From: Azolla caroliniana
Lineage: Eukaryota > Plantae > Polypodiophyta
Direction: 5' to 3'
NCBI GenBank assembly: GCA_043228905.1
Contig: JBHGNT010000021.1
Location: forward strand, 4,960,001 to 5,024,000
Length of the DNA stretch: 64,000 nucleotides
Part shown: piece by piece, positions 1 through 64,000 of the stretch
Numbering within the stretch: the stretch's first letter is position 1
Layout of the letters: each line of letters starts with the position of its first letter
Notes under the pieces: generated by a model
What the model saw: the letters and a program-made list of their open reading frames with translations, nothing else
What the model was told of the DNA's origin: nothing
The model's database searches: none
Made by a program: the position numbers and the translations under genes

Positions 1-873
1 CTCTTCTCCTCCAGCATTGCCCTAGCCGTGTCGACAATCATCTTAGTGGTGTAGTCCGTAACCGACATGTCTCTTTACCGGATGTTATTCAGCTCTTGCC
101 GAAGCTGCAACTTTCGGGATGTGCTACTCGCGACGAAAATCTTCGGTAGATTTTCCCAAGCCTCCTTCGAAGTCTTTGCATCCTTGATGTAGCCGAGCAT
201 CTGATCGTGCTCACAGGAAGCGAGGCAGTACAATACTCGACTCGCTCCTTGCTCCCATGTCAGGAAGTCCTTCTATGTTGGCTCCGGCGCTACCTCGTTG
301 GTTCCTTCCACGTAGCTCCAATATCCATGGCCCAACAGGTATTGGTGCATTTTATATGACCAGGACGCATAGTTGCTCCGGTCGAGCTTCTCTGTGGGAA
401 GTGAACTCGCCATACCTCTGTCCATATCTTTCTCTGTCTGTCCTTCACCGGATGTTAGGGTTTGTCTTCACTAGTCACTTGTCGGTTGAAGAGGTTCTCA
501 ACCCTCGCACTCTGATACCATGTGAAAGTTAGCGTGCAGAACCGTATTACAAACCGGCTCTACCGAATGGCGACAATAGAGAGAAAGGTTCAATGGAATC
601 TTAACATAGAGAATATGCGCGGGAGAGAGAGAGAGAGAGAGCAGAACGTAAACTCTATTCAGAAAGTAATAACACTCTGTATGTCACTCTACGTACATAG
701 AATGTGCTCAGAGAGCACTTTTATACAAGTCCATAAAGGACTGACAAAAGTACTGACAAGTACTTCAATGATTATACGAGCGATTGTCACTGACTCCCAA
801 AAATATGCCTACGTACTAGGTTGGATCCATAGGCCTCTAACGGCCTACTGGTTCCAATCATTCCACTCTCACA
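1..873 (-). mobile_element. Ty1/Copia LTR retrotransposon, 5' part (5' LTR 521-873, PBS, decayed gag fused to integrase); continues off the window
   Basis: LTR ends TGTGAAAG(521)...CTCTCACA(873). CTCTGATACCA at 510-520 is the reverse complement of the tRNA-iMet PBS. Minus strand reads gag-like 'HGYWSYVEG...AKTSKEAWENL...LQLRQEL...SVTDYTTK' with stops, then 'IVDTARAMLEEK' (integrase-like). Confidence 0.88.
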
Positions 874-1218
874 TATAGAAGTAAGGGATGTTGAATTTGC
901 AGACGACACTGCCCTATACTTAAAAGGTTATTTGGAAAATTTGCAAAAGATAGAATTGGTCATATACACATTCTATAAGGCTTTAGGTGCATTGGTTAAT
1001 TGGAACAAATCCTTTGCATTTTGGGTGGGAGATGTAAATCCACCGTTATGGAATCCACATCCGCAATTTCGATGGATACCATCAGGTTGCCCAGTTTGGT
1101 ACCTAGGATGTACTATAGATATTGATCTTTCGATGGAAAACCAAGTGACTCCCCTCCTATTGTCGTTGAGGCAAAAATGGTTGTTATGGAGTTCAGCCAA
1201 GTTGTCTTTCGTTGTCGT

Positions 1219-3239
1219 TGTCACGGACACACCAAGCGCGGACTAAGACGAAGCATGGATGATGAGGCTATGACGGAGCGATGATGCGAGGAACTTAAGA
1301 CAGGGAATGACACAAGAGCATAAAGATAGAGATGAAGATCAAGGAGAGAGGATGGGCGAAATGGGAATACAAGATTGATATGTCCATGACTAGCGTTGTT
1401 CACCTTGAATTCCTTCAAGGTGAAGTCAACTATTTATACTAAGCGGCATGCATACTTGTTGCACGCATGTGATACAATAGAGCATGTAGGCAGGAGGTAC
1501 GCATGCATGTGCCAAGTGTAAACAATACAAGGGAGAAATTATGCACATGATGCTAGCTTAAACCTACAATGAGGAAGTATATACATGATTATATGTTAGA
1601 TGTGTTGTTAACACATAACACTCCATTATAACATGGTCATGTCAAGAGTTTGAATCTTGACATTATCCCCCCTCCAACGATGCCTTCCCAAATCGTTAAT
1701 CGTCTTAAGGGTATATTGTTGATGAAAATCTTAGATCACCTCCAAAGTATTTTATAAATCCTAGACAAGGAGTAACCCTTCCACAAGACGAGGTATATAA
1801 CACCAACGGGCATGAGTGACCATGTGTGGTCCTTGCCTAGAACTGGAACACAAATATCAACGGGTGTGAGCGACCATGTGCGGTCCTGACGGGGAACTAG
1901 AACGGTCCCCGTTGAGAGTTGGAACACGAACACCAACGAGAGTGAACAACCAAGGACAACGAGAAATGGAACACGAACGAGTGAGCGACCATGTGGCCCT
2001 CACCGGGAACAGGAACACGAACAGGAGTAATCGACCATCTGCGGTCCTCACCGGGAATTGGAACATGTACAACAACGATCATGAGCGACCATGTCAGTCC
2101 TCACCGGGATCTAGAACACTAACAATAGTTGGAGTGAGCGGCCATGTGCAGTCCTCACCGGAGACTTGAACACGAACAGGAGTGAGAAACCATGCGGCCC
2201 TCACCAGGAACACGAACACGAACGGGAGCGAGCGGCCATGTGCGGGCCTCACCGAGAACACGAACACGAACGGGAGTGTGCGGCCATGTGTGGCCCTCAC
2301 CGGGAAAAGGAACACGAACGTGTGTGAGTGACCATGTAGCCCTCACAGGGAACTCAAACACGAACAGGCGTGAGCGACCATGCGGCCCTCACTAGGAACT
2401 CGAAAACAAACGTGTGTGAGCGACCATCCGGCCCTCACCGGGAACTCGAACACGAACGGGTGCGAGCGACCATGCGGCCCTCACCGGGAACTCGAACACG
2501 AAAACCAACGGGAGTGAGCGGCCTTGTGCGGACCTCACCAGGAACTAGAACACGAACACCAACGGGAGTGAGCGGCCTTGTGCGGCCCTCATCGGGAACT
2601 GAAACACAAACACCAACGGGAGTAAGCGGCCTTGTGTGGCCCTCACCGAGAACTAGAACACGAACACCAATGAGAAAGAAACTAAAAAATTGAGACAATG
2701 AAGCGATGTTGATAATGGTACGGTGACGATGGTAACTCTAGAACCAGGGGCGATGATGGAGACGGGTGATGCTTGTAGTTGGAAGGTGAACAAACTGTCA
2801 CGGACACACCAAGCGTGGACTAAGATGGAGCATGGATGATGAGGCTATGACGGAGCGATGACGTGAGGAACTTAAGACGGGGAATGACACAAAAGCATAA
2901 AGATAGAGATGAAGATCAAGGAGAGAGGATGGGCGAAATGGGAATACTAGATTGATATGTCCATGACTGGCGTTGTTCACCTTGAATTCCTTCAAGGTGA
3001 AGTCAACTATTTATACTAAGTGGCATGCATACCTATTGCACGCATGTGATACAATAGAGCATGTAGGCAATAGGTACGCATGCATGTGCCAAGTGTAAAT
3101 AATACAAGGGAGAAATTATGCACATGATGCTAGCTAAAACCTACAATGAGGAAGTATATACATGATTATATGCTAGATGTGTGGTTAACACATAACACTC
3201 CATTATAACATGGTCATGTCAAGAGTTCGAATCTTGACA
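1219..3239 (-). mobile_element. Non-autonomous chromovirus-derived LTR element (element A): 444-bp LTRs, tandem-repeat interior, chromodomain remnant
   Basis: LTRs 1219-1662 and 2796-3239 (TGTCA...TGACA, about 19 substitutions by eye). TSD GTCGT/GTTGT. PPT reverse complement TTATCCCCCCTCC at 1663-1675. Minus strand ~1700-1800 encodes 'IYLVLWKGYS' and 'DFHQQY'. Confidence 0.92.
1808..2670 (-). repeat. Tandem array of ~17 units of 46-54 bp, each with a GTGAG-GGCC-loop-GG(C/T)C-G-CTCAC hairpin
   Basis: Recurring + strand unit '...gaacacgaac(accaa)cgggagtgagcg(a/g)ccatg(tg)cggccctcaccgggaact...'. Confidence 0.95.
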
Positions 3240-3744
3240 GTTGTAGTGTATTTCATACACTACATGAAAAACTTATAAAGTAGTTGATTCAATAAATATG
3301 AAGAAATAGAAGAAAATATTAAAATATATATCATATGCATAGGGCAAGATTCAAACCTTGTACCTCCATGTAAACAAACTCAAACCTTACCATTATACTA
3401 ACATATCACAAGTGTTAAAAAAGTAAATATCCCACCTAGAAATTTTATTTCACGCATATTTTCTAGGATAAAGCTTTACTTAGAAGAAAAACGCATGATA
3501 GAAAAAAGCTACACATGCACATCTAGCGTGCATAAACACTATAGTCAATAAAAAATGCATGAGGTTAGAAAAAGCATGTTAGAGAAAGCATATAGTCTAT
3601 AGATAGAGAAAACATGGAGTCCATAGTTAGGGGGAAAAAATACATGGATTGCTAAGACTCTCTCATCACTAAATAAGGATGGGGAACACAATGTAATTGG
3701 AGAGAAAATTATCGATGAAGAATCATTAGGGTTCAAAAATAATG

Positions 3745-3990
3745 ATTAATAAAATAAACTATGCTTGTGGGATTCACAAGTTTTCTATATCTTTCTCTTC
3801 CAATCTATTCTAATTTATTAGTACGGTTTTAAATATTAATAAAATAAATAAACTATACTCGTGGGATTCATGAGGTTTCTATATCCTTCTCTTTCAAACT
3901 AAATTCATATTCTTAATTGAATATTGATTAATAAAATACACTATACTTGTGGGATTCACAAGTTCCTATCTCTCTTTCATATAATCTATT
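3745..3990. repeat. Three diverged ~85-bp tandem units in the solo-LTR-like insertion
   Basis: 'attaataaaata(a/c)actat(g/a)ct(t/c)gtgggattca(caa/tga)g...ctatatc' at ~3745, ~3835 and ~3925. Confidence 0.85.
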
Positions 3991-4840
3991 CATAACTAAA
4001 CTCGGCTCAAATTCTTCCTCTCCTAGTCCAAAACCCCAACGGTTCCCACCCGACTCACGCAACGATCCGGCGCCAAAAGGTGTGACATCGTTGGTCGGAT
4101 TGTAGTTGCCAATCAAGTTTTATTGGCTTCAACATGGTATGTTTTGTCATGTTAGATATTCTCCAAGTCATGTATTTTGAAAATACGTAGATTGATTCAT
4201 AATTTTCTGTGGTCCGGTAAAACGGAAGACAATGCTTGGTCTAAAGTGAAATGGGACGTAATTACTTTACCCCGCTCTAAAGGGGGACTAGGCATTATTG
4301 ATCCAGTAGACCAATCAAGAGCATTATTAAGTAAGTTGCTCGTTAGAGGATTTACCCCGGGGAAAGAGATATGGAAAGTATTATTGCTTGACCGCTGCTC
4401 AGATTTCTCTCCTCGCTTAGGTGCCCCCTGGTTTAAGGATGTAAATTGGATATTTAGGGAAAATTTTAGAATACCTACAGCTAACAAGTGGGAAGATAAA
4501 TTTATTAGGACATTATTTTCAACATGGAAACAAGTGTTACCTTGTTTGCTTCACAATTGTCATAATACGAACCCATGACCTTATGTTACATGGGTCAAGC
4601 TCTTGCCATTAGACTATATATTGTAATACGAAAGATGTTATTTTCATTTATTATTTCACTATAGAAAATTGATGTATATTCTAGATTTCTCTAGAACATT
4701 CTAGAAACTTCAGGAGTACTCCTGAAAACACTATAAAAGGAGGCACAAGGCATTATTTCGAACCAAATCAGTTTAACGCCAGTCTTAAGCCTCATAGCTA
4801 TTTTGTACTTACTCTTCATATAATATATCATCTATTATCA

Positions 4841-4915
<75 letters not shown>

Positions 4916-4918
<3 letters not shown>

Positions 4919-6027
4919 GGTGTGCATGTGTTCCTTTGTGCCACCCTTTTAGCACACCCTTTTTAGCCATGCCAACCCAAATGGGTTCCATTGTATCAAC
5001 TATAAATTGATTAAGAAGTAAGAAGCTAAGTAGACTGGTTTTGATCTCTTATGTGCATTCCACATATTGGTAGAGATGACGGGGTACCAGTCCCCCACAT
5101 CCAAGCATCCGCCTCTTCCGCTTCGTAGGTAGCATCGCCCTCACCACCATCACCGACACTCTTGTTAGTCTCTTGTAGTAGTATCTCTTCTATTAGCACC
5201 GCCTTAGTTCACTAGTTAGGCCTCCCGATATCCACCACTTCATCATCAACATCGCTTCATTGTCTCTATTTTTTAGTTTCTTTCGTGTTTGTGTTCGTGT
5301 TCTAGTTCCCGATGAGGGCCGCACAAGGCCACTCACACTCCCGTTGGTGTTCGAGTTCCCAATGAGGGCCACACATGGCTGCTCTCACTCCCGTTGGTGT
5401 TCGTGTTCTAGTTTCTGGTGAGGGGAGCATGGTCGCTCACACCCGTTCGTGTTCGAGTTTTCGATGTGGGCCGCACATGGCCGCTCACTCCCGTTCGTGT
5501 TCCTGTTCCCAGTGAGGGCCGCATGGTCGCTCACTCCCGTTTGTGTTCCAATCTTCGGTGAGGACCGCTCACTCCAACTATTGTTCGTGTTCTAGATCCC
5601 GGTGAGGACCGACATGGTCGCTCATGCCCGTTGTTGTTCATGTTCCAGTTCCCGGTGAGGGCCACATGGTCACTCACTCGTTCGTGTTCCAATTCTCGGT
5701 GAGGACAACATGGTTGCTCACGCCCGTTGGTGTTCGTGTTCCAACTCTCAGCGAGGACCGTTCCAGTTCCCGGCAAGGACCACACATGGTCACTCATGCC
5801 CCTCAATCTCTTGTTTCTCGCAGGGGGGAAATGTGGTGTGCATGTGTTCCTTTGTGCCACCCTTTTAGCACACCCTTTTTAGGATGCGTGTGCCCAAAAT
5901 GACCCACCCTTTTAGCACACCCTTTTTAGCCAGGCCAACCCAAATGGGTTCCGTTGTATCAACTATAAATTGATTAAGAAGTAAGAAGCTAAGTAGACTG
6001 GTTTTGATCTCTTATGTGCATTTCACA
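4916..6027 (+). mobile_element. Small non-autonomous TRIM-like LTR element (element B) in the (TA)n tract of the chromovirus 5' LTR
   Basis: LTRs 4916-5064 (149 bp) and 5832-6027 (196 bp, one extra 47-bp unit), TGTGG...CACA. PBS TGGTAGAGATGACGGGGTA at 5068 resembles the complement of plant tRNA-Ala. PPT AGGGGGGAAA 5822-5831. TSD is ambiguous within the TA tract. Confidence 0.9.
5285..5801 (+). repeat. Tandem array (~11 units) of the same hairpin repeat as 1808-2670, in reverse orientation on the + strand
   Basis: Units 'gtgttcgtgttc(t/c)agttcccggtgagggccgcatggtcgctcactcccgtt' are the reverse complement of the element A units. Confidence 0.93.
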
Positions 6028-6238
6028 TTATATATATATCCTTTTCTCTCTTCCTCTCTCGTGAGTCTTATGCATTCCCTTCTTCTTAGTACTAATCTTC
6101 ATAGTACTTCTCTTCTCTAGTACTAATTCTCTCTCTGTTTTAGTACTATTCCTGACAGTTTGAACCGATTTCTCCTTCCCTCCTCGTCATCTTATCCCTC
6201 CTTCCTTTCATACTAATCCTCTTATCCTCCCTAGTAAA

Positions 6239-9200
6239 ATGGCAACTATTAGCGCTCAGGGATACCAATCTGTTTTCTCGGAGCTCCAGTGCTTAAAAGA
6301 GAAATTTGTAGCACTAGAACAAGAAAATCACCATTTGTTGGGGGATCTTCAACAAATAGCGCTAGAAAAACAACAACACGGGGAGCTGACGTAACGTGTA
6401 CAACAACTTGAAGTGACTATTGTATCATTACAACAACAAGAATCAAGCACTCAAGGGATTCACAAAGAACCCAAGATCGGTCTTCCTACAAAATTCGATG
6501 GAACCCGATCACAGTTTAGAGGTTTTCTTAATCAGGTATGTTTAGTGATTCAAATGTGTGCTTCTCGATATCCCACCGATGCATCACGAGTGGGACTAGT
6601 AGGCACTCTACTTCGTGGCACAGCTTTGGCATGGTTTGCCCCCCTGTTAGAAAAAATCTCTCCCTTGTTAAATAATTTTGAAGAGTTTATTAGCAAGTTT
6701 AAAGCCTATTTTGGAGATACTGACAAAGTTAGGACGGCAATCAACAAAATCCGGAGATTGCATCCATTTCGCTACATCAATTGCGTGAGGAAGGATGCAA
6801 GGAAGCAATGTTTATCTTCGTAGTATCAGTAAAACCTTCCAACACCACTAAAGAGGAGTCCTCAGTTCAACTTCCAAAGAAGTATCGTCATTATGCCAAT
6901 GTGTTTGATAAGGTACAAGACAATACGCTTCCTCACCACCGACCGTATGATTGCCCCATTGATTTACAACCGAGAAAAAAGCCACCATGGGGACGATCTA
7001 CAATTTGTCACTGAACGAGCTAGAAGTCCTTCGAGCTATATAGAGGAGAATTTGGCAAACAATTTCATTCGACATTCGAAATCTCCAGCCGGCGCACCCA
7101 TTTTCTTCATCAAGAAAAAGGATGGATCACTTCGTCTCGTCATATACTACCGTGGCTTGAATAAGGTCACCATCAGGAATAGGTATGCACTTCCCCTTAT
7201 CTCAAGTATTTTAGAACAGTTCAATGGTGCAAGGTTCTTCACAAAGATCGACTTACGAGGAGCATATAACCTCGTACGGAACCAACCAAGAGATGAGTGG
7301 AAGACCGTGTTTCGCATTATATATGGGCAATTTGAGTATACAGTCATGTCATTCAGTCTCACTAATGCGCCAACAGTCTTCCAGCTCATGGCAAATCATA
7401 TATTCCGAGATCTCTTGGATGTTTGTTTGATCATCTATTTGGATGATCTACTAGTTTATTCGAAGACCCAAGAAGAGCATGATTCTCATGTACTATTAGT
7501 ACTAAAATGGCTTCGAGAATATGGTCTTTATGCAAAACTAGAAAAATGTAGTTTCAAGTGCAACCAAGTGGAATTTCTGGCTTATGTCATCTCCTCGAAA
7601 GGCATCTCTATGGATCCAGCTAAGGTCAAAACTGTGGTAGAGTGGTAGACTCCACGTTCGTTGCGAGATATGCAATGCTTTTTAGGCGTTGCCAATTTCT
7701 ACCACAAGTTTATACATGATTATTCAAAGATTATTCTACCTCTCACACAACTTATCAAGAAGGGGTAATCATTTGTTTGGTCTGAAGAAGTGGATATGGC
7801 TTTTGAGAGTCTTAAGAAGACATTTACATCAGCTCCTATCCTAGCTCATGCTGATCCGACAAAACCATTCATCATTAAGGCAGACGCATCAGATTTCGCC
7901 TTGGGTAGCATTCTTTCACAACAAGGCGATGATGAAAAGCTACATCATGTGGCTTGATCCGGCAAAACCATTCATCATTGAGGCAGACGTGTCAAATTTC
8001 GCCTTGGGTAGCCTTCTTTCACAACAAGGAGATGATGAAAAGCTACATCCTGTGGCTTTCCACTCACGCAAGTTTGACGTCACCGAAATCAACTATGAAA
8101 TTCACGATAAAGAGCTATTAGCAATAGTGGACTCTTTTATGCAATGGAGGCATTTCCTAGAGGGATCTGAATATCATCAAGTTCGGTGAGCCCAATTCCT
8201 CAAAATTACATATCGTCCTAGGAAGCAGCAAGGGAAGGTAGATGCGTTATCACGACACTCGTATCTGGCACCACGTCCCGGTGAGCCTGCATTCGATAAC
8301 CAAAAGCAAGTAATCCTGGGACTGGCACAACTGCAAGAAACACGGGTTTTCGATATGCCATTGGACTCCCACATTATCGATACCATACGTGGGGACTTGA
8401 AGACAGATGCTTTCGTTCAAGCCATTCTAGCACAAATTGATTCCTCTCGAGCATCTTGTTCACAGTCGCAACAACCAGGTACGGATTATCGACAATTCGA
8501 ATGTCATGATGGATTACTATTCTTTAAGAAGCTCTTGTATGTTCCTAATGGCTCTTGTCACCTTCAAGTAGTCCAAAATTGTCATGACACATATACAGTT
8601 GGGCATTTTGGTAGTACTAAAACGTTAAATTTAGTATAACGATCATTCTGGTGGCCTCATATGCGACGATTTGTCAAAGATTATGTTCGGACATGTGATA
8701 CATGTTTGCAGAGCAAAGATGCCAAGACATCATCTATATGGTTTATTGGAACCATTACCAATTCCAACCAAGTTGTGGCAATCCATTGCTCTAGATTTCA
8801 TCACAGATCTTCCTGTTTCTAAGGGATTTGATGCGATCTTAACAGTAGTAGATCGATATACAAAGATGGCCCATTTCCTACCATGTACTAAGGAAATCAC
8901 TAGAGAAGATACTATCGACAATTAGGTCCTTTCCGTACTATCGGAAAAATTAATGATGTCATTTTTCATCTCGATTTCCCTCCGCAACTGTGGATACATC
9001 CGGTGTTTCATAGTTCTCTCCTAGAACCCTATCAGAACAGCACCATCCCAGGTTGTATTAAACAACCTCCACCCCCGATCGAACTTGAAGATGGACATGA
9101 GTATGAGGTTGCCGCCATCCTCAATTCGAAGATTGTTCGCACCAAGCTCTGCTAGGATATAGTCCCAGCGAGCGTACTTGGGAACCAATAGAGAATGTGA

Positions 9201-9290
9201 CCAATGCTCATGCTCTTCTTGAAGACTTCCATCGTCAATCTCTAGACAAACCGGGTCCTCAATCCAAAACGACTCGTGACACTCGTCGTT
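6239..9290 (+). pseudogene. Chromovirus gag-pol remnant (gag, RT, RNase H, partial integrase, chromodomain)
   Basis: gag 'KEPKIGLPTKFDGTRSQFRGFL'; RT '[11 protein letters not shown]...KIDLRGAY...YLDDLL'; RNase H 'EADVSNFALG...NYEIHDKELLAI'; IN 'HDTYTVGHFG...ALDFITDLP...[11 protein letters not shown]'; chromodomain 'EYEVAAILNS...TWEPIENV...LLEDFH' (~9098-9250). Has stops, frameshifts, loss of protease and most of the IN core, and a 103-bp tandem duplication (7852-8057). Confidence 0.92.
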
Positions 9291-9842
9291 TTAAAGGGGG
9301 GATAGTTTCATGATATGGCAAGATTCCAACCCATGACCTTATGTTACATGGGTCGAGCTCTTGCCATTAGACTATATATTGTAATACGAAAGATATTATT
9401 TTCATTTATTATTTCACTATAGAAAATTGATGTATATTCCAGATTTCTCTGGAACATTCTAGAAACTTCAGGAGTACTTCTGAAAACACTATAAAAGGAG
9501 ACACAATGCATTATTTCGAACCAAATCGGTTCAACGCCAGTCTTAAGCCTAATAGCTATTTTGTACTTAAGAATTTGATGACATTCAAGTCGACCTTAGA
9601 TGATGGCACTATTCCTCAAGTTCCACTACGTCAGAAACCAAAGTTCAAATATTTGAGTATTCTCATAAATTAAATGACATGTATTTAACTAATAAAACAT
9701 AAAATTTTGTAAACCATCCTTATGATTTTCCTACAAAAAACTAGCTAAACAAATACCTAATTAGTTGTGGTCATTTTAGTAGCTAATTAGCTAATAATAA
9801 TAGTGTTTCCAGTCACATGCTTTTACCCATCATCTTTTATCA

Positions 9843-9924
<82 letters not shown>

Positions 9925-12900
9925 CATAGATTGACCCATGTGTGATATGTGTGGTATTCGACATCCGCAATATTCGTAGTATTCGAGAATATAAAATTGC
10001 TCCAAGAATATTATAAAACCATTCGTTTATAGAAAATAAATTTACATAATAAAAATTATTCAATTCACTTAAAAAAAGAAAGGAAAAATCACCAATTAAC
10101 AGAAAAATGGAAGGTCTTCAAAATCACACTAACATAAGAAAGAAAAGTTTTAATTAAAGTGATTATGAACCGTTATATTCTAATTTCTAAGTTCTAGGTT
10201 CTAACTTCTAACTTCTAAGTAATGCTTTGAAATTTAAGAGTCTATGCACTATCACATTCATCATCCGTATCTTCAAGCTCATCACTAATGTCCTTATGAG
10301 CTTCATTTTCTTCAATAGCTTGATTTTGCATTCTCAAAAGTCTCTCATCATCTTCTTCTTTGTTGATCATATCTAATGTTGCTTCAATTAGGCATAATCC
10401 CCTTTCCCTTATTCTTCTAATGAGACAATGATTTGTATGTATGTAAACCAATTTCTCAACATGAGCATGAGTCAATCTATTTCTTTTTTTTGTATGTATC
10501 GATGAGAATGTACTCCAATTTCTTTCACAAGAAGAGGCACATGAACCTTGAGAAAGCACACGAATTGCAAGCCTTTTTAAGTTTGGAGTGCTTGCTCCAA
10601 ATGTTTCCCACCACTTAATTGCATCATGCATTCTAGTTGGATCATTTGCCATAGGAACTTGAAATGAACTCTTTTGTTGAGTTTTATAATCATAGAATTC
10701 ATCTAATAAAACACCACATAAAGGTATATCACCATTAGTATACCACATAATAGTTTCCATCCAACTTGTATTCAGCTTCTCATCAATATCTTGAATTTTT
10801 TCTCTCCAAATTGGATGCAAAATAAAGCTAGTTGCATGCAATGGTGAATGTAGCATTGTCCATCTTTGCATACATATTCCCCGAATTTCATCAAGCAATA
10901 AATTATCTACATCTTCGATGTGGTTTATTTCTTCTATCATACGATGAGTACATTCATAAATTAAACCCATGGTTGCACCGTCTCTATCCGCCAATCTAAG
11001 AACTTTTAGGATTGGCTTGCATATCTTTACGATCTTCTTTATATTTGCCCAAAAAGAAGCATCAAGTATAATTGAAACTATTTCTTCTCCTAGTTGTGTT
11101 TTTTATCCTTTCCATTGACACCATTGTTCACTAACCACCATTCTTCTTAATCCACCTTTGACTCTGTCATCCAATAAGTGAGACAACATGATAAAACTAT
11201 AGGCAAATCTAGTAGTGGAAGGCTTTAACAATTCTTTCTCACTAAACTTACAAAACATTGCCAAAGAATTTTTTTTTCGTGTAATAAACACAATTACCTT
11301 TGTAGCTAATTTCAAAACATCATGAACCCAAGCACATTTTCCAATATCTTCAAACAACAAATCGATGCAATGACATGTGCATCTGGTAAAAAAGATCATG
11401 GGCCACTCTTTCTCTATCATCCTCCTAGCTACTACACAATTAGTTGCATTGTCCATACAAACTTGCACAACATTTGATGGGCCAATATCAAGAATAACAT
11501 CCTTTAAAATCTTAAAGATATACTCTCCCGATTTATATTCTCCACTAGTGTCAACTAATTTCAGAAACACAGTGCCATACGCAGAAGTAGCCATGACATT
11601 AAGTATTGGTCTATTCTTGGTATCTGACCAACCATCACTCACAATAGTGCATCCAATAGTTTTCCATTTTTCTCTAATTTGCATAATCTCCTTTTCAACA
11701 TATTTCACCTCTTCATTCAAGTGCCTTTTGCGCAATTGATTAGGAGATGGTGGCTCATAAGAAGGCCCAACAAGTGCCACAGCTTTTATTAATTCACAAA
11801 AATATGTACTTCCCACTTTTACATCCGGTATATCCTCTACAAAAAAAACCTCTTGATTGCTTCATCAGCATTTTTATCAAGTTGCTTTTGCCATAACAAC
11901 TTCAAAGGTTCAACATTGTCTACTTTCATCTTTTTACTTGTTGATGCATTACCAAACGATAATGAAGGCGTTTCATTAATAGATGTTGATTCCACATTCA
12001 TATCAACATTTGTGCTACAATTTTCAGCATTGCATTCCATTGATGACTCACCATTCATGTCAACATTTGCACAACCAGATACCATTTTTTGTACTTCAGC
12101 TTTTATAACAGCATCAATTTGACGGCATTTGTCAACACCTAAACCTTTCAAGCCCAGTAAGTGAGCTCTAATTCGAAAGGGCCCACCAACAAATACATGG
12201 TGACAATGTTTGCATTGAACAACAAGCATACCCTTATCATGTTTTCTCAAAACGGTCACATGATTCCATTTGAAGCTCTTTTGCTTCACCATTTAGTAAA
12301 TTAACCTTCAATTGATCCTGAAAGAGATTAATTTGATACCTAAAAATGAATTAAAACCATCGTTAGCCAAAATCTTCATTAATCCTACCTCTAATTAAAA
12401 TCTATTATGATTGCATAATCCTACAATGCTAGCATGAATAAATCACAGAAGATTGGACAACATTGAGATGAGAAGAGAGAGTTAATGAGCTTTGGCAAAA
12501 CCCTAATTTTCAAGGAATAATTTTAAGAGACTTTTTGATCCAAAATCTTCATTAATCCGGCCTCTAATTAAAATCTAATTAAGTTTGGATGATCCTACAA
12601 TGCCTCCAATTAAAATCTAATCTTATGATCATTGCATGAATAAATCATGGATTATTGGACAACTAATTTTTCCCAAACCCTAATTTTTAGGAAGCAATAT
12701 ATAGAAAGAGGTCTCAAATAGAATGCCTCCACAACCAATTTACTCAAGATACTATGACTAAATTATGCAACAAAATACACTATATTAAATGACCCAATTG
12801 ATAAAAAACCCATAGCATATTCATAATCCATGCAATTATTTTCAATATGTTTTCATCACCATAGCTCCTAACATCTTCATATTCCATGGAGTTATTTCCA

Positions 12901-13431
12901 TATGATCCTGATTCCTCATCATTACCAAGCATAGGTGGGGAGATAGGATACCTTTTTCTCAAAATTGGTTCAATTACACAGCTTATCATTTTCTTTATAT
13001 GCCTTAGTAGGACTGTCACTAACCAATGGTCATGGTTATAAACTTATATGCATTCAAAGGAGTAAAAAGAGTAGAAATTCATTATCCAGACACAATTATC
13101 AATAGCAGGAGGTTGGGACGTCAAACATCACAAAGCATGAGGAAATGTAGAAGAGAGACAGTCTTACCGAGTTTTGCCCAAACGTATGTCTTACGCAGGA
13201 GGAGGAAAGGACATAGGCGAACCCTAAATTTGAAGGAGTTGATATTTGATGGTGTTCACTATTCCCTATTGATTGCTATTCCTTGTAGAGCGCTTCCCTA
13301 TTCGCTACTCATTGAATACATTTTTTCAAAAAATAATAGGGAAAAAAAGTTAACGAATATTGGAAGATGTATTCTTATGCATATTCGTTGGTATTCGTGG
13401 GGGAGGCCTGACGAATGCGAATATGTCAATC

Positions 13432-13435
<4 letters not shown>
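9925..13435 (-). mobile_element. hAT DNA transposon (3.5 kb) in the (TA)n tract of the chromovirus 3' LTR
   Basis: 11-bp TIRs CATAGATTGAC (9925) and GTCAATCTATG (ends 13435). TATATATA flanks fit an 8-bp TSD. Clustered subterminal TATTCG motifs at both ends. Confidence 0.93.
10242..12292 (-). pseudogene. hAT transposase (BED finger, DUF659-like catalytic region, C-terminal dimerisation domain), broken by a frameshift and a stop
   Basis: 'WNHV...CKHC...RAHL' (12292-11837); 'GCTIVSDGWSD...VQVCMDNATN...CTCHCIDL...TRF' (11816-11103); 'WWETFG...LAIRVLSQGSCASSCERNWSTF...RNRL' (10994-10242). Confidence 0.92.
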
Positions 13436-13462
<27 letters not shown>

Positions 13463-16400
13463 CTTCTTTTCTCTCTTCCTCTCTCGTGAGTCTTACGCAA
13501 TCCCTTCTTCTTAGTACTAATCCTCATAGTACTTCCCTTCTCTAGTACTAATTCTCTCTCTGTTTTAGTACTATTCCTGACAGCAATAAACCTAAACCCA
13601 AACATTATCTTGAGAATCTTAGACAAAGGATAGTCTAGAATCCATTGTTTACAACATCAGATGGTTTAGTGTTGGGTTCTAGACAATGGTTATCATGGGG
13701 GAAAATGACAAAAGGTCCTGCAAAAACAATTCAGACATGGCAAAGTTTTTTATCACGTTCATGGGAAGAGCAAAAAAAAATCCTATGTAGTATGCATGGT
13801 GGCCAAATAATGTATCAACAAATTCAAGAAGCTTTGAGTAGACTCCCCATACCACCCAATAACTCTAACCACAGATGGGTTGGGGTTTATTCAAGGTTGG
13901 AAGTACTCTTGGTTGTTAAGGGGTATTCAGATGATAAGACCTACTGGTCTTTTGAAGTGGATGAAGCAAACCAATTGACTCAATCGGGGGAAATGAGGAT
14001 AGATTACCCTTATGGTATGGAACACAAGAAAAAGGTCATCGGATATGTTGGCCATAAATGGTATATATTGATCCAATGATTGAGGAAATAAGGACAGATT
14101 GGAAGTTGTGGGTGTTGGGTAGAAAACCGGTATTTAGATTAGAATGGGATCCAATTGATTATCAATGGACAAATCCCTTTATGGGTAACAAGTTCAATTT
14201 CTTCCAATATTCTGTACAGTTAGGAAGACATGTGCTTTCATATACACGTGATGTGTTACCGGACGCATTTCAATATTGGAATCAACAAGGTATTACTCCC
14301 TAATTCCTTGCAAACTCCTATGTTATATTATGGGCAAGAAAACAACCATACCAAATATTGCATGTACAATGGTTACTTGTACACCGAGCCTTGCCGGTTG
14401 GCACATGGTTGCATAGGATGGGAGTAGCTTCTATGTGTGCATGATGCCATTTACAAATGAAAACTCAAAAACATTGCTTATGGGAATGCACTAAGTCTCA
14501 GCTGATATGGCAACGTCTCCTTAGAATTTTTGCTAACTATTTCCCCCCATTGGTTTTCACTTGGGGCACGGTGGTTTGGACATCTCTTGTCCGTGATGCA
14601 TTTCATCATGACACTTAATCTATGGACCATGATTTTTACACTAAATCTGGAAGTGTTCATACATTACCATTGTTGTCATTACAGTTTGCAGCAACACGAA
14701 AGGAAGTCCAACCAGTATGGGAGATACTGAGTAGTACCACTATATATCACATTTGGAAGGTTAGGTGTTCTCTCATTTTCCATCAACTTAAAACACCACC
14801 GGCTAAATTAGTTTCAAATATTTGGTTAGACATAGTTCATACTTTGAAGGGACAATGGGATGGTATCATTGGAGATTCTGATGCTAAAATTGCTCAACGG
14901 CATGAGTTCATCATTATATGGAAAGCTACTCCATTCATGACAGCCAATTATGGTATTCCTTATTGGCATTTTCAACCTCTGAAATGGTTGTTTCCCCCAC
15001 CGATCACATAGAATTTAAAATCTTGTAAAGATGGTTACACTAATGACAAGATATCTTCTTTAAATAAATAAAAAACAAATAATGACACTCTAGATATCTC
15101 TCCTTGGATTCAACTTGGAATTATCATTTTTGACATTGTCTTCAACGAGATTTTCTATCGTGTCTTAATTTTGCCTTATTATCTTCTTTCACAACAAGAA
15201 TTCACTTTGAGATGAATTGTTAGATTATTTGAAATTTTCCATCTCAAGCAAGGTGGTCATCCACAATAATATGGTTGTTTTGCGAGAAGTAATGTTCTCC
15301 CACAATCTCAATGAAGCTAATAAAATAATGGCTACATAGCTAGACCATCTTCATCAATTTAAATCTCGACACTAAGAAGTTGAGCATTGCACATCTAGAA
15401 CTTGCTTACATGACTTGAGAATTTATAATATTCTAACGTCTTCAACTCGAACAACATTTTCTTCAAATATATAACCTATTTGTCAAAATTTTGATATATT
15501 TAGTTTCTCCTATTACTTCACCAAATTTCAACCCAAAACTTCATTTCTAAAGCAAGATGGGGTCTTCTTTTGCTCATATCTTTGCTTGTAATTCTTTCCA
15601 ATCATAATCTTTCCTGTCTTTGGGATTTATGTTGGCTAAAGCCTTATATACACCCAATTGTGCCAACACATACTTTGGAAAAAATGATGAAGTTGGTATT
15701 TTCATCGAAAGGCATTGGGTCAAACATCATACTAGCCATTGCTCTAATACCAATTATTATGTGTAAAGTAATTATAATACCATAAACAAAGATTATGTGA
15801 AAATAAAGGCAAAACAAAACAAAATGAAAATGAGGACATGAGAAATTTACACAATTTGACCATTTGCCTATGTTCATGTGACATTGTTATTTCCACTCAT
15901 AAGATTACACGTAGGATACAAAAGAAAACTCACAATTTGTTGTCAACCTTATTTCCCTAAAAAAAACTTTGGTTTTCAATCTAATTTGGACTTCCCTAAA
16001 AAATACACTCGGGTTTTCAATTTAATTTGGACTTAATTATTTGCTAAACTTGTTTATCTCTTATCTCTTTACCTCTTTGATATTCAATCACAAAGAATGG
16101 ATTATTATTTATAGGCTTTTTAAATATAACATGCATGAGACACTTGTTTGGCATGCAAATGCAAACAATGGTTCGCTCCTTATCAAAAAAGACTCAGTTT
16201 AATTGAAGCCACAATGGTGCATTTGCTAACAATAATCATATTTTGTAATGTGATATATGAAGGTTCATGCAACATTGGTATCTCAACCCTTGGATCGTGG
16301 AATCTTAGATAAGCTCCTTTGTCCTCTTCAGAAATTTAATGTCAATAGCATTCTAATATGGTGATCATTGAATCCTCGTTAACAAAATCTTATTCACTAC

Positions 16401-17549
16401 TAGATTTTGTTTAAATCATTGATATCATTTTCAACCCTTGGGTTGTGGGAAGTGATTTTACAAAGTCATTTTCCATCTTTTTAGGCAATATAATTGCTTT
16501 AAACCCCCGCGTCGTGGAGTATGACTTTGTAAAGCTTTTTTTTTGCTATGAATGTCCAAACATCTCTTATAACATGTTGTCATTATCAACTCTTTGGATT
16601 GTGAAATGTGAATTTCTGAAGCTCGAATATGTGGTATTGTTTTCAACCAATGGGTTGTGGCCATTTCCTGCCTTGTTTGGGAAAAGTGATATTCTAAAGC
16701 CGTTTTTTAAGGTGAATTTATCCTAATAGTATACATTTTCTTGACTTGTCCAAAGACACACTTCCATAAGTAAATAAATCAATTTTAAATGTTCGGAGCT
16801 TCATAAATATTCTCGAATAAGGATCATAAAAAGTCGATACCAAATTACCAAAGTGAATATTCATTAATTTATGTGTGTTTTAGGCCTCAATTGTGTAAAA
16901 CTCCTAATTAAGATATATTATCGAGTATTGCCAAGCTAGTTACTTCGTTGCATAACATCGTGTAAACATAAATGAAAGAATAATAAAAGTTGTGTTTGGG
17001 TTTGCTAAAAAGTGTTGAACACTTGGATGGTAGCTAGAGAGTTTAAACATAGATTCTTTAATTGAAGAACTATGACTGATTTAAGATTGGCACATGTGTC
17101 GAACATTACAGTTGGGTCTTCTTTAGTATCAAAGGTTTGCAACTTAAATGATGAGGAAATCAAAGATACTTTGATCGAATAGTAGGTATGAGTCAAAGGT
17201 TCATGTTCATGATTTCAAAAGTGAAGGTTAACAATATCCTTGAGACATTTGGAAAGTAAAGCAATCCGGAAAACTCAAGAGTTTTAATGATATCAGGTAG
17301 AAACAATTTACAAGATATTACTTAGGAAAGCTCAATATGAAAGCAATGGAGAAGAGATGAGACATTAATGATACTCGTGCAAGTAGAACATCATCTTGTT
17401 TTTTCCATTAGATGTTTGTAAGAAGTATAATCACACAAAAAAATGTGTGAAATAGGGCTATGATAATCTTATGTTTTTAGATTGTGGAATGAAGGCTAAA
17501 GTATTTGAATTAAGGTTATATTCATTGTACTCAACTTTTACGTTTTTAG

Positions 17550-18250
17550 CTTGAGATTGTGTTCACGAACATCATTTTCCCCCAAAAGAAATTGTGTACA
17601 AAAGATACTTTCCATGGCGGAAATGTTGAAAACAAACCACATCAATGCCGACAAAATGAGCAATAATCATGCATTGGCTTGAGATCATGTACACTAACAA
17701 AATAGCTCCCTAATACATTCCACAATCCAAGGGTTGAGAATGATAGTTTTAAAGTTTCCAAAATGAGCATTTGAGATCATGTCATTGGCCTTTTTCTCCT
17801 AACAAAACGACATTACGGATTTACATTCCAGAGTGTTGAGAGCGATTGCATAAATGCTAATAAAAGGAACAACATTCATGGTGCTAGTTCAAGATCGTGT
17901 ACGTTTACACAACACTTTTATGTTGCTTTTCTTATAAACAAACAAATTTATGGATTTACATTCCACAAGGTTGAAAAGGATAGCATTAATTCTAATTAAA
18001 ATGAGCTATGTTTTTACGTTTTCGTTTCGAGATCATGTACACTAACACATCATTCACTTGACCCATCTCTCCTAAAGAAAGGGCTTTACAAGTTCACATA
18101 TTTCCACAAGGTTGAATTTGGTTATGCTCATGTTAATAAAAGGAGCAATGCGCACGTTTTTACAGTTAGGAGATCATGCACACAAGCACTTCATAAATAC
18201 TTATTCCTGAAAATATGGCTTTAGAGAATTTACTTTCCACAATCCAAGGG
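17550..18250. repeat. Highly diverged ~90-140 bp tandem units
   Basis: Recurring 'gagatcatgt(a/g)cac' and 'tt(t)acattccacaa...ggttga' at ~17551, 17679, 17771, 17889, 18027, 18170. Confidence 0.65.
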
Positions 18251-19019
18251 TAATGCATTTATAAGGCGATGATAATAATATCGAAGAAGATCACACAGTT
18301 CTCGCCCATCTCACTTTTGTCTCCCTAACATGCATATGATATACACAAAAACACAACACTCAAAGAGATGCAACTAAAGTATAATCAATCATGGACTTCA
18401 ACACACCATCAAGTAATTAATTGGCATGATTGCCATTGGAAAATTGTTTACTCGCATATCATTGTTCAATCACATGTCGAAATGGTTATTTATAAGGGTA
18501 ATACATATACACGATCCAAGGGTAATACATTTATAAGGCAATGCTAATCATATCGAAGAAGATCACAGAGTCTTCTCGACTATCTCACTTTTGTCTCCCT
18601 CGCATGCATATGATATACACAAAATACAACACTCAAAGAGATGTAGCTAAAGTATAATTAGTCATGGACGTCAACACACCATCAAATAATTAATTGGCAT
18701 GATTGCCATTGGAAAATTGTTTACTCACATATCATTGTTCACTCACATGTAGAAATGGTTATTTATAAGGGTAATACATTTACACGATCCACGGGTAATA
18801 CATTTATAAGGCAATGCTAATAATATCGAAGTAGATCACATAGTCTTCTTGCCCATCTCACTTTTGGCTCCTTGGCACGCATATTATATACCCAAAACAC
18901 AACGCTCAAAGAGATGCAACTAAAGTATAATTAGTCATGGACTTCAGCACACCATCAAGTAATTAATTGGCATGATTGCCATTGGAAATTTGTTCACTCA
19001 CATGTAGAAATGGTTATTT
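18242..19019. repeat. ~272-bp tandem repeat, about 3 copies
   Basis: 'atcca(a/c)gggtaat(g/a)catttataaggc' at 18242, 18514 and 18787, collinear throughout. Confidence 0.93.
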
Positions 19020-19129
19020 CGAATATGGTTGCATTCTTCTATAATTTACGAGTCTAGCTAACTAGAAGTAGCCATAACTAGCTAGTTCCTTGCTCAAAAA
19101 ACGACAAACAAAAGAGTTAGAGCATCAAG

Positions 19130-19552
19130 GTGTCCTACATGTGCAAAGTGCACACTGCATGCACACACACAAATTTTATACATATTATTATAATCTCCAC
19201 AAAAAACAATGTGGCAGGCAATAAGTAGCCATACAACTCTCTCTCACTCTCTCTCTCTTTGGAGTCTCTTGTAGAATGAGCTTATATTCCGATTTCTAGA
19301 AGAATTATAGCATTCTCTGTATGTGGATTTGCATGCTTGGTTTGCAATGACCTAAGTTTGTCACAATTAACTAAATTCATTCCACAAACGATGATACCAA
19401 CGAGTTTCTAGAGATACAAACACCTTGCGGATAAGAATACTCGAGATATATGCAAGTACGCACACATAGGTGGGTGGACTACTACTTTGAGATTTGGTCT
19501 ACAATAAATTACCACATAAAACAACTTGTAGGTATTAAGTAGCCACACATAA

Positions 19553-19584
<32 letters not shown>

Positions 19585-19858
19585 GGAGTCTTACACAATG
19601 AGCTCCTCTACTCTCTAAATTGTATGCGTCACAACTAGCATAGCCGTATTTATCGCAATAAACTAAATTCATCGCACGAAAAACGATGATGCCAAGATAT
19701 CTCACAAAGACCTTGAGGGTGAGCTTTTCTATGTGCACAGTGCACACAAAAAACAAAACAAAACAAAAAACTCACATAGGGCAATGAATTTTGTGTGTTT
19801 TTTGTCTATAACAAGTTACCACAAAGCAGAACAAGTTGTAGGTAATAAGTAGCCACAA

Positions 19859-19896
<38 letters not shown>

Positions 19897-19985
19897 GGTT
19901 GTGTGTGTGTGTTTGTGCTCTCTCTCTCCCTCTCTCTATGGTTGTGTGTGTGTGTGTTTGTGTTGGGTCTTATAGAATGAGCTCT
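19130..19985. repeat. Three diverged ~310-bp tandem units containing (CT)n
   Basis: 'taagtagcca...(ct)n...gtct...aatgagct' at ~19221, ~19535 and ~19845. Confidence 0.75.
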
Positions 19986-21539
19986 ATAGGAAGGTATTAT
20001 CTCTAACAACATGAAACTCTCTCGTATATAATTGTCTTTTAGTGTCTGCTATCCGTGATATAAGCTCCCATACTCTATTTATAAAATTCCAATGTCTATT
20101 AGTTCTCCTTAACATTCCATGTTGAGATCCAAACCATTCTCTCTCTAAACTATGAATGACCTTCACACATGAGATTGATTGGCATTCACTTATTTATAGA
20201 ACTTATATTATAGATGCATAGGGTCATAGAACTTTTATTAGGATCATATTGATTGAACTATGGGATCTTGGTCCTAGCTCTTATGTGTTGCAATGGTTGA
20301 GTTAACCAACAAACACTTTGATATTCATAGGTGATTGTCCAATTGGCTACCACGGTTGTGATTCAAAGAGCTTACACAAACTCAATGGCTATGGGGACTC
20401 CCCTTCTTGTTGATGTCATATTTGGATGGATGGTTTCTTCAATGAGACATAAACGTTAGTGCTTCTAGCGTTTATGCTTGTGAAGGACCTCTCTTCTTCA
20501 CATTGGTTGTGCACATAGGGAGACAATATATTGATTGGGCAACATGCTAGTCGCTCTCTATTATGACAATGGCTTGACATCATAAATTTCAATACCTCTT
20601 TTGTCATGTTTGTGGTAATTACATATTGATAATCATGTGATTTGCTTTCAATCACAAAATGATATATCCAAGGTTAGCAAGGGGAACTTAGGTAGTTCTT
20701 GTTGAACTTGATCGCACATCCACGAAACATGATGTCAGTGTGCCAAAGTCACACTAATATGTTTGCATGGTCATGACGTATGGTGTGTGATCTCATGTTG
20801 CTTTCATGCTCAAGTTGACATATAGGTTTACTTTATCAAGGAACGATCCTTTGGCTAAGACAATGTGTAGTGTACCTTTTGGCAGATGACAATGGGTTAC
20901 CACACGTAGTATTTATGGGTCACAACTACACGATAAATATATAGGCACGTATGGATTTAGGTTGCCAGTCCTTTTCTGTAGAGCTGATGGACATTATCGA
21001 GATGTTACCTCGAGGGCGAAGATGTTGTGTATATGCATGGACATGTGGAAAAGGGTAGCACGTCTCATAAATCTTGGCAAAATCGAGAGGTAGAGGGGGG
21101 AGGGGGGGAGAGAGAAGAGACAGGCCATAGGCATGATATGGAGAGACAAGGGTTGAATCCCAAATCCACAAGTGTAAGAGGTAGTTTTGCCCCCTTCCTC
21201 TTTCCTTGGGGTGTCTGTCTCGACCCGGCGGAAAGCTTCGTAAACGTAACTACTCAAGGATATATATATAGAGAAAGACGGTGGGGGGGTGGGGACCACG
21301 AGTATCGGGACATTATAGAACTCGATGGACCGATGGACCGGGACGGGACTGACTATGTTTATGTCCGGTTAATAGAGAGAGAGAGAGACCCTTTTTTCTC
21401 CACCAAAATGGGTTCAAAAAGAAACAAAAAGAAGAAGAAAAACCAAAGGGAACAGGAGGAAAAACAAGACAGAATGATTGATCTATGTATGTATCTGTCT
21501 GCTTGTCTATAATCCTTCTCTAGCCCACCATGGCTGGCT

Positions 21540-22250
21540 CTCACTCACTCACTCACTCATCTCATACACACATACACACATACATACATATTTGCATACA
21601 TATATGCATGCATGCATACATACACATACACACATACCATACCATACATACATACATACATATCTATATACATACATGCATGCATATAGATACACATACA
21701 CATACACATACACACATACCATACCATACATACATATATATCTGCATACATACATACACATACATACATAGATATACATACATACATAGATATACATACA
21801 TACATACACATGCATACATACATACATACATACACATGCATACATACATACATACATACACATGCATACATACATACATACATACACATGCATACATACA
21901 TACATACACATACATACATACACATGCATACATGCATACATACATACATACACATACATACATACACATGCATACATGCATACATACATACATACACATA
22001 CATACATACACATGCATGCATACATACATACATACACATACATACATACATACATACATACATACATACATGCATACACATACATACACATGCATACATA
22101 CATACATACATAGATACATACATACACATACATACACATGCATACATACATACATACATAGATACATACATACACATACATACACATGCATACATACATA
22201 CATACATACACACACACATACATGCATACATACATACATGCATGTATGCA
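21540..22250. repeat. Compound (CATA/CA/CATG)n microsatellite, ~700 bp
   Basis: Directly visible; it produces the H/T/Y/I and M/Y/V/C ORFs. Confidence 0.97.
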
Positions 22251-22599
22251 TGCTCTCTCTCTCTCTACCTATCATGCATGCCATCTCTGCAGAATTGCAA
22301 TGAATTCTGCTCCACCTCTCTCTCTCTCTCTCATTCTGCTTCTCTCTCTATGTCTCTCTCTCTCCCTCTCTTTACATTCCCCCCCCCCCCCCCCTCTCTC
22401 TCTAGATTCTGTCTCAGTACTCTCTCTCTCTCTCTCTCTGGATTCTTCCCCTGTACCCCACCCCCACCCCTCTCTGTGGATTCATTCTCTCTCTACACTT
22501 CTCTGTTTTTACTTCCTTGTAACGGATGGGTAGGGGGAGGGGGGGGCCGCCTCTTGGGTTTCACTACTCCGTTTCCTTTACCGCTGCCTGCCTCCTTGC

Positions 22600-22842
22600 C
22601 ACTCTAATCGCCCACTAATTTCCCCGGATTAGTGCTAATCTGCCCCCGATTGCTACTAATCTCCCTCCTTTTGCTACTAATCTCCCTCCGATTGGTACTA
22701 ATCTTCCTCCTTTTGCTACTAATCTCCCTCCGATTGCTACTAATCTTCCTCCTTTTGCTACTAATCTCCCTCTGATTGCTACTAATCTCCCTCCGATTAG
22801 TGCTAATCGCCCCCCATTAGCGCCCATCACCAGCACTAATCG
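22600..22842. repeat. 21-bp minisatellite (~11 copies) upstream of the kinase gene
   Basis: Unit CTAATCT(C/T)CCTCC(GAT/TTT)TGCTA; 7-aa periodicity in ORF 22615-22836. Confidence 0.92.
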
Positions 22843-23334
22843 CGGTCTTCATTACCCAGAGTTGCCTTCTTCTTCTTCTTCCTCCTCCTCCTCCTCCCCT
22901 TCTTCATTCAGCTTCTTCTTCTTCTTCTTCTTTCATCTCCCCCCGCCCCCGCCCTGGCTTTGTAGATCACCACAATATTTCTGTTTTTCCTGCCTTTTAA
23001 ACCTCGCCAGTTTAATGAATTACTGTGGAAGCTTTCCATAGCTCCTCTCACCCTGTTTGCAAAAAAGAAAAAACTCAAAACCCTGAAAGGAATGAAGAGA
23101 GAAAACGCAAACCCTAAAAAAAAACAAAAAACAAAAGTCAAAGAACCGAAACTCAAAATCCTTATAGAATCGGACCCAATGCAGTAGCAATGCAGCTTGA
23201 TAAACTGAGTATTTTGGTTTGGAATTGAGCTCCGAAGAAGGAATCTTCGTGCCCTGGCTTCTGATTCTTGATGAATGAGAAGATTCTAAACTATTATCAT
23301 TTTGAATTGTAAAACAGAGTTTCAAAGAATCGCC

Positions 23335-23659
23335 ATGGCTTTTGCTTCATCATCGTCATCGTCTTTACAAAACAGAAAGATCCAACTTTCTACACAAATT
23401 ACCTCTATTTCCGTAGGCTTATTTGCTCTTTCTGTTTGAACAAGCATCGCCATGATTTCTTCTTTTTCATCGTCATTACATCACAGAAGAACCCAATATC
23501 TATAAAAAAAAATCTTCTGGTTTTTGGAACTCTAATACAGAGACTCAAAGAATCTCCATGGCCGCGCGCGCCATCATCATCATTATGACACAGAAAAACC
23601 CAATATCTATACTATTTTCTCTTTGTTTTTCAACTGTACTCATTGAAGGTCGTATGTAG
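23335..23659 (+). promoter_or_regulatory. Three tandem upstream ORFs from a triplicated ~110-bp unit ahead of the kinase ATG
   Basis: ATGs at 23335 (GCCATGG, 34 aa), 23452 (GCCATGA, 17 aa) and 23558 (TCCATGG, 33 aa), each followed by 'catc(g/a)tc...cagaa...ccaa'. Confidence 0.5.
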
Positions 23660-23733
23660 CCACTTTGTTTATTTCTCTGTTTCTTGTACTGTTTGTGTTT
23701 TCTTTACACATTCAAAGATCATTCTAATAAAGA

Positions 23734-26700
23734 ATGAAAACAAAGTGTTCCAAAGAAGAGAAATTTTTCTCTTCTTCTTTCTGCTGCTCAATGAATTCTT
23801 CCTCCAGCCCGTCCGTCTCTTCTCGAGCCCGAGATTCTATATTCAATTATGATATAAGTCTTCTGAATCAAGAAGAAACTGTGCTTGACTTGCCGTGGAT
23901 TTCAACTTCTGATCAGAAAGAGATCAGAATTGAGAAGAAAAACAGGAAAGACGATGAAGAAGAAAGTGAGGTTCAAAGACGGGCTCTTGGGAGACTGAGA
24001 TGCTCGATTCTCAAAGAATGGAGCATAAATTCGATAACTCGATTGATGTGTGGCGTCGTTTGCAATCCTCTTCTCAGCTCAAGGTTTGCTTTAATGGTAT
24101 GCTTTCTACTACCTTTTGGGGGTTCAAGAATTGCATTAATTGTATACTTAATACCTGTTTTTGCGTTTTATGGTTAAATTCGAGTGTTTCATTAATGGGG
24201 TTTACACATTTGCTGTGAGGATTGGCATTTGTAGTATCTTTTGTAGCTGAAGGGTTTAAACCCTGTTTAGGGTTTTAGGGTTTAGAGTTCAAGTCTTGGA
24301 ACCCTCTTCTTAGATCAATGTTTGCGGTAATAGTATGTTTATAATAACTATTTAGGGCTATGCAATTAAAGGGTTGCGTTAATGGCATGCTTATGATATT
24401 TGTTTTAGGGTTTAGTGTTGCGTGATGTAGGTTCAAGTTTTAGCAGTTAAGTTTATGTTTTAGGGTTTTAAGATTTTACTACTTATTATAATATCGATTC
24501 AATTTGAGCGTTAGGGTGGTTCAGGTTTTAGTTTACGGGCTTATTATAGCAGTGAAGAATTCGGGGTTTAGTATTCTTTTAATGTCGATCTATGTTTTGG
24601 TCCAGGGACTCAGAATTTAGGGTTTCATGCTTAAGGGCTTTGGTTTATTAAAATGTAGAATTGAGTGAGTTTTTTGGGTTTAGGGTTTTTTAGCATTTAG
24701 GATTTATTATATTGTTGATCTGTTATGGGTACCCTTCTTGTCTGATTAGATTTCGTATTTTCCATTTCTTATCATTATTATTATTCCTTATGGGTTGAGG
24801 TTTTATTGCTTATGATTTATAGTTTAAGGCATTCTTATACATATCATCTATTTCAGGTATCTTTCAGTTCAGACCAGACTCACCAATCTTTGTTTATTAT
24901 TTCTTCTTACATACATCAGGGATTACTGGCATTACTTCTGATCTTGATGACAGCATTTACTTGGGTGCTTACGTCCACAAATGTGGAGCATTCCGTGAGC
25001 TCAATCGCACTGAAATTACGTTCTGAACTGCTCTTCCAGGCAGGAGACAGAGTGAATGCTGTGCTTCAAGGGAGTAATGCTTCTGCAACTTCTTTGGCAA
25101 GGTTTTTGAGTCCATTCATTAATCAAGACAACATATCCTCCCTTTCTTACATTCAAAATCAGGTAAGCTTGGACATTGCATTTTTGAAGATGTAGGATTT
25201 TGGGTTTTAGACATTGAGGATTAAGGATCTTAGTATTAAGGAATAATGAGTAATATTTCTGGTTTAGGGGTTTTGGTTCTAGGTTTTAAGGGGGGGGTGG
25301 GATAATTTAGGGGAGTGTGTTACACTATGACTTTATGTAAGTGTTCAAGGTTGTTGGACAAATTCTTGTGGTGTCTCAGGTGGAGCCTGCTCTGTTCTTA
25401 ACTTTCTCAATCCTTTCGAGGAAAGCACGAGTCACATTCCTCGGTGCAAATGGATTGTTTCGATCGTATGTTGCAGATGCCACAGGGGTATGTCTACTAT
25501 ATGCAAACACTTCATATCTCTTCCCCAACTCATCTGATAAGATTTCAGAGCCATCGGCAATTCCATGGAAGGAAGGCGAAAATTTAACGATTACTCGCCC
25601 ATGGTATAGATGGTATTATCAGAGAGTTGATGTAATCTCAGGTGCATTGATAGGGGAAGCCACATCAATTACTCCAATACCCTATTGGGATATCTTGCCA
25701 TTGAAGAATTCATTGAAAGGTCACTCTACATCGGTGAGTTGGGGACCTTCTCCCATTGATATAAATGAGATTTCATTCTCATTCTTGTCCCCTGTTCAGC
25801 AAAATTTGAGAGAAAATCCAGTCGGGGTTGTCTCAATTGGGGTTTCTATGGCAGACATAATTAGCATTATTGACCAGTTTGAGCTTTATGGTGGGGCAAT
25901 ATACATTGCGACAAATGATGGAAAATTGGTGGCTCAAACTAGATTCAGTTCTTTGCCATTGGACACTGATAATAGCAGCTCAATATCAGCGATTACAAAT
26001 TCTAACAATCCCATTGTTGCCGGGGCTGCTCAATATTTGATGCCATATATCCCTTCCATTTTAGCTATGACAAACCGCTCCTTCACAGCAGAGGATGTTG
26101 ACATTCATGGTACCCGCTACATGATCAATAGTGCACCTCTTCATTTAGCAGGGGCTACATTGGTAATTATCCTTTTTCGGCCTCATCTGTAGCAATTTTG
26201 AATGAAGTATAGAAATTAGTGTTTGAATCTTTTTTCGACTTCAACTAGTTGATCTTCACCATTCATCTATCTTGTGATAAACATAATGCAGGTGTGTACA
26301 GTAATAGTTCCCTACCACAGTGTCTGGGGCATGACGGAAAAGCGAAGCCAAATGACCTTAGCAGTATTGATTGCATTGGGTACTTGTATGGGTCTAGTAG
26401 GATGTTTCTTCATTATTCTATTAACCAAGGGAATCAGCAACGAGATGAGGCTGCGGGCGTCATTGATTCAGCAGCTTGAAGAGACAAAACGGGCTGAATC
26501 AAAGAGCAACCACAAGAGCCTTGTGTTTGCAAACATGAGTCACGATCTTCGCACTCCGTTGGCTGCCATTCTTGGCCTTATTGACCTGTGTCTTTGTGAT
26601 GCTACTGAGTTGTCAGAATTGGAGTCAAACCTCATACAAATGAAATCATGTGCCACCAACTTGTTAGGTAAGGCTTTTTTGAGCTTGGTTTTTTCCTTGA

Positions 26701-29375
26701 GGTGGTTATTGAGTGTGGTTTCTAGTCTCTAGCTCTAATAAAAAGCTTATAATAACAACTTGTACTTTTTTATAGGCATCTTGAACTCAATTTTGGACAT
26801 GAGCAAGATTGAGGCTGGCAAACTTCAATTGCAAGAGTCAGGGTTTGATTTAGTCCGAGCTCTTGAGGAAGTAGTAGATACTTTCTCTGTCTTGGGCTTG
26901 AAGAAAGGTGTGGAAGTTGTCTTAGATCTGTCAGATAGTTTTGTTGAGAAGGCATCTTGGATCTTTGGAGATGGAGGTCGTATAAAACAAATCGTTGCCA
27001 ATCTTCTTAGTAATGGTGTTAAATTTACGTCAGAAGGACATGTTGTATTGCGAGCATGGGTGAAGCCATCTGACATAGCCAATGCTAGACACCAAGGAAA
27101 GCTGATGGGTTGGCCATGGAATCAAATCCTGAGGTCTCCTTCAAGAGAGAAGGATCTGCATAAACTTGTTCAAGGTCTTCCTCACCATGAACATGAAGAT
27201 GGTTACTTACAAATTGAATTTGAGGTGGATGACAGTGGAAGGGGCATACCAAAGGAGCGATGGAAGTCTGTATTTGAAAACTTTGTTCAGGTTGAATCAT
27301 CTGGACCCAGGATTTATGATGGCACAGGTCTTGGCCTTGGCATCGTCAGATCATTGGTAAGTTATAGAACTCCTAGATTGATTTCATACCCATTTTTACA
27401 GCACATTCTTCTCATGTGTTTTATCCTAACAGGTAAGATTGATGGGCGGAGAAATTGACATAATTGACAAGGACGAGCCTGGTGAACCTGGAACTCGATT
27501 TCGATTCAATTTGATTTTAAAGTGTGGTAAGAATCCTGACATAAAGCCAAACGAGGATTGTGTCACAAAAAACATTCAGTTGCACAATGAAGCTTCTTTG
27601 GAATATTCATATGGCGTCGGTAATGGGCCGATCTCTCCTCAATGGCAGCTTGATTCTTCAGGGGCTTTTGCTTTTTCTCATGGTTTAGATCTCACTGGCT
27701 TCAATACTCCACCTATTATGGAATGTGTCCATGTGCTGCTTGCTATGCATGGTCAAGCAGGAGAGCAAATAGTAAAAAGCTGGATGGAGAGGAGGGGTTT
27801 ACAAGTGTGTAATGTAGGGTCGTGGGATGAACTGAGTCCAGTAGTTGAGAGAATGAAGCATGACATGTTTTCTGAAAGTGAGAGTTCTTCGGGGAGGCCT
27901 GGATACAGGTCACCAGAAAGTCGCATCTATGACTCGTGGGGAGATGAACTTGATATAAGAGGTCTTCCGAGAATCCAAATCGGAACAGACACTTGTATCG
28001 AAGGTATGCATATATCGGATGAGGCTCGATGTGCTCACAAAATGAGTCATAGAACATCACATGCCCATCTTCTTCTGATCGTAGATGTGGCTATGGCAAC
28101 GGGGGGCATATCTGATTTGTGTTCAGAGTTAGAGGACATTCTCATGGATGCTGATTGGCCTGCTACTTTTAGAGTTGTATGGTTAGTCAATGTTGATACA
28201 CCAAGTGTTGATATTCAATACTTGAGAAGGCAAACCCATGTTTGCCATCTTATTTTGCATAAGCCATTGTATGCTTCTCGGTTGAAACGAGTTTGGAGTT
28301 TGCTTCAAGAACTAGTAGGGAATGCTGAACGCGATTCTTTCGAAGTTGAGCCTTCTCATCTACATTCAGGAAATTGCGAAAAGGTTGATTTGAATGCTTC
28401 AAACTCTTTATACAAGTCACTTTCTTGTATGAGTACATTCCAAGAGGGAGCAATAGATTTGCCTTCAGGTCTTGTGGGCAAAGCAAGAACCGCAACTCTT
28501 GTAGATAAGAGTGGACCTAGTAGCTCATCTACCTTACTTAGTATGGCTCAAGGAGGAAAACAGCAGCAATTTGATCAAACTGAAAGTGCTAAAGAATCAG
28601 GAAACAAAGATTTTTCATCAATTGAACTTATCTCTCACCGGAATGTGGACAATCTAAATAGAAGTGTAGATGGTCTTTCTGCTTCGAGGGATAAATCTAG
28701 GCTTGCTTTATCAGCAATGCATATACTTGTGGCTGAGGACAATCTGATCCTTCAACGTTTGACTACAACACAGCTCACTAGGCTTGGGGCTAGTGTTGAG
28801 TGTGTTGATAATGGTGCTGATGCTGCTCGTTTAGTCCTTGAGAATCTGTACAGGAATCAGTCATCTTCTCATTCGAGTGTGCAAGAGGATGTTCGAAAGA
28901 ATCACTTGTTCGACCTCGTGCTTATGGATTGTGAGGTATACTAGTTGTTCATTATTTTACATCATAGTTTCAACGAGTCCAGCATCATCAACATACTTAG
29001 GATGTGTGCCATGTAGTGCATCCTAATGCTGTAGATTCTATTGTAAAATATATAAGCACCTTGCTCTCAGATCAATACTGCATTCATTACCATTGTTGCT
29101 GAACTGTATTTATTTATTTCTCTGTATGATTGGTATTGCAGATGCCCATTTTGAATGGATATGAAGCTACACAACGCATTCGTGGTGAAGAAACAAGGTA
29201 TGGTGTTCGAACACCAGTGATTGCTTTAACAGCTCATGCAATGGCCCAAGATGAGAAGAAATGCATTGAGGCAGGGATGGATTTCTACTTGACCAAACCA
29301 CTCTCGATAGATGTCTTACTTGATGTGGTTACGAAACTACTACATAGCCGAAGTAATACTGATGTGGTTACATAG
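23734..29375 (+). CDS. CKI1: CKI1-like hybrid sensor histidine kinase, ~1360 aa; exons 23734-24096, 24920-25162, 25380-26162, 26292-26667, 26776-27356, 27433-28935, 29142-29375
   Basis: GT-AG introns with consistent phases. Two TM helices flank an extracellular region. H-box 'FANMSHDLRTPL', N-box 'NLLSNGVKFT', G1 'DDSGRGI', G2 'GTGLGLGIV', receiver 'ILVAEDN...LMDCE|MP...GYEATQRIR...YGVRTPVIALTAH...KP'. The YGVRTP and DCxMP context is CKI1-like. The exon 1 start codon is the least certain part. Confidence 0.9.
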
Positions 29376-32300
29376 AAAACACAACGGATCCAAATCTCGC
29401 ATTTTGCCCCCTCTGGTGATGATACATTTCCATCATATTTCTCAACACTCCCAGACATATTGCTGGGTTTTTCCAAGAAGGAATGATATGGAGGGGGGTG
29501 ATACATGTAAATATGTATCACATATCTTGGTGGGAAATTTGTTTTACCTAAGCAGAATTCAGCTGAACCTTGAAGAAAACATGCATCAAAGCAAACAATC
29601 GAGCTAAAACATGAACGGTCTTCTGATTCATAAATGAAGATCTGAAGCATGCGCTCGTAATGCCCACACAAAAAACACACACATCTCTATATGCACAAAT
29701 CAAAATTAACATGATTTTTCGATGATTGATGAGTAGTATATAGACAGGTCAAAAACACAACCGGAAAAAAGCCCAATGTATATGTAGATAGATTAAATAG
29801 CTCCAGTGCACTTTGTATTTACTTTCGTTTTCCTAAATTGAGGAAAATGAGCGAGAGAGATTTGAGAAAACTAACCAAAATTCAAAGATTTGACTGGTAT
29901 TTGTTTCTTTTCTGCGTGTATAAAATGTCTGTTTCTGTAAAAAAAAGCAGCCAAGGATTTTCATGTGAAAGTGGGTAGTTATTATCAGTTGGTACCCACT
30001 ATTGATATCAAGTGCACCAATCCATGTAGATTACATATATATGTATCTTGTGATGTTTAGTTGCATGCATAACAGGTTGAGTGATAAACATTCAACATGG
30101 AAACATGGCCATTCAGATTTTCAAAAGGAATTGATCACAAAAGGATCATCCATCCGCAAGCTAGTTTGGAATCGATACCAAGACAGTTTCGAGCAAAATG
30201 TGGAAGCACGGCTGAACCGAGTTTAGCAACACACATTAGGGAAACCGACAGCTTATATGCTAAAGAAAGCGAACATGTGGATGCGTGGACGAAATAGAGA
30301 AGATACAAAAAGGGAAATGGATTGACTCTACAAAAGCATTCCCACCATTAGGGTTTAGGGTTCTTGAAGAGGCAAAGAGAATGTTAAAGATAGTATTGAA
30401 AGAATATGGGATTGGCATGTACATGGATGGTTAAGAACGAGCATGTTTTGATAAGGGAATGATGGAAGACTTTGTATGATGTTTACGATATGATCCTATT
30501 ACATTTGCCTTGTAAGATTGAGTGATGCCATGCGAACTTCACGAAGCAAAGTTTGACACTTTGATTGTCCACATGGCACATAGTGTCCAAGACTTGTGAT
30601 ATCCTGCTCTTGATCGCTGGTAACATATAGTTTGTAGCTATGTCAACAGAATGTTTGATAGAATGTTTGACCAAGATATTGATAGCTCTCTTGAAGGACA
30701 ACTAGTTTGGATTCCAATTCGAGTTATTTGCATTCCACATGCTAAGAAAAAGCTACCATGGACATGTATGCATAAAACTTAATCTTTGAGAACTTGTGTG
30801 ATATATTGTATACATATATAAAGAAACAATGCATAGCTAGCTATTTAAGAAAGGTCCTTGTGAAAGAACTAGATTAACATTGTCATTAAAGTGTCTTGAT
30901 GTTAGATTGGATTTGAGTTTATTTTCTCTCATTAGTGTCATAAAAAAAAGTATCAAGAACCAAACTATTGTATGTGAACTATAAATCATTATAAAATCAA
31001 GTTAAAGAAATGATTATACATACTTGTTGGCACTCACCGTCTCTACTTGGCTACTTAAAGTGATGAATCAGGATATACTTCTTCAGTTGGCATCTATTTT
31101 CATTAAAGCTACTTTCTTGTTTCGCCATAGAGCCTAATAGGGTCAACATGGTACATATTTGCTTGTCCATGCATTGATTTAGACTATCAATCATATGAGC
31201 AATTGGAGCAAGAATCATTTACTACACTATTCCTTTTCTCAAGACTTCTTTAAGTAGGAAATTTATTTACAAAGTTTAACACCATGTAACAAAAGTCTTT
31301 TTAGCCATTGTATGTCCCCAATGTTAACTCTTCTACTATTATTCATTTTCCTCATGACATTTCATCTATGATATCTTATACTCATAGTTAAAGATTTATT
31401 TTCTCTGAGGCCAATACCAAAACAATGATTGTTCACAGTGCAAATTTCGTAGATATAAGCTAATATCATTGTGTGGTGCCATAGAATCTACAATTACTGG
31501 ATGAAGTTTTACACATTTTGGAGTAAAAATTGGCAAATTTTAAGCCGTAAGATGCAAGAGCTTCATGAGTCATGACTTTGTCCTTTTTATCTTTGGTTGG
31601 GAAATTATGTTTTTCATAAACACTAGATACTACATATATGTACATAGAAGTCTTGACATATACACAAATTCCTAGATGTTACTGAGAAATGATAGTTCTT
31701 TTTTTTTGAGAATTCAAGCTTGTCTGGATGATGGCATGATTACATACATATGACCATAAATGCCAATGAATTGCTGAGACACAAAAAACACATGAAGCCG
31801 ATTTCAATGTTGTCATAATATATATCAACCAATTTCTCAACTCAATCCGTATATTTTCAAAATCCAAATCTCAACAATATTTTGTCCAAGAATGATGTAA
31901 CAAGTTTTGCACTGAGATCCCTCGAATGTGTTGTTTATGAAGACTCACTCTTAATCTCACATTATTTTTCCTTCATTATTAAGTGACATATCTTGCTCAG
32001 TTCGAAATGAATTTGTCTTCTTATGAAACATCTAATATCATTGATGAAAACGTATATAAAGGGAAAACCGTCAATGAATAAGTATCCCACAAAAGGCCTC
32101 AAGACAAGGCCTTCCCTAGAAATACATTTGACGGCATGAATCATGATGCAACAATACCACAGATGCGCACACACATCCATTTTGTGCTTTTATCTAGTTG
32201 GTGATTCATATGAATCCGTGTTTATAGCCATATCTCCAATATACATTTAATATTTTATTTATGCAATTTCAACATGTATGATAGAAATAACATCCATCAT

Positions 32301-32744
32301 AAATTCCTGATCGCATTTGCAAGAAGAGATGACGAATGAAATCAAAAGTAAGATGATGAGGCCATCAAAATTGTTCAAGAATGTCATATTATTGTCAAGA
32401 CTTTGGGAAAACGGAAGACCTTGATATGATATTCCCCTTTCCATTCATTACCAAAATATATTCCACAGAGGATTAATCATCACAAAAGTCGGAAAAGTAC
32501 AATAATGAGGCTCATCACACTTTCTTGCCAACACTTCAAAGACAAATATGATTATTTCTCCCAGTTCACGACTCTATAAGCATTATGTAATATACATATG
32601 ATCATTATCAACCAGTAAAAACAATCCAAATAACTTGATACCACCATAGAAAAAAGGTGACCAATTTCAACAACCTTGCACTCAACATATAACACCTAAC
32701 ACTACTTTGTTTAACTTAAACATGCCATAAGGTTAATCGGCCCA

Positions 32745-33810
32745 CATTGTACTAGGATTTAATGACCAACATTACTAGGATTGAACAACCTTTGTTATAT
32801 TAGGATTGATTGAACCACTCTATTGTAATTAGGAGTTAACGACCTACACTTTATTAGGAGTATTCAACAATTTTTATTGCATTAGGATTTAGTGACCTGC
32901 TTTGTGTCAGGGTTTTTTATTTTATTTTAACAAAACTACACCACATTTTCCATTACCAATCCAATAAGCGTATACAAAGCATATAATGATACAATCTAGT
33001 GGAGGGTAAAATAACAGAGAAAAGGTATATCCCCCACTATGTCATAATTGAAACCAAACACCACCTATGGAGGAAACAACCATCGAGGGGGTACATATTG
33101 TCAAACCATTTTGTCATTTCTCTCCACAAAGACGAACAAATCCTTCCACTTGCATTTAAAGGATTGTTGTTTCAGAAAAATGGTATCTTCATTACTAGTG
33201 ACGGAGTGATATTGACCTTTTAAAATTGAAATAAGCATCAACCAAATTTCCTTCACACAATGAATAGGATTTTGCTTCATTTGCTTAAACACATTTTTGC
33301 ATCGATCTATCCAAATATTCCACAGAACCACGATGATATCATAGCCCATACTGTGGCATCCACATTCAACCGATTTGAGCTTGAATATGGTATGTCCTTA
33401 ACTTGTCTTCCCTAGTCTGAAGGGTAAATAGTATCTTTTCCCTTTCATAATTATGCTTTGTGTCAAGTTTTAACCACTTATGCCATAATAGAGGTTAAAG
33501 ACCTACATTGTAATGAGAATGACACTGATAAGAGTATAAACAAAAACTTCTCTAGCTAATATAGTCTAACCTTTTGGTGGCTCTTTCCAATGAACAGATA
33601 TATGAATAGAAGACATCCTTGAGGAAACCCTCACAACCTAGTAGTCAATGTGGTGATGATGACATTTATCAATATTCCACTTGGATCCTCATTATTAGGA
33701 TTTGACGACCTATGTTGTATTAGGATTTGATGACCTATGTTGTATTAGGATTTAACGGTCTACACTATATTAAGATTTAATGGGCTACACTCTATTAAGA
33801 TTTAATGACT
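32745..33810. repeat. Diverged ~25-28 bp repeats '(t/c)taggatt(t)a(a)tgacc' in two blocks, 32745-32900 and 33690-33810
   Basis: Same motif and orientation on both sides of an L1 fragment. Confidence 0.65.
32913..33350 (-). mobile_element. 5'-truncated L1 3' fragment
   Basis: 'VLWNIWIDRCKNVF...KEIWLMLISILKGQY' followed by 'YVPPRWLFPP*'; T-rich run at 32913-32928 corresponds to the A tail. Confidence 0.82.
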
Positions 33811-36800
33811 TGGATTAACTTGTGTCATTATTATTAACCAAGCAGACAATATGAAATGACTTGGATTAACCAAGCAGACAATATGAAATGAACTTTTTCT
33901 TTTCCTTGTGGTTGGCTCCTTTTCTCTGGTGTTTGTATTTGCTACTTCCATTTATAAGTTACCATCTTTTCTCAGACACTTTGGAGCGTGCAAGAAGATT
34001 TGTCCTCAAGATTTTGTACAACCCAATATCTATTTCTATTCAAACTTTACTCATGTCTTCATTTAAGTGAAGTGTCAATGACCATATTTGTGCAATATTT
34101 TTTACTAGAGTGTTACACATCCCATTTTAAGAGTATACCATTCTAGATCATTCATAACATTTGGCATATCCAAATCCAAAGAGACAAACCATAGTGATCA
34201 TTTATTAGTTTTTTGGATTCTAAAAACTTTAAATGCTTGAAATTTTCTTTTGAAAAAGCAACTCTCTCTCACCCTCTAGATTGCACAAGAGATCCTCATA
34301 TTTCACATTTGTCACTAACCACCTTGCCCTTGTGGCTTGGAACTATCCACTCAAGAAAAGCTCATTTGCCAAAACTTACCAATAAGTGATTTCTTTGAAA
34401 GACATTGCTAATAAAAACACATAACTGTGTGGATCTAACACAATTCTCTTTAGGAGAAGAACGTTTGTGCTTAGATATCTTGAAATGCCTTGATATGGTG
34501 TTGAAAGAATAATTAATCATCCACAAGTATGAAAGGATGGCCAAATGAGGTATAACAATTGGCAAAATCGCATGACTTGGACACTTTTACTGCTATTAAA
34601 TGTTGTGCACATGAAAGACAATTGATAAATTCCACAACTATTGTTAGGATTAGTCTCAATCATCTCATTAAGGACTAATCCTCACCTTCAGTTTATTTTT
34701 AGCTCATATTTGTTGTTGTACAGGAAGTGTATTCTTTCATTGGTTTGATCTCATTTGTTGCATGTAGACTTACTCTATTGTTAATGTCCAATCAACCTTT
34801 TTCCTATATGTGAACACTAAAATATATCGTATAGTCCCTTGTTCATCGTTATTTGATGCCAATGCCTTTCTTCTTTTTTTAAACAAATGTGGCAAAATGT
34901 ATTGAAACAAAGCTACGTGTTTAAATACTTCTGTGACCATGTGCAATGTGCAAATGGTAGAGCAAAACCGCGAGAGTTTGGACCCTTGAAGTTTGGATAT
35001 GACTTTAAGTAGGTCTCTAGCCCCATACACTTGTTTTCTTCAAAATGTGTACACACTTCTCACCACACTTACACTCTTTGCATGCATGAATTTACTTTGG
35101 TAACAGAGACAACAAAATCCTACTTTCCACTCAAAAACAAATATAGTTGCATACATGGGCATCATATTTGGATGTACACATTCCAAATTTGAATAGACCC
35201 CTTCTTTGGCGTTGGTTGATTATATATGTTGTGCCCACAACCTTCCAAAAACACCATGACAAGAGTGTCGTGACTCGTCATTGAATCCAATTGAATAATA
35301 TAAGATGCAAATTAAGTGGCTGACAAAATCGATTGAAAGATGGATGATGATTCATATTTCTTCCTTACTTATTTTGATGATTTTTCTTGGAATGCGTAAG
35401 GCAATCAGACAAGATTTGTCAACATGTTCAAAACTTGCCCATCAAAAGTTTCATTATGATTATCATGATTGTTTTCCCAATAACTTCCAACTACTTTTCG
35501 CTGTTGGATCTCATTAAAATACAAGAAAGATATCCAACCCATGAACATGCACCATGTTCTATACCTACTCCTCGACTGCAACTCATTACATACTTTCATG
35601 TAGTTTCTTTCATCCCTTTCTTGCCCCTCTCTTTTCACAACATTTATTTCATCAAAGTTATTGATTGATCGTGGTTGATTCTGTAAGCCCACTTGAAGCA
35701 AGACATTTGAACTTACTGAATGTCATCCAAACTTCATGACATAAGTTATACAAATGTAGTGAGAAGAACCCTTTTTGTGCACCACATCAAAGCCATAACT
35801 TACTAAACAAAGAGATATTGTAGCCGCACTAAAGACAAGTCATGAGACTAGTACATCCTTTTGTTTACCGCATCAAATTTCATAAGTCAATGTCAATGTC
35901 ATTCTTTTTTGACTCACCAAATCCAACAATTAAAAGAGTCGAAATGGCATACACAAATTATTTTTCCCACGTTTAAGCCATGTCTCATGTAATTAATTGC
36001 TTTTGGTTTCCGAATGAAAATTATGTCTTTCTATTTGTATAAGTTGAGCTTCAAAGCATCCAAGACATCTTATTGTTGTGGAATGGGTGTGTGCAGCTAT
36101 TGTTCTTGAAAACATTGTTAGTAGGGCTTTTGGGGGGGGGGGGGAGGAAGCATTCAAGTAAGGTGATAACGAGTGAAATGTTTAATTATGGAGAGGGCAT
36201 TGAGCTTCATGAAAAGCATTTCATAGCATGTCTGTCAATGTAAATGGCTTTTTAGAGACGCCAAATGTTTGTTTGCTCTTTTAAATTGAATGTTTCAATT
36301 GTCCTAGCAATACACATTTAATCAACCTTGAAATCGAGAACATGTTTATGTCCAAGTGACACATCGTGGTGCTCATCATTTCCCTTGATAATTTCTTCAG
36401 AATAGAGTATGAACTAAAGCTTTGTGATAACTTGTATACTTGCATATTAAGTTATCATTTTCCACATACAAAAACAAATATTTTTCGAGAGGAGGGTGGT
36501 TCTATTACATTTCATCCGAATTTACCCATTGGATTATTTGTTTTTTTAAAAAGAGCTTATTGTGAGCATGTTCATAACCTATTCAAACTTCTCAATTGAA
36601 AATGTTGGCGGCACCTTTGAAACACGTGATGCTGAACTATCATAAACTCACATGTCCCAAAGGCATTTATCATGATTTCATTCGCAATTTCTCAAGATTT
36701 GCAAGCCTTGGGACAAATCCCAATCGATAAGCAAATGTGAATGGTTCAACATATAAAGACGAGTGATTCTCACATGTCTGAAGTACATAGTAAGGCCACT

Positions 36801-38602
36801 TTATAGGTCCTAGCACTCCACATCCTCCCTTTAATATAGATGACAAACGTTTGCAAGCATGATTTAAGAAGTGGCTGTCTTTGATCTATTTCAATAGAGA
36901 TAAAATTCAAAACATAGCTAATTGAAAGTTGTCATGAACACGACAATCATGGGTGCATTTGGTACTCACATTCAGGCCTTAAAGTACATTTAGATTAATT
37001 TAAAGAGTTTGGGATAACTTACAACCATACATTGTTATAAGAGTAGATTACAAATTCATAATCACAACAATAAAGAATTTTCTTCTATGCCAACATAGAT
37101 ATAAAATTAATATTTTACCGGAATGGCCCATTATATTTTAATATGACTTGTCTTTTTTGTATTACTATGAGGTAGTGCATCTATAATAACGGCATCATTG
37201 CAAGAAGGTCATGTCAAGCCAAGAATGCGAAAATGGAAACTCTTCAAGACCACAAACAAAAAAAGAGCATCTTCTCAAGCCCATGATTTAATACATTATT
37301 CCGGCCAAATAAATTACATCAAAAGAATGAAATTTACCATTGTCCATAATGTGGCATCTTGCAACACCATGAATATGATTCTTTTGCGGTATGTAATGTA
37401 AACCTTTCATGCACTAATCGTGTGATTTACGGGACACCCTACACACTTTATTGGGTGTATTTGGAATGATATTCGCGGCAACCTTTTGTTAGAGGAAATC
37501 ATAGAAACAATAATTTGTGTTCTCTGTAGTGCATATATATGCGCTTTCAAAAGCAAAAGATCAGAGATTTCTCCTTGTGTCAATATCAACACAAACATGT
37601 GTTACCAACCAATACATTTTTCATATAGACATAGTTTTGCAATGCAAAGAATGATTGGTACTTGTGATTTGGATCCGTGACATTGCGTGCAATCTTTGCG
37701 TTTGGTATGAAATACAAGTATTGAAACTTCGATTACGACATGTTTACTAATAGTAAGCTTTAAAGTAATATCCAATGTAATGCCTCTTTAGAAGGCACTT
37801 GACATCTTCACTTCCACATTTGTTATTAAAAGAAGGGATCTTGCCGAGGAATTGCTGCTAATAATTGAATGCAATACAAGTTATATTCTCAATGTTTGCC
37901 ATTCATTGAATCATTACAAGAAAGGTTGACATTACGAAGGTGCAATCAAAAGTATCTCCTCCTACAAGCTTGAAGTAGTCAAAATATAATATTATGATAT
38001 TAGCCTTTATAAAACACCTTATATATGGATGGTCCCTACATTCTATACATTTGCGACTTTCCATCTACAAATAGTGCGGTTTCATGAATCTTTAAAACTT
38101 GCACCTATTTCATTACACGCCCGTGTATGCTCATTACCAAATCTTCCAATGAAACCCCCATAACTATGTTGTACAACATGATCACGTGTAGTCCTATGGC
38201 TAAAGTCTAAGAAATTCTTCTAATTAAGCTCATGCTTTTATTCCTACAACTTGTGGTCCAAGACATGTTTCACAGACACGATTTTCTCCCCATTTGTTAT
38301 CGAAGTAATAAAATAAAATCAAGCGAAGAATGATGTGATGATGTTCAATCTGAAACATGTCAAATGTGAGCTCAATTGGTTTCATGTTGATTCCATATGT
38401 TGCAATGTATTCATATTTAGTAGGCAAAATTTCAATATTGGAAACGCTTATATTTTCACCATCGGTTTATGTTTGAATTTCAAGTAGAGTAGCTTGAATT
38501 TCACAATAGGTGTTCATCATGCATGGGCAAACCTAAAATTGAAGCATTTGGTTTCAAGCCCATTATAATGATTCAGTGTGTTAAGCACCACAGATGAGTA
38601 TA

Positions 38603-38633
<31 letters not shown>

Positions 38634-39310
38634 GGAAGGTATAGAAACAAGAAGATTTGTCTGTGATCCACACGTGCGTATAGATGTGTGATATGTTGGG
38701 CAAAGAATTCAAAGGTTTTTTGTTCCTAGTTGTGCGAACAATCGGAGATTGGTCGATGCAAAAAATCTCCCGCTACGATTCCGGCTTACAACCCGACACT
38801 AAGAGCTTCTCTCTTGGGCAAAGCTTCCCACCCTTTTCACACTCGGTGTGAACCCAAAAGCATGGCACGTTTCACTTGGGTAACAAAACTTTGTAGGCTT
38901 CATTGAACTTCAAGTCTCGATGGTATCGATCGACCAATCACAACCGGCAAATATAGACACCCGGGGTATCGGATCAGATCGGATCGGATCGATCGATCGG
39001 CTCCCAAAAGCATCTTACTTCTTTTGCAACGATAATCGGAAGGAAGGAATCGGGTGGTCATACCTACCTTTGGATTATCTGATTAGATCGAAAGAGATCT
39101 GCTGCCAGCCAGCAAAAGCCAGATGTTCTGTTCCGCCATATTGAACAGCCAAAAAGACCGACAAGAATGGATGGTTGTATCAATGTTGCGCAATGTGATC
39201 AGATCCGAAGCCAATACACAGCCCGGCTACGGGATTGGCCGAGGAGACTAAGATCCGAGACAGGAGACAGGAGACCCGAGACCCGAGACCCGAGACGAGG
39301 AAAAAAGATG

Positions 39311-41081
39311 TTAATCCAAGTATACTTCGATGGCGCCAGTCTTGGAGGAGTTGCATATCGGGCATTGGCGGAAGCCGTCTTTACAAGAGGTGCAGAGGCA
39401 GAGGTGGAGGCAAGGGAGGAGGACAACCGAGGCCTCGTGGTTGGATTCGCAGCCCTTACAAGGCCGGGCAACCGAGGCGGGATGAGGCCTTCTCATCATC
39501 CTTGACCGTGGAGCCGGCGGACAATTCTCGCCCGTGTATGCTGAGGCACAATCCCGATCAGGTTCGGGTTCGGGTTCGGGATGGGCGGTGCTCTCCCCCC
39601 ACCCTTCTTCCATCATGGCTTGGCTATGGAGCCTTCTACTCTTTTGCGCCATGGCCATGGCTCGGTGGAGGTCGGTGCGGAGCACGGACACGAGCGCCTC
39701 GCTGCTCCTGGCCTTGCTCTGCCACGCCCGGCACTCGGCCCCGAGCCGCCCGACCGCCTCCTCGAGCTCCGCGGCCCTCCTCCCCGCGCACGCCAGCTCA
39801 GCCTCCGCATCCTGTAGGCGCCTCGCCATGCCCCTCTCCACGGCTACCAGCATTGCTTCCATGTGCCGCCTCGCATTGTCTCCGAGTGCCTGGCATAGCT
39901 GCTCACTCTGGCGAGAAGCATCCGGAAACAAAAAGAAAAAATGTTAGCTCCCCCCCATGTATTATCTAGAACCTTCTCAGTTCTCTGTATCTTAGATAAC
40001 ACAATAGATAGATAATTCTTATATAGAATCCTCTCCCCCCTCCCCATGTATTATCTAGAACCTTCTCAGCCCTCTCTGTATGTCAGATTTTATCTAGAAT
40101 CCTCTATATAAGAACTATCTCTCGTGTTAGTTAATTCATGTATACAGTGTGTGTGAGAGAGAGAGAGAGAAAGGATTCTTTCAATATGTATACCACTTCC
40201 ATTGACAAAGAAAAGCCATAGCTTCCAGAGCAAAGACAATCGAATGAATCGAAAGAAGAGAAAAATGAAAAAAAACACCAAGAAAACCTAAGACATTACA
40301 ATTTTGTGCAGAATTTCTCTCTCAGAAGCAGCAACAAGCAAAGAGAAAGAAAAACAGATGAAACTTGGGAAGGGGAGGCATATAATGTGCCCTAAAAGAA
40401 AGAAAGAAAGAAAGAGAGAGGGGTTGAGAGTTACCTGAGTGCGTAGGAGGCAATCGAGGTCGTCTCGATGGCGAGACAGGTGGGCCGAGAGGAGTTCATC
40501 AGGGAGGGTCATGGGGGCAGTGGCGGTGGCGGCTGATGAATCGGGTCTCGAACTCGTGATGGAAGATGAAGGCTCCTCGGGATCGAAAGCCAGGCGGAGC
40601 CCCGTCGACACATTGTTATTGTTGATCGGCCAATCGTTGGTGGCAGCAGCTGCTCCGCTCGGGCCGTCATGGAAATCGCGATCGGCCGGCAATAATCCTC
40701 CTCCTCCTCCGGATGAGGGGAACATTTGATTCAAATCCACACCTCCGCCATAGCCGGCCATTCCAAGAAAAGGATGATGGAGATGGCCGGGCACCGTCGT
40801 CGAGTCTTTGATTCTTCTATGCTTCCGGGGCCTGTTGCTGCTGCCGCTCTTTGCGGCCACATTCGGTAGTGGAGGCGGCACCACCACTACCGCAGGGTAT
40901 GAAGCATTTGAGGTATAGTTCTGAAGGATATCCAGTCCTCCAGTGGGCACTAGAGCCAATCAGAAACACATAAATCGATGTGTATATTGAATTGCATGCA
41001 TGGTATGCATGGTATGAATGTATTGTATACATGGTATGCATGGTATTTATGTATTGTATACATGGTATGTATGTATGTATG

Positions 41082-41112
<31 letters not shown>

Positions 41113-41250
41113 CTCACCCTGTTCATGGTTAAATAGCCTCTGTATTCCAATGTAATCCATGGTAGAGGATGATCCTATTAACATCTGCTTGCCCTGTTTC
41201 TGCCTCTGCCTCTGCCTCTGACCCTGCTGATGCAGCAGAGAGAAGGCCAT
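39311..41250 (-). CDS. BOI/BRG (SBP1-like) RING-HC E3 ubiquitin ligase, ~414 aa; exons 41250-41118, 40949-40435, 39907-39311
   Basis: 'VSTGLRLAF', 'LDCLLRTQ|SEQLCQAL', coiled coil 'RLQDAEAEL...ELEE...W', RING 'CKGC...LLPCLHLCLCTSC...CPIC'. GT-AG introns give a continuous frame. Confidence 0.9.
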
Positions 41251-42151
41251 GGAAGCTCCGTAGCTCTTAGAAAGAAAGGGAGGAAAGGAAAGGAAATCTT
41301 TGACAGATTGTTATATATGGGGATTTTGGGGTACAAATCCTGCATGAACCATACATGAGGGAGGAATCAGAAACAGAGGAAAAATGGAAGCAGGAGAAGA
41401 AGAAGATGATGAAGATGAAGAAGATGATGATGAAGCTGATGTTTCTGTTTGTTGGGCTAGGCCTAGGAGGACTTACCTTGACGGGTAAGTTCCTATTGGC
41501 CATGTTCACACCTTGTCCGGACAAAGTTCTGACATTGGCACGCGACTTTGTCGCCCCGCCCCAAGCCTCGCCTTGCGTCCGACAATCCGCAACCCATATA
41601 GGCAAGTTAAATAGAGTGTGTCTGGAAGCTTTTGCGTATCCGCTTCATCAGAGGTGCATCCCGAAATACTTCCATTAATATCATTCTCTAGAATGAGCTC
41701 AACCATGAATATGAAGACACCCCACCGCCACCACCACCACTAGATAGATTTCTACCCTTGGCTATTGTTTTTGAAAGAACGAAGAGGGGAAACGAAAACA
41801 AAGCAAAAGCAAAACTTTTCATGCCTTTTGATGTCACAAGTTCGTGAGTGCATACAAAGTGTCGAGTCTCGACGCGTTCGTCAGTTTACCGTTGCTAGGG
41901 ACCACATGCACGAGGATTCGCTCTTTCCACCACGTTTCGCCGGCCACGTCCAATGCTCGCTAAGTAAGCTCTTGAATAAGGTATCCAAGTTCCCATTATT
42001 TGCCCTTCCCTCTCTTGCGAGCACATTAATGCTTGTATTGTAAAAATATGTCGGAGGAGGCTTCGATCCTTTATTTAATTGGGCCACTCGAACCATCCTA
42101 AACAAATGATAAGCAAATGTGCATTCTTATGTTGGAGTTTGTTTAACTTGT

Positions 42152-42990
42152 CTCTTCTTTTTTCTTTTTCTTTTTTTCCCAATAATGGTTTATATTATGT
42201 CTAAAGCTATTTACATGATACATGGACACTTTCCGATATCTTAACAACTCCAACATAGATTTTTATCTTTTTCCAACTGCTCTTAGGCTGCAACAGACAT
42301 ACATATCTCCCAAAGCATTGCCAAGCACAATTGTACATGCCCACATGCCTCATGTCGGTGCAGGAAATACCCAAAGAGGTAGTTGATACCTCCAACATAT
42401 ATAACCATTAACCATGAAGAAGATGTTCATAATTTCCCATCTCTTCTTAAAAAACTCTTTGCTTTCGAAAAACTACATCTTAATCACCCTTGATAGCATC
42501 ATATTCTCCTTTCAGTATAACTATATATGCACCAAAGTTAACCAAATCTCCTTGGCTACATCCACAACATTTCATTGAATTTCCTGAAATATCCTTCGAC
42601 ATCTATTACTCCACAAAGCCCATCAGATTATTGAGCTTATCGTCTCCCAGACCACCACATTCTGTTCTGAATTAATAGAAATACATGGCGACACTTCCTC
42701 AACATATCGACCTCTTATATGTAGTGTAAAATTAACCTTTTCTTTTTCATAATCTTGTAGCCCACCCTTAATATCAGCCCACATCACTGTCCCCCATTTA
42801 TATATTCTAGAACCATATACCTCATGCAAGAGACGCAAAAACCTTTTCCAAATCAATTTAGCTGTCATACAAGACCAGAATAGATGATGAAGAGACTCAA
42901 TCTCTAACCCACAGAAATCACACATCTTATCCACATCCTTACAATACATCCAAGCCCTAACAAGAACCACATAATGAATCGCATAACTTG
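42152..42990 (-). mobile_element. 5'-truncated L1 3' fragment
   Basis: zf-RVT-like 'CDFCGLEIESLHHLFWSC', then 'VAKEIW', 'LKGEYDAIKG', 'WRYQLPLWVFPAP'; T-rich tail ~42152-42177. Confidence 0.82.
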
Positions 42991-44384
42991 TCTTTTTTTA
43001 GTTTAAGAGAAAGGAAAAACAACCAACCTCCAGTAAAAAGCAATAAATCTGAGGCAATTTGACCATGTTTCCCTTCGAGTAAACTATTGCTTGTAAACAT
43101 CAAATGGGAGTAATGTATGTCATTCACTAACCCTGTATATTTGCTTTCTCGTAATTGTTTCTATAATGAGTATGATTATTGCTAAAATGATCATCTCATT
43201 ATCTATCCTTACTTCTCCCAAGATTGAAGCCCATAACCAATTATGGGTGTTCAATGAGCATTTACCTCTTTATTATGCAAGTAGAACGTGTACACAAGGC
43301 ACAATTTTTTAGCGACATGTGTTGATATGTCGATAAAATTTACTACAAAACATTACCATTGACATTTATAACCACCTATATTTTTTGTATGTAAAGCTCC
43401 TTACAAAAACCTTCAAAGACTATTCTCTCATCAAAACTTCTCTTTGAACCTGGTACTTTTCCACTCGTCGTAATGTATGATTTAAAGAAAAGAAAATCCT
43501 TTATAAAATAAAGACTTCGTGAACTTGCTTGTCATCAACCCTTCGGTGAGTGTGCAAGTGCACAATTATGAAACTTAAATGTTTTTGAAAGTCTTTATGA
43601 ATTGGCTTCATAATCATATTTGCCACTTGATGAGATGAAGGTTCACACAACCTATAAAGAAAGGAAATAATGATACACAAATTCAGGCAAGCCTATCAGT
43701 GGTAGGTTGGTTTTCGTTTATCGAACATGACGTTTATGTGAACATGGAAAAATAGGAATGCTCCATAATGAATAAGAGGGGTGGCCACATTTTTTGGGAA
43801 TACATCATAGTACATGTGGGAAACCCAAGAAGAAGGGTGGCTACAATGGACGCCCCTCGGTGTGACAACATTTCAAATTCCATCTTGAGACTTACAATCC
43901 TCAACAATTTGCTTCTCTTTGTTCCTTTCTTCTTACATCTTTAATTTTCTATCACATGATCTCCTCAACTAATAGATGGGTGTCCTTGGATATCCTCTTA
44001 ACACTTCGACCTTATAGTAAGGAAGAAGGTCGATGTGTTCTAGCATGCATATGGTCTCCCACTAACTATATATTCGCAAGTTGATGCATGTATTATCTTT
44101 TTAATGTCCACGAGAGACCAATTGCAATCCATGAGCAGAGCCTAGCCCATGGCAAGGATTGAACAACAACAAGTACCACACCAAGAATGGAGGATGAAAG
44201 GAAAATTAATCTAGCTATGCTTGAAATTGAGTTGTGCAACATCTTGTCCCAAAAGTAATTATCTTTATGCCAGTTGGTGTTATAACACCTTAAGAGTTTA
44301 ATGTGCTATAAGAATCCATATTATTGTAATACAATCACCAACCTTTTTTTTTACTGTCATGTCTAAATTTTATATCTTTGCTAC

Positions 44385-44790
44385 CTTTACCGAAAATAAA
44401 TGGACATATAGCTTTTTGAATGTAACCAAAATGTTTTCTATCAACAAGGCTAGAAGGTATACATTCAACTTGGGGTGTTCAGCATCGACATCTAGCGAAG
44501 TAGTTTAGTTGGCTTTACAGCTTTTACAGGAAATAAATGGACATATAACTTTTTAACATTACCAAAATATGATCTATCAATAGGTCCATACGGTATGCAT
44601 TCAACCTTTGCATTTTGCATTAACATCCCGTGAATGAATTTAGTTGGCTTTATATATTTACCATTGTTATGGAAAATGAATGGACATCTAGCTTTTTTAA
44701 CATGACCAAAATGCAGTGTATCAATGGGACTAACATGTAAGCATTAACCACTACATTTTGCATTGACATCTAGTGAAAGAGTTAAACTAA
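44385..44790. repeat. Three diverged ~140-bp tandem units
   Basis: 'aaat(a/g)aatggacat(a/c)ta(g/a)cttttt...accaaaat...tatcaa' at ~44394, ~44531 and ~44674. Confidence 0.82.
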
Positions 44791-47700
44791 TGAGAATATT
44801 ATATATAGATATAGATATTATATATATGGAGAGAGAATATGGCCTATGAGAAGGGATTAAGCCAATGGAGAGGGACAAATTGGGTTCTCTAAATTTATAA
44901 CTTTGATGCTCGGTGTAAACTACCAATAGAATAGATTTTTTTTGTCATCCACAAGGAGGTCAATTTTCACCTATGAAACCAAATAAACATATCATCTTGT
45001 ATGTGACTCCTTCATGAGGGGTTACTACTCTATAATAAAAACTCTTTATGTGAAATAAGGCACGCACACATGTACTCACCATTATTGTGGAGACTTTAAG
45101 TATGATACATGCACATCTAACAAGCCATCATATTTCTCAGGAATTACCTTATTTGTTGAGCATGAGAGAAATACGTGATATTCATCCTCAAATAGGTTTA
45201 CATTGCATACATTGCATATCTTCATACTACCTCAACACTTAACTTGTGTGACCTAGTAGAAAGAAGTGTTAAAACTCTTCAAGAGTCAAGGCCCATGGGG
45301 TTAATAAGATGCAATTGAACCCGTTTTGGCATTTTTACCTTGTTTTGGGGCCAACATTGAGGGTTAACATTTGCAATGTAATATTCCAAATTTGACATTC
45401 TAACATCTTGTCACTTCATCCTTACTGAATCTAGTTTTCTATCCTCGATGATCAAATACTTCATAACATCACCTAAGAACTTTAACAGATCTTTTACTCC
45501 CCATCTTTTAAATAATTTCATAATGTCAAGCACCAATGAACGAGAGGATTTTGCTCTTATTAGCATTTTGTATCTTTCATCCTATATTCTAACTTCTAAG
45601 CTTGTATTGAGAATCTATGATTTGGCATATTCTTGACTTTTACTATATATGTGTATGGCTAGCACCTGTATGAACCAAGCCCCTATTTAGAGTAGCATTT
45701 CTAGGAAAGGATGTTAGATGTTGATGATTCAAGTCCCAATTTTCTATTCAAAAACAAATTTTGAATTTTCTCTATTTCATTACATGCACTAAATGAGATA
45801 GTGCCACCCCACATTTCCAATCCATAAAGCAACACTCCATTGAATAACATCAATCTCACTCCATTTCTTCAGGTATCGCATTGGTTACATTGATTCTCAA
45901 GCATATAACCACTATTCCAGCTTGCTTCAGGTCTGGACTCATAGTGTACATTATGGCAATTTGTCGATGGAACATTAACACCAAAATTTGTGAAGCTTTG
46001 CCCCACTTGTATTAGTTCTCCCTTGCATGTAACAATAGGGTAGTGTCTTGGTTATATCATCTTTATTGCCATCAAATTTGTTCTTTTCCATGTTTGCCAT
46101 TTGATTTGCTAGAATGGATACTTTTGTTGTAAATGACAGGGTGGGGATTATGATTAATTTAGTTTTGTGTGGAGAAGTGTGAGTTTTGTTGAATATGGTT
46201 GAACTTTGATGTACTTCGTTTGCTAACTAATATGAAGTAGTGTTTTTTTGGAAAAAAAGAAGAAAAGAATGGTTCCAATACAAGTGTTGCATATCATCCT
46301 AAGTATATGAAAATGAAACAAAATTATTGACTTATGGGAGTATAAAAATCAATGCATGCATGAGTTTGGGGTAATGTCATTGTTCTTTTGCAATCTTGTT
46401 TTGGCCCACCCTTTCTTATCCCCCATGTTCATCAAGAAGTACTCAAGAAACAAATATTCCTTTTTAATTAGCATTGAACTTGCTCATACTATCATGCTAT
46501 TTTGGACACACCCTGGCCGTCTAGATTTTGAAGGTATTTGACATACTTTTTTTAGTTGAAACACATCAGAGCCCAAATCGAGGACTCCCACGAGTTGATG
46601 GTTGTTGTTGGGAATTTGTCTTTAGACAAACCTCACGTCGACATACTACTAGAGGGTCTGGAGGGGTTGCGATACTATTTTGGAGAGAGATACATAATGG
46701 GATAGAAATACTAAAGAAAGACCCAAAAGCCCGTTTTATGTGGGTGAAAGTCCTCACTAGCAAGGATCAGGCGATATTTATCATCGTGTGTTACTTCCCC
46801 CCGAAAGGATCTCAGTATAATATGGCTGGAGAGGCGAGTATAGTGGATGAAGGAACGTTGCATGGGTCTTCTCCATACGAACCTTTATCGGATGACATAA
46901 TCTGATATTCTTCTCAAGGGGAAGTCTTCCTTGTAGGAGATTTTAATGCGAGAACCCAATCCCGATAATGCACAATATTTCAGATGGATAGAAACCTTGA
47001 CACGGTGAATGTCGACCCTTTAGACTTAGACATAACGCGTACAAAAAAAGACCAAGGTGCGGACGCCACAAGCTTTGGCCATCATCTACTTGAACTTGGA
47101 AGCCGACACCAGATGATCATATATAATGGCTTAGCCAAGTGGCCGGGCTTGGAAGCGCTCACATGTTTCCCACATGGAGGAGGCGAAAGCACAGTTGATT
47201 ACCTAATAGGACGCCCTGAAGCTACCCACATGGTTAACTCCTTCCGGGTGGCCCCATGCCCTATTGGTGCAGACAATAGCTTCATATACTTTGAGCTAAA
47301 ATGTGACACCTCCCACGCCACCAACTCTAGTCAACCAAACCATCACACCATAACACATTTCACGCATGAGGTCGTTGACATCTACTCTCGACATGTTCAA
47401 GCCCATCTCTCCTCTTTTGATTCTTCCTTGCCTTTAGAGAACCTCACTACAGAACTCACACACACCCTTCACTCAGCAGCAATTAGTAGCTTCCCATACA
47501 CGAAACACTCCAATCATAGTAGAATAGGGTCTATGCCACAAAACAAGTGGTATGACGAGGATTGTAGAGAGTTGTATAGACAACTTAAAGTGTCGCGACT
47601 TAGTGGTACTATTTCCTTAGTACAAGCTCAAAAAGAGATGCGCAAGATGACACGTCGTAAAAGACGAGCTTGGAAAGCATCCCAATATTGGGAACTCTAC

Positions 47701-49323
47701 CATATGCTCATGAGTAGGGATTGCGTCCTTGCATGGAAGAGACTACGAGAACCGCAACCACAAACACCCATCGAGAATCCCAATATTTGGCACACATATA
47801 TCGAGAGACTCTACCATGTCCCGAACCAACCACCCATCCCAATGCCTTCCACACCCCGACCTAACATGGGGACACTTTTCACGACCTCTAGGGTCACGAA
47901 GGTCATAAAAAAATTACAACATAGGAAATACATGGACCACACAGGATTGCGAGTTGAGCACATCATATATGTTGGAGAGTGCCTAGCCCCCTTTCTCACT
48001 CTAATCTTCAACCGCGCCCTCACCCTCAAGTTTTCCACCACTATGGACCATGAACACAGTGGCCCCTATACATAAAGGAGGGGACCCAATGGACCCAAAT
48101 ACATATAGGACCATTATGATAGGCCATATACTTGCTAAACTATATGGTGTGGTAATGGAAGCGGAGCTTAGCGATTATATGGAAACTTTAAGTCTTCGCG
48201 CACCTGAGCAAGCTGGCTTTTAGACAAGCCTTCTCCACTATTGACCATATCTTCACACTTAGGTGCTTAATTGACCAGACAAAGGCTCGTAAGAAGAAAC
48301 TATATTGTCGTTTTGTGGACTTCTGCAAGCCTTTCTCACAGTTCCTAGGGAGAAGTTGTTTGATAGACTTAAGAGTTTGGAGATACCAAATGACATTATC
48401 TGGGCCATTTATGCCCTATATGAGCAAGTCTCTAGGTGCGTAAGATGCCCAGGTGGCCTATCCGATTGTTTCACTAGCACCATTGGTGTAAAACAGGGTT
48501 GCCCCCTATCACTGACTCTTTTTGGGATCTACATTGATGAGATCATTGATTTTATTGCTAGTACGGGAGTAGCTATTGGGATACGCAAGCTAGTCTCTTA
48601 CTCTACGCAGACGACATTGTCTTGATCTTGGAGTCAGAACACGACCTACAAAAGCATCTTAATACCCTAGATGACTTTTGTACACAACGAGGACTGGTAA
48701 TGCATCTAGCGAAAACTAAAGTCCTTATCTTTCAAACATCGTCTCGAGTTAGGAGTAAATGTCACCTAATCCTCTCTCATAAACTAGTTGAGGTAGTTGG
48801 ATCATATGTATACTTAGGAGTTATTTTTAGTGCTCGCTCAGGTAAATTCTTGATGACCCAAGCAACCAAAGATAGGCTAACGAGAGGGTATGCATCCCTC
48901 TCACTCTTAGAGAGACAATGCCACCAGGCATACTTTCAAGAGCCACGGACTAAGGGATGGCTCTTCGACTCATTAGTGACCCCTTCCCTCATGTATGCAT
49001 TAGTAGTATGGGCTCCAGGTCTACCATCTTTCATGTGGAAGCAATTAGAGAAACCTTTGGTGACGATGTTATCACGTCAACTTCGAAGCAAATCGACAGT
49101 ACCACATGACATTATGAGAGCAGAGTTCAGTCTGCCCCCGATGTTAGTAGAAGCATTGTTTCAAGTGGTAGTTTTTATTCATCGGATACATAGCCAACCA
49201 CAAGATAGGATATCTCGTCGAGCCTTTGAGGCATCTCGATCCCTACATGCGTCTAGAGACACTAGCTCTTGGTATAGCATTGTGGTGAGTTGGTTACTTG
49301 CAAACGACATCGACATTAATAAC

Positions 49324-52300
49324 TGTTGAAGACAGCGCTCGGCCACAACCGAGGAATAGGATCTACTCACAGAAAACGGGAAATACAAGAATGCACGAAA
49401 ACAATAAAGAGAAGGGTACACTGGATGTTTTACGTGGAAAACCCTAAATGGGAAAAACCACGGGAGTGCAAGACTCCAACTATCACTATACGCGGGGAAT
49501 GTACAATGGCGAGCTGCAAGGCGACGACCTTGAGCTCGCTGTCCTCGCCACAGGCGGCGGTATTACACAGAGGCGTCGACCTCTTCCTTCCTCTTTCTCT
49601 CTCACTCTCTCTCGGCTGCTCTCACTTCGCTTCCTCTCAGTGGAAAACAGAAAAAAATGAGCAACAACAACATAAAACTGTTTGCCCTAAGTCATACTTA
49701 TACACATATGACTTTCGGGCTATTTACAAATATAGCCTCAAGGGCCCTTGGCAAACATATTCACAAATATGTCCCCGCATCCGGATCTCTCTCCGGGTAC
49801 ATTCGTCATCCGGCTCCGTAACCGGGGTCTTCATCATCCGGATCCGTATCCGGGTACTCTTCATCCGGCTTCATGCCGGGTACTCTTCATCATCCGGTTC
49901 CGTAACCGCAACCGGGCTTGCCGTCATTCATCTCCGGACATCCCATCCGGAGGGACCGAAATCCCAACAAACTCCCCCTTCACTTTGGCATGGGATGTCT
50001 CTCCAATCCGACTCTCTTCCGGCACGCTCCCAGCTTGTCGGGTGTGAGTACTTTGGTCAGCATATCTGACCCGTTCTCTTCCGTGTGGATCTTCGTCAGC
50101 ACGAACTCCTGGTCTTCTATCCTTTCCCGGATCCAGTGATATCTTCGCTGGATGTGCTTCGTCCGGGAGTGATAGGCCGCGTTCTTCGCAAGGTGGATGG
50201 CACTCTGACTGTCACAGTAGAGTCGGTACTCCTCTTGCCGGATACCGAGCTCTCTAATGAAGTCCTTCATCCATATTATTTCCTTGCCGGCTTCAACAGC
50301 CGCCATGTACTCCGCCTCCGTGGTTGACAACGCAACCGTCTTCTGCAGCCTCGACTGCCACGAAACAGCTCCACCTGCATACGTCATCACATACCCTGAT
50401 GTGGACTGGCTGGTATCTGCATCAGCCGACATATCCGAATCGGTAAAGCCGTCGAGTTCGGGCTTACCGGAGCCGAATCGGAGGCACACGTTTGCTGTGC
50501 CCTTCAGGTATCGGAGTATCCACTTGACCGCGTTCCAGTGCTCTTTGCCGGGATTGCTCATGTACCGGCTCACCACTCCAACTGCATATCCTATGTCCGG
50601 TCTTGTACACACCATTGCGTACATCAAGCTTCCGACGGCAGAGGCATATGGTACTTTCATCATGTCCTCCTTCTCAGCCTTTGTCTTGGGGCTTTGCTTG
50701 CTGGACAACTTGCAGTTTGCCGGTAGGGTTGACCCGACCGGTCTTGCTTCCGACATGTTGAACCGGTGAAGCACCTTTGTCACGTACTTCTCCTGTGACA
50801 GCCACAACTGCTTCTTCTTCCGGTCCCGGATGATGTGCATCCCTAGTATTTGCCTCGCCGGACCCAGGTCCTTCATTGAGAAGGTTCGGTGAAGCGCTTT
50901 CTTCAGCATCCGTATCTTGACCTGGTCCCGTCCGACGATCAACATGTCGTCCACGTACAGGAGGAGTATTAGAGAGTCTCCTCCTTCGAACTTCTTCACA
51001 AACACGCAGTGATCAGACTGCGTTTTGTGGTACCCTTCGTCGGTCATGAAGGAGTCGAACTTCCGGTACCATTGCCGGGGAGCCTGCTTCAGTCCGTAAA
51101 GGCTCTTCTTCAACCGGCATACCAGGTGCTCCTTCCTTTTCTTCTCGAATCCTTCCGGTTGCTGCATGTAGATCTCTTCTTCGAGGTCACCGTGAAGGAA
51201 TGCCGTCTTCACGTCCATCTGTTCTACCTCGAGGTCCATACTTGCCGCTATGCTCAGCACCGTCCGGATGGAGGTCATCTTCACTACCGGGGCAAATATC
51301 TCGTCGAAGTCGACGCCCTTCTTCTGCTGGAACCCCTTCACCACGATCCTGGCTTTGTATCTTGGGGGGTTTTCGGCATCTCCCGGTTTCAGCTTGAACA
51401 CCCACTTGTTTCGAAGTGCCCGCTTTCCTTTCGGCAACTCCACAAGTTCATATGTGTGGTTCTCATGCAGGGAATCCATCTCCTCCTGCATGGCACTTAA
51501 CCACCTGCGGCTATGGGTGTCAAGCTTTGCTTCTTCAAAACTCTCCGGCTCCCCCTCGTCGGTTAGCAGCACGTGCTCTGGTTCCGGAAATCTCCGGGGG
51601 GCCCTTCTCTCTCTTAGAGGATATCTCCGTTCCGGAGCTTCGGTAACCGGCTCCTCCGTTTCCTCTTCATCCGAATCCATTTCGGGATCGGGGCCGGTTC
51701 CGGTATCAGTTTCATCTTCCTCGGCCGGTTCTGTTTCTTCACCGTCTTCGGCCGGATCCTCGAGTGCTAACCGGTCCCTTGCCGGTCGGGACTGCTCCTC
51801 GTAGAGTTGATTCTCACCGGTCGACTTGGAGCTCTTCATCTTCTTCTCCGACTCCCAGTCGGCGAGCGTCTTGTCCTCCATGAAGATGATATCTCGACTC
51901 CTGAACATCTTCTTGTCGACCGGGTCCCATACTCGGTAGCCGAACTCGTCGTCGCCGTAACCGAGGAATATGCATGGCCGGGTCTTTGGATCTAGCTTTC
52001 CTCTCCGGTCCTTTGCCACATGCACATACGCGAGACATCCGAACACCTTCAGATGCCGGTAGGACACTTCCTTACCGGTCCACACTTTCTGCGGCGTGTC
52101 TCCGTCCAAAGGTACTGAGGGTGATCTATTTATCACATACGTCGCCGTCGACATTGCCTCAGCCCAAAACCCCTTGGGTAATTTCGCATGCGCCAGCATA
52201 CTCCGGACCCTCTCCATTATGGTCCGGTTCATCCTCTCGGCCAGCCCGTTCAGTTCCGGCGTCTTCGGCACAGTAAACTCGAGCCGGATTCCCTTCGAGC

Positions 52301-54730
52301 GACAGTACTCCTCGAACTGCCCCCGGTATTCCCCTCCGTTATCCGCTCGTATCGCTTTCAGCTTCTTGCCGGATTCTCTTTCCACTCTCGCGTGGAGTTC
52401 TTTGAAGACGCACAACACTTGGTCCTTTGTCTTCAACGGTGCCGTCCACAGCTTCCGGCTGTGGTCATCAATGAATGTCACGAAGTACTGGGCTCCGCCA
52501 TGTGACTTCGTTTCTACTTGACACACGTCAGTGTGCACCAACTCCAATGGTGCGCTACGTCTCGTCGGTGGCCTTGAGTGGAAGGAGGTCCGGCTTTGCT
52601 TACGGGCCAGACAGTCGGTACACTTCCCCAAGTGTAAATGCTTTACCGGTATTAGGTTGTCTTCGGCAAGCCTCTTCATCCCCTTCTCGCTCATGTGGCA
52701 CAGTCTCTTGTGCCATAGCTCACCGGCAGTGTCAGCTGCCACGTTCAGCTCCTCAGGACATAGCCGGGAATTCATCAGGTACAGTGTGTTGACCTTCCGG
52801 GCCCGAGCCACTATCAGGCTCCCTTTGCTGAACTTCATGACACCGTTCCGGATGCTACCCGTGTAGCCTTCATCGTCTAGCCTCCCGGCCGAAATCAGGT
52901 TCAATCGAACCTCCGGAACGTGTCGGACGTCCTTCAGCAGCATCTTGCATCCGGTTGATGTCGTCAGCCACACGTCTCCTATGCCGGCAATCCGGCATGT
53001 ACCTTCATTTCCCATCCGGACACAGCCGTGCTCACCGGCTGTGTAGGATGAGAAGTATTTCTTCTCCGGGGTCAGGTGGAACGACGCTCCGGAATCGACC
53101 ACCCAGGTCATCTCTTCACCGGCAAGGTTCACCTCCCTCTCGTCGGTAATGAGCATTATCTCTTCTTCACTTGCCGCGAGTGCCGTCGTTCCTTTCCGGT
53201 CCTGCCCTCGCCGATCCGGGCCTCTCCGGTCCGTGGCTCCCCGGTATGCGCCGTTTCGCTCCGGTGACTTCTTCGAATCGGTGTCGTCGGCTCCGTTGTC
53301 TTTTCGGTAATGCCGACAATTCTTCCGGAAGTGCCCCGGCTTCCCACAGTGGAAGCATGTGGGCCTTCCTCTTGACTGCGACCGGGTCCCCGACTTCTCC
53401 CGTCTTTGCGGACTCCGGTTCCGTTGTCTTCCCCGATCCGATTCGGTAAGCATCATCTTCGGATCGGAGGCCGGTTCTTTATCTCTCCGACGCGCTTCTT
53501 CGTTCAAAATACTTGTCTTTACCGTTTGTAGGGACAAGTTTTCTTCGGTGCAGGAGGTGCTGAGAGTCACCACCAAGTTCTCCCAGCTTTCCGGCAATGT
53601 ACACATCAGGATGATGGCTTGCATTGCATCCTCCAACGGGAACTTGATCGCCGCAAGCTGGTTCACGAATCCCATGAACGTGCTTACGTGTTCCACCATA
53701 CTCTCGCCGTCCCGGTACTTGAGGTTCACTATCTTCCTCATCAGGGAGGTCCGGTTCAATGCATTCTTCCTCTCGTAGAGGCCCGACAGCTTCCGCCACA
53801 TCTCATAGGCATTCGTATCGTTCGCGACATGTTGCAGAACACTTACATCGACATATTGCCGGATCGTCGCTACGGCTTTCCGGTTCAGGAGCTTCCACAC
53901 CGACTCTATTACCCCCTTGGGTATCTCGGCATTGTCGATCGGTTCGTACAGGTCTCGGACGATGAGAAGGTCTTCCATCTTTATCTTCCAGTCGGCGTAG
54001 TTCTGTGAGTTCAACACCATCATGCCCGGAGGCCCACTACCGCCGCCTTCCATTTTCTGTGTTACCGTTGCTCTGATACCACTTTGTTGAAGACAGCGCT
54101 CGGCCACAACCGAGGAATAGGATCTACTCACAGAAAACGGGAAATACAAGAATGCACGAAAACAATAAAGAGAAGGGTACACTGGATGTTTTACGTGGAA
54201 AACCCTAAATGGGAAAAACCACGGGAGTGCAAGACTCCAACTATCACTATACGCGGGGAATGTACAATGGCGAGCTGCAAGGCGACGACCTTGAGCTCGC
54301 TGTCCTCGCCACAGGCGGCGGTATTACACAGAGGCGTCGACCTCTTCCTTCCTCTTTCTCTCTCACTCTCTCTCGGCTGCTCTCACTTCGCTTCCTCTCA
54401 GTGGAAAACAGAAAAAAATGAGCAACAACAACATAAAACTGTTTGCCCTAAGTCATACTTATACACATATGACTTTCGGGCTATTTACAAATATAGCCTC
54501 AAGGGTCCTTGGCAAACATATTCACAAATATGTCCCCGCATCCGGATCTCTCTCCGGGTACATTCGTCATCCGGCTCCGTAACCGGGGTCTTCATCATCC
54601 GGATCCGTATCCGGGTACTCTTCATCCGGCTTCATGCCGGGTACTCTTCATCATCCGGTTCCGTAACCGCAACCGGGCTTGCCGTCATTCATCTCCGGAC
54701 ATCCCATCCGGAGGGACCGAAATCCCAACA
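49324..54730 (-). mobile_element. Intact, very young Ty1/Copia retrotransposon (Tnt1/Tto1, Tork-like)
   Basis: 646-bp LTRs 49324-49969 and 54085-54730 (one C/T difference seen, 49745 vs 54506). Perfect TSD ATAAC. PBS TGGTATCAGAGC 54081-54070. PPT ~49985-49970. Confidence 0.98.
49980..54053 (-). CDS. Copia gag-pol polyprotein (~1357 aa from the ATG at 54053)
   Basis: Uninterrupted ORF: gag, CFHCGKPGHFRKNC knuckle, protease 'WVVDSGAS', 'WHKRLCH...CTDC', IN 'VHTDV..IDDHSR..DNGGEY..NGLAER', RT 'KARIV..MDVKTAFLHG..YVDD', RNase H 'TDSD..EAEY..CDSQSA'. Confidence 0.97.
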   Translation of the reverse strand: MEGGGSGPPGMMVLNSQNYADWKIKMEDLLIVRDLYEPIDNAEIPKGVIESVWKLLNRKAVATIRQYVDVSVLQHVANDTNAYEMWRKLSGLYERKNALNRTSLMRKIVNLKYRDGESMVEHVSTFMGFVNQLAAIKFPLEDAMQAIILMCTLPESWENLVVTLSTSCTEENLSLQTVKTSILNEEARRRDKEPASDPKMMLTESDRGRQRNRSPQRREKSGTRSQSRGRPTCFHCGKPGHFRKNCRHYRKDNGADDTDSKKSPERNGAYRGATDRRGPDRRGQDRKGTTALAASEEEIMLITDEREVNLAGEEMTWVVDSGASFHLTPEKKYFSSYTAGEHGCVRMGNEGTCRIAGIGDVWLTTSTGCKMLLKDVRHVPEVRLNLISAGRLDDEGYTGSIRNGVMKFSKGSLIVARARKVNTLYLMNSRLCPEELNVAADTAGELWHKRLCHMSEKGMKRLAEDNLIPVKHLHLGKCTDCLARKQSRTSFHSRPPTRRSAPLELVHTDVCQVETKSHGGAQYFVTFIDDHSRKLWTAPLKTKDQVLCVFKELHARVERESGKKLKAIRADNGGEYRGQFEEYCRSKGIRLEFTVPKTPELNGLAERMNRTIMERVRSMLAHAKLPKGFWAEAMSTATYVINRSPSVPLDGDTPQKVWTGKEVSYRHLKVFGCLAYVHVAKDRRGKLDPKTRPCIFLGYGDDEFGYRVWDPVDKKMFRSRDIIFMEDKTLADWESEKKMKSSKSTGENQLYEEQSRPARDRLALEDPAEDGEETEPAEEDETDTGTGPDPEMDSDEEETEEPVTEAPERRYPLRERRAPRRFPEPEHVLLTDEGEPESFEEAKLDTHSRRWLSAMQEEMDSLHENHTYELVELPKGKRALRNKWVFKLKPGDAENPPRYKARIVVKGFQQKKGVDFDEIFAPVVKMTSIRTVLSIAASMDLEVEQMDVKTAFLHGDLEEEIYMQQPEGFEKKRKEHLVCRLKKSLYGLKQAPRQWYRKFDSFMTDEGYHKTQSDHCVFVKKFEGGDSLILLLYVDDMLIVGRDQVKIRMLKKALHRTFSMKDLGPARQILGMHIIRDRKKKQLWLSQEKYVTKVLHRFNMSEARPVGSTLPANCKLSSKQSPKTKAEKEDMMKVPYASAVGSLMYAMVCTRPDIGYAVGVVSRYMSNPGKEHWNAVKWILRYLKGTANVCLRFGSGKPELDGFTDSDMSADADTSQSTSGYVMTYAGGAVSWQSRLQKTVALSTTEAEYMAAVEAGKEIIWMKDFIRELGIRQEEYRLYCDSQSAIHLAKNAAYHSRTKHIQRRYHWIRERIEDQEFVLTKIHTEENGSDMLTKVLTPDKLGACRKRVGLERHPMPK

Positions 54731-55789
54731 ATAACCTACCCCCCCTTAAGTACAACCATGGGACTGACCAAACCCTAATATCTCATGAAGACCATAATAA
54801 AGTGATACGCCAAGAAATATGGCAAATTTACACTCGATATAAATGGATCACCCCACAAGAGCCACTCCCATCTAAAATGTTGTACTATAAGGAACACTTC
54901 TTGCACTTCTCTTAGTTAGGTTTTACTACACAACCAAGATATCTAGATACATTCTTATCAAATGCACTAAGGGTTGCCATTGGACAACTTAGGATATCAT
55001 CTCACCAACTTGAGATTGAGAATGGTCGGGCTAATCGAGTCCCTAGGGAGGAAAGGTTGTGTAGGTTGTGCCACATAGAGATAGAGGATGAGTATCACTT
55101 CACATGCAAGTGCCCAACATATGCCGAGATACGAGTGGAATACCAAGAGATATTCGGACCCTCTCCCACCCTCTCCAAACTATTAGATACCTCGGATGTA
55201 AACAGACTAGGTAGGTATACCTTAGAGCTAAAACATCATAGGGAGAACAAATTACAAAGTGTTAACCATAACCCTTTTACTATTTATCAACTGTAACTAG
55301 TGCAATTTTTCAGGAACAAGGGGAGACGATGAATATGGATACACTCACGCTGCTCGGCCTCTCTCTTGAGGAAGCCGAAACGCAAAGAACAACCAAATGC
55401 CCTCGGATGTTGGGCTTCAAAACAAGTCAACACGGAGTAGAAATGATTAAGAAGATAAGGGAACATGAGCTACGTCGACTAGAAGCTATGGTTGGGGTAC
55501 CTTTTACATTGGGGCCATGGGCCACATCCACATCGAAACCCTTTGACCTCTCGCTTTCTTCGAGAAACTTGGATAGAAATGAAATTAGGCCTAGTATAAC
55601 ATCATTTTCATTGTAGAACATGTTTGTTATTTTATTTTACTAGAACTATTTAGCTTAAAACTCTATTTTTTTATTTTTTATTTACTTTCAATGAATGGGT
55701 AAATATCCCATTTTTTGTTGTAAACCATTTGTCTCATGGGCCAATTTTGACCTTAGAAGACGTTACTATATCTTTCTTTCTTTCTTTCT

Positions 55790-56300
55790 ATATTCTAATG
55801 GTGTTTCAATCTCTACCTTTCCTTTCCAAAGCTCGCTTCTTGGTACAATATCAAAGGCCCTCTTGAAATCCACAAAACAATAATATGTCATTTTCCATTG
55901 AAGTCAACTTTCTTCCATAATTACTCTTAACAACCCAATGGTTAATAGTGGTATGTTTTGGACTAAAGAATACTTGATGAAGTGCTTGTTCATGATGATC
56001 TTAATCTTGTAAGCTAGTCTTTTGTTCCATGATAGTACCAAGAAACTTGGCCATAATTGAGTTGTTCATGATAGTTTGATACTTGATCCAAAATTTTATT
56101 TCTTCATTTATGGATTACTTTAATCTAGTTCATAAGGTAAACTTCTTAAAAACCTTGCTTGATGGCTTGACCCACGATAATTGTTACGTATCGGTGAGTT
56201 TGTGGTCTTGTCCATTTCAAACACTCACGTGTTATTAAAGTTGTATCCATTATTTTGCCATGAGACATTTTTTTGTCCATCTATTAATATCTTCTATAAA
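55790..56300 (-). mobile_element. Degenerate LINE RT fragment (related to the 46.5-kb LINE type)
   Basis: Minus strand 'CFVDFKRAFDIVPRSELW', 'HTTINHWVLRVIMEE', 'IMAKFLGTIME'. Confidence 0.7.
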
Positions 56301-57146
56301 CATATATGCATTATATAGTGTTAATACTCCATTTCATAGGCATTATCTCATCATGCATATAAATCATTATGCAATGGTAAACCTGAAATACGACAATTGG
56401 TAAGTAGTATCATTATTTGGAATATTTGGAAGTCTAGAGGTTTAAAGGTATTCCAAAATATGACCAAAAGACCTACCAGATAATTACTGGGATTTCGATA
56501 GAGATTGTTAATAATCTCATAGGTTTTTTGGATGGCAGAAAAGGTAATATGCAATGGGCAAAGTTACAAATATTGGAGTTCCATGCCATATGGAACAAAG
56601 AAATATTTTATAGGCAGGGTTCTGACAAGGTGGAATGGTTTCACTCATGCTAAAGTATTTATTTAAACCTAGAATGGGAATTTCACATAGGGGTAATTAC
56701 CTATATGTACATATTTCATGTAGATCCTTAGGGTGCTTCTTAATACTAATGTAGTATCTTTCTTTGTAAAAAAACACAAAGTCTGTCATCACACACATCG
56801 GAAAAAGGATCATCAAAATCAGCTTATCAAAATTATAGTAGTGGGATTGTCTATGAGGAACTTAACAATTTACCAAATAATGCTTATTTTTGCAGAGTGT
56901 TACTTCAACGCACATATATATTGAAGTTTATATTCATCATACTTACATAGTGTTTGTAGTTTTTTGAGCCCACATGAGAAATATGTGTTGCTCCTAGTCA
57001 CCCAATTCTTCTAATGTGAGGCTATGTAGATTTTATGATATAACAATCAATATTAGCACACACTTAAGTTCATGTTCCTAAGTTTCAACCAAAAATGTAA
57101 TATTTATACCTTGACCTAGATCACTTAATCCTAAGCCTTTATTCCA

Positions 57147-57506
57147 GCTCATTTCCTTCTGAAATGGAGCGGTTCGTCGATGCTGCAGATGGTGGATGGT
57201 AAAGCGAAGTGGAATTATCAACCACCACGGTGGCTATTCCCCCCGAGTGTACCTAACATCTAGATGGATGTTGCCATGAGAAGTGAATGGAGGACATCTA
57301 TGCCGAATTCTGTTTGTAGAGTATGCGTTCGGGTAATGCTATGCGCATTGAATGATGTGGTGTTTTGGAGTTGTTCTTTTGTTGTTTCATCTACACATAT
57401 TATTTTCTTTTGACATGCAAGATGGCTTGTAAGATATGAGTTGTAAATTATCCCTTGTATGTTGTCTTAACTAATGGAAGTAGTTTTTTTTTGGAAAAAA
57501 AAAAAA
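57147..57506 (+). mobile_element. Short L1 3' fragment
   Basis: 'HFLLKWSGSSMLQMVDGKAKWNYQPPRWLFPP' (57147-57263) and a poly(A) at 57495-57506. Confidence 0.75.
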
Positions 57507-60095
57507 CATGAGTTTTCAAACTTGAGGCAATCCCATAGTTCATCACTTGCTATGCATTTTTGCTTCCTTTTTTTTACTTCATTGCCTTCTTCATTTTTGT
57601 TGCTTTGGGGTCCAAATGAAATTCAATCTTTTTTGGTACAACTTGCTTCTATCGAAGATGATTACTCTTTTCCTATCTTCTAAGATTGTGCAAACAATGG
57701 TTGGACATAATTCTCCGTTTCACTTCTTTTGACAAACTCTATATGATCCCTCTAGGCACAAGATGTTGCTTTCTTTCTTTCTTTTACCTCTTTAGCATCT
57801 ATTGCATCCTTTGAAGTGGATTCATATTCAATAACTTACTTGAAATCTTCTTTTGTTGTCTCCATGACGAGAGCATCTCTACATTTTTTTTTTTCCCAAA
57901 ATGAAGCTACTTTCCCATTAGTTAGGAAGGATTATTACATAGAGAGTCTACAAGGAGACTTATACACACATCGGGGAGTCTTCCTCCGATCAAGTAAAAG
58001 AAGATGAACCTACTTACAATGCCTTGCAGCCTAACTTAATGTAAGAAGCTACCTATATCTAAGGCGATGCCCTTCAATGTTGCCTAATACGAGTCGGCTC
58101 TTGGGGCCTACAACGAAGAGAGGGTGGCAGGTGAGTAGGAAACAACCAACGTGGGGGCTGGTAGTTCCACCTCAGGCCATTTTATTGTGATTACATCTTC
58201 TTTTGCATGAAGGCTAGATTTCATTTCAACATTTGCTTTGATTAGTTTTTCATTCTCGACAGTTAAGATTTTTGTTTTGGTCTATAGTTCAAGCATCCAA
58301 GAATTTTGGATTCACGGTGTTATTTTCTTCATAGCAAGTAACTCCTCTTTAAATATTAAAATCGTTATTGCTTGCGAACACATTGTATATTGAAGCGTCA
58401 TTTCCCATCATTGCAAGCCATGCAGTTGGACCATGGCTCTAATTATTCTCAATGGACAAGGAATTGTGAGTTTCCACCAAAATTCTCTAACATGTCATTA
58501 ACCACCTTTGATGCCCTTGGACCTATGTTTAACACCATCTCAAATCTCTATGAACAACATTTAATGTATATATGATCCAATGGTATCTCGGTTCTACTTT
58601 AGCCTATTTACTCATATATCTTATCTTATATGTTTGATCAAAGCATGCAAGCACTCAAAAAGACTTGAAATATGGCAAATTTTGGTGTGCTCTATGATCT
58701 ATCACAACTGTTATTCGAGAATTAATGTTAAGGATTTGGGAAATAGTTATTGGAGACATATAGGCATCCCATAAATGGCCATTTAATCGGGGTTTGTTCA
58801 ATCACGTGCATGCTATCTTAATGATTTTATTTATTTATCTTTATTATTGGGGTCTCATGGTAGAGTTGTAGGTATAAATAACTACATATGATAACTCCAA
58901 GGTTTTCTCCTCTAGATATTTTTTATATCCAGACAAACATATGTTTTCTCATCCAACAACTTTCTTACAAGGCATCAATTACTTTATGATGTTAGTGTTC
59001 TTTCACATGTATGTAGTATAACGGAGTATGTTTCACAATAGTTTATACCTCACACTTCAATGTTTTCTATGTTTCTATCTTTACATATATATATTATGTA
59101 TACATGCACGCGAAAACATAGGTCACCATGCAACCCTTTGAAATTTAGTTATTAAGGCATCCAAAAATAATGCTATCTAAAAGTGGCCATAGAGAAGTTA
59201 AAATGTATTTTTGATAGTTAGTCATGTGTGTAATTTAGTAGTCTTAACAATTGGAGCAATTTAACCTTGAGAAGAACTCTAGATTGACAAGGGTATTAGT
59301 ATACATGACAAAATCATTATTCTTGTAAGTCATAATCTTTGTCACAAGTAAGGGCATTAAAATTTAAAACCGTCTATTTCATGTGTACATTGTATTTTTG
59401 GAGAGGTATATTTATTATCAAAGACCTACAAAACGTTATCACGATTCACAATCATAAACCATATGTCTAAGTTTCATGAGTCATGATGAGTGTCAATAGT
59501 AATCGCGATGATATTTAAAAATGTACACTATGACCTTGATGCAAACTTAGTGACATTGTCTCTTCAATAACCTACACTAGAATGGTTTTGACTTGACCTT
59601 GTCCTATTTTCATTGATGCGTACCGGCAAAATGTAATTCATGTAGGGTAAAAGTTGACATTGTGAAGTTTGATGTATGTTTATAACTCCAAGTTTAAATA
59701 ACATAGCCTTTACGATGAGGTTGTCACTTTGGCATTGGAAATTCCCAATCAGCATTTTGTCTACTACTGCTGCCCCTTCTGTAAAGAAGTCAATAAAAAA
59801 TATACGGTCATTGCACTACTTTTTTAGCTGTGCCTTATCATCAAAGCTACATTGTGATGTGTTAGCTTGAACACAAAGCCAATTCAAACGCCACATACAT
59901 CAATTCACAACTTTCATTAGAAAATTGGTGTTCAAATAATGGAAAATGTTAATGAATAAGCAAACTATTGTTTCATGTAATTTGAAAGCAAATGAGCTAC
60001 ATTATGCATAATGATGGAAGGTATATGAATCACATGGAGAAAAACCCCATCATAGAAAAGAAATCATTCTAAAACATTTTGGCTGCCTTGCTAAG

Positions 60096-60666
60096 GAGTT
60101 GTAATGGCCAACATATGTTCAACGTTTCAAAAGAATAGTGTGAGCATTTCTATCAAGAAAGAATCAAGTACACATTTTTCTAGCACTTCAAAGACAGTAT
60201 TTTATTAAGCGTATTATTCATATTTCGCAAACCTTGAGCTTGCACATATGTAGAAATTGGTAGCTCAAACAAAATTTGACCACATTGTACATGCCATGGG
60301 CTAGTTATCAAAATGCATTCGATATATTTTTACGTACAGGAATGCAACTCATGTGATGATCAAAATTATCTTTATTAAGAGTTGTAATGGCCAACATATG
60401 TTCAACGTTTCAAAAGAATAGTGTGAGCATTTCTATCAAGAAAGAATCAAGTACACATTTTTCTAGCACTTAAACTCTTCAAAGACAGTATTTTATTAAG
60501 CGTATTATTCATATTTCGCAAACCTTGAGCTTGCACATATGTAGAAATTGGTAGCTCAAACAAAATTTGACCACATTGTACATGCCATGGGCTAGTTATC
60601 AAAATGCATTCGATATATTTTTACGTACAGGAATGCAACTCATGTGATGATCAAAATTATCTTTAT
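60096..60666. repeat. Near-perfect ~283-bp tandem duplication
   Basis: 'gagttgtaatggccaacatatg' at 60096 and 60379; the second copy has a small insertion. Confidence 0.95.
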
Positions 60667-61349
60667 AGCTCTAACCAATATATTCTCAACTTTTTGAATG
60701 CATGATTCATTTAAAAAACGAGATCCCCCTACAGAGACCACTTATTCAATGCACTTTTCTAGACAACTTCGTTAGTTACGCAACCTTATTACATGGTACA
60801 TAGCTCAAAACAATGCACTTGTTTTTTAGATATGAGGGAAGTGGCAAACTTTTGTAAAATCATAACTATGAATTTATATCAATTTATACATGTAAAAAAT
60901 TTGAATCAAATCAATATACAAACAAATTTCATTCTATTTAGCACTTCTTATATTGCAAACTTCACTCATAAGAACCTTATAAATAAATGCTTTTACTTAT
61001 ATTGGCAATAATCGACTCGACTTAGTCATTCTATTTGCAAAGGGTTGTGCATACCCTAGGTTTAATTTGATTAAAGCATGGTGGTTTGAATTGGATGTGT
61101 TGAACTTGACGAAAGAAAAAGTGTTTGTGAAACATCATCTAGATTTCAAAGGCTAAACTTAAGAGCAATTATATGAGATTTTTCTTATAAATGTTAATCC
61201 GCCTAATATTTGCACAATAGTAGGATTACCCAATATTGTGTGTGTGTGTGTGTGTGCGCGCACACGCATGCACATGTGTTTAACACACCAACTAACTTAA
61301 TGATTGAATGAAATATCAACTTACATCATCCCAAAGAACATTCAAACGC

Positions 61350-64000
61350 CCCCTTTCAACAGCAGAAGCAGAAGCCGAAGCCGAAGCAAAAGCATCATCA
61401 TCAAAGGAAACTCTGTCCTTCTCCCCTCGGTTTATTTCTCCTTAGGTTTTCAAGGTGAGAGAGCGATGGCGGGAGCGCGAACAGCAGAGAGTGGAGTGGG
61501 AGCAACAGAACAGGGTGCGCAGACATGGTGAGCAGGAGCAGGCATAGGTGCACGATGAAGAACGTGCGCGCTGTCCAACAGAGCAGGAGCAGGAGCACAA
61601 CGCCAGCTGCTATCCAGGTACTCCCACACCCACAATCCTCCCTCCCTCCCCCAACCAGAAAACGCACAATAATTAATTAATTAAAAAAACACACAAAACA
61701 AAGGGGGAAGGGAAGACCAACACAGACAGCCTCGCAAGACACATAGCTCGCTATGGAGGGAGGAATCGAGCTTCCACCAACGCCCATTTTGCTCGATGAA
61801 GAAGGTGGCTCAGATCTCGACATTACCTTGTCCCCTGAGGCCAACCGTTTCTTATCGGAGGAAATCGAACGTCTACGGTGTACCTCCTTCGTATGTAGGT
61901 TTCTGGCAAGTAGACCAAGTCGGGGCATGGTTCGGGACATGTTCCAGGTGGCTGTGATGGAGAACATGCATGTGATCAAGAGTGTCAGGGGTTTAGGGAA
62001 AAACTTCTTCCACATTGAATTAGGTAATGGCTCGCTGGCGCAACCATTGGTCGAGCTCAAGGTACTCGAACTGAAGTATGACAAGGTGTTGCTCCAGCCA
62101 TGGTCACTAGGGTTCAATCCGATTGAAGAGTTACCGAAACTCAATAACCCTAGGGTGATCATCGTAACATTTCCCGGCCTCCCTCCCCATTTGTGCCATC
62201 TGCTCCCTCTATTTGGCGAACAAATAGGGATGATATGTCCTCAAAAAGTGTCAATGGCAGACACAGTTCCGGAGGTGCCCAAGTTGCACATCTTGGTGCC
62301 TTCCCTCCATGGACTTCCATCAAGGATTAGACTCTAGTCTGAGGAGCTAGGTCTCACAGTGGTGCAAGTGGTTTATGAGGAACTCCCGGGGCAGTGTTTC
62401 AATTGCAAACAGATAGGACACCTAGCTAAGGCGTGTCCTCGCAAGACTGGAAAGGGAAGCTTGGGACCTCGACCCTCGGGCAAAATCGGGACAACCAAGT
62501 GTGACGAGGCTCCTTGGATACCCATTAAGAAGAAGGGGAAACTTGGAGGCCTAGGTGCATCCTCTTCCGCCCTTTTTCATGACCACGCCTTTGAAAGAAG
62601 TCTCACTACCTTGTCACCAGCAAGCGCGGACGAGCAACCCTTGAAACGGGTAAAGATCCTCTCCGGGAGTGCCGATGCACCCGACCTACAGGTGAGAGCT
62701 ACCAACAGATTTACACTTCTTCAAGGGTTAGGGGATGGCGACCCAGAAGCGTTGGTAGCAATGTTGTCCCCATGTGACTCCTCATGCCTTCCCCCACGAG
62801 AGCCTGAACTCCTATTCTCTACCCCGATGGAGATGCAACCCCAACTTGTACTGTCCACCCCGGAAGAGAAGTTGGCAAAGCCCCCCTCCCGCTGGAACGT
62901 GAATGTGGTAGTGGCCTCATATTAGTGAAATCGTGGATCCGGACAGGCAAGCTCAAGGACAAAGGAAAGGGTAAGATAGGCCGACCAACACTTGGTTTGG
63001 CGACGACTCTCTTAGATAGAGGGACGCAAGATGTGCCACCGCTTCGGAGCACAAATGTATCGCGGGATCTATTTGAAGTGGGTCGGGAACGACTGGCTGA
63101 GAATCCCATAGGGGATTTGCAACCTGTTGTGGAGACCATACCCCCCGAAATAGGTGTTAGTTTGCCCCATAACATGGGGATCGGCCCGAACATAGCGTCA
63201 ACGTCACCGCTTTCGGATGAGGATCCTAACGTGGAATGTACAGGGCCTTGGTGGAGGCCGACAACACAAAGAGTGCAGAAGACTTCAAGAGGAGCTGAAT
63301 CCCCTTAATATAGGGGGCCATATTGACATATTGCTTCTGCAGGAACGCCACCTCTCGCAAGAGCGAACTCAGAGCTTAGTAAACCCCTTGTCGGGTTTGT
63401 GGACCACATGGTGGTCGGCTACGCAGGGTGACCTCCACCAAAGAGGAGTCTGCATCTTGATCAGCGATAAGGCCCGATACGAAGTAACATCATCTGGCAC
63501 GTTGGTGGAGGGTCGGGCCTTATACGTGCTTCTGAAATGGAATTGCCTACAGATTAGGGTGCTAAACATTTATGCCCCTAACTCAGCCCCTGAGAGAGCA
63601 ATCTTTTGGAGGATGTTAGTGACAACATTACCTGATGCCGAGGCTTGGGTAATGACAGGTGATTTCAACATGACTGAACACCTGGGAGATAGGAAAGGAG
63701 GGACCCAAAGGCCTATTTATGGTGCAGAGCTAGATTCATGGGCTTTCCGAATTGGCAAAATCGGGGTGAAGGATACATGGGGCTCTTCCCTTAGGAGAAG
63801 CTCACATTCGCTGCAATTTTCCAGAGCCGCCGGGAATGCTAGGGGCGGTAGTCTTGCACGACTAGATCATATATACATCAACTCATCCCTCGAAGAGCTT
63901 GGGGGCTCCTTTGCTATCTTGGCAAGTCTTACCTTTTCAGATCATCAGCCGATGAGACTAGACCTTAACCCACCCAACGATAGCAAGGGCAGTCTCAATG
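61350..64000 (+). mobile_element. L1 LINE 5' portion: 5' UTR, ORF1 (DUF4283-like plus zinc knuckle, 61753-~63300, with stops) and ORF2 endonuclease; continues off the window
   Basis: ORF1 'VRGLGKNFFHIEL...LLQPWSLGF...FPGLP...YEELPGQCFNCKQIGHLAKAC'. APE motifs 'DILLLQE', 'LNIYAPN', 'MTGDFN', 'ARLDHIYI', 'SDHQPM'. Confidence 0.9.

What the first reader, a model, noticed from the sequence alone, without database searches (positions are those of the whole stretch)
1219..6027. One hairpin-array cargo carried by two unrelated LTR shells with different priming systems
Seen: element A (444-bp LTRs, no tRNA PBS, chromodomain remnant) and element B (149/196-bp LTRs, tRNA-Ala-like PBS) show no LTR similarity by eye, yet their interiors are homologous and in the same sense relative to each element. 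The shared block (A ~2714-1808, B ~5243-5801) opens with a non-repetitive leader 'atcaacatcgcttcattgtctc.attttttagtttctttc'. It keeps idiosyncratic units in the same order ('actccaactattgtt.gtgttctagatcccggtgagg', 'ttccaactctca.cg.ggaccgttc', terminal 'ggcaaggaccacacatggtcactcatgccc'). Inference: a non-coding RNA module has moved between retrotransposon lineages, for example by template switching after co-packaging, and replaces gag-pol. It would behave as a hyperparasite or portable packaging module. I do not recognise this as a described family.
Basis: partly seen in the sequence, partly recalled or inferred. Interest (0 to 1): 0.85.

Follow-up and report, generated by a model that had tools for sequence, protein, structure and literature searches.

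The report
Repeat cargo swapped between retrotransposon lineages
Two gene-less plant jumping elements with unrelated ends and different predicted ways of starting their copying carry the same internal repeat array, which likely passed from one to the other by recombination and likely rides along as a passenger rather than as a structured RNA device.

Summary
A (1219-3239, minus) has a self-priming site and a chromodomain remnant, so it is Tcn1-like. B (4916-6027) has a tRNA-Ala primer site, so it is Selgy-like. Their LTRs do not align. Both carry the same 44-bp leader (42/44 identical) and a colinear array of 44-56-bp units, 91% identical. B is not a one-off chimera: contig L001 has the same 5' junction at another locus. 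In related plants both shells are abundant. There, the array-chromodomain junction of A is bridged, but 9 of 11 listed B-shell contigs run into other sequence where the cassette starts. The cassette was therefore likely captured into a B subfamily from A-type elements, at short microhomologies, and then copied. The 'functional RNA module' reading is unsupported: the arrays fold less stably than shuffles, the unit hairpin has no compensatory pairs, and there is no ribozyme or Rfam match. Shared interiors and internal arrays are known in plant non-autonomous LTR elements. However, all 16 modular groups in the sugar beet survey keep one primer type, so crossing the self-priming/tRNA-priming divide is the new aspect. 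New variant of a known kind; interest 0.45.

The parts
2796..3239 (-). Element A 5' LTR (444 bp); TATAAA at 3015-3010; predicted self-primer at 2983-2973
2783..2795 (-). Element A primer-binding site, complementary over 11 nt to its own LTR (predicted self-priming, Tcn1/Tf1 type)
   Evidence: PMC6317226 passages
2718..2782 (-). Element A own short 5' interior; at most weak similarity to B's (7 of 300 shuffles score as high)
2674..2717 (-). Shared non-repetitive leader, copy in A
   Evidence: 42/44 with B
1799..2673 (-). Tandem array in A: 18 units (mostly 44-54 bp, one of 22 bp), each a GTTC-NN spacer plus a foldable 9-bp stem
1690..1798 (-). Broken chromodomain end of a Tcn1-like pol gene, joined directly to the array
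   Evidence: Chromo E=0.35, weak
1663..1675 (-). Element A polypurine tract
   Evidence: sequence
1219..1662 (-). Element A 3' LTR; target duplication 1214-1218 / 3240-3244 (4 of 5 match)
4916..5064 (+). Element B 5' LTR (149 bp; lacks 47 bp of the 196-bp form also seen in L001)
5068..5085 (+). Element B primer-binding site for tRNA-Ala (one change from the form in L001)
5086..5240 (+). Element B own 5' interior; in relatives it mostly continues into other sequence, not the leader
5241..5284 (+). Shared leader, copy in B; same junction in L001
5285..5801 (+). Tandem array in B: 11 units, a colinear subset of A's units
5802..5831 (+). Element B own 3' tail and polypurine tract (5822-5831)
5832..6027 (+). 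Element B 3' LTR (196 bp); flanks ATAT / TTAT inside a TA microsatellite
4558..13583 (+). Element C, host of B: degenerate Tcn1-like gag-pol element (LTRs about 96% identical); B sits in the TA repeat of its 5' LTR, a hAT transposon in the TA repeat of its 3' LTR. Its LTR is unrelated to A's or B's and it lacks the array

Best explanation
A and B are members of two repeated, gene-less LTR retrotransposon families with unrelated LTRs and different predicted priming (A self-primed and Tcn1-like, B tRNA-Ala-primed and likely Selgy-like) that share one leader-plus-array cassette, which was likely copied from an A-type element into a B shell by recombination at short microhomologies and then likely spread as a passenger. 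Shown: anatomy, homology, colinearity, a second B-type copy, abundance of both shells in related plants. Inferred: (1) an old Tcn1-like deletion derivative replaced gag-pol with an expanding tandem array; (2) two template switches during reverse transcription of co-packaged RNAs put the cassette between B's own 5' interior and B's own 3' tail; (3) the hybrid kept B's primer site, tract and LTR ends, so a B-type helper would mobilise it; (4) units are gained and lost by slippage, and the stem is inherited from the founding unit rather than selected as RNA structure.
For: LTRs unrelated, leader and units homologous and colinear. L001 has another flank, a 196-bp LTR (194/196 to B), the same 5' interior (174/176) and the same junction, but its own variants and two fewer units. 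Related-plant contigs: 1,245-7,722 laid per run on the A stretch and 627-6,332 on B; 2 listed pieces (runs X1, X2) bridge A's array-chromodomain junction with 31 or more letters each side. Direction: of 11 listed pieces covering B's 5' interior, 9 run on for 21-127 unlike letters past 5226-5241, 2 end, none enters the leader; B's units are a subset of A's and lack A's distinctive units A13 and A16. Microhomology: CACCG just before the leader in A and L001; loose ends in run X3 show B tails that begin with the same TCATGCCC that ends the cassette. No RNA-structure signal. Lineage marks: Tcn1 83% self-priming with 5-bp duplications, Selgy 90% tRNA-Ala with 4-bp duplications (PMC6317226 supplement).
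Against: No genome was held, so copy numbers, trees and junctions rest on one extra contig and truncated tables (32 pieces shown of about 15,000-19,000). No listed piece bridges A's 5' junction, and one A-shell piece in X16 also leaves at 2723. 13 contigs in X2 and X3 have array-like GTTC repeats in front of B's 3' tail, so a related array may be older in the B lineage and the direction could be reversed or two-way. B has no coding remnant and its 4-bp duplication is imperfect (ATAT/TTAT in a microsatellite), so 'Selgy-like' rests mainly on the primer site. Template switching cannot be told from DNA repair by sequence alone. The array is CpG-rich (observed/expected 0.9-1.0 against 0.64 in the window), which a pure passenger does not obviously explain.
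Confidence: 0.6

Rival explanations
1. Portable RNA packaging or dimerisation module: the hairpin array is bound by Gag of more than one lineage, which both favours co-packaging and gives any shell that captures it an advantage.
For: The cassette lies just downstream of the primer site, where packaging signals usually are (own knowledge). It makes up about 80% of A's interior and A is abundant. 91.6% of stem cells pair in 25 units. It persists in two shells.
Against: Arrays fold worse than 98 of 100 and 20 of 20 shuffles. Of 11 sense-strand units folded, one reached z below -2. 0 pairs with change on both sides; covariation score matched by 172 of 500 shuffles. L001 and B differ by two whole units, and B has lost a loop. 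B keeps its own 5' interior. Only two shells found.
Confidence: 0.13
2. The array is a DNA-level cis element (enhancer or anti-silencing binding array) that keeps the element transcribed, so shells that capture it amplify better.
For: CpG not depleted in the cassette, unlike the LTRs (0.61 and 0.22). Regular 44-56-bp spacing with a conserved core and no RNA covariation. Palindrome-rich cis regions are known in Sirevirus LTRs (PMC4728375, abstract).
Against: No binding, methylation or expression data. Recent homogenisation of units could also keep CpG high. The array is inside the transcript, not in the LTR promoter.
Confidence: 0.15
3. The array is native to the 3' region of the tRNA-Ala-primed lineage (as with 3' arrays of Tat/Retand elements); B is a plain deletion derivative and A captured the block.
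For: The array ends 30 nt before B's 3' LTR. Non-chromovirus elements often have such arrays (PMC11963269 and PMC6317226, passages). Array-like letters precede B tails in 13 contigs. The other sequence after B's 5' interior could be the deleted middle of a longer element.
Against: B's array is a reduced subset of A's, and A runs 9 nt further into the last unit. Selgy elements are described as short with coding sequence filling the interior. No coding element with B's LTR was seen.
Confidence: 0.2
4. Local artefact: gene conversion between neighbours 1.7 kb apart, a single chimeric copy, or a misassembly.
For: The two elements are close and inverted; no other copy lies in the 64-kb window.
Against: L001 has the B junction with a different flank and is 97.9% like B but 92.5% like A. 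The A junction exists in related plants.
Confidence: 0.03

Closest known systems
Non-autonomous LTR families and 'modular groups' of sugar beet (Maiwald et al. 2026, PMC13570524; abstract, passages, sections 25 and 37, supplement sheet 1.1 read)
   Same: Gene-less LTR elements with primer site and tract; 10 of 115 families have internal satellite-like arrays; 55 families in 16 groups share regions; TRIM-03 and TRIM-04 both have arrays and share part of the interior (M1); template switching is invoked.
   Different: In the supplement every group M1-M16 has one primer type (Met, or Asp for M11 and M12). Here the shared block spans a self-primed and a tRNA-Ala-primed shell with no LTR similarity.
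Tcn1 chromoviruses (PMC6317226; passages, section 9, supplement file 3)
   Same: Element A: self-complementary primer site, 5-bp duplication, chromodomain end before the tract.
   Different: A has no gag or pol; an array replaces them.
Selgy non-chromoviruses (PMC6317226 supplement file 3)
   Same: Element B: tRNA-Ala primer site, probable 4-bp target duplication.
   Different: No coding sequence to place it; Selgy was defined from Selaginella; 4% of Athila also use tRNA-Ala.
Retand/Tat elements with pol-3'LTR tandem arrays (PMC11963269, passages)
   Same: Internal arrays of variable unit number close to the 3' LTR, function unknown.
   Different: Those arrays are described as family-specific and sit in coding elements primed by tRNA-Lys/Arg.
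VL30 and Harvey/Kirsten sarcoma virus recombinants (PMC9450689, passages)
   Same: Non-coding interior of a non-autonomous element found between the LTRs of another lineage after recombination.
   Different: Animal retroviruses; VL30 has a described packaging signal, none is shown here.
Retrozymes (PMC4918200, search listing only)
   Same: Non-autonomous plant LTR elements with a non-coding interior.
   Different: No hammerhead motif or Rfam match in A or B.

Membership tests
Non-autonomous LTR retrotransposon (TRIM/LARD-like) | Two LTRs, primer site, polypurine tract, target duplication, no full coding capacity | tested here: met
   B's duplication is imperfect in a TA repeat
Non-autonomous LTR retrotransposon (TRIM/LARD-like) | Several dispersed copies | tested here: met
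   B: window plus L001; both shells abundant in related-plant contigs. Full-length A copies elsewhere were not seen whole.
Tcn1 chromovirus derivative (A) | Self-priming site complementary to the 5' end of the transcript | tested here: met
   11-nt exact complement 32 nt after TATAAA; 0 of 20,000 shuffles; transcript start not measured
Tcn1 chromovirus derivative (A) | Chromodomain at the end of pol; 5-bp target duplication | tested here: inconclusive
   Chromo E=0.35, below cut-off; duplication 4 of 5
Tcn1 chromovirus derivative (A) | RT/integrase phylogeny | not testable with these tools
   A has no RT; its helper was not found
Selgy non-chromovirus derivative (B) | tRNA-Ala primer site | tested here: met
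   L001 site matches 16 of the first 17 letters of a published probe against the 3' end of human tRNA-Ala; the host's own tRNA was not available
Selgy non-chromovirus derivative (B) | 4-bp target duplication | tested here: inconclusive
   ATAT precedes B in the window, in L001 and in two loose-end rows; the right flank is TTAT
Selgy non-chromovirus derivative (B) | RT phylogeny | not testable with these tools
   no coding remnant; no partner found
Retrozyme | Hammerhead ribozyme | tested here: not met
   no CTGANGA..GAAA in A or B (motif recalled); no hammerhead in Rfam scan to E=5
Cassandra | 5S rRNA-like segment in the LTRs | tested here: not met
   Rfam scan of 1200-6200 gave 3 weak matches, none 5S
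Independent insertion (MITE, SINE) | Own target duplication, terminal inverted repeats or poly(A) tail | tested here: not met
Structured cis-acting RNA (packaging signal) | Stability above chance or compensatory base changes | tested here: not met
   only 25 related units, so power is low
Structured cis-acting RNA (packaging signal) | Required for encapsidation | not testable with these tools
   needs particles or a reporter

The most novel reading that the evidence does not exclude
The leader-plus-array is a selected, portable cis module (packaging, dimerisation or anti-silencing) that works with both chromovirus and non-chromovirus machinery and has jumped across the self-priming/tRNA-priming divide, a hyperparasite that changes shells.
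Probability: 0.17. Interest if true: 0.8.

Novelty: new variant of a known kind. Interest (0 to 1): 0.45.

Why it matters
Recombination between very distant LTR lineages is thought to be rare (PMC6894440, section 9), and the modular groups in the sugar beet survey do not cross primer types. A spreading hybrid between a self-primed chromovirus derivative and a tRNA-Ala-primed element suggests that RNAs of deeply split lineages can meet in one particle, or that DNA repair shuffles interiors freely. The function of internal arrays in plant LTR elements is stated to be unknown (PMC11963269); one array in two shells, with array-less B relatives as a natural control, makes that testable.

Tried and rejected
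No whole genome held; L001's source could not be searched further. Sequencing-run search: 20 of 24 rows hold part of A, none half of its words, so these are relatives; no RNA holder listed. Viral contigs: 0 matches for two unit patterns and one B-LTR pattern; one relative of C's RT, L003, without the array. Bacterial genomes: one isolated unit-like match, L002, treated as chance. No diverged array elsewhere in the window (2 outside matches at E 6-10). Coding origin of the array rejected: unit lengths of 44, 46, 50, 53 and 56 break any frame. Likeness to a hammerhead core or a Pol III B-box (both recalled) rejected: the conserved GAAA is missing and GTTCGA is one variant of a GTTC-NN repeat. 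Element C as helper of A: same lineage marks but no LTR similarity, so unproven. Summed depths were not used as copy numbers. The soybean LTR-swapping paper was not held and is known only from a reference list. Literature searches for a cross-priming case found none; subscription papers and the sugar beet dotplot PDF were not visible.
Full report
Setting. The window is plant DNA rich in transposons.

Element A (1219-3239, minus strand). Its LTRs are 444 bp and 425/444 identical, with a 5-bp target duplication showing one mismatch. It has no tRNA primer site. The letters after the 5' LTR are an exact 11-nt complement of LTR positions 257-267, 32 nt downstream of TATAAA, which 0 of 20,000 shuffles reproduced. 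This is the self-priming arrangement predicted for 83% of Tcn1 elements, which have 5-bp duplications (PMC6317226 supplement). Before the polypurine tract lies a broken chromodomain end (Pfam Chromo E=0.35, the only family hit, below cut-off) laid out like that of the neighbouring coding element C. A is thus a Tcn1-like derivative whose gag-pol has been replaced.

Element B (4916-6027, plus strand). Its LTRs are 149 and 196 bp, 146/149 identical apart from a 47-bp gap. The primer site matches tRNA-Ala: the form in L001 agrees at 16 of 17 letters with a published probe against the human tRNA-Ala 3' end. In the REXdb table tRNA-Ala dominates only in Selgy (90%, 4-bp duplications). B lies in the TA repeat of element C's 5' LTR, flanked by ATAT and TTAT. 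With no coding remnant, 'Selgy-like' is an inference.

The shared block. LTRs of A and B do not align better than shuffles (129-257 of 300 as good), nor do the 3' tails (33 of 300); the 5' interiors are at most weakly alike (7 of 300). The leader is 42/44 identical, and the whole cassette 90.9%. A has 18 units, B 11; each B unit has a best match in A in the same order, and B lacks A3, A5-A8, A13 and A16. The block has no own duplication, inverted ends or poly(A), so it is not an independent insertion.

Family or accident? One metagenome scan for the leader gave 1 match, L001. It has an unrelated upstream flank, a 196-bp LTR, B's 5' interior (174/176), the same junction and an array 97.9% like B's with two fewer units. 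It is a short-read contig, so its flank could be joined through the LTR, but its variants show a second B-type copy. Contigs of four runs from related plants (best share of words 0.22) cover both elements end to end in hundreds to thousands of pieces. Of 32 pieces listed for A, 2 bridge the array-chromodomain junction and one more falls one letter short of the rule; none bridges the 5' junction and one leaves A at 2723. Of 32 listed for B, 11 cover its 5' interior: 9 continue for 21-127 unlike letters past 5226-5241, 2 end, none enters the leader; loose-end rows in three runs (7, 7 and 3 contigs) show the same departure. So many B shells carry something else there. Against a simple picture, 4 and 9 contigs in X2 and X3 have GTTC-repeat letters in front of B's 3' tail, so a related array may pre-exist in the B lineage. 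The tables are cut, and long low-depth contigs favour old variants, so these counts are not frequencies.

Is the cargo a structured RNA? Each unit can fold a 9-bp stem with one bulge. But the whole arrays are less stable than shuffles (z +1.75, +1.88), single units are mostly within chance (1 of 11 sense units below z -2), and in 25 aligned units no pair changes on both sides and the covariation score equals that of shuffles (the units are related and few, and two rows are misaligned at the 3' end, so power is limited). Rfam gave 3 weak, irrelevant matches and there is no hammerhead core. The cassette is not CpG-depleted (0.9-1.0 against 0.64), which remains unexplained and keeps a DNA-level role open.

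Mechanism. Most likely an A-type RNA and a B-shell RNA were copied in one particle and reverse transcriptase switched templates twice, at CACCG before the leader and at TCATGCCC at the array's end. The product kept B's primer site, tract and LTR ends and would be mobilised by B's helper. Capture during DNA repair would look the same (roughly 40%). Direction A to B is favoured about 60:40. LTR identities (A 95.7%, C about 96%, B 98%) and the 8-9% cassette divergence put the exchange somewhat before both insertions.

Comparison. Shared interiors, internal arrays and template-switch hybrids are described for sugar beet non-autonomous elements (PMC13570524), including two array-bearing families that share an interior. 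All 16 modular groups there keep one primer type. Recombination between very distant elements is called rare (PMC6894440 section 9). Internal arrays of Retand are family-specific with unknown function (PMC11963269 passages). VL30 recombinants are the animal parallel (PMC9450689 passages). Searches found no self-priming/tRNA-priming case; the library lacks most subscription papers. The scan's own index had nothing on these sequences.

Verdict. Real, family-level, and a new variant of a known kind: the crossing of priming systems is the notable part; the 'portable RNA module' is possible but has no support here. Interest 0.45.

Noticed in passing
window 833-15011: Nested stack: a LINE-like frame (833-1218, 4156-4557, 13639 onward) is split by A, by an AT-rich insert with 94-bp repeats (3737-3969), and by element C, which itself holds B and a hAT transposon, each in the TA repeat of one LTR.
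   Followed up: partly
window 4912-4915; L001 818-821: B-shell insertions are preceded by ATAT in the window, in L001 and in two loose-end rows, suggesting a target preference.
   Followed up: partly
window 1808-2717 and 5241-5801: The two cassettes form a 91% inverted repeat 2.5 kb apart; read-through transcription could give double-stranded RNA and small RNAs.
   Followed up: no
window 2961-3000 (and 1384-1423): A's LTR has a short inverted repeat over the predicted self-primer; 20-34 contigs per run in X1-X3 diverge at 2975, indicating a sister LTR type sharing the R-U5 part.
   Followed up: no
window 49980-54323 (-): Copia element with an unbroken 1447-aa frame (gag, integrase, RT) and near-identical LTRs holding 27-bp repeats; probably young.
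   Followed up: no
window 24746-28944 (+): CKI1-like histidine kinase gene; named flowering-plant relatives are only 35-47% identical over the piece searched, consistent with a non-flowering land plant.
   Followed up: partly
window 39311-40959 (-): Gene with a C3HC4 RING finger at its end.
   Followed up: no
window 18238-19003, 60096-60666, 21563-22243: Tandem repeats of 273 bp (2.8 copies) and 291 bp (2 copies), and a long CATA microsatellite.
   Followed up: no

What the first reader, a model, noticed from the sequence alone, without database searches (positions are those of the whole stretch)
2783..3015. Element A appears self-priming (Tf1-type): its PBS pairs with its own transcript start
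Seen: on the element strand the 5' LTR is followed by GT-TTGTTCACCTT (2793-2783), not TGG. The exact 11-nt complement AAGGTGAACAA lies in the LTR (2983-2973; also 1406-1396), starting 32 nt after the first base of TATAAATA (3015), where a Pol II start is expected. Established: S. pombe Tf1 primes reverse transcription with the first 11 nt of its own mRNA. Inference: this non-autonomous plant element is tRNA-independent.
Basis: partly seen in the sequence, partly recalled or inferred. Interest (0 to 1): 0.75.

Follow-up and report, generated by a model that had tools for sequence, protein, structure and literature searches.

The report
Self-priming non-coding fern retrotransposon
A protein-free jumping gene, in what is likely a fern genome, has a primer site that pairs perfectly with the predicted first 11 letters of its own RNA, and related families keep that pairing with different letters, so it likely starts copying itself without a host tRNA, as yeast Tf1 does and as was already predicted for related moss elements.

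Summary
Observation confirmed. Element A (3239-1219, minus strand; 2,021 bp; LTRs 95.7% identical; no ORF of 150 aa) has GT+TTGTTCACCTT after its 5' LTR. The exact complement starts 32 nt after TATAAATA. The LTR-PBS junction occurs 293 times in the genome. 25 of 30 sampled loci lead into gag of a Ty3/gypsy chromovirus whose RT groups with fungal and vertebrate (Tf1/sushi-type) proteins. Six different PBS sequences each match their own LTR. Of 99 junctions, 75 have the complement 31-35 nt after a TATA box, 73 of those at a pyrimidine|A start. A second 16-bp stem flanks the duplex, as in Tf1. The transcript start and the cleavage were not measured. The mechanism is known (Tf1) and was predicted for 83% of plant Tcn1 elements (Neumann 2019), so this is a new member of a known kind. 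The scan noted a similar non-coding case in a ray. Extras: the host is likely a fern, where a 2010 PCR survey found no Tcn1; a hairpin spans the predicted start; and the same tandem-repeat interior sits in two self-primed LTR shells and one tRNA-Ala-type shell.

The parts
2796..3239 (-). 5' LTR of element A (444 nt, TG..CA)
   Evidence: 95.7% identical to the 3' LTR
3008..3015 (-). TATA box (TATAAATA)
   Evidence: sequence; same spacing to the primer across lineages
2976..3001 (-). 11-bp hairpin spanning the predicted U3/R border; its 3' arm holds the first 8 nt of the primer
2973..2983 (-). predicted self-primer = predicted first 11 nt of the transcript
   Evidence: start inferred from TATA spacing and C|A initiator; not measured
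2952..2967 (-). R arm of the second (R:U5) stem
   Evidence: in both MFE and centroid folds; coordinates
2797..2812 (-). U5 arm of the second stem (13 Watson-Crick + 3 G-U pairs)
2794..2795 (-). 2-nt spacer GT between LTR and PBS
2783..2793 (-). primer-binding site TTGTTCACCTT
1676..2782 (-). non-coding interior with a degenerate 46/54-nt tandem array (1969-2670)
   Evidence: no credible Rfam match
1663..1675 (-). polypurine tract GGAGGGGGGA plus TAA spacer, the same as in coding family D1
1219..1662 (-). 3' LTR; flanks ACAAC/ACGAC give a 4-of-5 target-site duplication
6158..6171 (+). comparison element C (decayed chromovirus): GT + 12-nt PBS
9523..9534 (+). element C: exact complement of its PBS in its 3' LTR, 33 nt after TATA (9490)

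Best explanation
Element A is a non-autonomous LTR retrotransposon related to Tf1/sushi-type (Tcn1-like) chromoviruses, and it likely primes its own minus-strand DNA with the predicted first 11 nt of its RNA, using a coding relative's enzymes. Shown: the element's anatomy, the 11-nt complementarity, the copy numbers, the U3, primer, PBS and PPT shared with coding family D1, and covariation. Inferred steps: (1) Pol II would start at 2983. (2) The 5' end would fold onto the PBS, held by the adjacent 16-bp R:U5 stem. (3) Helper RT/RNase H would cut after nt 11, as established for Tf1, and extend through AC-TGTCAC into U5. (4) Plus-strand synthesis would start at the PPT, and helper integrase would insert the copy with 5-bp duplications. 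(5) Less certain, about 0.35: the U3/R hairpin forms only where U3 is transcribed, that is in the 3' LTR copy, and would hide that second copy of the primer sequence.
For: Junction present 293 times, control 0. 25 of 30 sampled loci continue into gag, 4 into the A interior, 1 into neither. Family D carries gag plus PR-RT-RH-INT-chromodomain. Its RT falls with fungal, fish and frog proteins, apart from Chara and seed-plant ones (100/99), and is 71% identical to a Cunninghamella protein versus 48-52% to seed plants. Other PBS types: 734 and 520 junctions, overlapping sets, controls 4 and 3. Of 99 distinct junctions, 75 have the best complement 31-35 nt after a TATA box; 55 of the 75 match 11/11 and 18 match 10/11; mean 10.7 pairs versus 8.0 when PBSs are shuffled between elements (maximum 8.9 in 5,000). 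The -1/+1 bases are CA in 69 and TA in 4 of 75, and pairing stops at the 5' edge in 74 of 75. One variable site co-varies in 35 of 36 C-lineage copies. Sister family E shares A's U5, post-PBS sequence and interior, but differs at 4 of 11 PBS positions, all mirrored in its primer. The fold from 2983 gives primer:PBS plus the 16-bp stem, z = -2.87. Literature: Tf1 mechanism (PMC7175516 passage); pretzel structure (PMC10085805 passages); Tcn1 83% self-priming (PMC6317226 supplement row).
Against: No start site, cut or primer was observed; only assembled contigs were available. 24 of 99 junctions lack the signature: 19 from the loose pattern and 5 with family-type PBSs. The 75 copies stand for about six independent PBS types, so the shuffle and Fisher numbers overstate significance. 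The 35-of-36 site is a CpG. The third pretzel duplex is absent from the MFE fold, and the R:U5 stem has a median of 0 pairs in the C lineages. If transcription began upstream of the hairpin, the primer would be sequestered: pairing probability in A falls from 0.93 to 0.30. The primer site was located using the PBS, so only the TATA spacing and the initiator are independent evidence.
Confidence: 0.87

Rival explanations
1. Priming in trans: A's PBS is primed by the identical 11-nt fragment cut from a co-packaged helper (D1) RNA, and A's own 5' end need not fold back.
For: A and D1 have identical primers and PBSs and 80-84% identical U3. A must be co-packaged with helper proteins in any case (inference).
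Against: A keeps its own 16-bp R:U5 stem, with sequence unlike D1's. Family E keeps a different primer matched to its own PBS, and none of 9 E copies had gag within 1.5 kb; a coding partner elsewhere was not searched for.
Confidence: 0.06
2. A host tRNA or half-tRNA primes, and the LTR match is incidental.
For: tRNA priming is the rule in plants (PMC6317226). My tRNA set was incomplete: 39 distinct genes of 12 anticodon types.
Against: There is no TGG. The best match of A's PBS to those 39 tRNAs is 6 nt and not at a 3' end. The C-type PBSs match 9 nt in a tRNA-Asn, ending at position 61 of 77, which is not a 3' end. Six different PBSs each follow their own LTR.
Confidence: 0.03
3. The pairing is a leader structure for packaging, dimerisation or translation control, and priming happens by another route.
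For: Long leader stems also occur in tRNA-primed retroelements (PMC3601003 passage), and no biochemical test exists here.
Against: The paired tract sits exactly 2 nt after the LTR's terminal CA, no other primer site is present, and pairing ends at the predicted +1 in 74 of 75 copies.
Confidence: 0.04

Closest known systems
Tf1/Tf2 of Schizosaccharomyces pombe; Tj1, Tosmo, sushi (Tf1/sushi group)
   Same: 11-12-nt PBS next to the 5' LTR complementary to the predicted RNA 5' end; adjacent R:U5 duplex; coding relatives are chromoviruses grouping with fungal and vertebrate RTs.
   Different: A encodes nothing. Only two of the three pretzel duplexes were found. The U3/R hairpin is not mentioned in the passages I read; Levin's primary papers were not held. 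The mechanism is shown for Tf1 and only inferred here.
Plant Tcn1 chromoviruses (REXdb; PMC6317226, PMC2864245)
   Same: Non-seed-plant host, 5-bp TSD, chromodomain, predicted self-priming (83% of 1,500 elements). A meets REXdb's rule of 10 nt or more starting 0-5 nt after the LTR.
   Different: Reported from mosses and Selaginella; a PCR survey of 26 ferns and horsetails found none. This host is likely a fern. REXdb covered coding elements and used complementarity only. No named Tcn1 was in my tree.
TRIMs and other non-autonomous LTR retrotransposons
   Same: LTR-PBS-non-coding interior-PPT-LTR layout, many copies and solo LTRs.
   Different: 2,021 bp with 444-nt LTRs and no tRNA PBS, outside the TRIM definition quoted in PMC6934838 (under 1,000 bp, 100-250-bp repeats, tRNA PBS).
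TAR lineage Ty1/copia (Houba, Osr-1)
   Same: Plant elements predicted to self-prime.
   Different: A's coding relatives are Ty3/gypsy, not copia.

Membership tests
Self-priming Tf1/sushi group | PBS beside the 5' LTR complementary (10 nt or more) to a segment of the LTR | tested here: met
   11/11, starting 2 nt after the LTR; criterion from PMC6317226 section 20
Self-priming Tf1/sushi group | No tRNA-complementary PBS | tested here: met
   no TGG; best match 6 nt among 39 distinct tRNA genes, an incomplete set
Self-priming Tf1/sushi group | The complementary segment is the 5' end of the transcript | tested here: inconclusive
   TATA+32 or +33 in 73 of 75 and pyrimidine|A in 73 of 75; only contigs available, which cannot show a start
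Self-priming Tf1/sushi group | Three-duplex 'pretzel' leader | tested here: inconclusive
   central duplex and R:U5 duplex predicted, third duplex not in the MFE fold; definition from PMC10085805
Self-priming Tf1/sushi group | RNase H cleavage releases the primer | not testable with these tools
   needs biochemistry
Self-priming Tf1/sushi group | Ty3/gypsy polyprotein with chromodomain, RT in the fungal/vertebrate chromovirus cluster (tested on the coding relative, family D1) | tested here: met
   groups inferred from host names, with no labelled Tf1 or sushi sequence in the tree
Plant Tcn1 clade (strict) | RT clusters with named Tcn1 elements (Cryptococcus, Physcomitrium, Selaginella) | tested here: inconclusive
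   no named reference obtained; nearest relatives are unnamed
Plant Tcn1 clade (strict) | Chromodomain with aromatic cage | tested here: met
   Y, W and Y at the expected places in the D1 chromodomain (printout); cage positions are recalled, not from a call
Plant Tcn1 clade (strict) | 5-bp target-site duplication | tested here: met
   9 perfect solo-LTR TSDs among 30 loci; 3 perfect among 6 two-LTR D1 copies; 4 of 5 for the window copy
TRIM | Under 1,000 bp, terminal repeats 100-250 bp, tRNA PBS | tested here: not met
   2,021 bp, 444-nt LTRs, no tRNA PBS (definition)
Non-autonomous LTR retrotransposon | Two LTRs, PBS, PPT, TSD, no coding capacity, cis-signals shared with a coding family | tested here: met

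The most novel reading that the evidence does not exclude
Self-priming LTRs carry an undescribed primer switch. A hairpin across the U3/R border masks the primer sequence in the 3' LTR while leaving it free at the capped 5' end. The PBS is rewritten from the primer in each cycle, so one non-coding tandem-repeat cargo has been able to move between two self-priming shells (A, E) and a tRNA-Ala-primed shell (B), changing helper and priming mode. This would sit in a fern lineage where Tcn1-like elements were thought absent.
Probability: 0.3. Interest if true: 0.65.

Novelty: new member of a known kind. Interest (0 to 1): 0.42.

Why it matters
Plant self-priming has rested on a complementarity rule, in the papers I could read. 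This genome supplies covariation across six primer sequences and a single-nucleotide prediction of the transcript start for about a thousand or more junctions, so CAGE or 5' RACE can test it directly. It indicates that parasitic non-coding elements can use the mechanism, and probably extends Tcn1-like elements to ferns. PBS-dependent annotation or capture methods that assume tRNA priming would miss these families (inference). The mechanism itself is not new.

Tried and rejected
RNA evidence: the run search gave 13 runs, all assembled contigs. Four were laid and cannot show a start or expression; they gave only a lead to family E, then found directly in the genome. Rfam on 1100-6300 gave one microsatellite artefact and no ribozyme. 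The pattern for PBSs beginning TTGT+V gave 24 hits versus 3 in the control; none of the 19 distinct ones examined had a TATA-anchored complement, so they were rejected as members. The first tRNA script was spoiled by a circular-sequence artefact and was rerun. Test for re-templating of the PBS: the nearest neighbour shares the PBS letter by U3 in 33.5 of 36, by U5 in 32.6, and by post-PBS sequence in 24.5; this is only mild support, since U5 does nearly as well. No autonomous partner U3 was found for family E among 11 LTRs compared (55-67%, background about 55%). Named Tcn1 references were not obtained. The nearby copia (49324-54731) is not the helper, because A's LTR and PBS are shared with gypsy elements. 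Levin 1997/1998 and Atwood-Moore 2006 were not held. An exact pattern for B's junction found only the window copy, which carries a variant.

Full report
1. Observation. On the minus strand, element A runs from 3239 to 1219. It has two 444-nt TG..CA LTRs (3239-2796, 1662-1219; 95.7% identical), flanks ACAAC/ACGAC (4-of-5 TSD) and a PPT at 1675-1666. No ORF of 150 aa lies in it. The interior is mostly a degenerate 46/54-nt tandem array with no credible Rfam match. After the LTR come GT and TTGTTCACCTT; the exact complement lies at 2983-2973 and 1406-1396, 32 nt after TATAAATA. One of 20,000 simulated LTRs gave such a match.

2. Family and helper. A DNA search found 42 scored matches among 1,845 candidates in a 523-Mb genome, including solo LTRs with 5-bp TSDs (9 perfect among 30 loci). 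The exact LTR-end+PBS string occurs 293 times, control 0. Of 30 sampled loci, 25 continue into gag, 4 into A's interior and 1 into neither. Six of 12 extended copies showed both LTRs at 97-99% identity within 7.5 kb, with A's PPT. The polyprotein is gag plus PR-RT-RH-INT-chromodomain. Its RT sits with fungal, fish and frog proteins, split from Chara and seed-plant proteins (100/99), at 71% identity to a Cunninghamella protein and 48-52% to seed plants. That places it in the Tf1/sushi group by inference from host names. No labelled Tcn1 was in the tree. Sub-family D1 shares 80-84% of A's U3 (one truncated copy 63%), the primer, the PBS and the PPT, but not R/U5 (55-69%), so it is the likely helper. 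A host histidine-kinase exon is 70-76% identical to Adiantum and Ceratopteris proteins and at most 56% to other named plants, so the host is likely a fern. An earlier scan note on this genome guessed moss (e1-10619271).

3. Covariation. A decayed chromovirus in the same window (element C) has a different 12-nt PBS at 6160, whose complement lies 33 nt after its own TATA. Degenerate patterns found 734 and 520 further junctions (overlapping sets; controls 4 and 3) and 24 near background. Of 99 distinct junctions examined, 75 have the best complement 31-35 nt after a TATA box; 55 match 11/11, 18 match 10/11, and 2 match less. The 24 others are 19 from the pattern and 5 with family-type PBSs, possibly with interrupted LTRs (not checked). 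Six PBS sequences have perfect partners: TTGTTCACCTT, TTGAATCCCTT, TTGAACCAATTT, TTGAACCGATTT, and single copies of TTGAACCGAATT and TTGATTCGAATT. Own pairs average 10.7 versus 8.0 shuffled, but copies are related, so the six types are the real sample. Independent of how the site was found, TATA-to-start distance is 32 or 33 in 73 of 75, and -1/+1 is CA in 69 and TA in 4. Pairing stops at the 5' edge in 74 of 75. In lineage C one site co-varies in 35 of 36 copies and is mixed across a tree of flanking sequence; it is a CpG site. Family E is non-coding in 9 of 9 copies checked within 1.5 kb. It shares A's R/U5 (68-84%), post-PBS sequence and interior, and has a U3 at background identity. Its PBS differs at 4 of 11 positions, mirrored in its primer. 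The direction of the U3 swap between A and E cannot be told.

4. Structure. RNA starting at 2983 folds into primer:PBS plus a 16-bp R:U5 stem (z = -2.87; 2 of 200 shuffles fold as well). Mean primer:PBS pairing probability is 0.80-0.93 in all seven lineages. The second stem has a median of 12-17 pairs in A, D1, D2 and E, 0 in C and C3, and 5 in C4. Tf1 needs three duplexes (PMC10085805); the third was not found. An 11-bp hairpin (3001-2976) spans the predicted start. It beats shuffled U3 in A 4/4, D1 13/13, D2 9/9, C 13/35, E 4/9, C3 0/3 and C4 0/1. Its U3-only pairs vary together: GAA/TTC 16, GAT/ATC 8, GGC/GTC 1, and 2 imperfect, of 27. With U3 attached it outcompetes the PBS (0.93 to 0.30 in A). 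It could mask the 3' LTR's copy of the primer (inference). Against a selected role: it is not universal, and one element shows matching changes in both arms of only its 5' LTR, which suggests DNA-level homogenisation of a quasi-palindrome.

5. tRNA check. Among 39 distinct tRNA genes of 12 types (incomplete), A's PBS matches at most 6 nt, and not at a 3' end. By contrast element B (4917-6027) has a TGG PBS. B carries the same tandem interior (78% over 526 nt) in unrelated LTRs, and its family PBS matches a host tRNA-Ala 3' end over 11 nt, then a 1-nt bulge, then 6 nt. The same cargo therefore occurs in self-primed and tRNA-type shells.

6. Mechanism. Shown: anatomy, complementarity, copy number, shared cis-signals, covariation. 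Established elsewhere: Tf1's first 11 bases pair with the PBS and RNase H cuts between bases 11 and 12 (PMC7175516). Inferred here: start at 2983, fold-back, cleavage by helper RNase H, extension into U5, PPT priming, integration. Not measured: any RNA end. Rewriting of the PBS from the primer during plus-strand synthesis is recalled from retroviral biology and only mildly supported here.

7. Prior knowledge. Neumann et al. 2019 (PMC6317226; passages, section 20, one supplement row) predict self-priming for Tcn1 (83% of 1,500, mosses and club-mosses) and for TAR. The per-element table was not among the supplement text searched and may hold closer parallels. Novikova et al. 2010 (PMC2864245; passages and section 7) found no PBS evidence in SM-Tcn1 and no Tcn1 in 26 ferns and horsetails. 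Also seen as passages: PMC4600332, PMC7175516, PMC10085805, PMC3601003, PMC3350952, PMC6934838, PMC8282616. The Levin primary papers and Butler 2001 were seen as citations only. Nine searches (listings, with only the papers named above opened) showed no report of a self-priming non-autonomous plant element, of Tcn1 in ferns, or of a U3/R primer-masking hairpin. Subscription papers and bioRxiv supplements were not visible. The scan has noted self-priming on other DNA, including a non-coding case in a ray (not checked).

8. Verdict. It is a new, non-autonomous member of a known kind, with better comparative support than the published plant predictions I could read and a probable extension to ferns. 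Interest 0.42. The boldest reading (primer-masking hairpin, PBS rewriting, cargo switching priming mode) has probability about 0.3 and interest 0.65.

Noticed in passing
window 4570-9569 (+): Element C: decayed Ty3/gypsy chromovirus with its own self-complementary PBS. Its 5' LTR is split by a (CT)n(AT)n microsatellite and element B; the primer in the 5' LTR has 2 mismatches, the 3' LTR copy is perfect.
   Followed up: yes
window 4917-6027 (+); family loci L194-L218: Element B: about 1.1-kb non-autonomous element with the same tandem interior as A and E but unrelated LTRs and a tRNA-Ala-type TGG PBS. Its 3' flanks often begin ATAT, and three copies lie about 910 nt apart on contig C2. Its helper was not sought.
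   Followed up: partly
L144-L164 (family E): Non-coding sister family of A with another U3, primer and PBS; no coding partner found among the LTRs compared.
   Followed up: partly
L032/L033 (G000:C10, 10.315-10.333 Mb): One A copy with nested insertions; its 5' LTR alone has matching changes in both hairpin arms while the PBS is unchanged.
   Followed up: partly
window 49324-54731 (-): Young Ty1/copia copy: 647-nt LTRs 99.8% identical, one 1,447-aa reading frame.
   Followed up: no
window 1-720 (-): Start of a decayed copia-like element with a TGG-type PBS at 520-510 (tRNA-iMet type, recalled).
   Followed up: no
window 10242-11861 (-): Broken hAT transposase: DUF659 and dimerisation domain.
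   Followed up: no
window 26253-27458 (+): Exons of a CKI1-like histidine kinase, best hits in ferns.
   Followed up: partly
L173-L190: Two small repeat families hit by the junction pattern (TTGTGCCACAT and TTGTAGGTCGT types) have no self-complement within 600 nt upstream; their nature is unknown.
   Followed up: no
L219 1448-1794: Two tandem tRNA-Ala genes with a GGC anticodon, which is unusual for a plant nuclear set (recalled), on a chromosome-scale contig.
   Followed up: no

What the first reader, a model, noticed from the sequence alone, without database searches (positions are those of the whole stretch)
6158..9543. Second chromovirus has the same self-priming geometry with a different, co-varying sequence
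Seen: the 5' LTR is followed by GT-TTGAACCGATTT (6160-6171). Its 12-nt complement AAATCGGTTCAA is in the 3' LTR at 9523-9534, 33 nt after TATAAAA (9490); the 5' LTR copy at 4765-4776 has two transitions. In both this element and A, the primer ends in and continues as CAACGCCAGTC, and the PBS sits after TGACA-GT. Primer and PBS differ between the two families but stay complementary within each. Inference: this is compensatory evolution of a self-primer duplex around a conserved cis motif that may direct primer cleavage.
Basis: partly seen in the sequence, partly recalled or inferred. Interest (0 to 1): 0.75.

Follow-up and report, generated by a model that had tools for sequence, protein, structure and literature searches.

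The report
Self-priming jumping genes in a fern
This decayed jumping gene belongs to a large group, likely in a fern genome, whose primer site pairs with the predicted start of its own RNA in every family examined, so these elements likely start copying themselves without a tRNA, a known yeast trick already predicted for their moss relatives, and scars in young copies suggest the primer site is likely recopied from the primer each cycle.

Summary
6160-6171 complements 9523-9534; the 5' LTR copy carries two decay transitions. The element is a decayed Tf1/sushi-side (Tcn1-like) chromovirus, 4558-13582, with insertions in both LTRs. 'Element A' is a non-coding relative.

Covariation is real. About 1,050 such 5' junctions exist in the genome, and 17 primer types occur here and in metagenome contigs. 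With junctions found by anchors only, 279 of 280 pairs are Watson-Crick. One position splits 453 C:G, 478 U:A, 34 discordant.

Two corrections. The motif is CAA|CRCMAGTY, and most of it pairs with the LTR end; only a bulged C and a 2-nt loop need another explanation. 'Compensation' is likely templated: in young copies the 2-6 nt right after the PBS are hypervariable while the flanks barely vary, as expected if plus-strand DNA copies the primer to its 5' end.

Self-priming is proven for Tf1 and already predicted for moss and club-moss Tcn1; the scan noted moss cases before. New here: a fern host (a PCR survey found none), the junction architecture and the scars. Cleavage and RNA start are untested.

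The parts
4553..4557 (+). 5' target-site duplication ACAAT (3' copy GCAAT at 13583-13587, one transition)
4558..6157 (+). 5' LTR (TG...TGACA), interrupted by a nested LTR element at 4916-6027
4732..4738 (+). TATA box of the 5' LTR
4765..4776 (+). 5' LTR self-primer copy, decayed by two transitions
6144..6159 (+). LTR end plus GT spacer; predicted partner of the post-primer motif (2-bp extension and second helix)
6160..6171 (+). 12-nt primer-binding site TTGAACCGATTT; starts TTG, not the TGG that pairs with a tRNA CCA end
6239..6760 (+). decayed gag (Ty3_capsid, DUF4939); a deletion follows that removes the rest of gag and part of the protease region
7043..8186 (+). decayed RT (RVT_1) and RNase H, with a 103-nt tandem duplication at 7852-8057
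8190..9307 (+). decayed integrase (internal deletion), SH3_Tf2-1 and chromodomain (part deleted near 9150)
9293..9305 (+). polypurine tract
9306..13582 (+). 3' LTR in pieces (9306-9569, about 9826-9924, 13436-13582), split by an unidentified insert and a hAT transposon at 9925-13435
9490..9496 (+). TATA box of the 3' LTR
9523..9534 (+). self-primer sequence AAATCGGTTCAA as kept in the 3' LTR; predicted first 12 nt of the RNA
9535..9542 (+). post-primer motif CGCCAGTC (group form CRCMAGTY): predicted bulged C, 2-bp extension, 2-nt loop, start of second helix
1219..3239 (-). element A: non-coding 2-kb element, 444-bp LTRs 95.7% identical, 11-nt primer (2983..2973) and PBS (2793..2783)

Best explanation
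This is a decayed chromodomain-bearing Ty3/gypsy retrotransposon whose primer-binding site complements a 12-nt stretch 33 nt after its own TATA box, and its lineage likely primes reverse transcription Tf1-style with a piece cut from the predicted 5' end of its own RNA. Shown: the 11-12-bp complementarity, its covariation over 17 primer types, an invariant CAA end, pairing potential of the next bases with the LTR end, and a hypervariable 2-6-nt spacer right after the PBS. Inferred steps: (1) Pol II starts at the primer's first base. (2) The RNA folds into primer:PBS helix, bulged C, two more pairs with the GT spacer, a small loop, and a second helix with the LTR end. (3) The element's RNase H cuts after CAA, by analogy with Tf1. 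(4) The primer stays on the minus strand; plus-strand synthesis copies it to its 5' end, adds a few untemplated bases, and this copy becomes the progeny PBS. A new primer base would thus be written into the PBS, with selection then keeping the perfect duplex. Confidence: about 0.9 for self-priming, about 0.6 for templated renewal as a main cause of the covariation, about 0.4 for the bulged C guiding the cut.
For: Anatomy and domains. Genome-wide: 1,051 TATA-motif-LTR end-TTG junctions, control 0, 60 of them outside this lineage; nine family-level perfect pairs. Copy-level 2x2: C:G 453, U:A 478, U:G 14, C:A 20. Metagenome relatives: motif-free scan hits 34 of 79 loci on the sense strand (one an edge artefact) against 2 of 79 antisense. 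Anchor-only scan: 35 true junctions, 279 of 280 Watson-Crick at positions 4-11, no G-U. At least 32 paired changes on the RT tree of 27 loci. Start-site signs: helix 11-12 bp in 35 of 37, C|A at -1/+1 in 33 of 37, TATA to primer end 43-45 nt in 33 of 37. Second helix: 182 of 296 cells paired against 162 +/- 4 permuted, 0 of 5,000 reaching it. Spacer after the PBS: 8 forms in 9 copies, 7 in 11, 9 in 20, 11 in 18, against 1-2 forms per 4-nt flank window in the two youngest groups. Three recombinant LTRs carry primer base 5 with U3, not with R-U5. RT groups away from green-plant chromoviruses, and nearest named hits are vertebrate and fungal. Tf1 precedent: passages of PMC7175516, PMC11042837, PMC3035444.
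Against: No RNA start, cleavage product or cDNA was observed. Family A shows no spacer variation (17 of 17 identical). No recombinant shows a PBS converted against its own flanks; in one (L309) the PBS follows the internal-region parent, not the R-U5 donor. The recombinant signal rests on three elements, one found by a search that required the C state, and a crossover anywhere in a 24-nt identical stretch gives the same pattern. The third duplex of the Tf1 'pretzel' was not found (mean z 0.07; 1 of 39 below -2). In this lineage the second helix is weak (predicted probability 0.01-0.78). The C:G to U:A change lies in a CpG on both sides, so decay could feed it. Many metagenome loci are close kin of this genome's families (one RT identical), and permutation tests ignore relatedness. 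No control for spacer variability in a tRNA-primed young family was available.
Confidence: 0.8

Rival explanations
1. Self-priming is right, but primer and PBS covary only through ordinary compensatory selection: independent second-site mutations restore each pair, and the PBS is inherited from the RNA template.
For: Selection for a perfect duplex predicts the same end state. The second helix, which cannot be templated, also covaries (A-U 16, G-C 15 of 37 at one register). No direct conversion event was caught, and family A has no junction scars.
Against: The central helix has no G-U at family level (0 of 280) while neighbouring pairs tolerate it (16 of 37 at +2, 8 of 37 at +8). U:G copies (14) do not exceed C:A copies (20). 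Hypervariable bases begin exactly at PBS+1.
Confidence: 0.3
2. The conserved post-primer motif is a sequence signal read by RT/RNase H or Gag that sets the cut, independent of pairing.
For: C+1 is invariant (37 of 37) and predicted unpaired; C+4 and A+5 are kept in 31 and 33 of 37 without a partner; the CAA:TTG end is invariant while the eight adjacent pairs vary.
Against: R+2 pairs with U in 34 of 37, C+3 with G in 37 of 37, and GTY with RAC, never C-A at +8. Their partner is the LTR end, which integrase constrains anyway (Sushi 3' att motif CNTNACA, PMC3601003 passage).
Confidence: 0.3
3. A host tRNA or tRNA fragment primes at this site, and the LTR complement is a by-product; TTGAACC could pair with a T-loop-like GGTTCAA (T-loop and B-box consensus recalled, from no call).
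For: The B and D primers end in GGTTCAA.
Against: The PBS starts TTG, not TGG. Most of the 17 types lack GGTTCAA, yet each matches its own LTR. Another chromovirus in the same genome (L056), which groups with green-plant RTs, has an ordinary tRNA-Met-type PBS upstream of its RT.
Confidence: 0.04

Closest known systems
Plant Tcn1-clade chromoviruses (Neumann et al. 2019, PMC6317226: passages and one row of Additional file 5; Novikova et al. 2010, PMC2864245: passages and section 7)
   Same: Chromodomain-bearing Ty3/gypsy, 5-bp TSD, no tRNA PBS, PBS 0-5 nt after the LTR complementary to the LTR; self-priming predicted for 83% of 1,500 elements.
   Different: Described from mosses and club-mosses only; a PCR survey of 26 ferns and horsetails found none. 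The host gene here points to a fern. The text read gives no junction motif, covariation or junction scars. Additional files 1 and 3, which list the elements, could not be read and may contain such sequences.
Tf1/Tf2 of Schizosaccharomyces pombe and the Tf1/sushi group (passages of PMC7175516, PMC11042837, PMC4600332, bioRxiv 2022.12.06.519325; the primary Levin papers were not held)
   Same: First 11 nt of the RNA pair with the PBS and RNase H cuts between bases 11 and 12; about half of Tf1 cDNA keeps a PBS copy at its 3' end; a flanking duplex between the LTR end and sequence after the primer; Tf1 RT adds untemplated bases.
   Different: Tf1's PBS begins ATAAC directly; here it is GT then TTG with an invariant CAA|CRC junction. 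Only two of the three 'pretzel' duplexes were found. Nothing is shown biochemically here.
Fern chromovirus clades Galahad and Mordred (PMC2864245 section 7; PMC3350952 passages)
   Same: Chromoviruses of ferns and lycophytes; SM2-Galahad has a group I chromodomain.
   Different: Selaginella Galahad elements have a tRNA-Met PBS; this lineage has none. No reference sequence was available for a tree.

Membership tests
Chromovirus (Ty3/gypsy) | gag, RT, RNase H, integrase order with a C-terminal chromodomain; TG..CA LTRs, 5-bp TSD, PPT | tested here: met
   Pfam hits in that order incl. SH3_Tf2-1 and Chromo; ends, TSD and PPT
Tf1/sushi group | RT groups with fungal/vertebrate chromoviruses rather than green-plant ones | tested here: met
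   Named hits: amphibian and fish 50-59% against algae and seed plant 40-52%; basal relative 70-81% to frog and fungi against 51% to a seed plant; AU test rejects joining this lineage to 12 green-plant-side RTs, p=0.005. No outgroup; the group's own support is 86/84
Tf1/sushi group | PBS complementary to the 5' end of the element's own RNA instead of a tRNA | tested here: met
   Complementarity and covariation; that the stretch is the RNA 5' end is inferred from spacing and scars
Tf1/sushi group | Three-duplex 'pretzel' leader | tested here: inconclusive
   Central and LTR-end duplexes supported; third not detected with a 25-nt post-PBS duplex test, mean z 0.07 over 39 sites; the published figure was not seen
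Tf1/sushi group | RNase H cleavage of the RNA releases the primer | not testable with these tools
   Needs RNA or biochemistry; three recombinants are only consistent with it
Tcn1 clade | RT-RH-INT falls in the Tcn1 clade with reference Tcn1, PpatensLTR and SM-Tcn1 | not testable with these tools
   No named Tcn1 reference appeared among 120 listed of 3,911 hits, 120 of 4,992 or 10 clusters; the REXdb fasta was too large to read
Tcn1 clade | Group I chromodomain with aromatic cage | tested here: met
   Tyr/Trp/Tyr positions read by eye in relative P0015 (86% RT identity); the window copy keeps both Tyr and has lost the Trp segment. Not unique to Tcn1
Tcn1 clade | Plant hosts limited to mosses and club-mosses (published range) | tested here: not met
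   Neighbouring host kinase exon: ferns 42-52%, bryophytes 31-38% (16 hits); one gene only
tRNA-primed plant chromoviruses (Tekay, Reina, CRM, Galadriel, Galahad) | PBS starting TGG, complementary to a tRNA 3' end | tested here: not met
   PBS starts TTG in all 17 types; no genome-wide tRNA list was searched

The most novel reading that the evidence does not exclude
A Tf1/sushi-side chromovirus lineage with about a thousand full junctions has radiated in a fern, where it was thought absent, and uses a clade-wide RNA junction (CAA, bulged C, two pairs, small loop, helix on the integrase end) that places the RNase H cut. Its PBS is rewritten from the primer every cycle, and untemplated bases fixed right after the PBS record the RNA's 5' end in the genome. 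Copy populations alone would then map both ends of a self-primer and tell self-primed from tRNA-primed elements in any genome.
Probability: 0.45. Interest if true: 0.62.

Novelty: new member of a known kind. Interest (0 to 1): 0.45.

Why it matters
Self-priming has been shown experimentally only in fission yeast; for plants it is a BLAST prediction. This case adds covariation over 17 primer types, a defined junction structure and genomic scars, which give exact positions to test: RNA start at primer base 1, cut after CAA. It extends the plant range of the group to a fern, which bears on the proposed horizontal transfer from fungi. It also warns that perfect primer/PBS covariation need not reflect compensatory selection. 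The core mechanism is known, so interest is moderate.

Tried and rejected
RNA evidence: no RNA holder listed with raw reads; only contigs with small shares, which cannot show starts, so none were laid. Rfam: 0 matches at E 0.1 in three loci. PDB: only Ty3 and one further RT, no closer relative. ESM Atlas: nearest clusters mostly chordate or basidiomycete, a lead only. A 200-kb flanking sample held no TATA-anchored motif, so the elements are unevenly spread. A search for families with C or G before CAA gave 8 matches, all variants of A or B. The Watson-Crick permutation (135 of 136, null maximum 98) is circular because sites were chosen for pairing; it was replaced by the anchor-only count. Own-genome anchor rows: 53 of 82 perfect, 589 of 656 cells Watson-Crick, 16 G-U, 51 mismatched; these include decayed copies and some 3' or solo LTR ends followed by chance TT. 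Third duplex: not found. PBS conversion in recombinants: uninformative. B-box/T-loop reading and a tRNA-like CCA end in CRCCA: rejected or unsupported, since they are not shared by all types or have no pairing partner. Five primary Tf1 papers or reviews were not held. Literature searches that found no description of the motif, the scars or a fern self-priming element: and the supplement search; subscription journals (Butler 2001, Goodwin and Poulter 2001, Novikova 2008) are not covered and may describe the junction.

Full report
OBSERVATION. The 5' LTR ends at 6157, GT follows, and the 12-mer at 6160-6171 complements 9523-9534, 33 nt from the TATA box at 9490. The 5' LTR copy (4765-4776) has two transitions. 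Element A is the minus-strand element 3239..1219 with an 11-nt pair. The motif occurs 4 times in the window at up to one mismatch against 0.37 expected.

ANATOMY. The element spans 4558-13582 with TSD ACAAT/GCAAT. A non-coding LTR element sits in the 5' LTR (4916-6027). An unidentified insert and a hAT transposon (9925-13435) split the 3' LTR. The comparable LTR parts are about 96% identical: 10 mismatches in 242 nt, and 4 plus a gap in 131 nt. The inside is a decayed gag, RT, RNase H, integrase, SH3 and chromodomain. This copy is dead; its 5' primer changes look like decay after insertion. Element A has no coding match.

HOST AND PLACEMENT. A host kinase exon in the window is 42-52% identical to fern proteins and 31-38% to bryophyte ones (16 hits). 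I had first assumed a moss; earlier scan notes said fern, and I tested that with this one gene. The RT's named relatives are amphibian and fish proteins at 50-59%, ahead of algae and a seed plant at 40-52%. A basal relative is 70-81% identical to frog and fungal RT cores and 51% to a seed plant. In a 59-row tree the 35 rows of this group (34 loci chosen for their self-primer junction and the window RT) form one weakly supported group (86/84), apart from a green-plant group (99/96). Forcing this lineage into the green-plant group is rejected at p=0.005. A second chromovirus from this genome falls in the green-plant group and has a tRNA-Met-type PBS upstream of its RT. No named Tcn1 reference was obtainable, so 'Tcn1-like' rests on group placement, chromodomain type and priming geometry.

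COVARIATION. TATA..CAACGCCAGTC has 3,153 matches in the genome, control 0. 1,051 continue to an LTR end and TTG, 60 outside this lineage. Among 82 junctions defined by anchors, nine family-level perfect pairs appear; 53 of 82 rows are perfect at positions 4-11, the rest being decayed copies or false junctions. Sister non-coding families A and C differ at four paired positions. For one position in this lineage the genome-wide counts are C:G 453, U:A 478, U:G 14, C:A 20. In 79 metagenome loci found by RT (the best 80 of 488), a motif-free scan found a TATA-anchored self-primer in 34 on the sense strand, one an edge artefact, and 2 on the antisense strand. An anchor-only scan gave 36 rows, one a false second anchor; the other 35 have 279 of 280 Watson-Crick cells and no G-U. 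These rows are partly redundant and many are close kin of this genome's families. In all 17 primer types occur, with at least 32 paired changes on the RT tree of 27 loci (loci chosen for pairing).

THE MOTIF. Over 37 non-redundant flank sets the primer ends CAA and continues C(37) R(21 A, 16 G) C(37) C(31) A(33) G(33) T(36) Y(37). Folding places C+1 as a bulge in most sites. R+2 pairs with the U of the spacer in 34 of 37 and C+3 with its G in 37 of 37. GTY pairs with RAC of the LTR end, and the second helix continues with covariation: 182 of 296 cells against 162 +/- 4 permuted and 77-128 when slid (relatedness not modelled). It is strong in A and C and weak in this lineage. Its partner is the att end (compare Sushi CNTNACA). 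So the motif is mainly structure. The unpaired C+1, the CA loop and the invariant CAA:TTG end are what a cleavage signal could use. A third duplex was not found.

SIGNS OF THE PRIMER'S ENDS. The helix is 11 or 12 bp in 35 of 37, begins at C|A in 33 of 37, and ends 43-45 nt from the TATA box in 33 of 37, as expected for an RNA start. In 60 copies picked from the first listed of 931 concordant matches, the bases between PBS and leader are hypervariable: 8 forms in 9, 7 in 11, 9 in 20 and 11 in 18 copies (2 dropped for lack of an anchor). Flanking 4-nt windows show 1-2 forms in the two youngest groups and 1-4 in the others, one window 8. The changes include G and A, not only T-run slippage. This is what plus-strand synthesis would leave if it runs to the primer's 5' end, adds untemplated bases and is then extended; Tf1 RT has such activity and Tf1 cDNA carries a PBS copy at its 3' end. 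Against: family A is invariant there (17 of 17), and no tRNA-primed control was available. For the other end, an unbiased search for LTRs with U3 of one subfamily and R of another found 2 elements (3 LTRs), all with primer base 5 from the U3 parent. In both, 22 of 22 U3 markers come from one parent and 23-25 of 25 R-U5 markers from the other; a third case appeared. This fits loss of the primer from the template but also any crossover in a 24-nt identical stretch. None shows a PBS converted against its flanks.

MECHANISM. Best reading: Tf1-type self-priming with templated renewal of the PBS, and selection keeping the duplex perfect. Shown: geometry, covariation, pairing potential, scars. Inferred: start site, folding, RNase H cut, copying. 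Rivals: pure compensatory selection (0.3), motif as a sequence signal (0.3; not exclusive of the best reading), tRNA priming (0.04).

WHAT IS KNOWN. Neumann et al. 2019 predict self-priming for 83% of 1,500 Tcn1 elements from mosses and club-mosses (passages; supplement row; element tables unreadable). Novikova et al. 2010 saw no PBS in SM-Tcn1 and no Tcn1 in 26 ferns and horsetails. The Tf1 mechanism and the 'pretzel' come from passages of secondary sources; the primary papers were not held. Passages of PMC8282616, PMC13469084, PMC3350952 and PMC12786077 added nothing on ferns or the junction. Eight searches found no account of the motif, the scars or a fern case; subscription journals are not covered. 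The scan itself noted self-priming moss elements on other DNA and nothing on this sequence.

VERDICT. Real, well supported, and a new member of a known kind. The fern host, the junction architecture and the scars raise it above routine. Interest 0.45.

Noticed in passing
window 4916-6027 (+): Non-coding LTR element nested in the 5' LTR (LTRs 97.6% over 125 nt, TGG-type site at 5068, purine tract 5822-5831). It shares a 46-54-nt internal repeat array, 73-78% identical, with self-primed element A although its LTRs and priming site differ.
   Followed up: partly
window 9925-13435: hAT transposon (Dimer_Tnp_hAT, DUF659; matching inverted ends) inserted in the (AT)n tract of the 3' LTR.
   Followed up: partly
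window 9570-9826: Unidentified insert of about 250 nt in the 3' LTR, absent from the 5' LTR.
   Followed up: no
window 3005-2977 (-): In family A the primer overlaps an 11-bp inverted repeat whose other arm lies upstream of the predicted start; the 4-nt loop appears in both orientations among copies.
   Followed up: no
window 49324-54734 (-): Ty1/copia-type element by domain order read from the sequence, 1,447-codon open frame, LTRs identical over 300 nt, tRNA-Met-type PBS.
   Followed up: no
window 24746-29000 (+): Host hybrid histidine kinase exons; nearest named relatives are fern proteins.
   Followed up: partly
L037 (G000:C18:10448266-10448321): A family A element with a 5-nt duplication at the predicted cleavage junction in both LTR copies, so probably made during reverse transcription.
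   Followed up: no
L178 (G000:C8:11441077-11441283): Element with C-family-like sequence upstream but A-type primer and PBS, a possible intermediate between the sister families.
   Followed up: no
L206-L284: The base after the duplex is C in 19 of 27 metagenome junctions, as would follow from untemplated C opposite a cap (that RT behaviour is recalled, from no call).
   Followed up: partly
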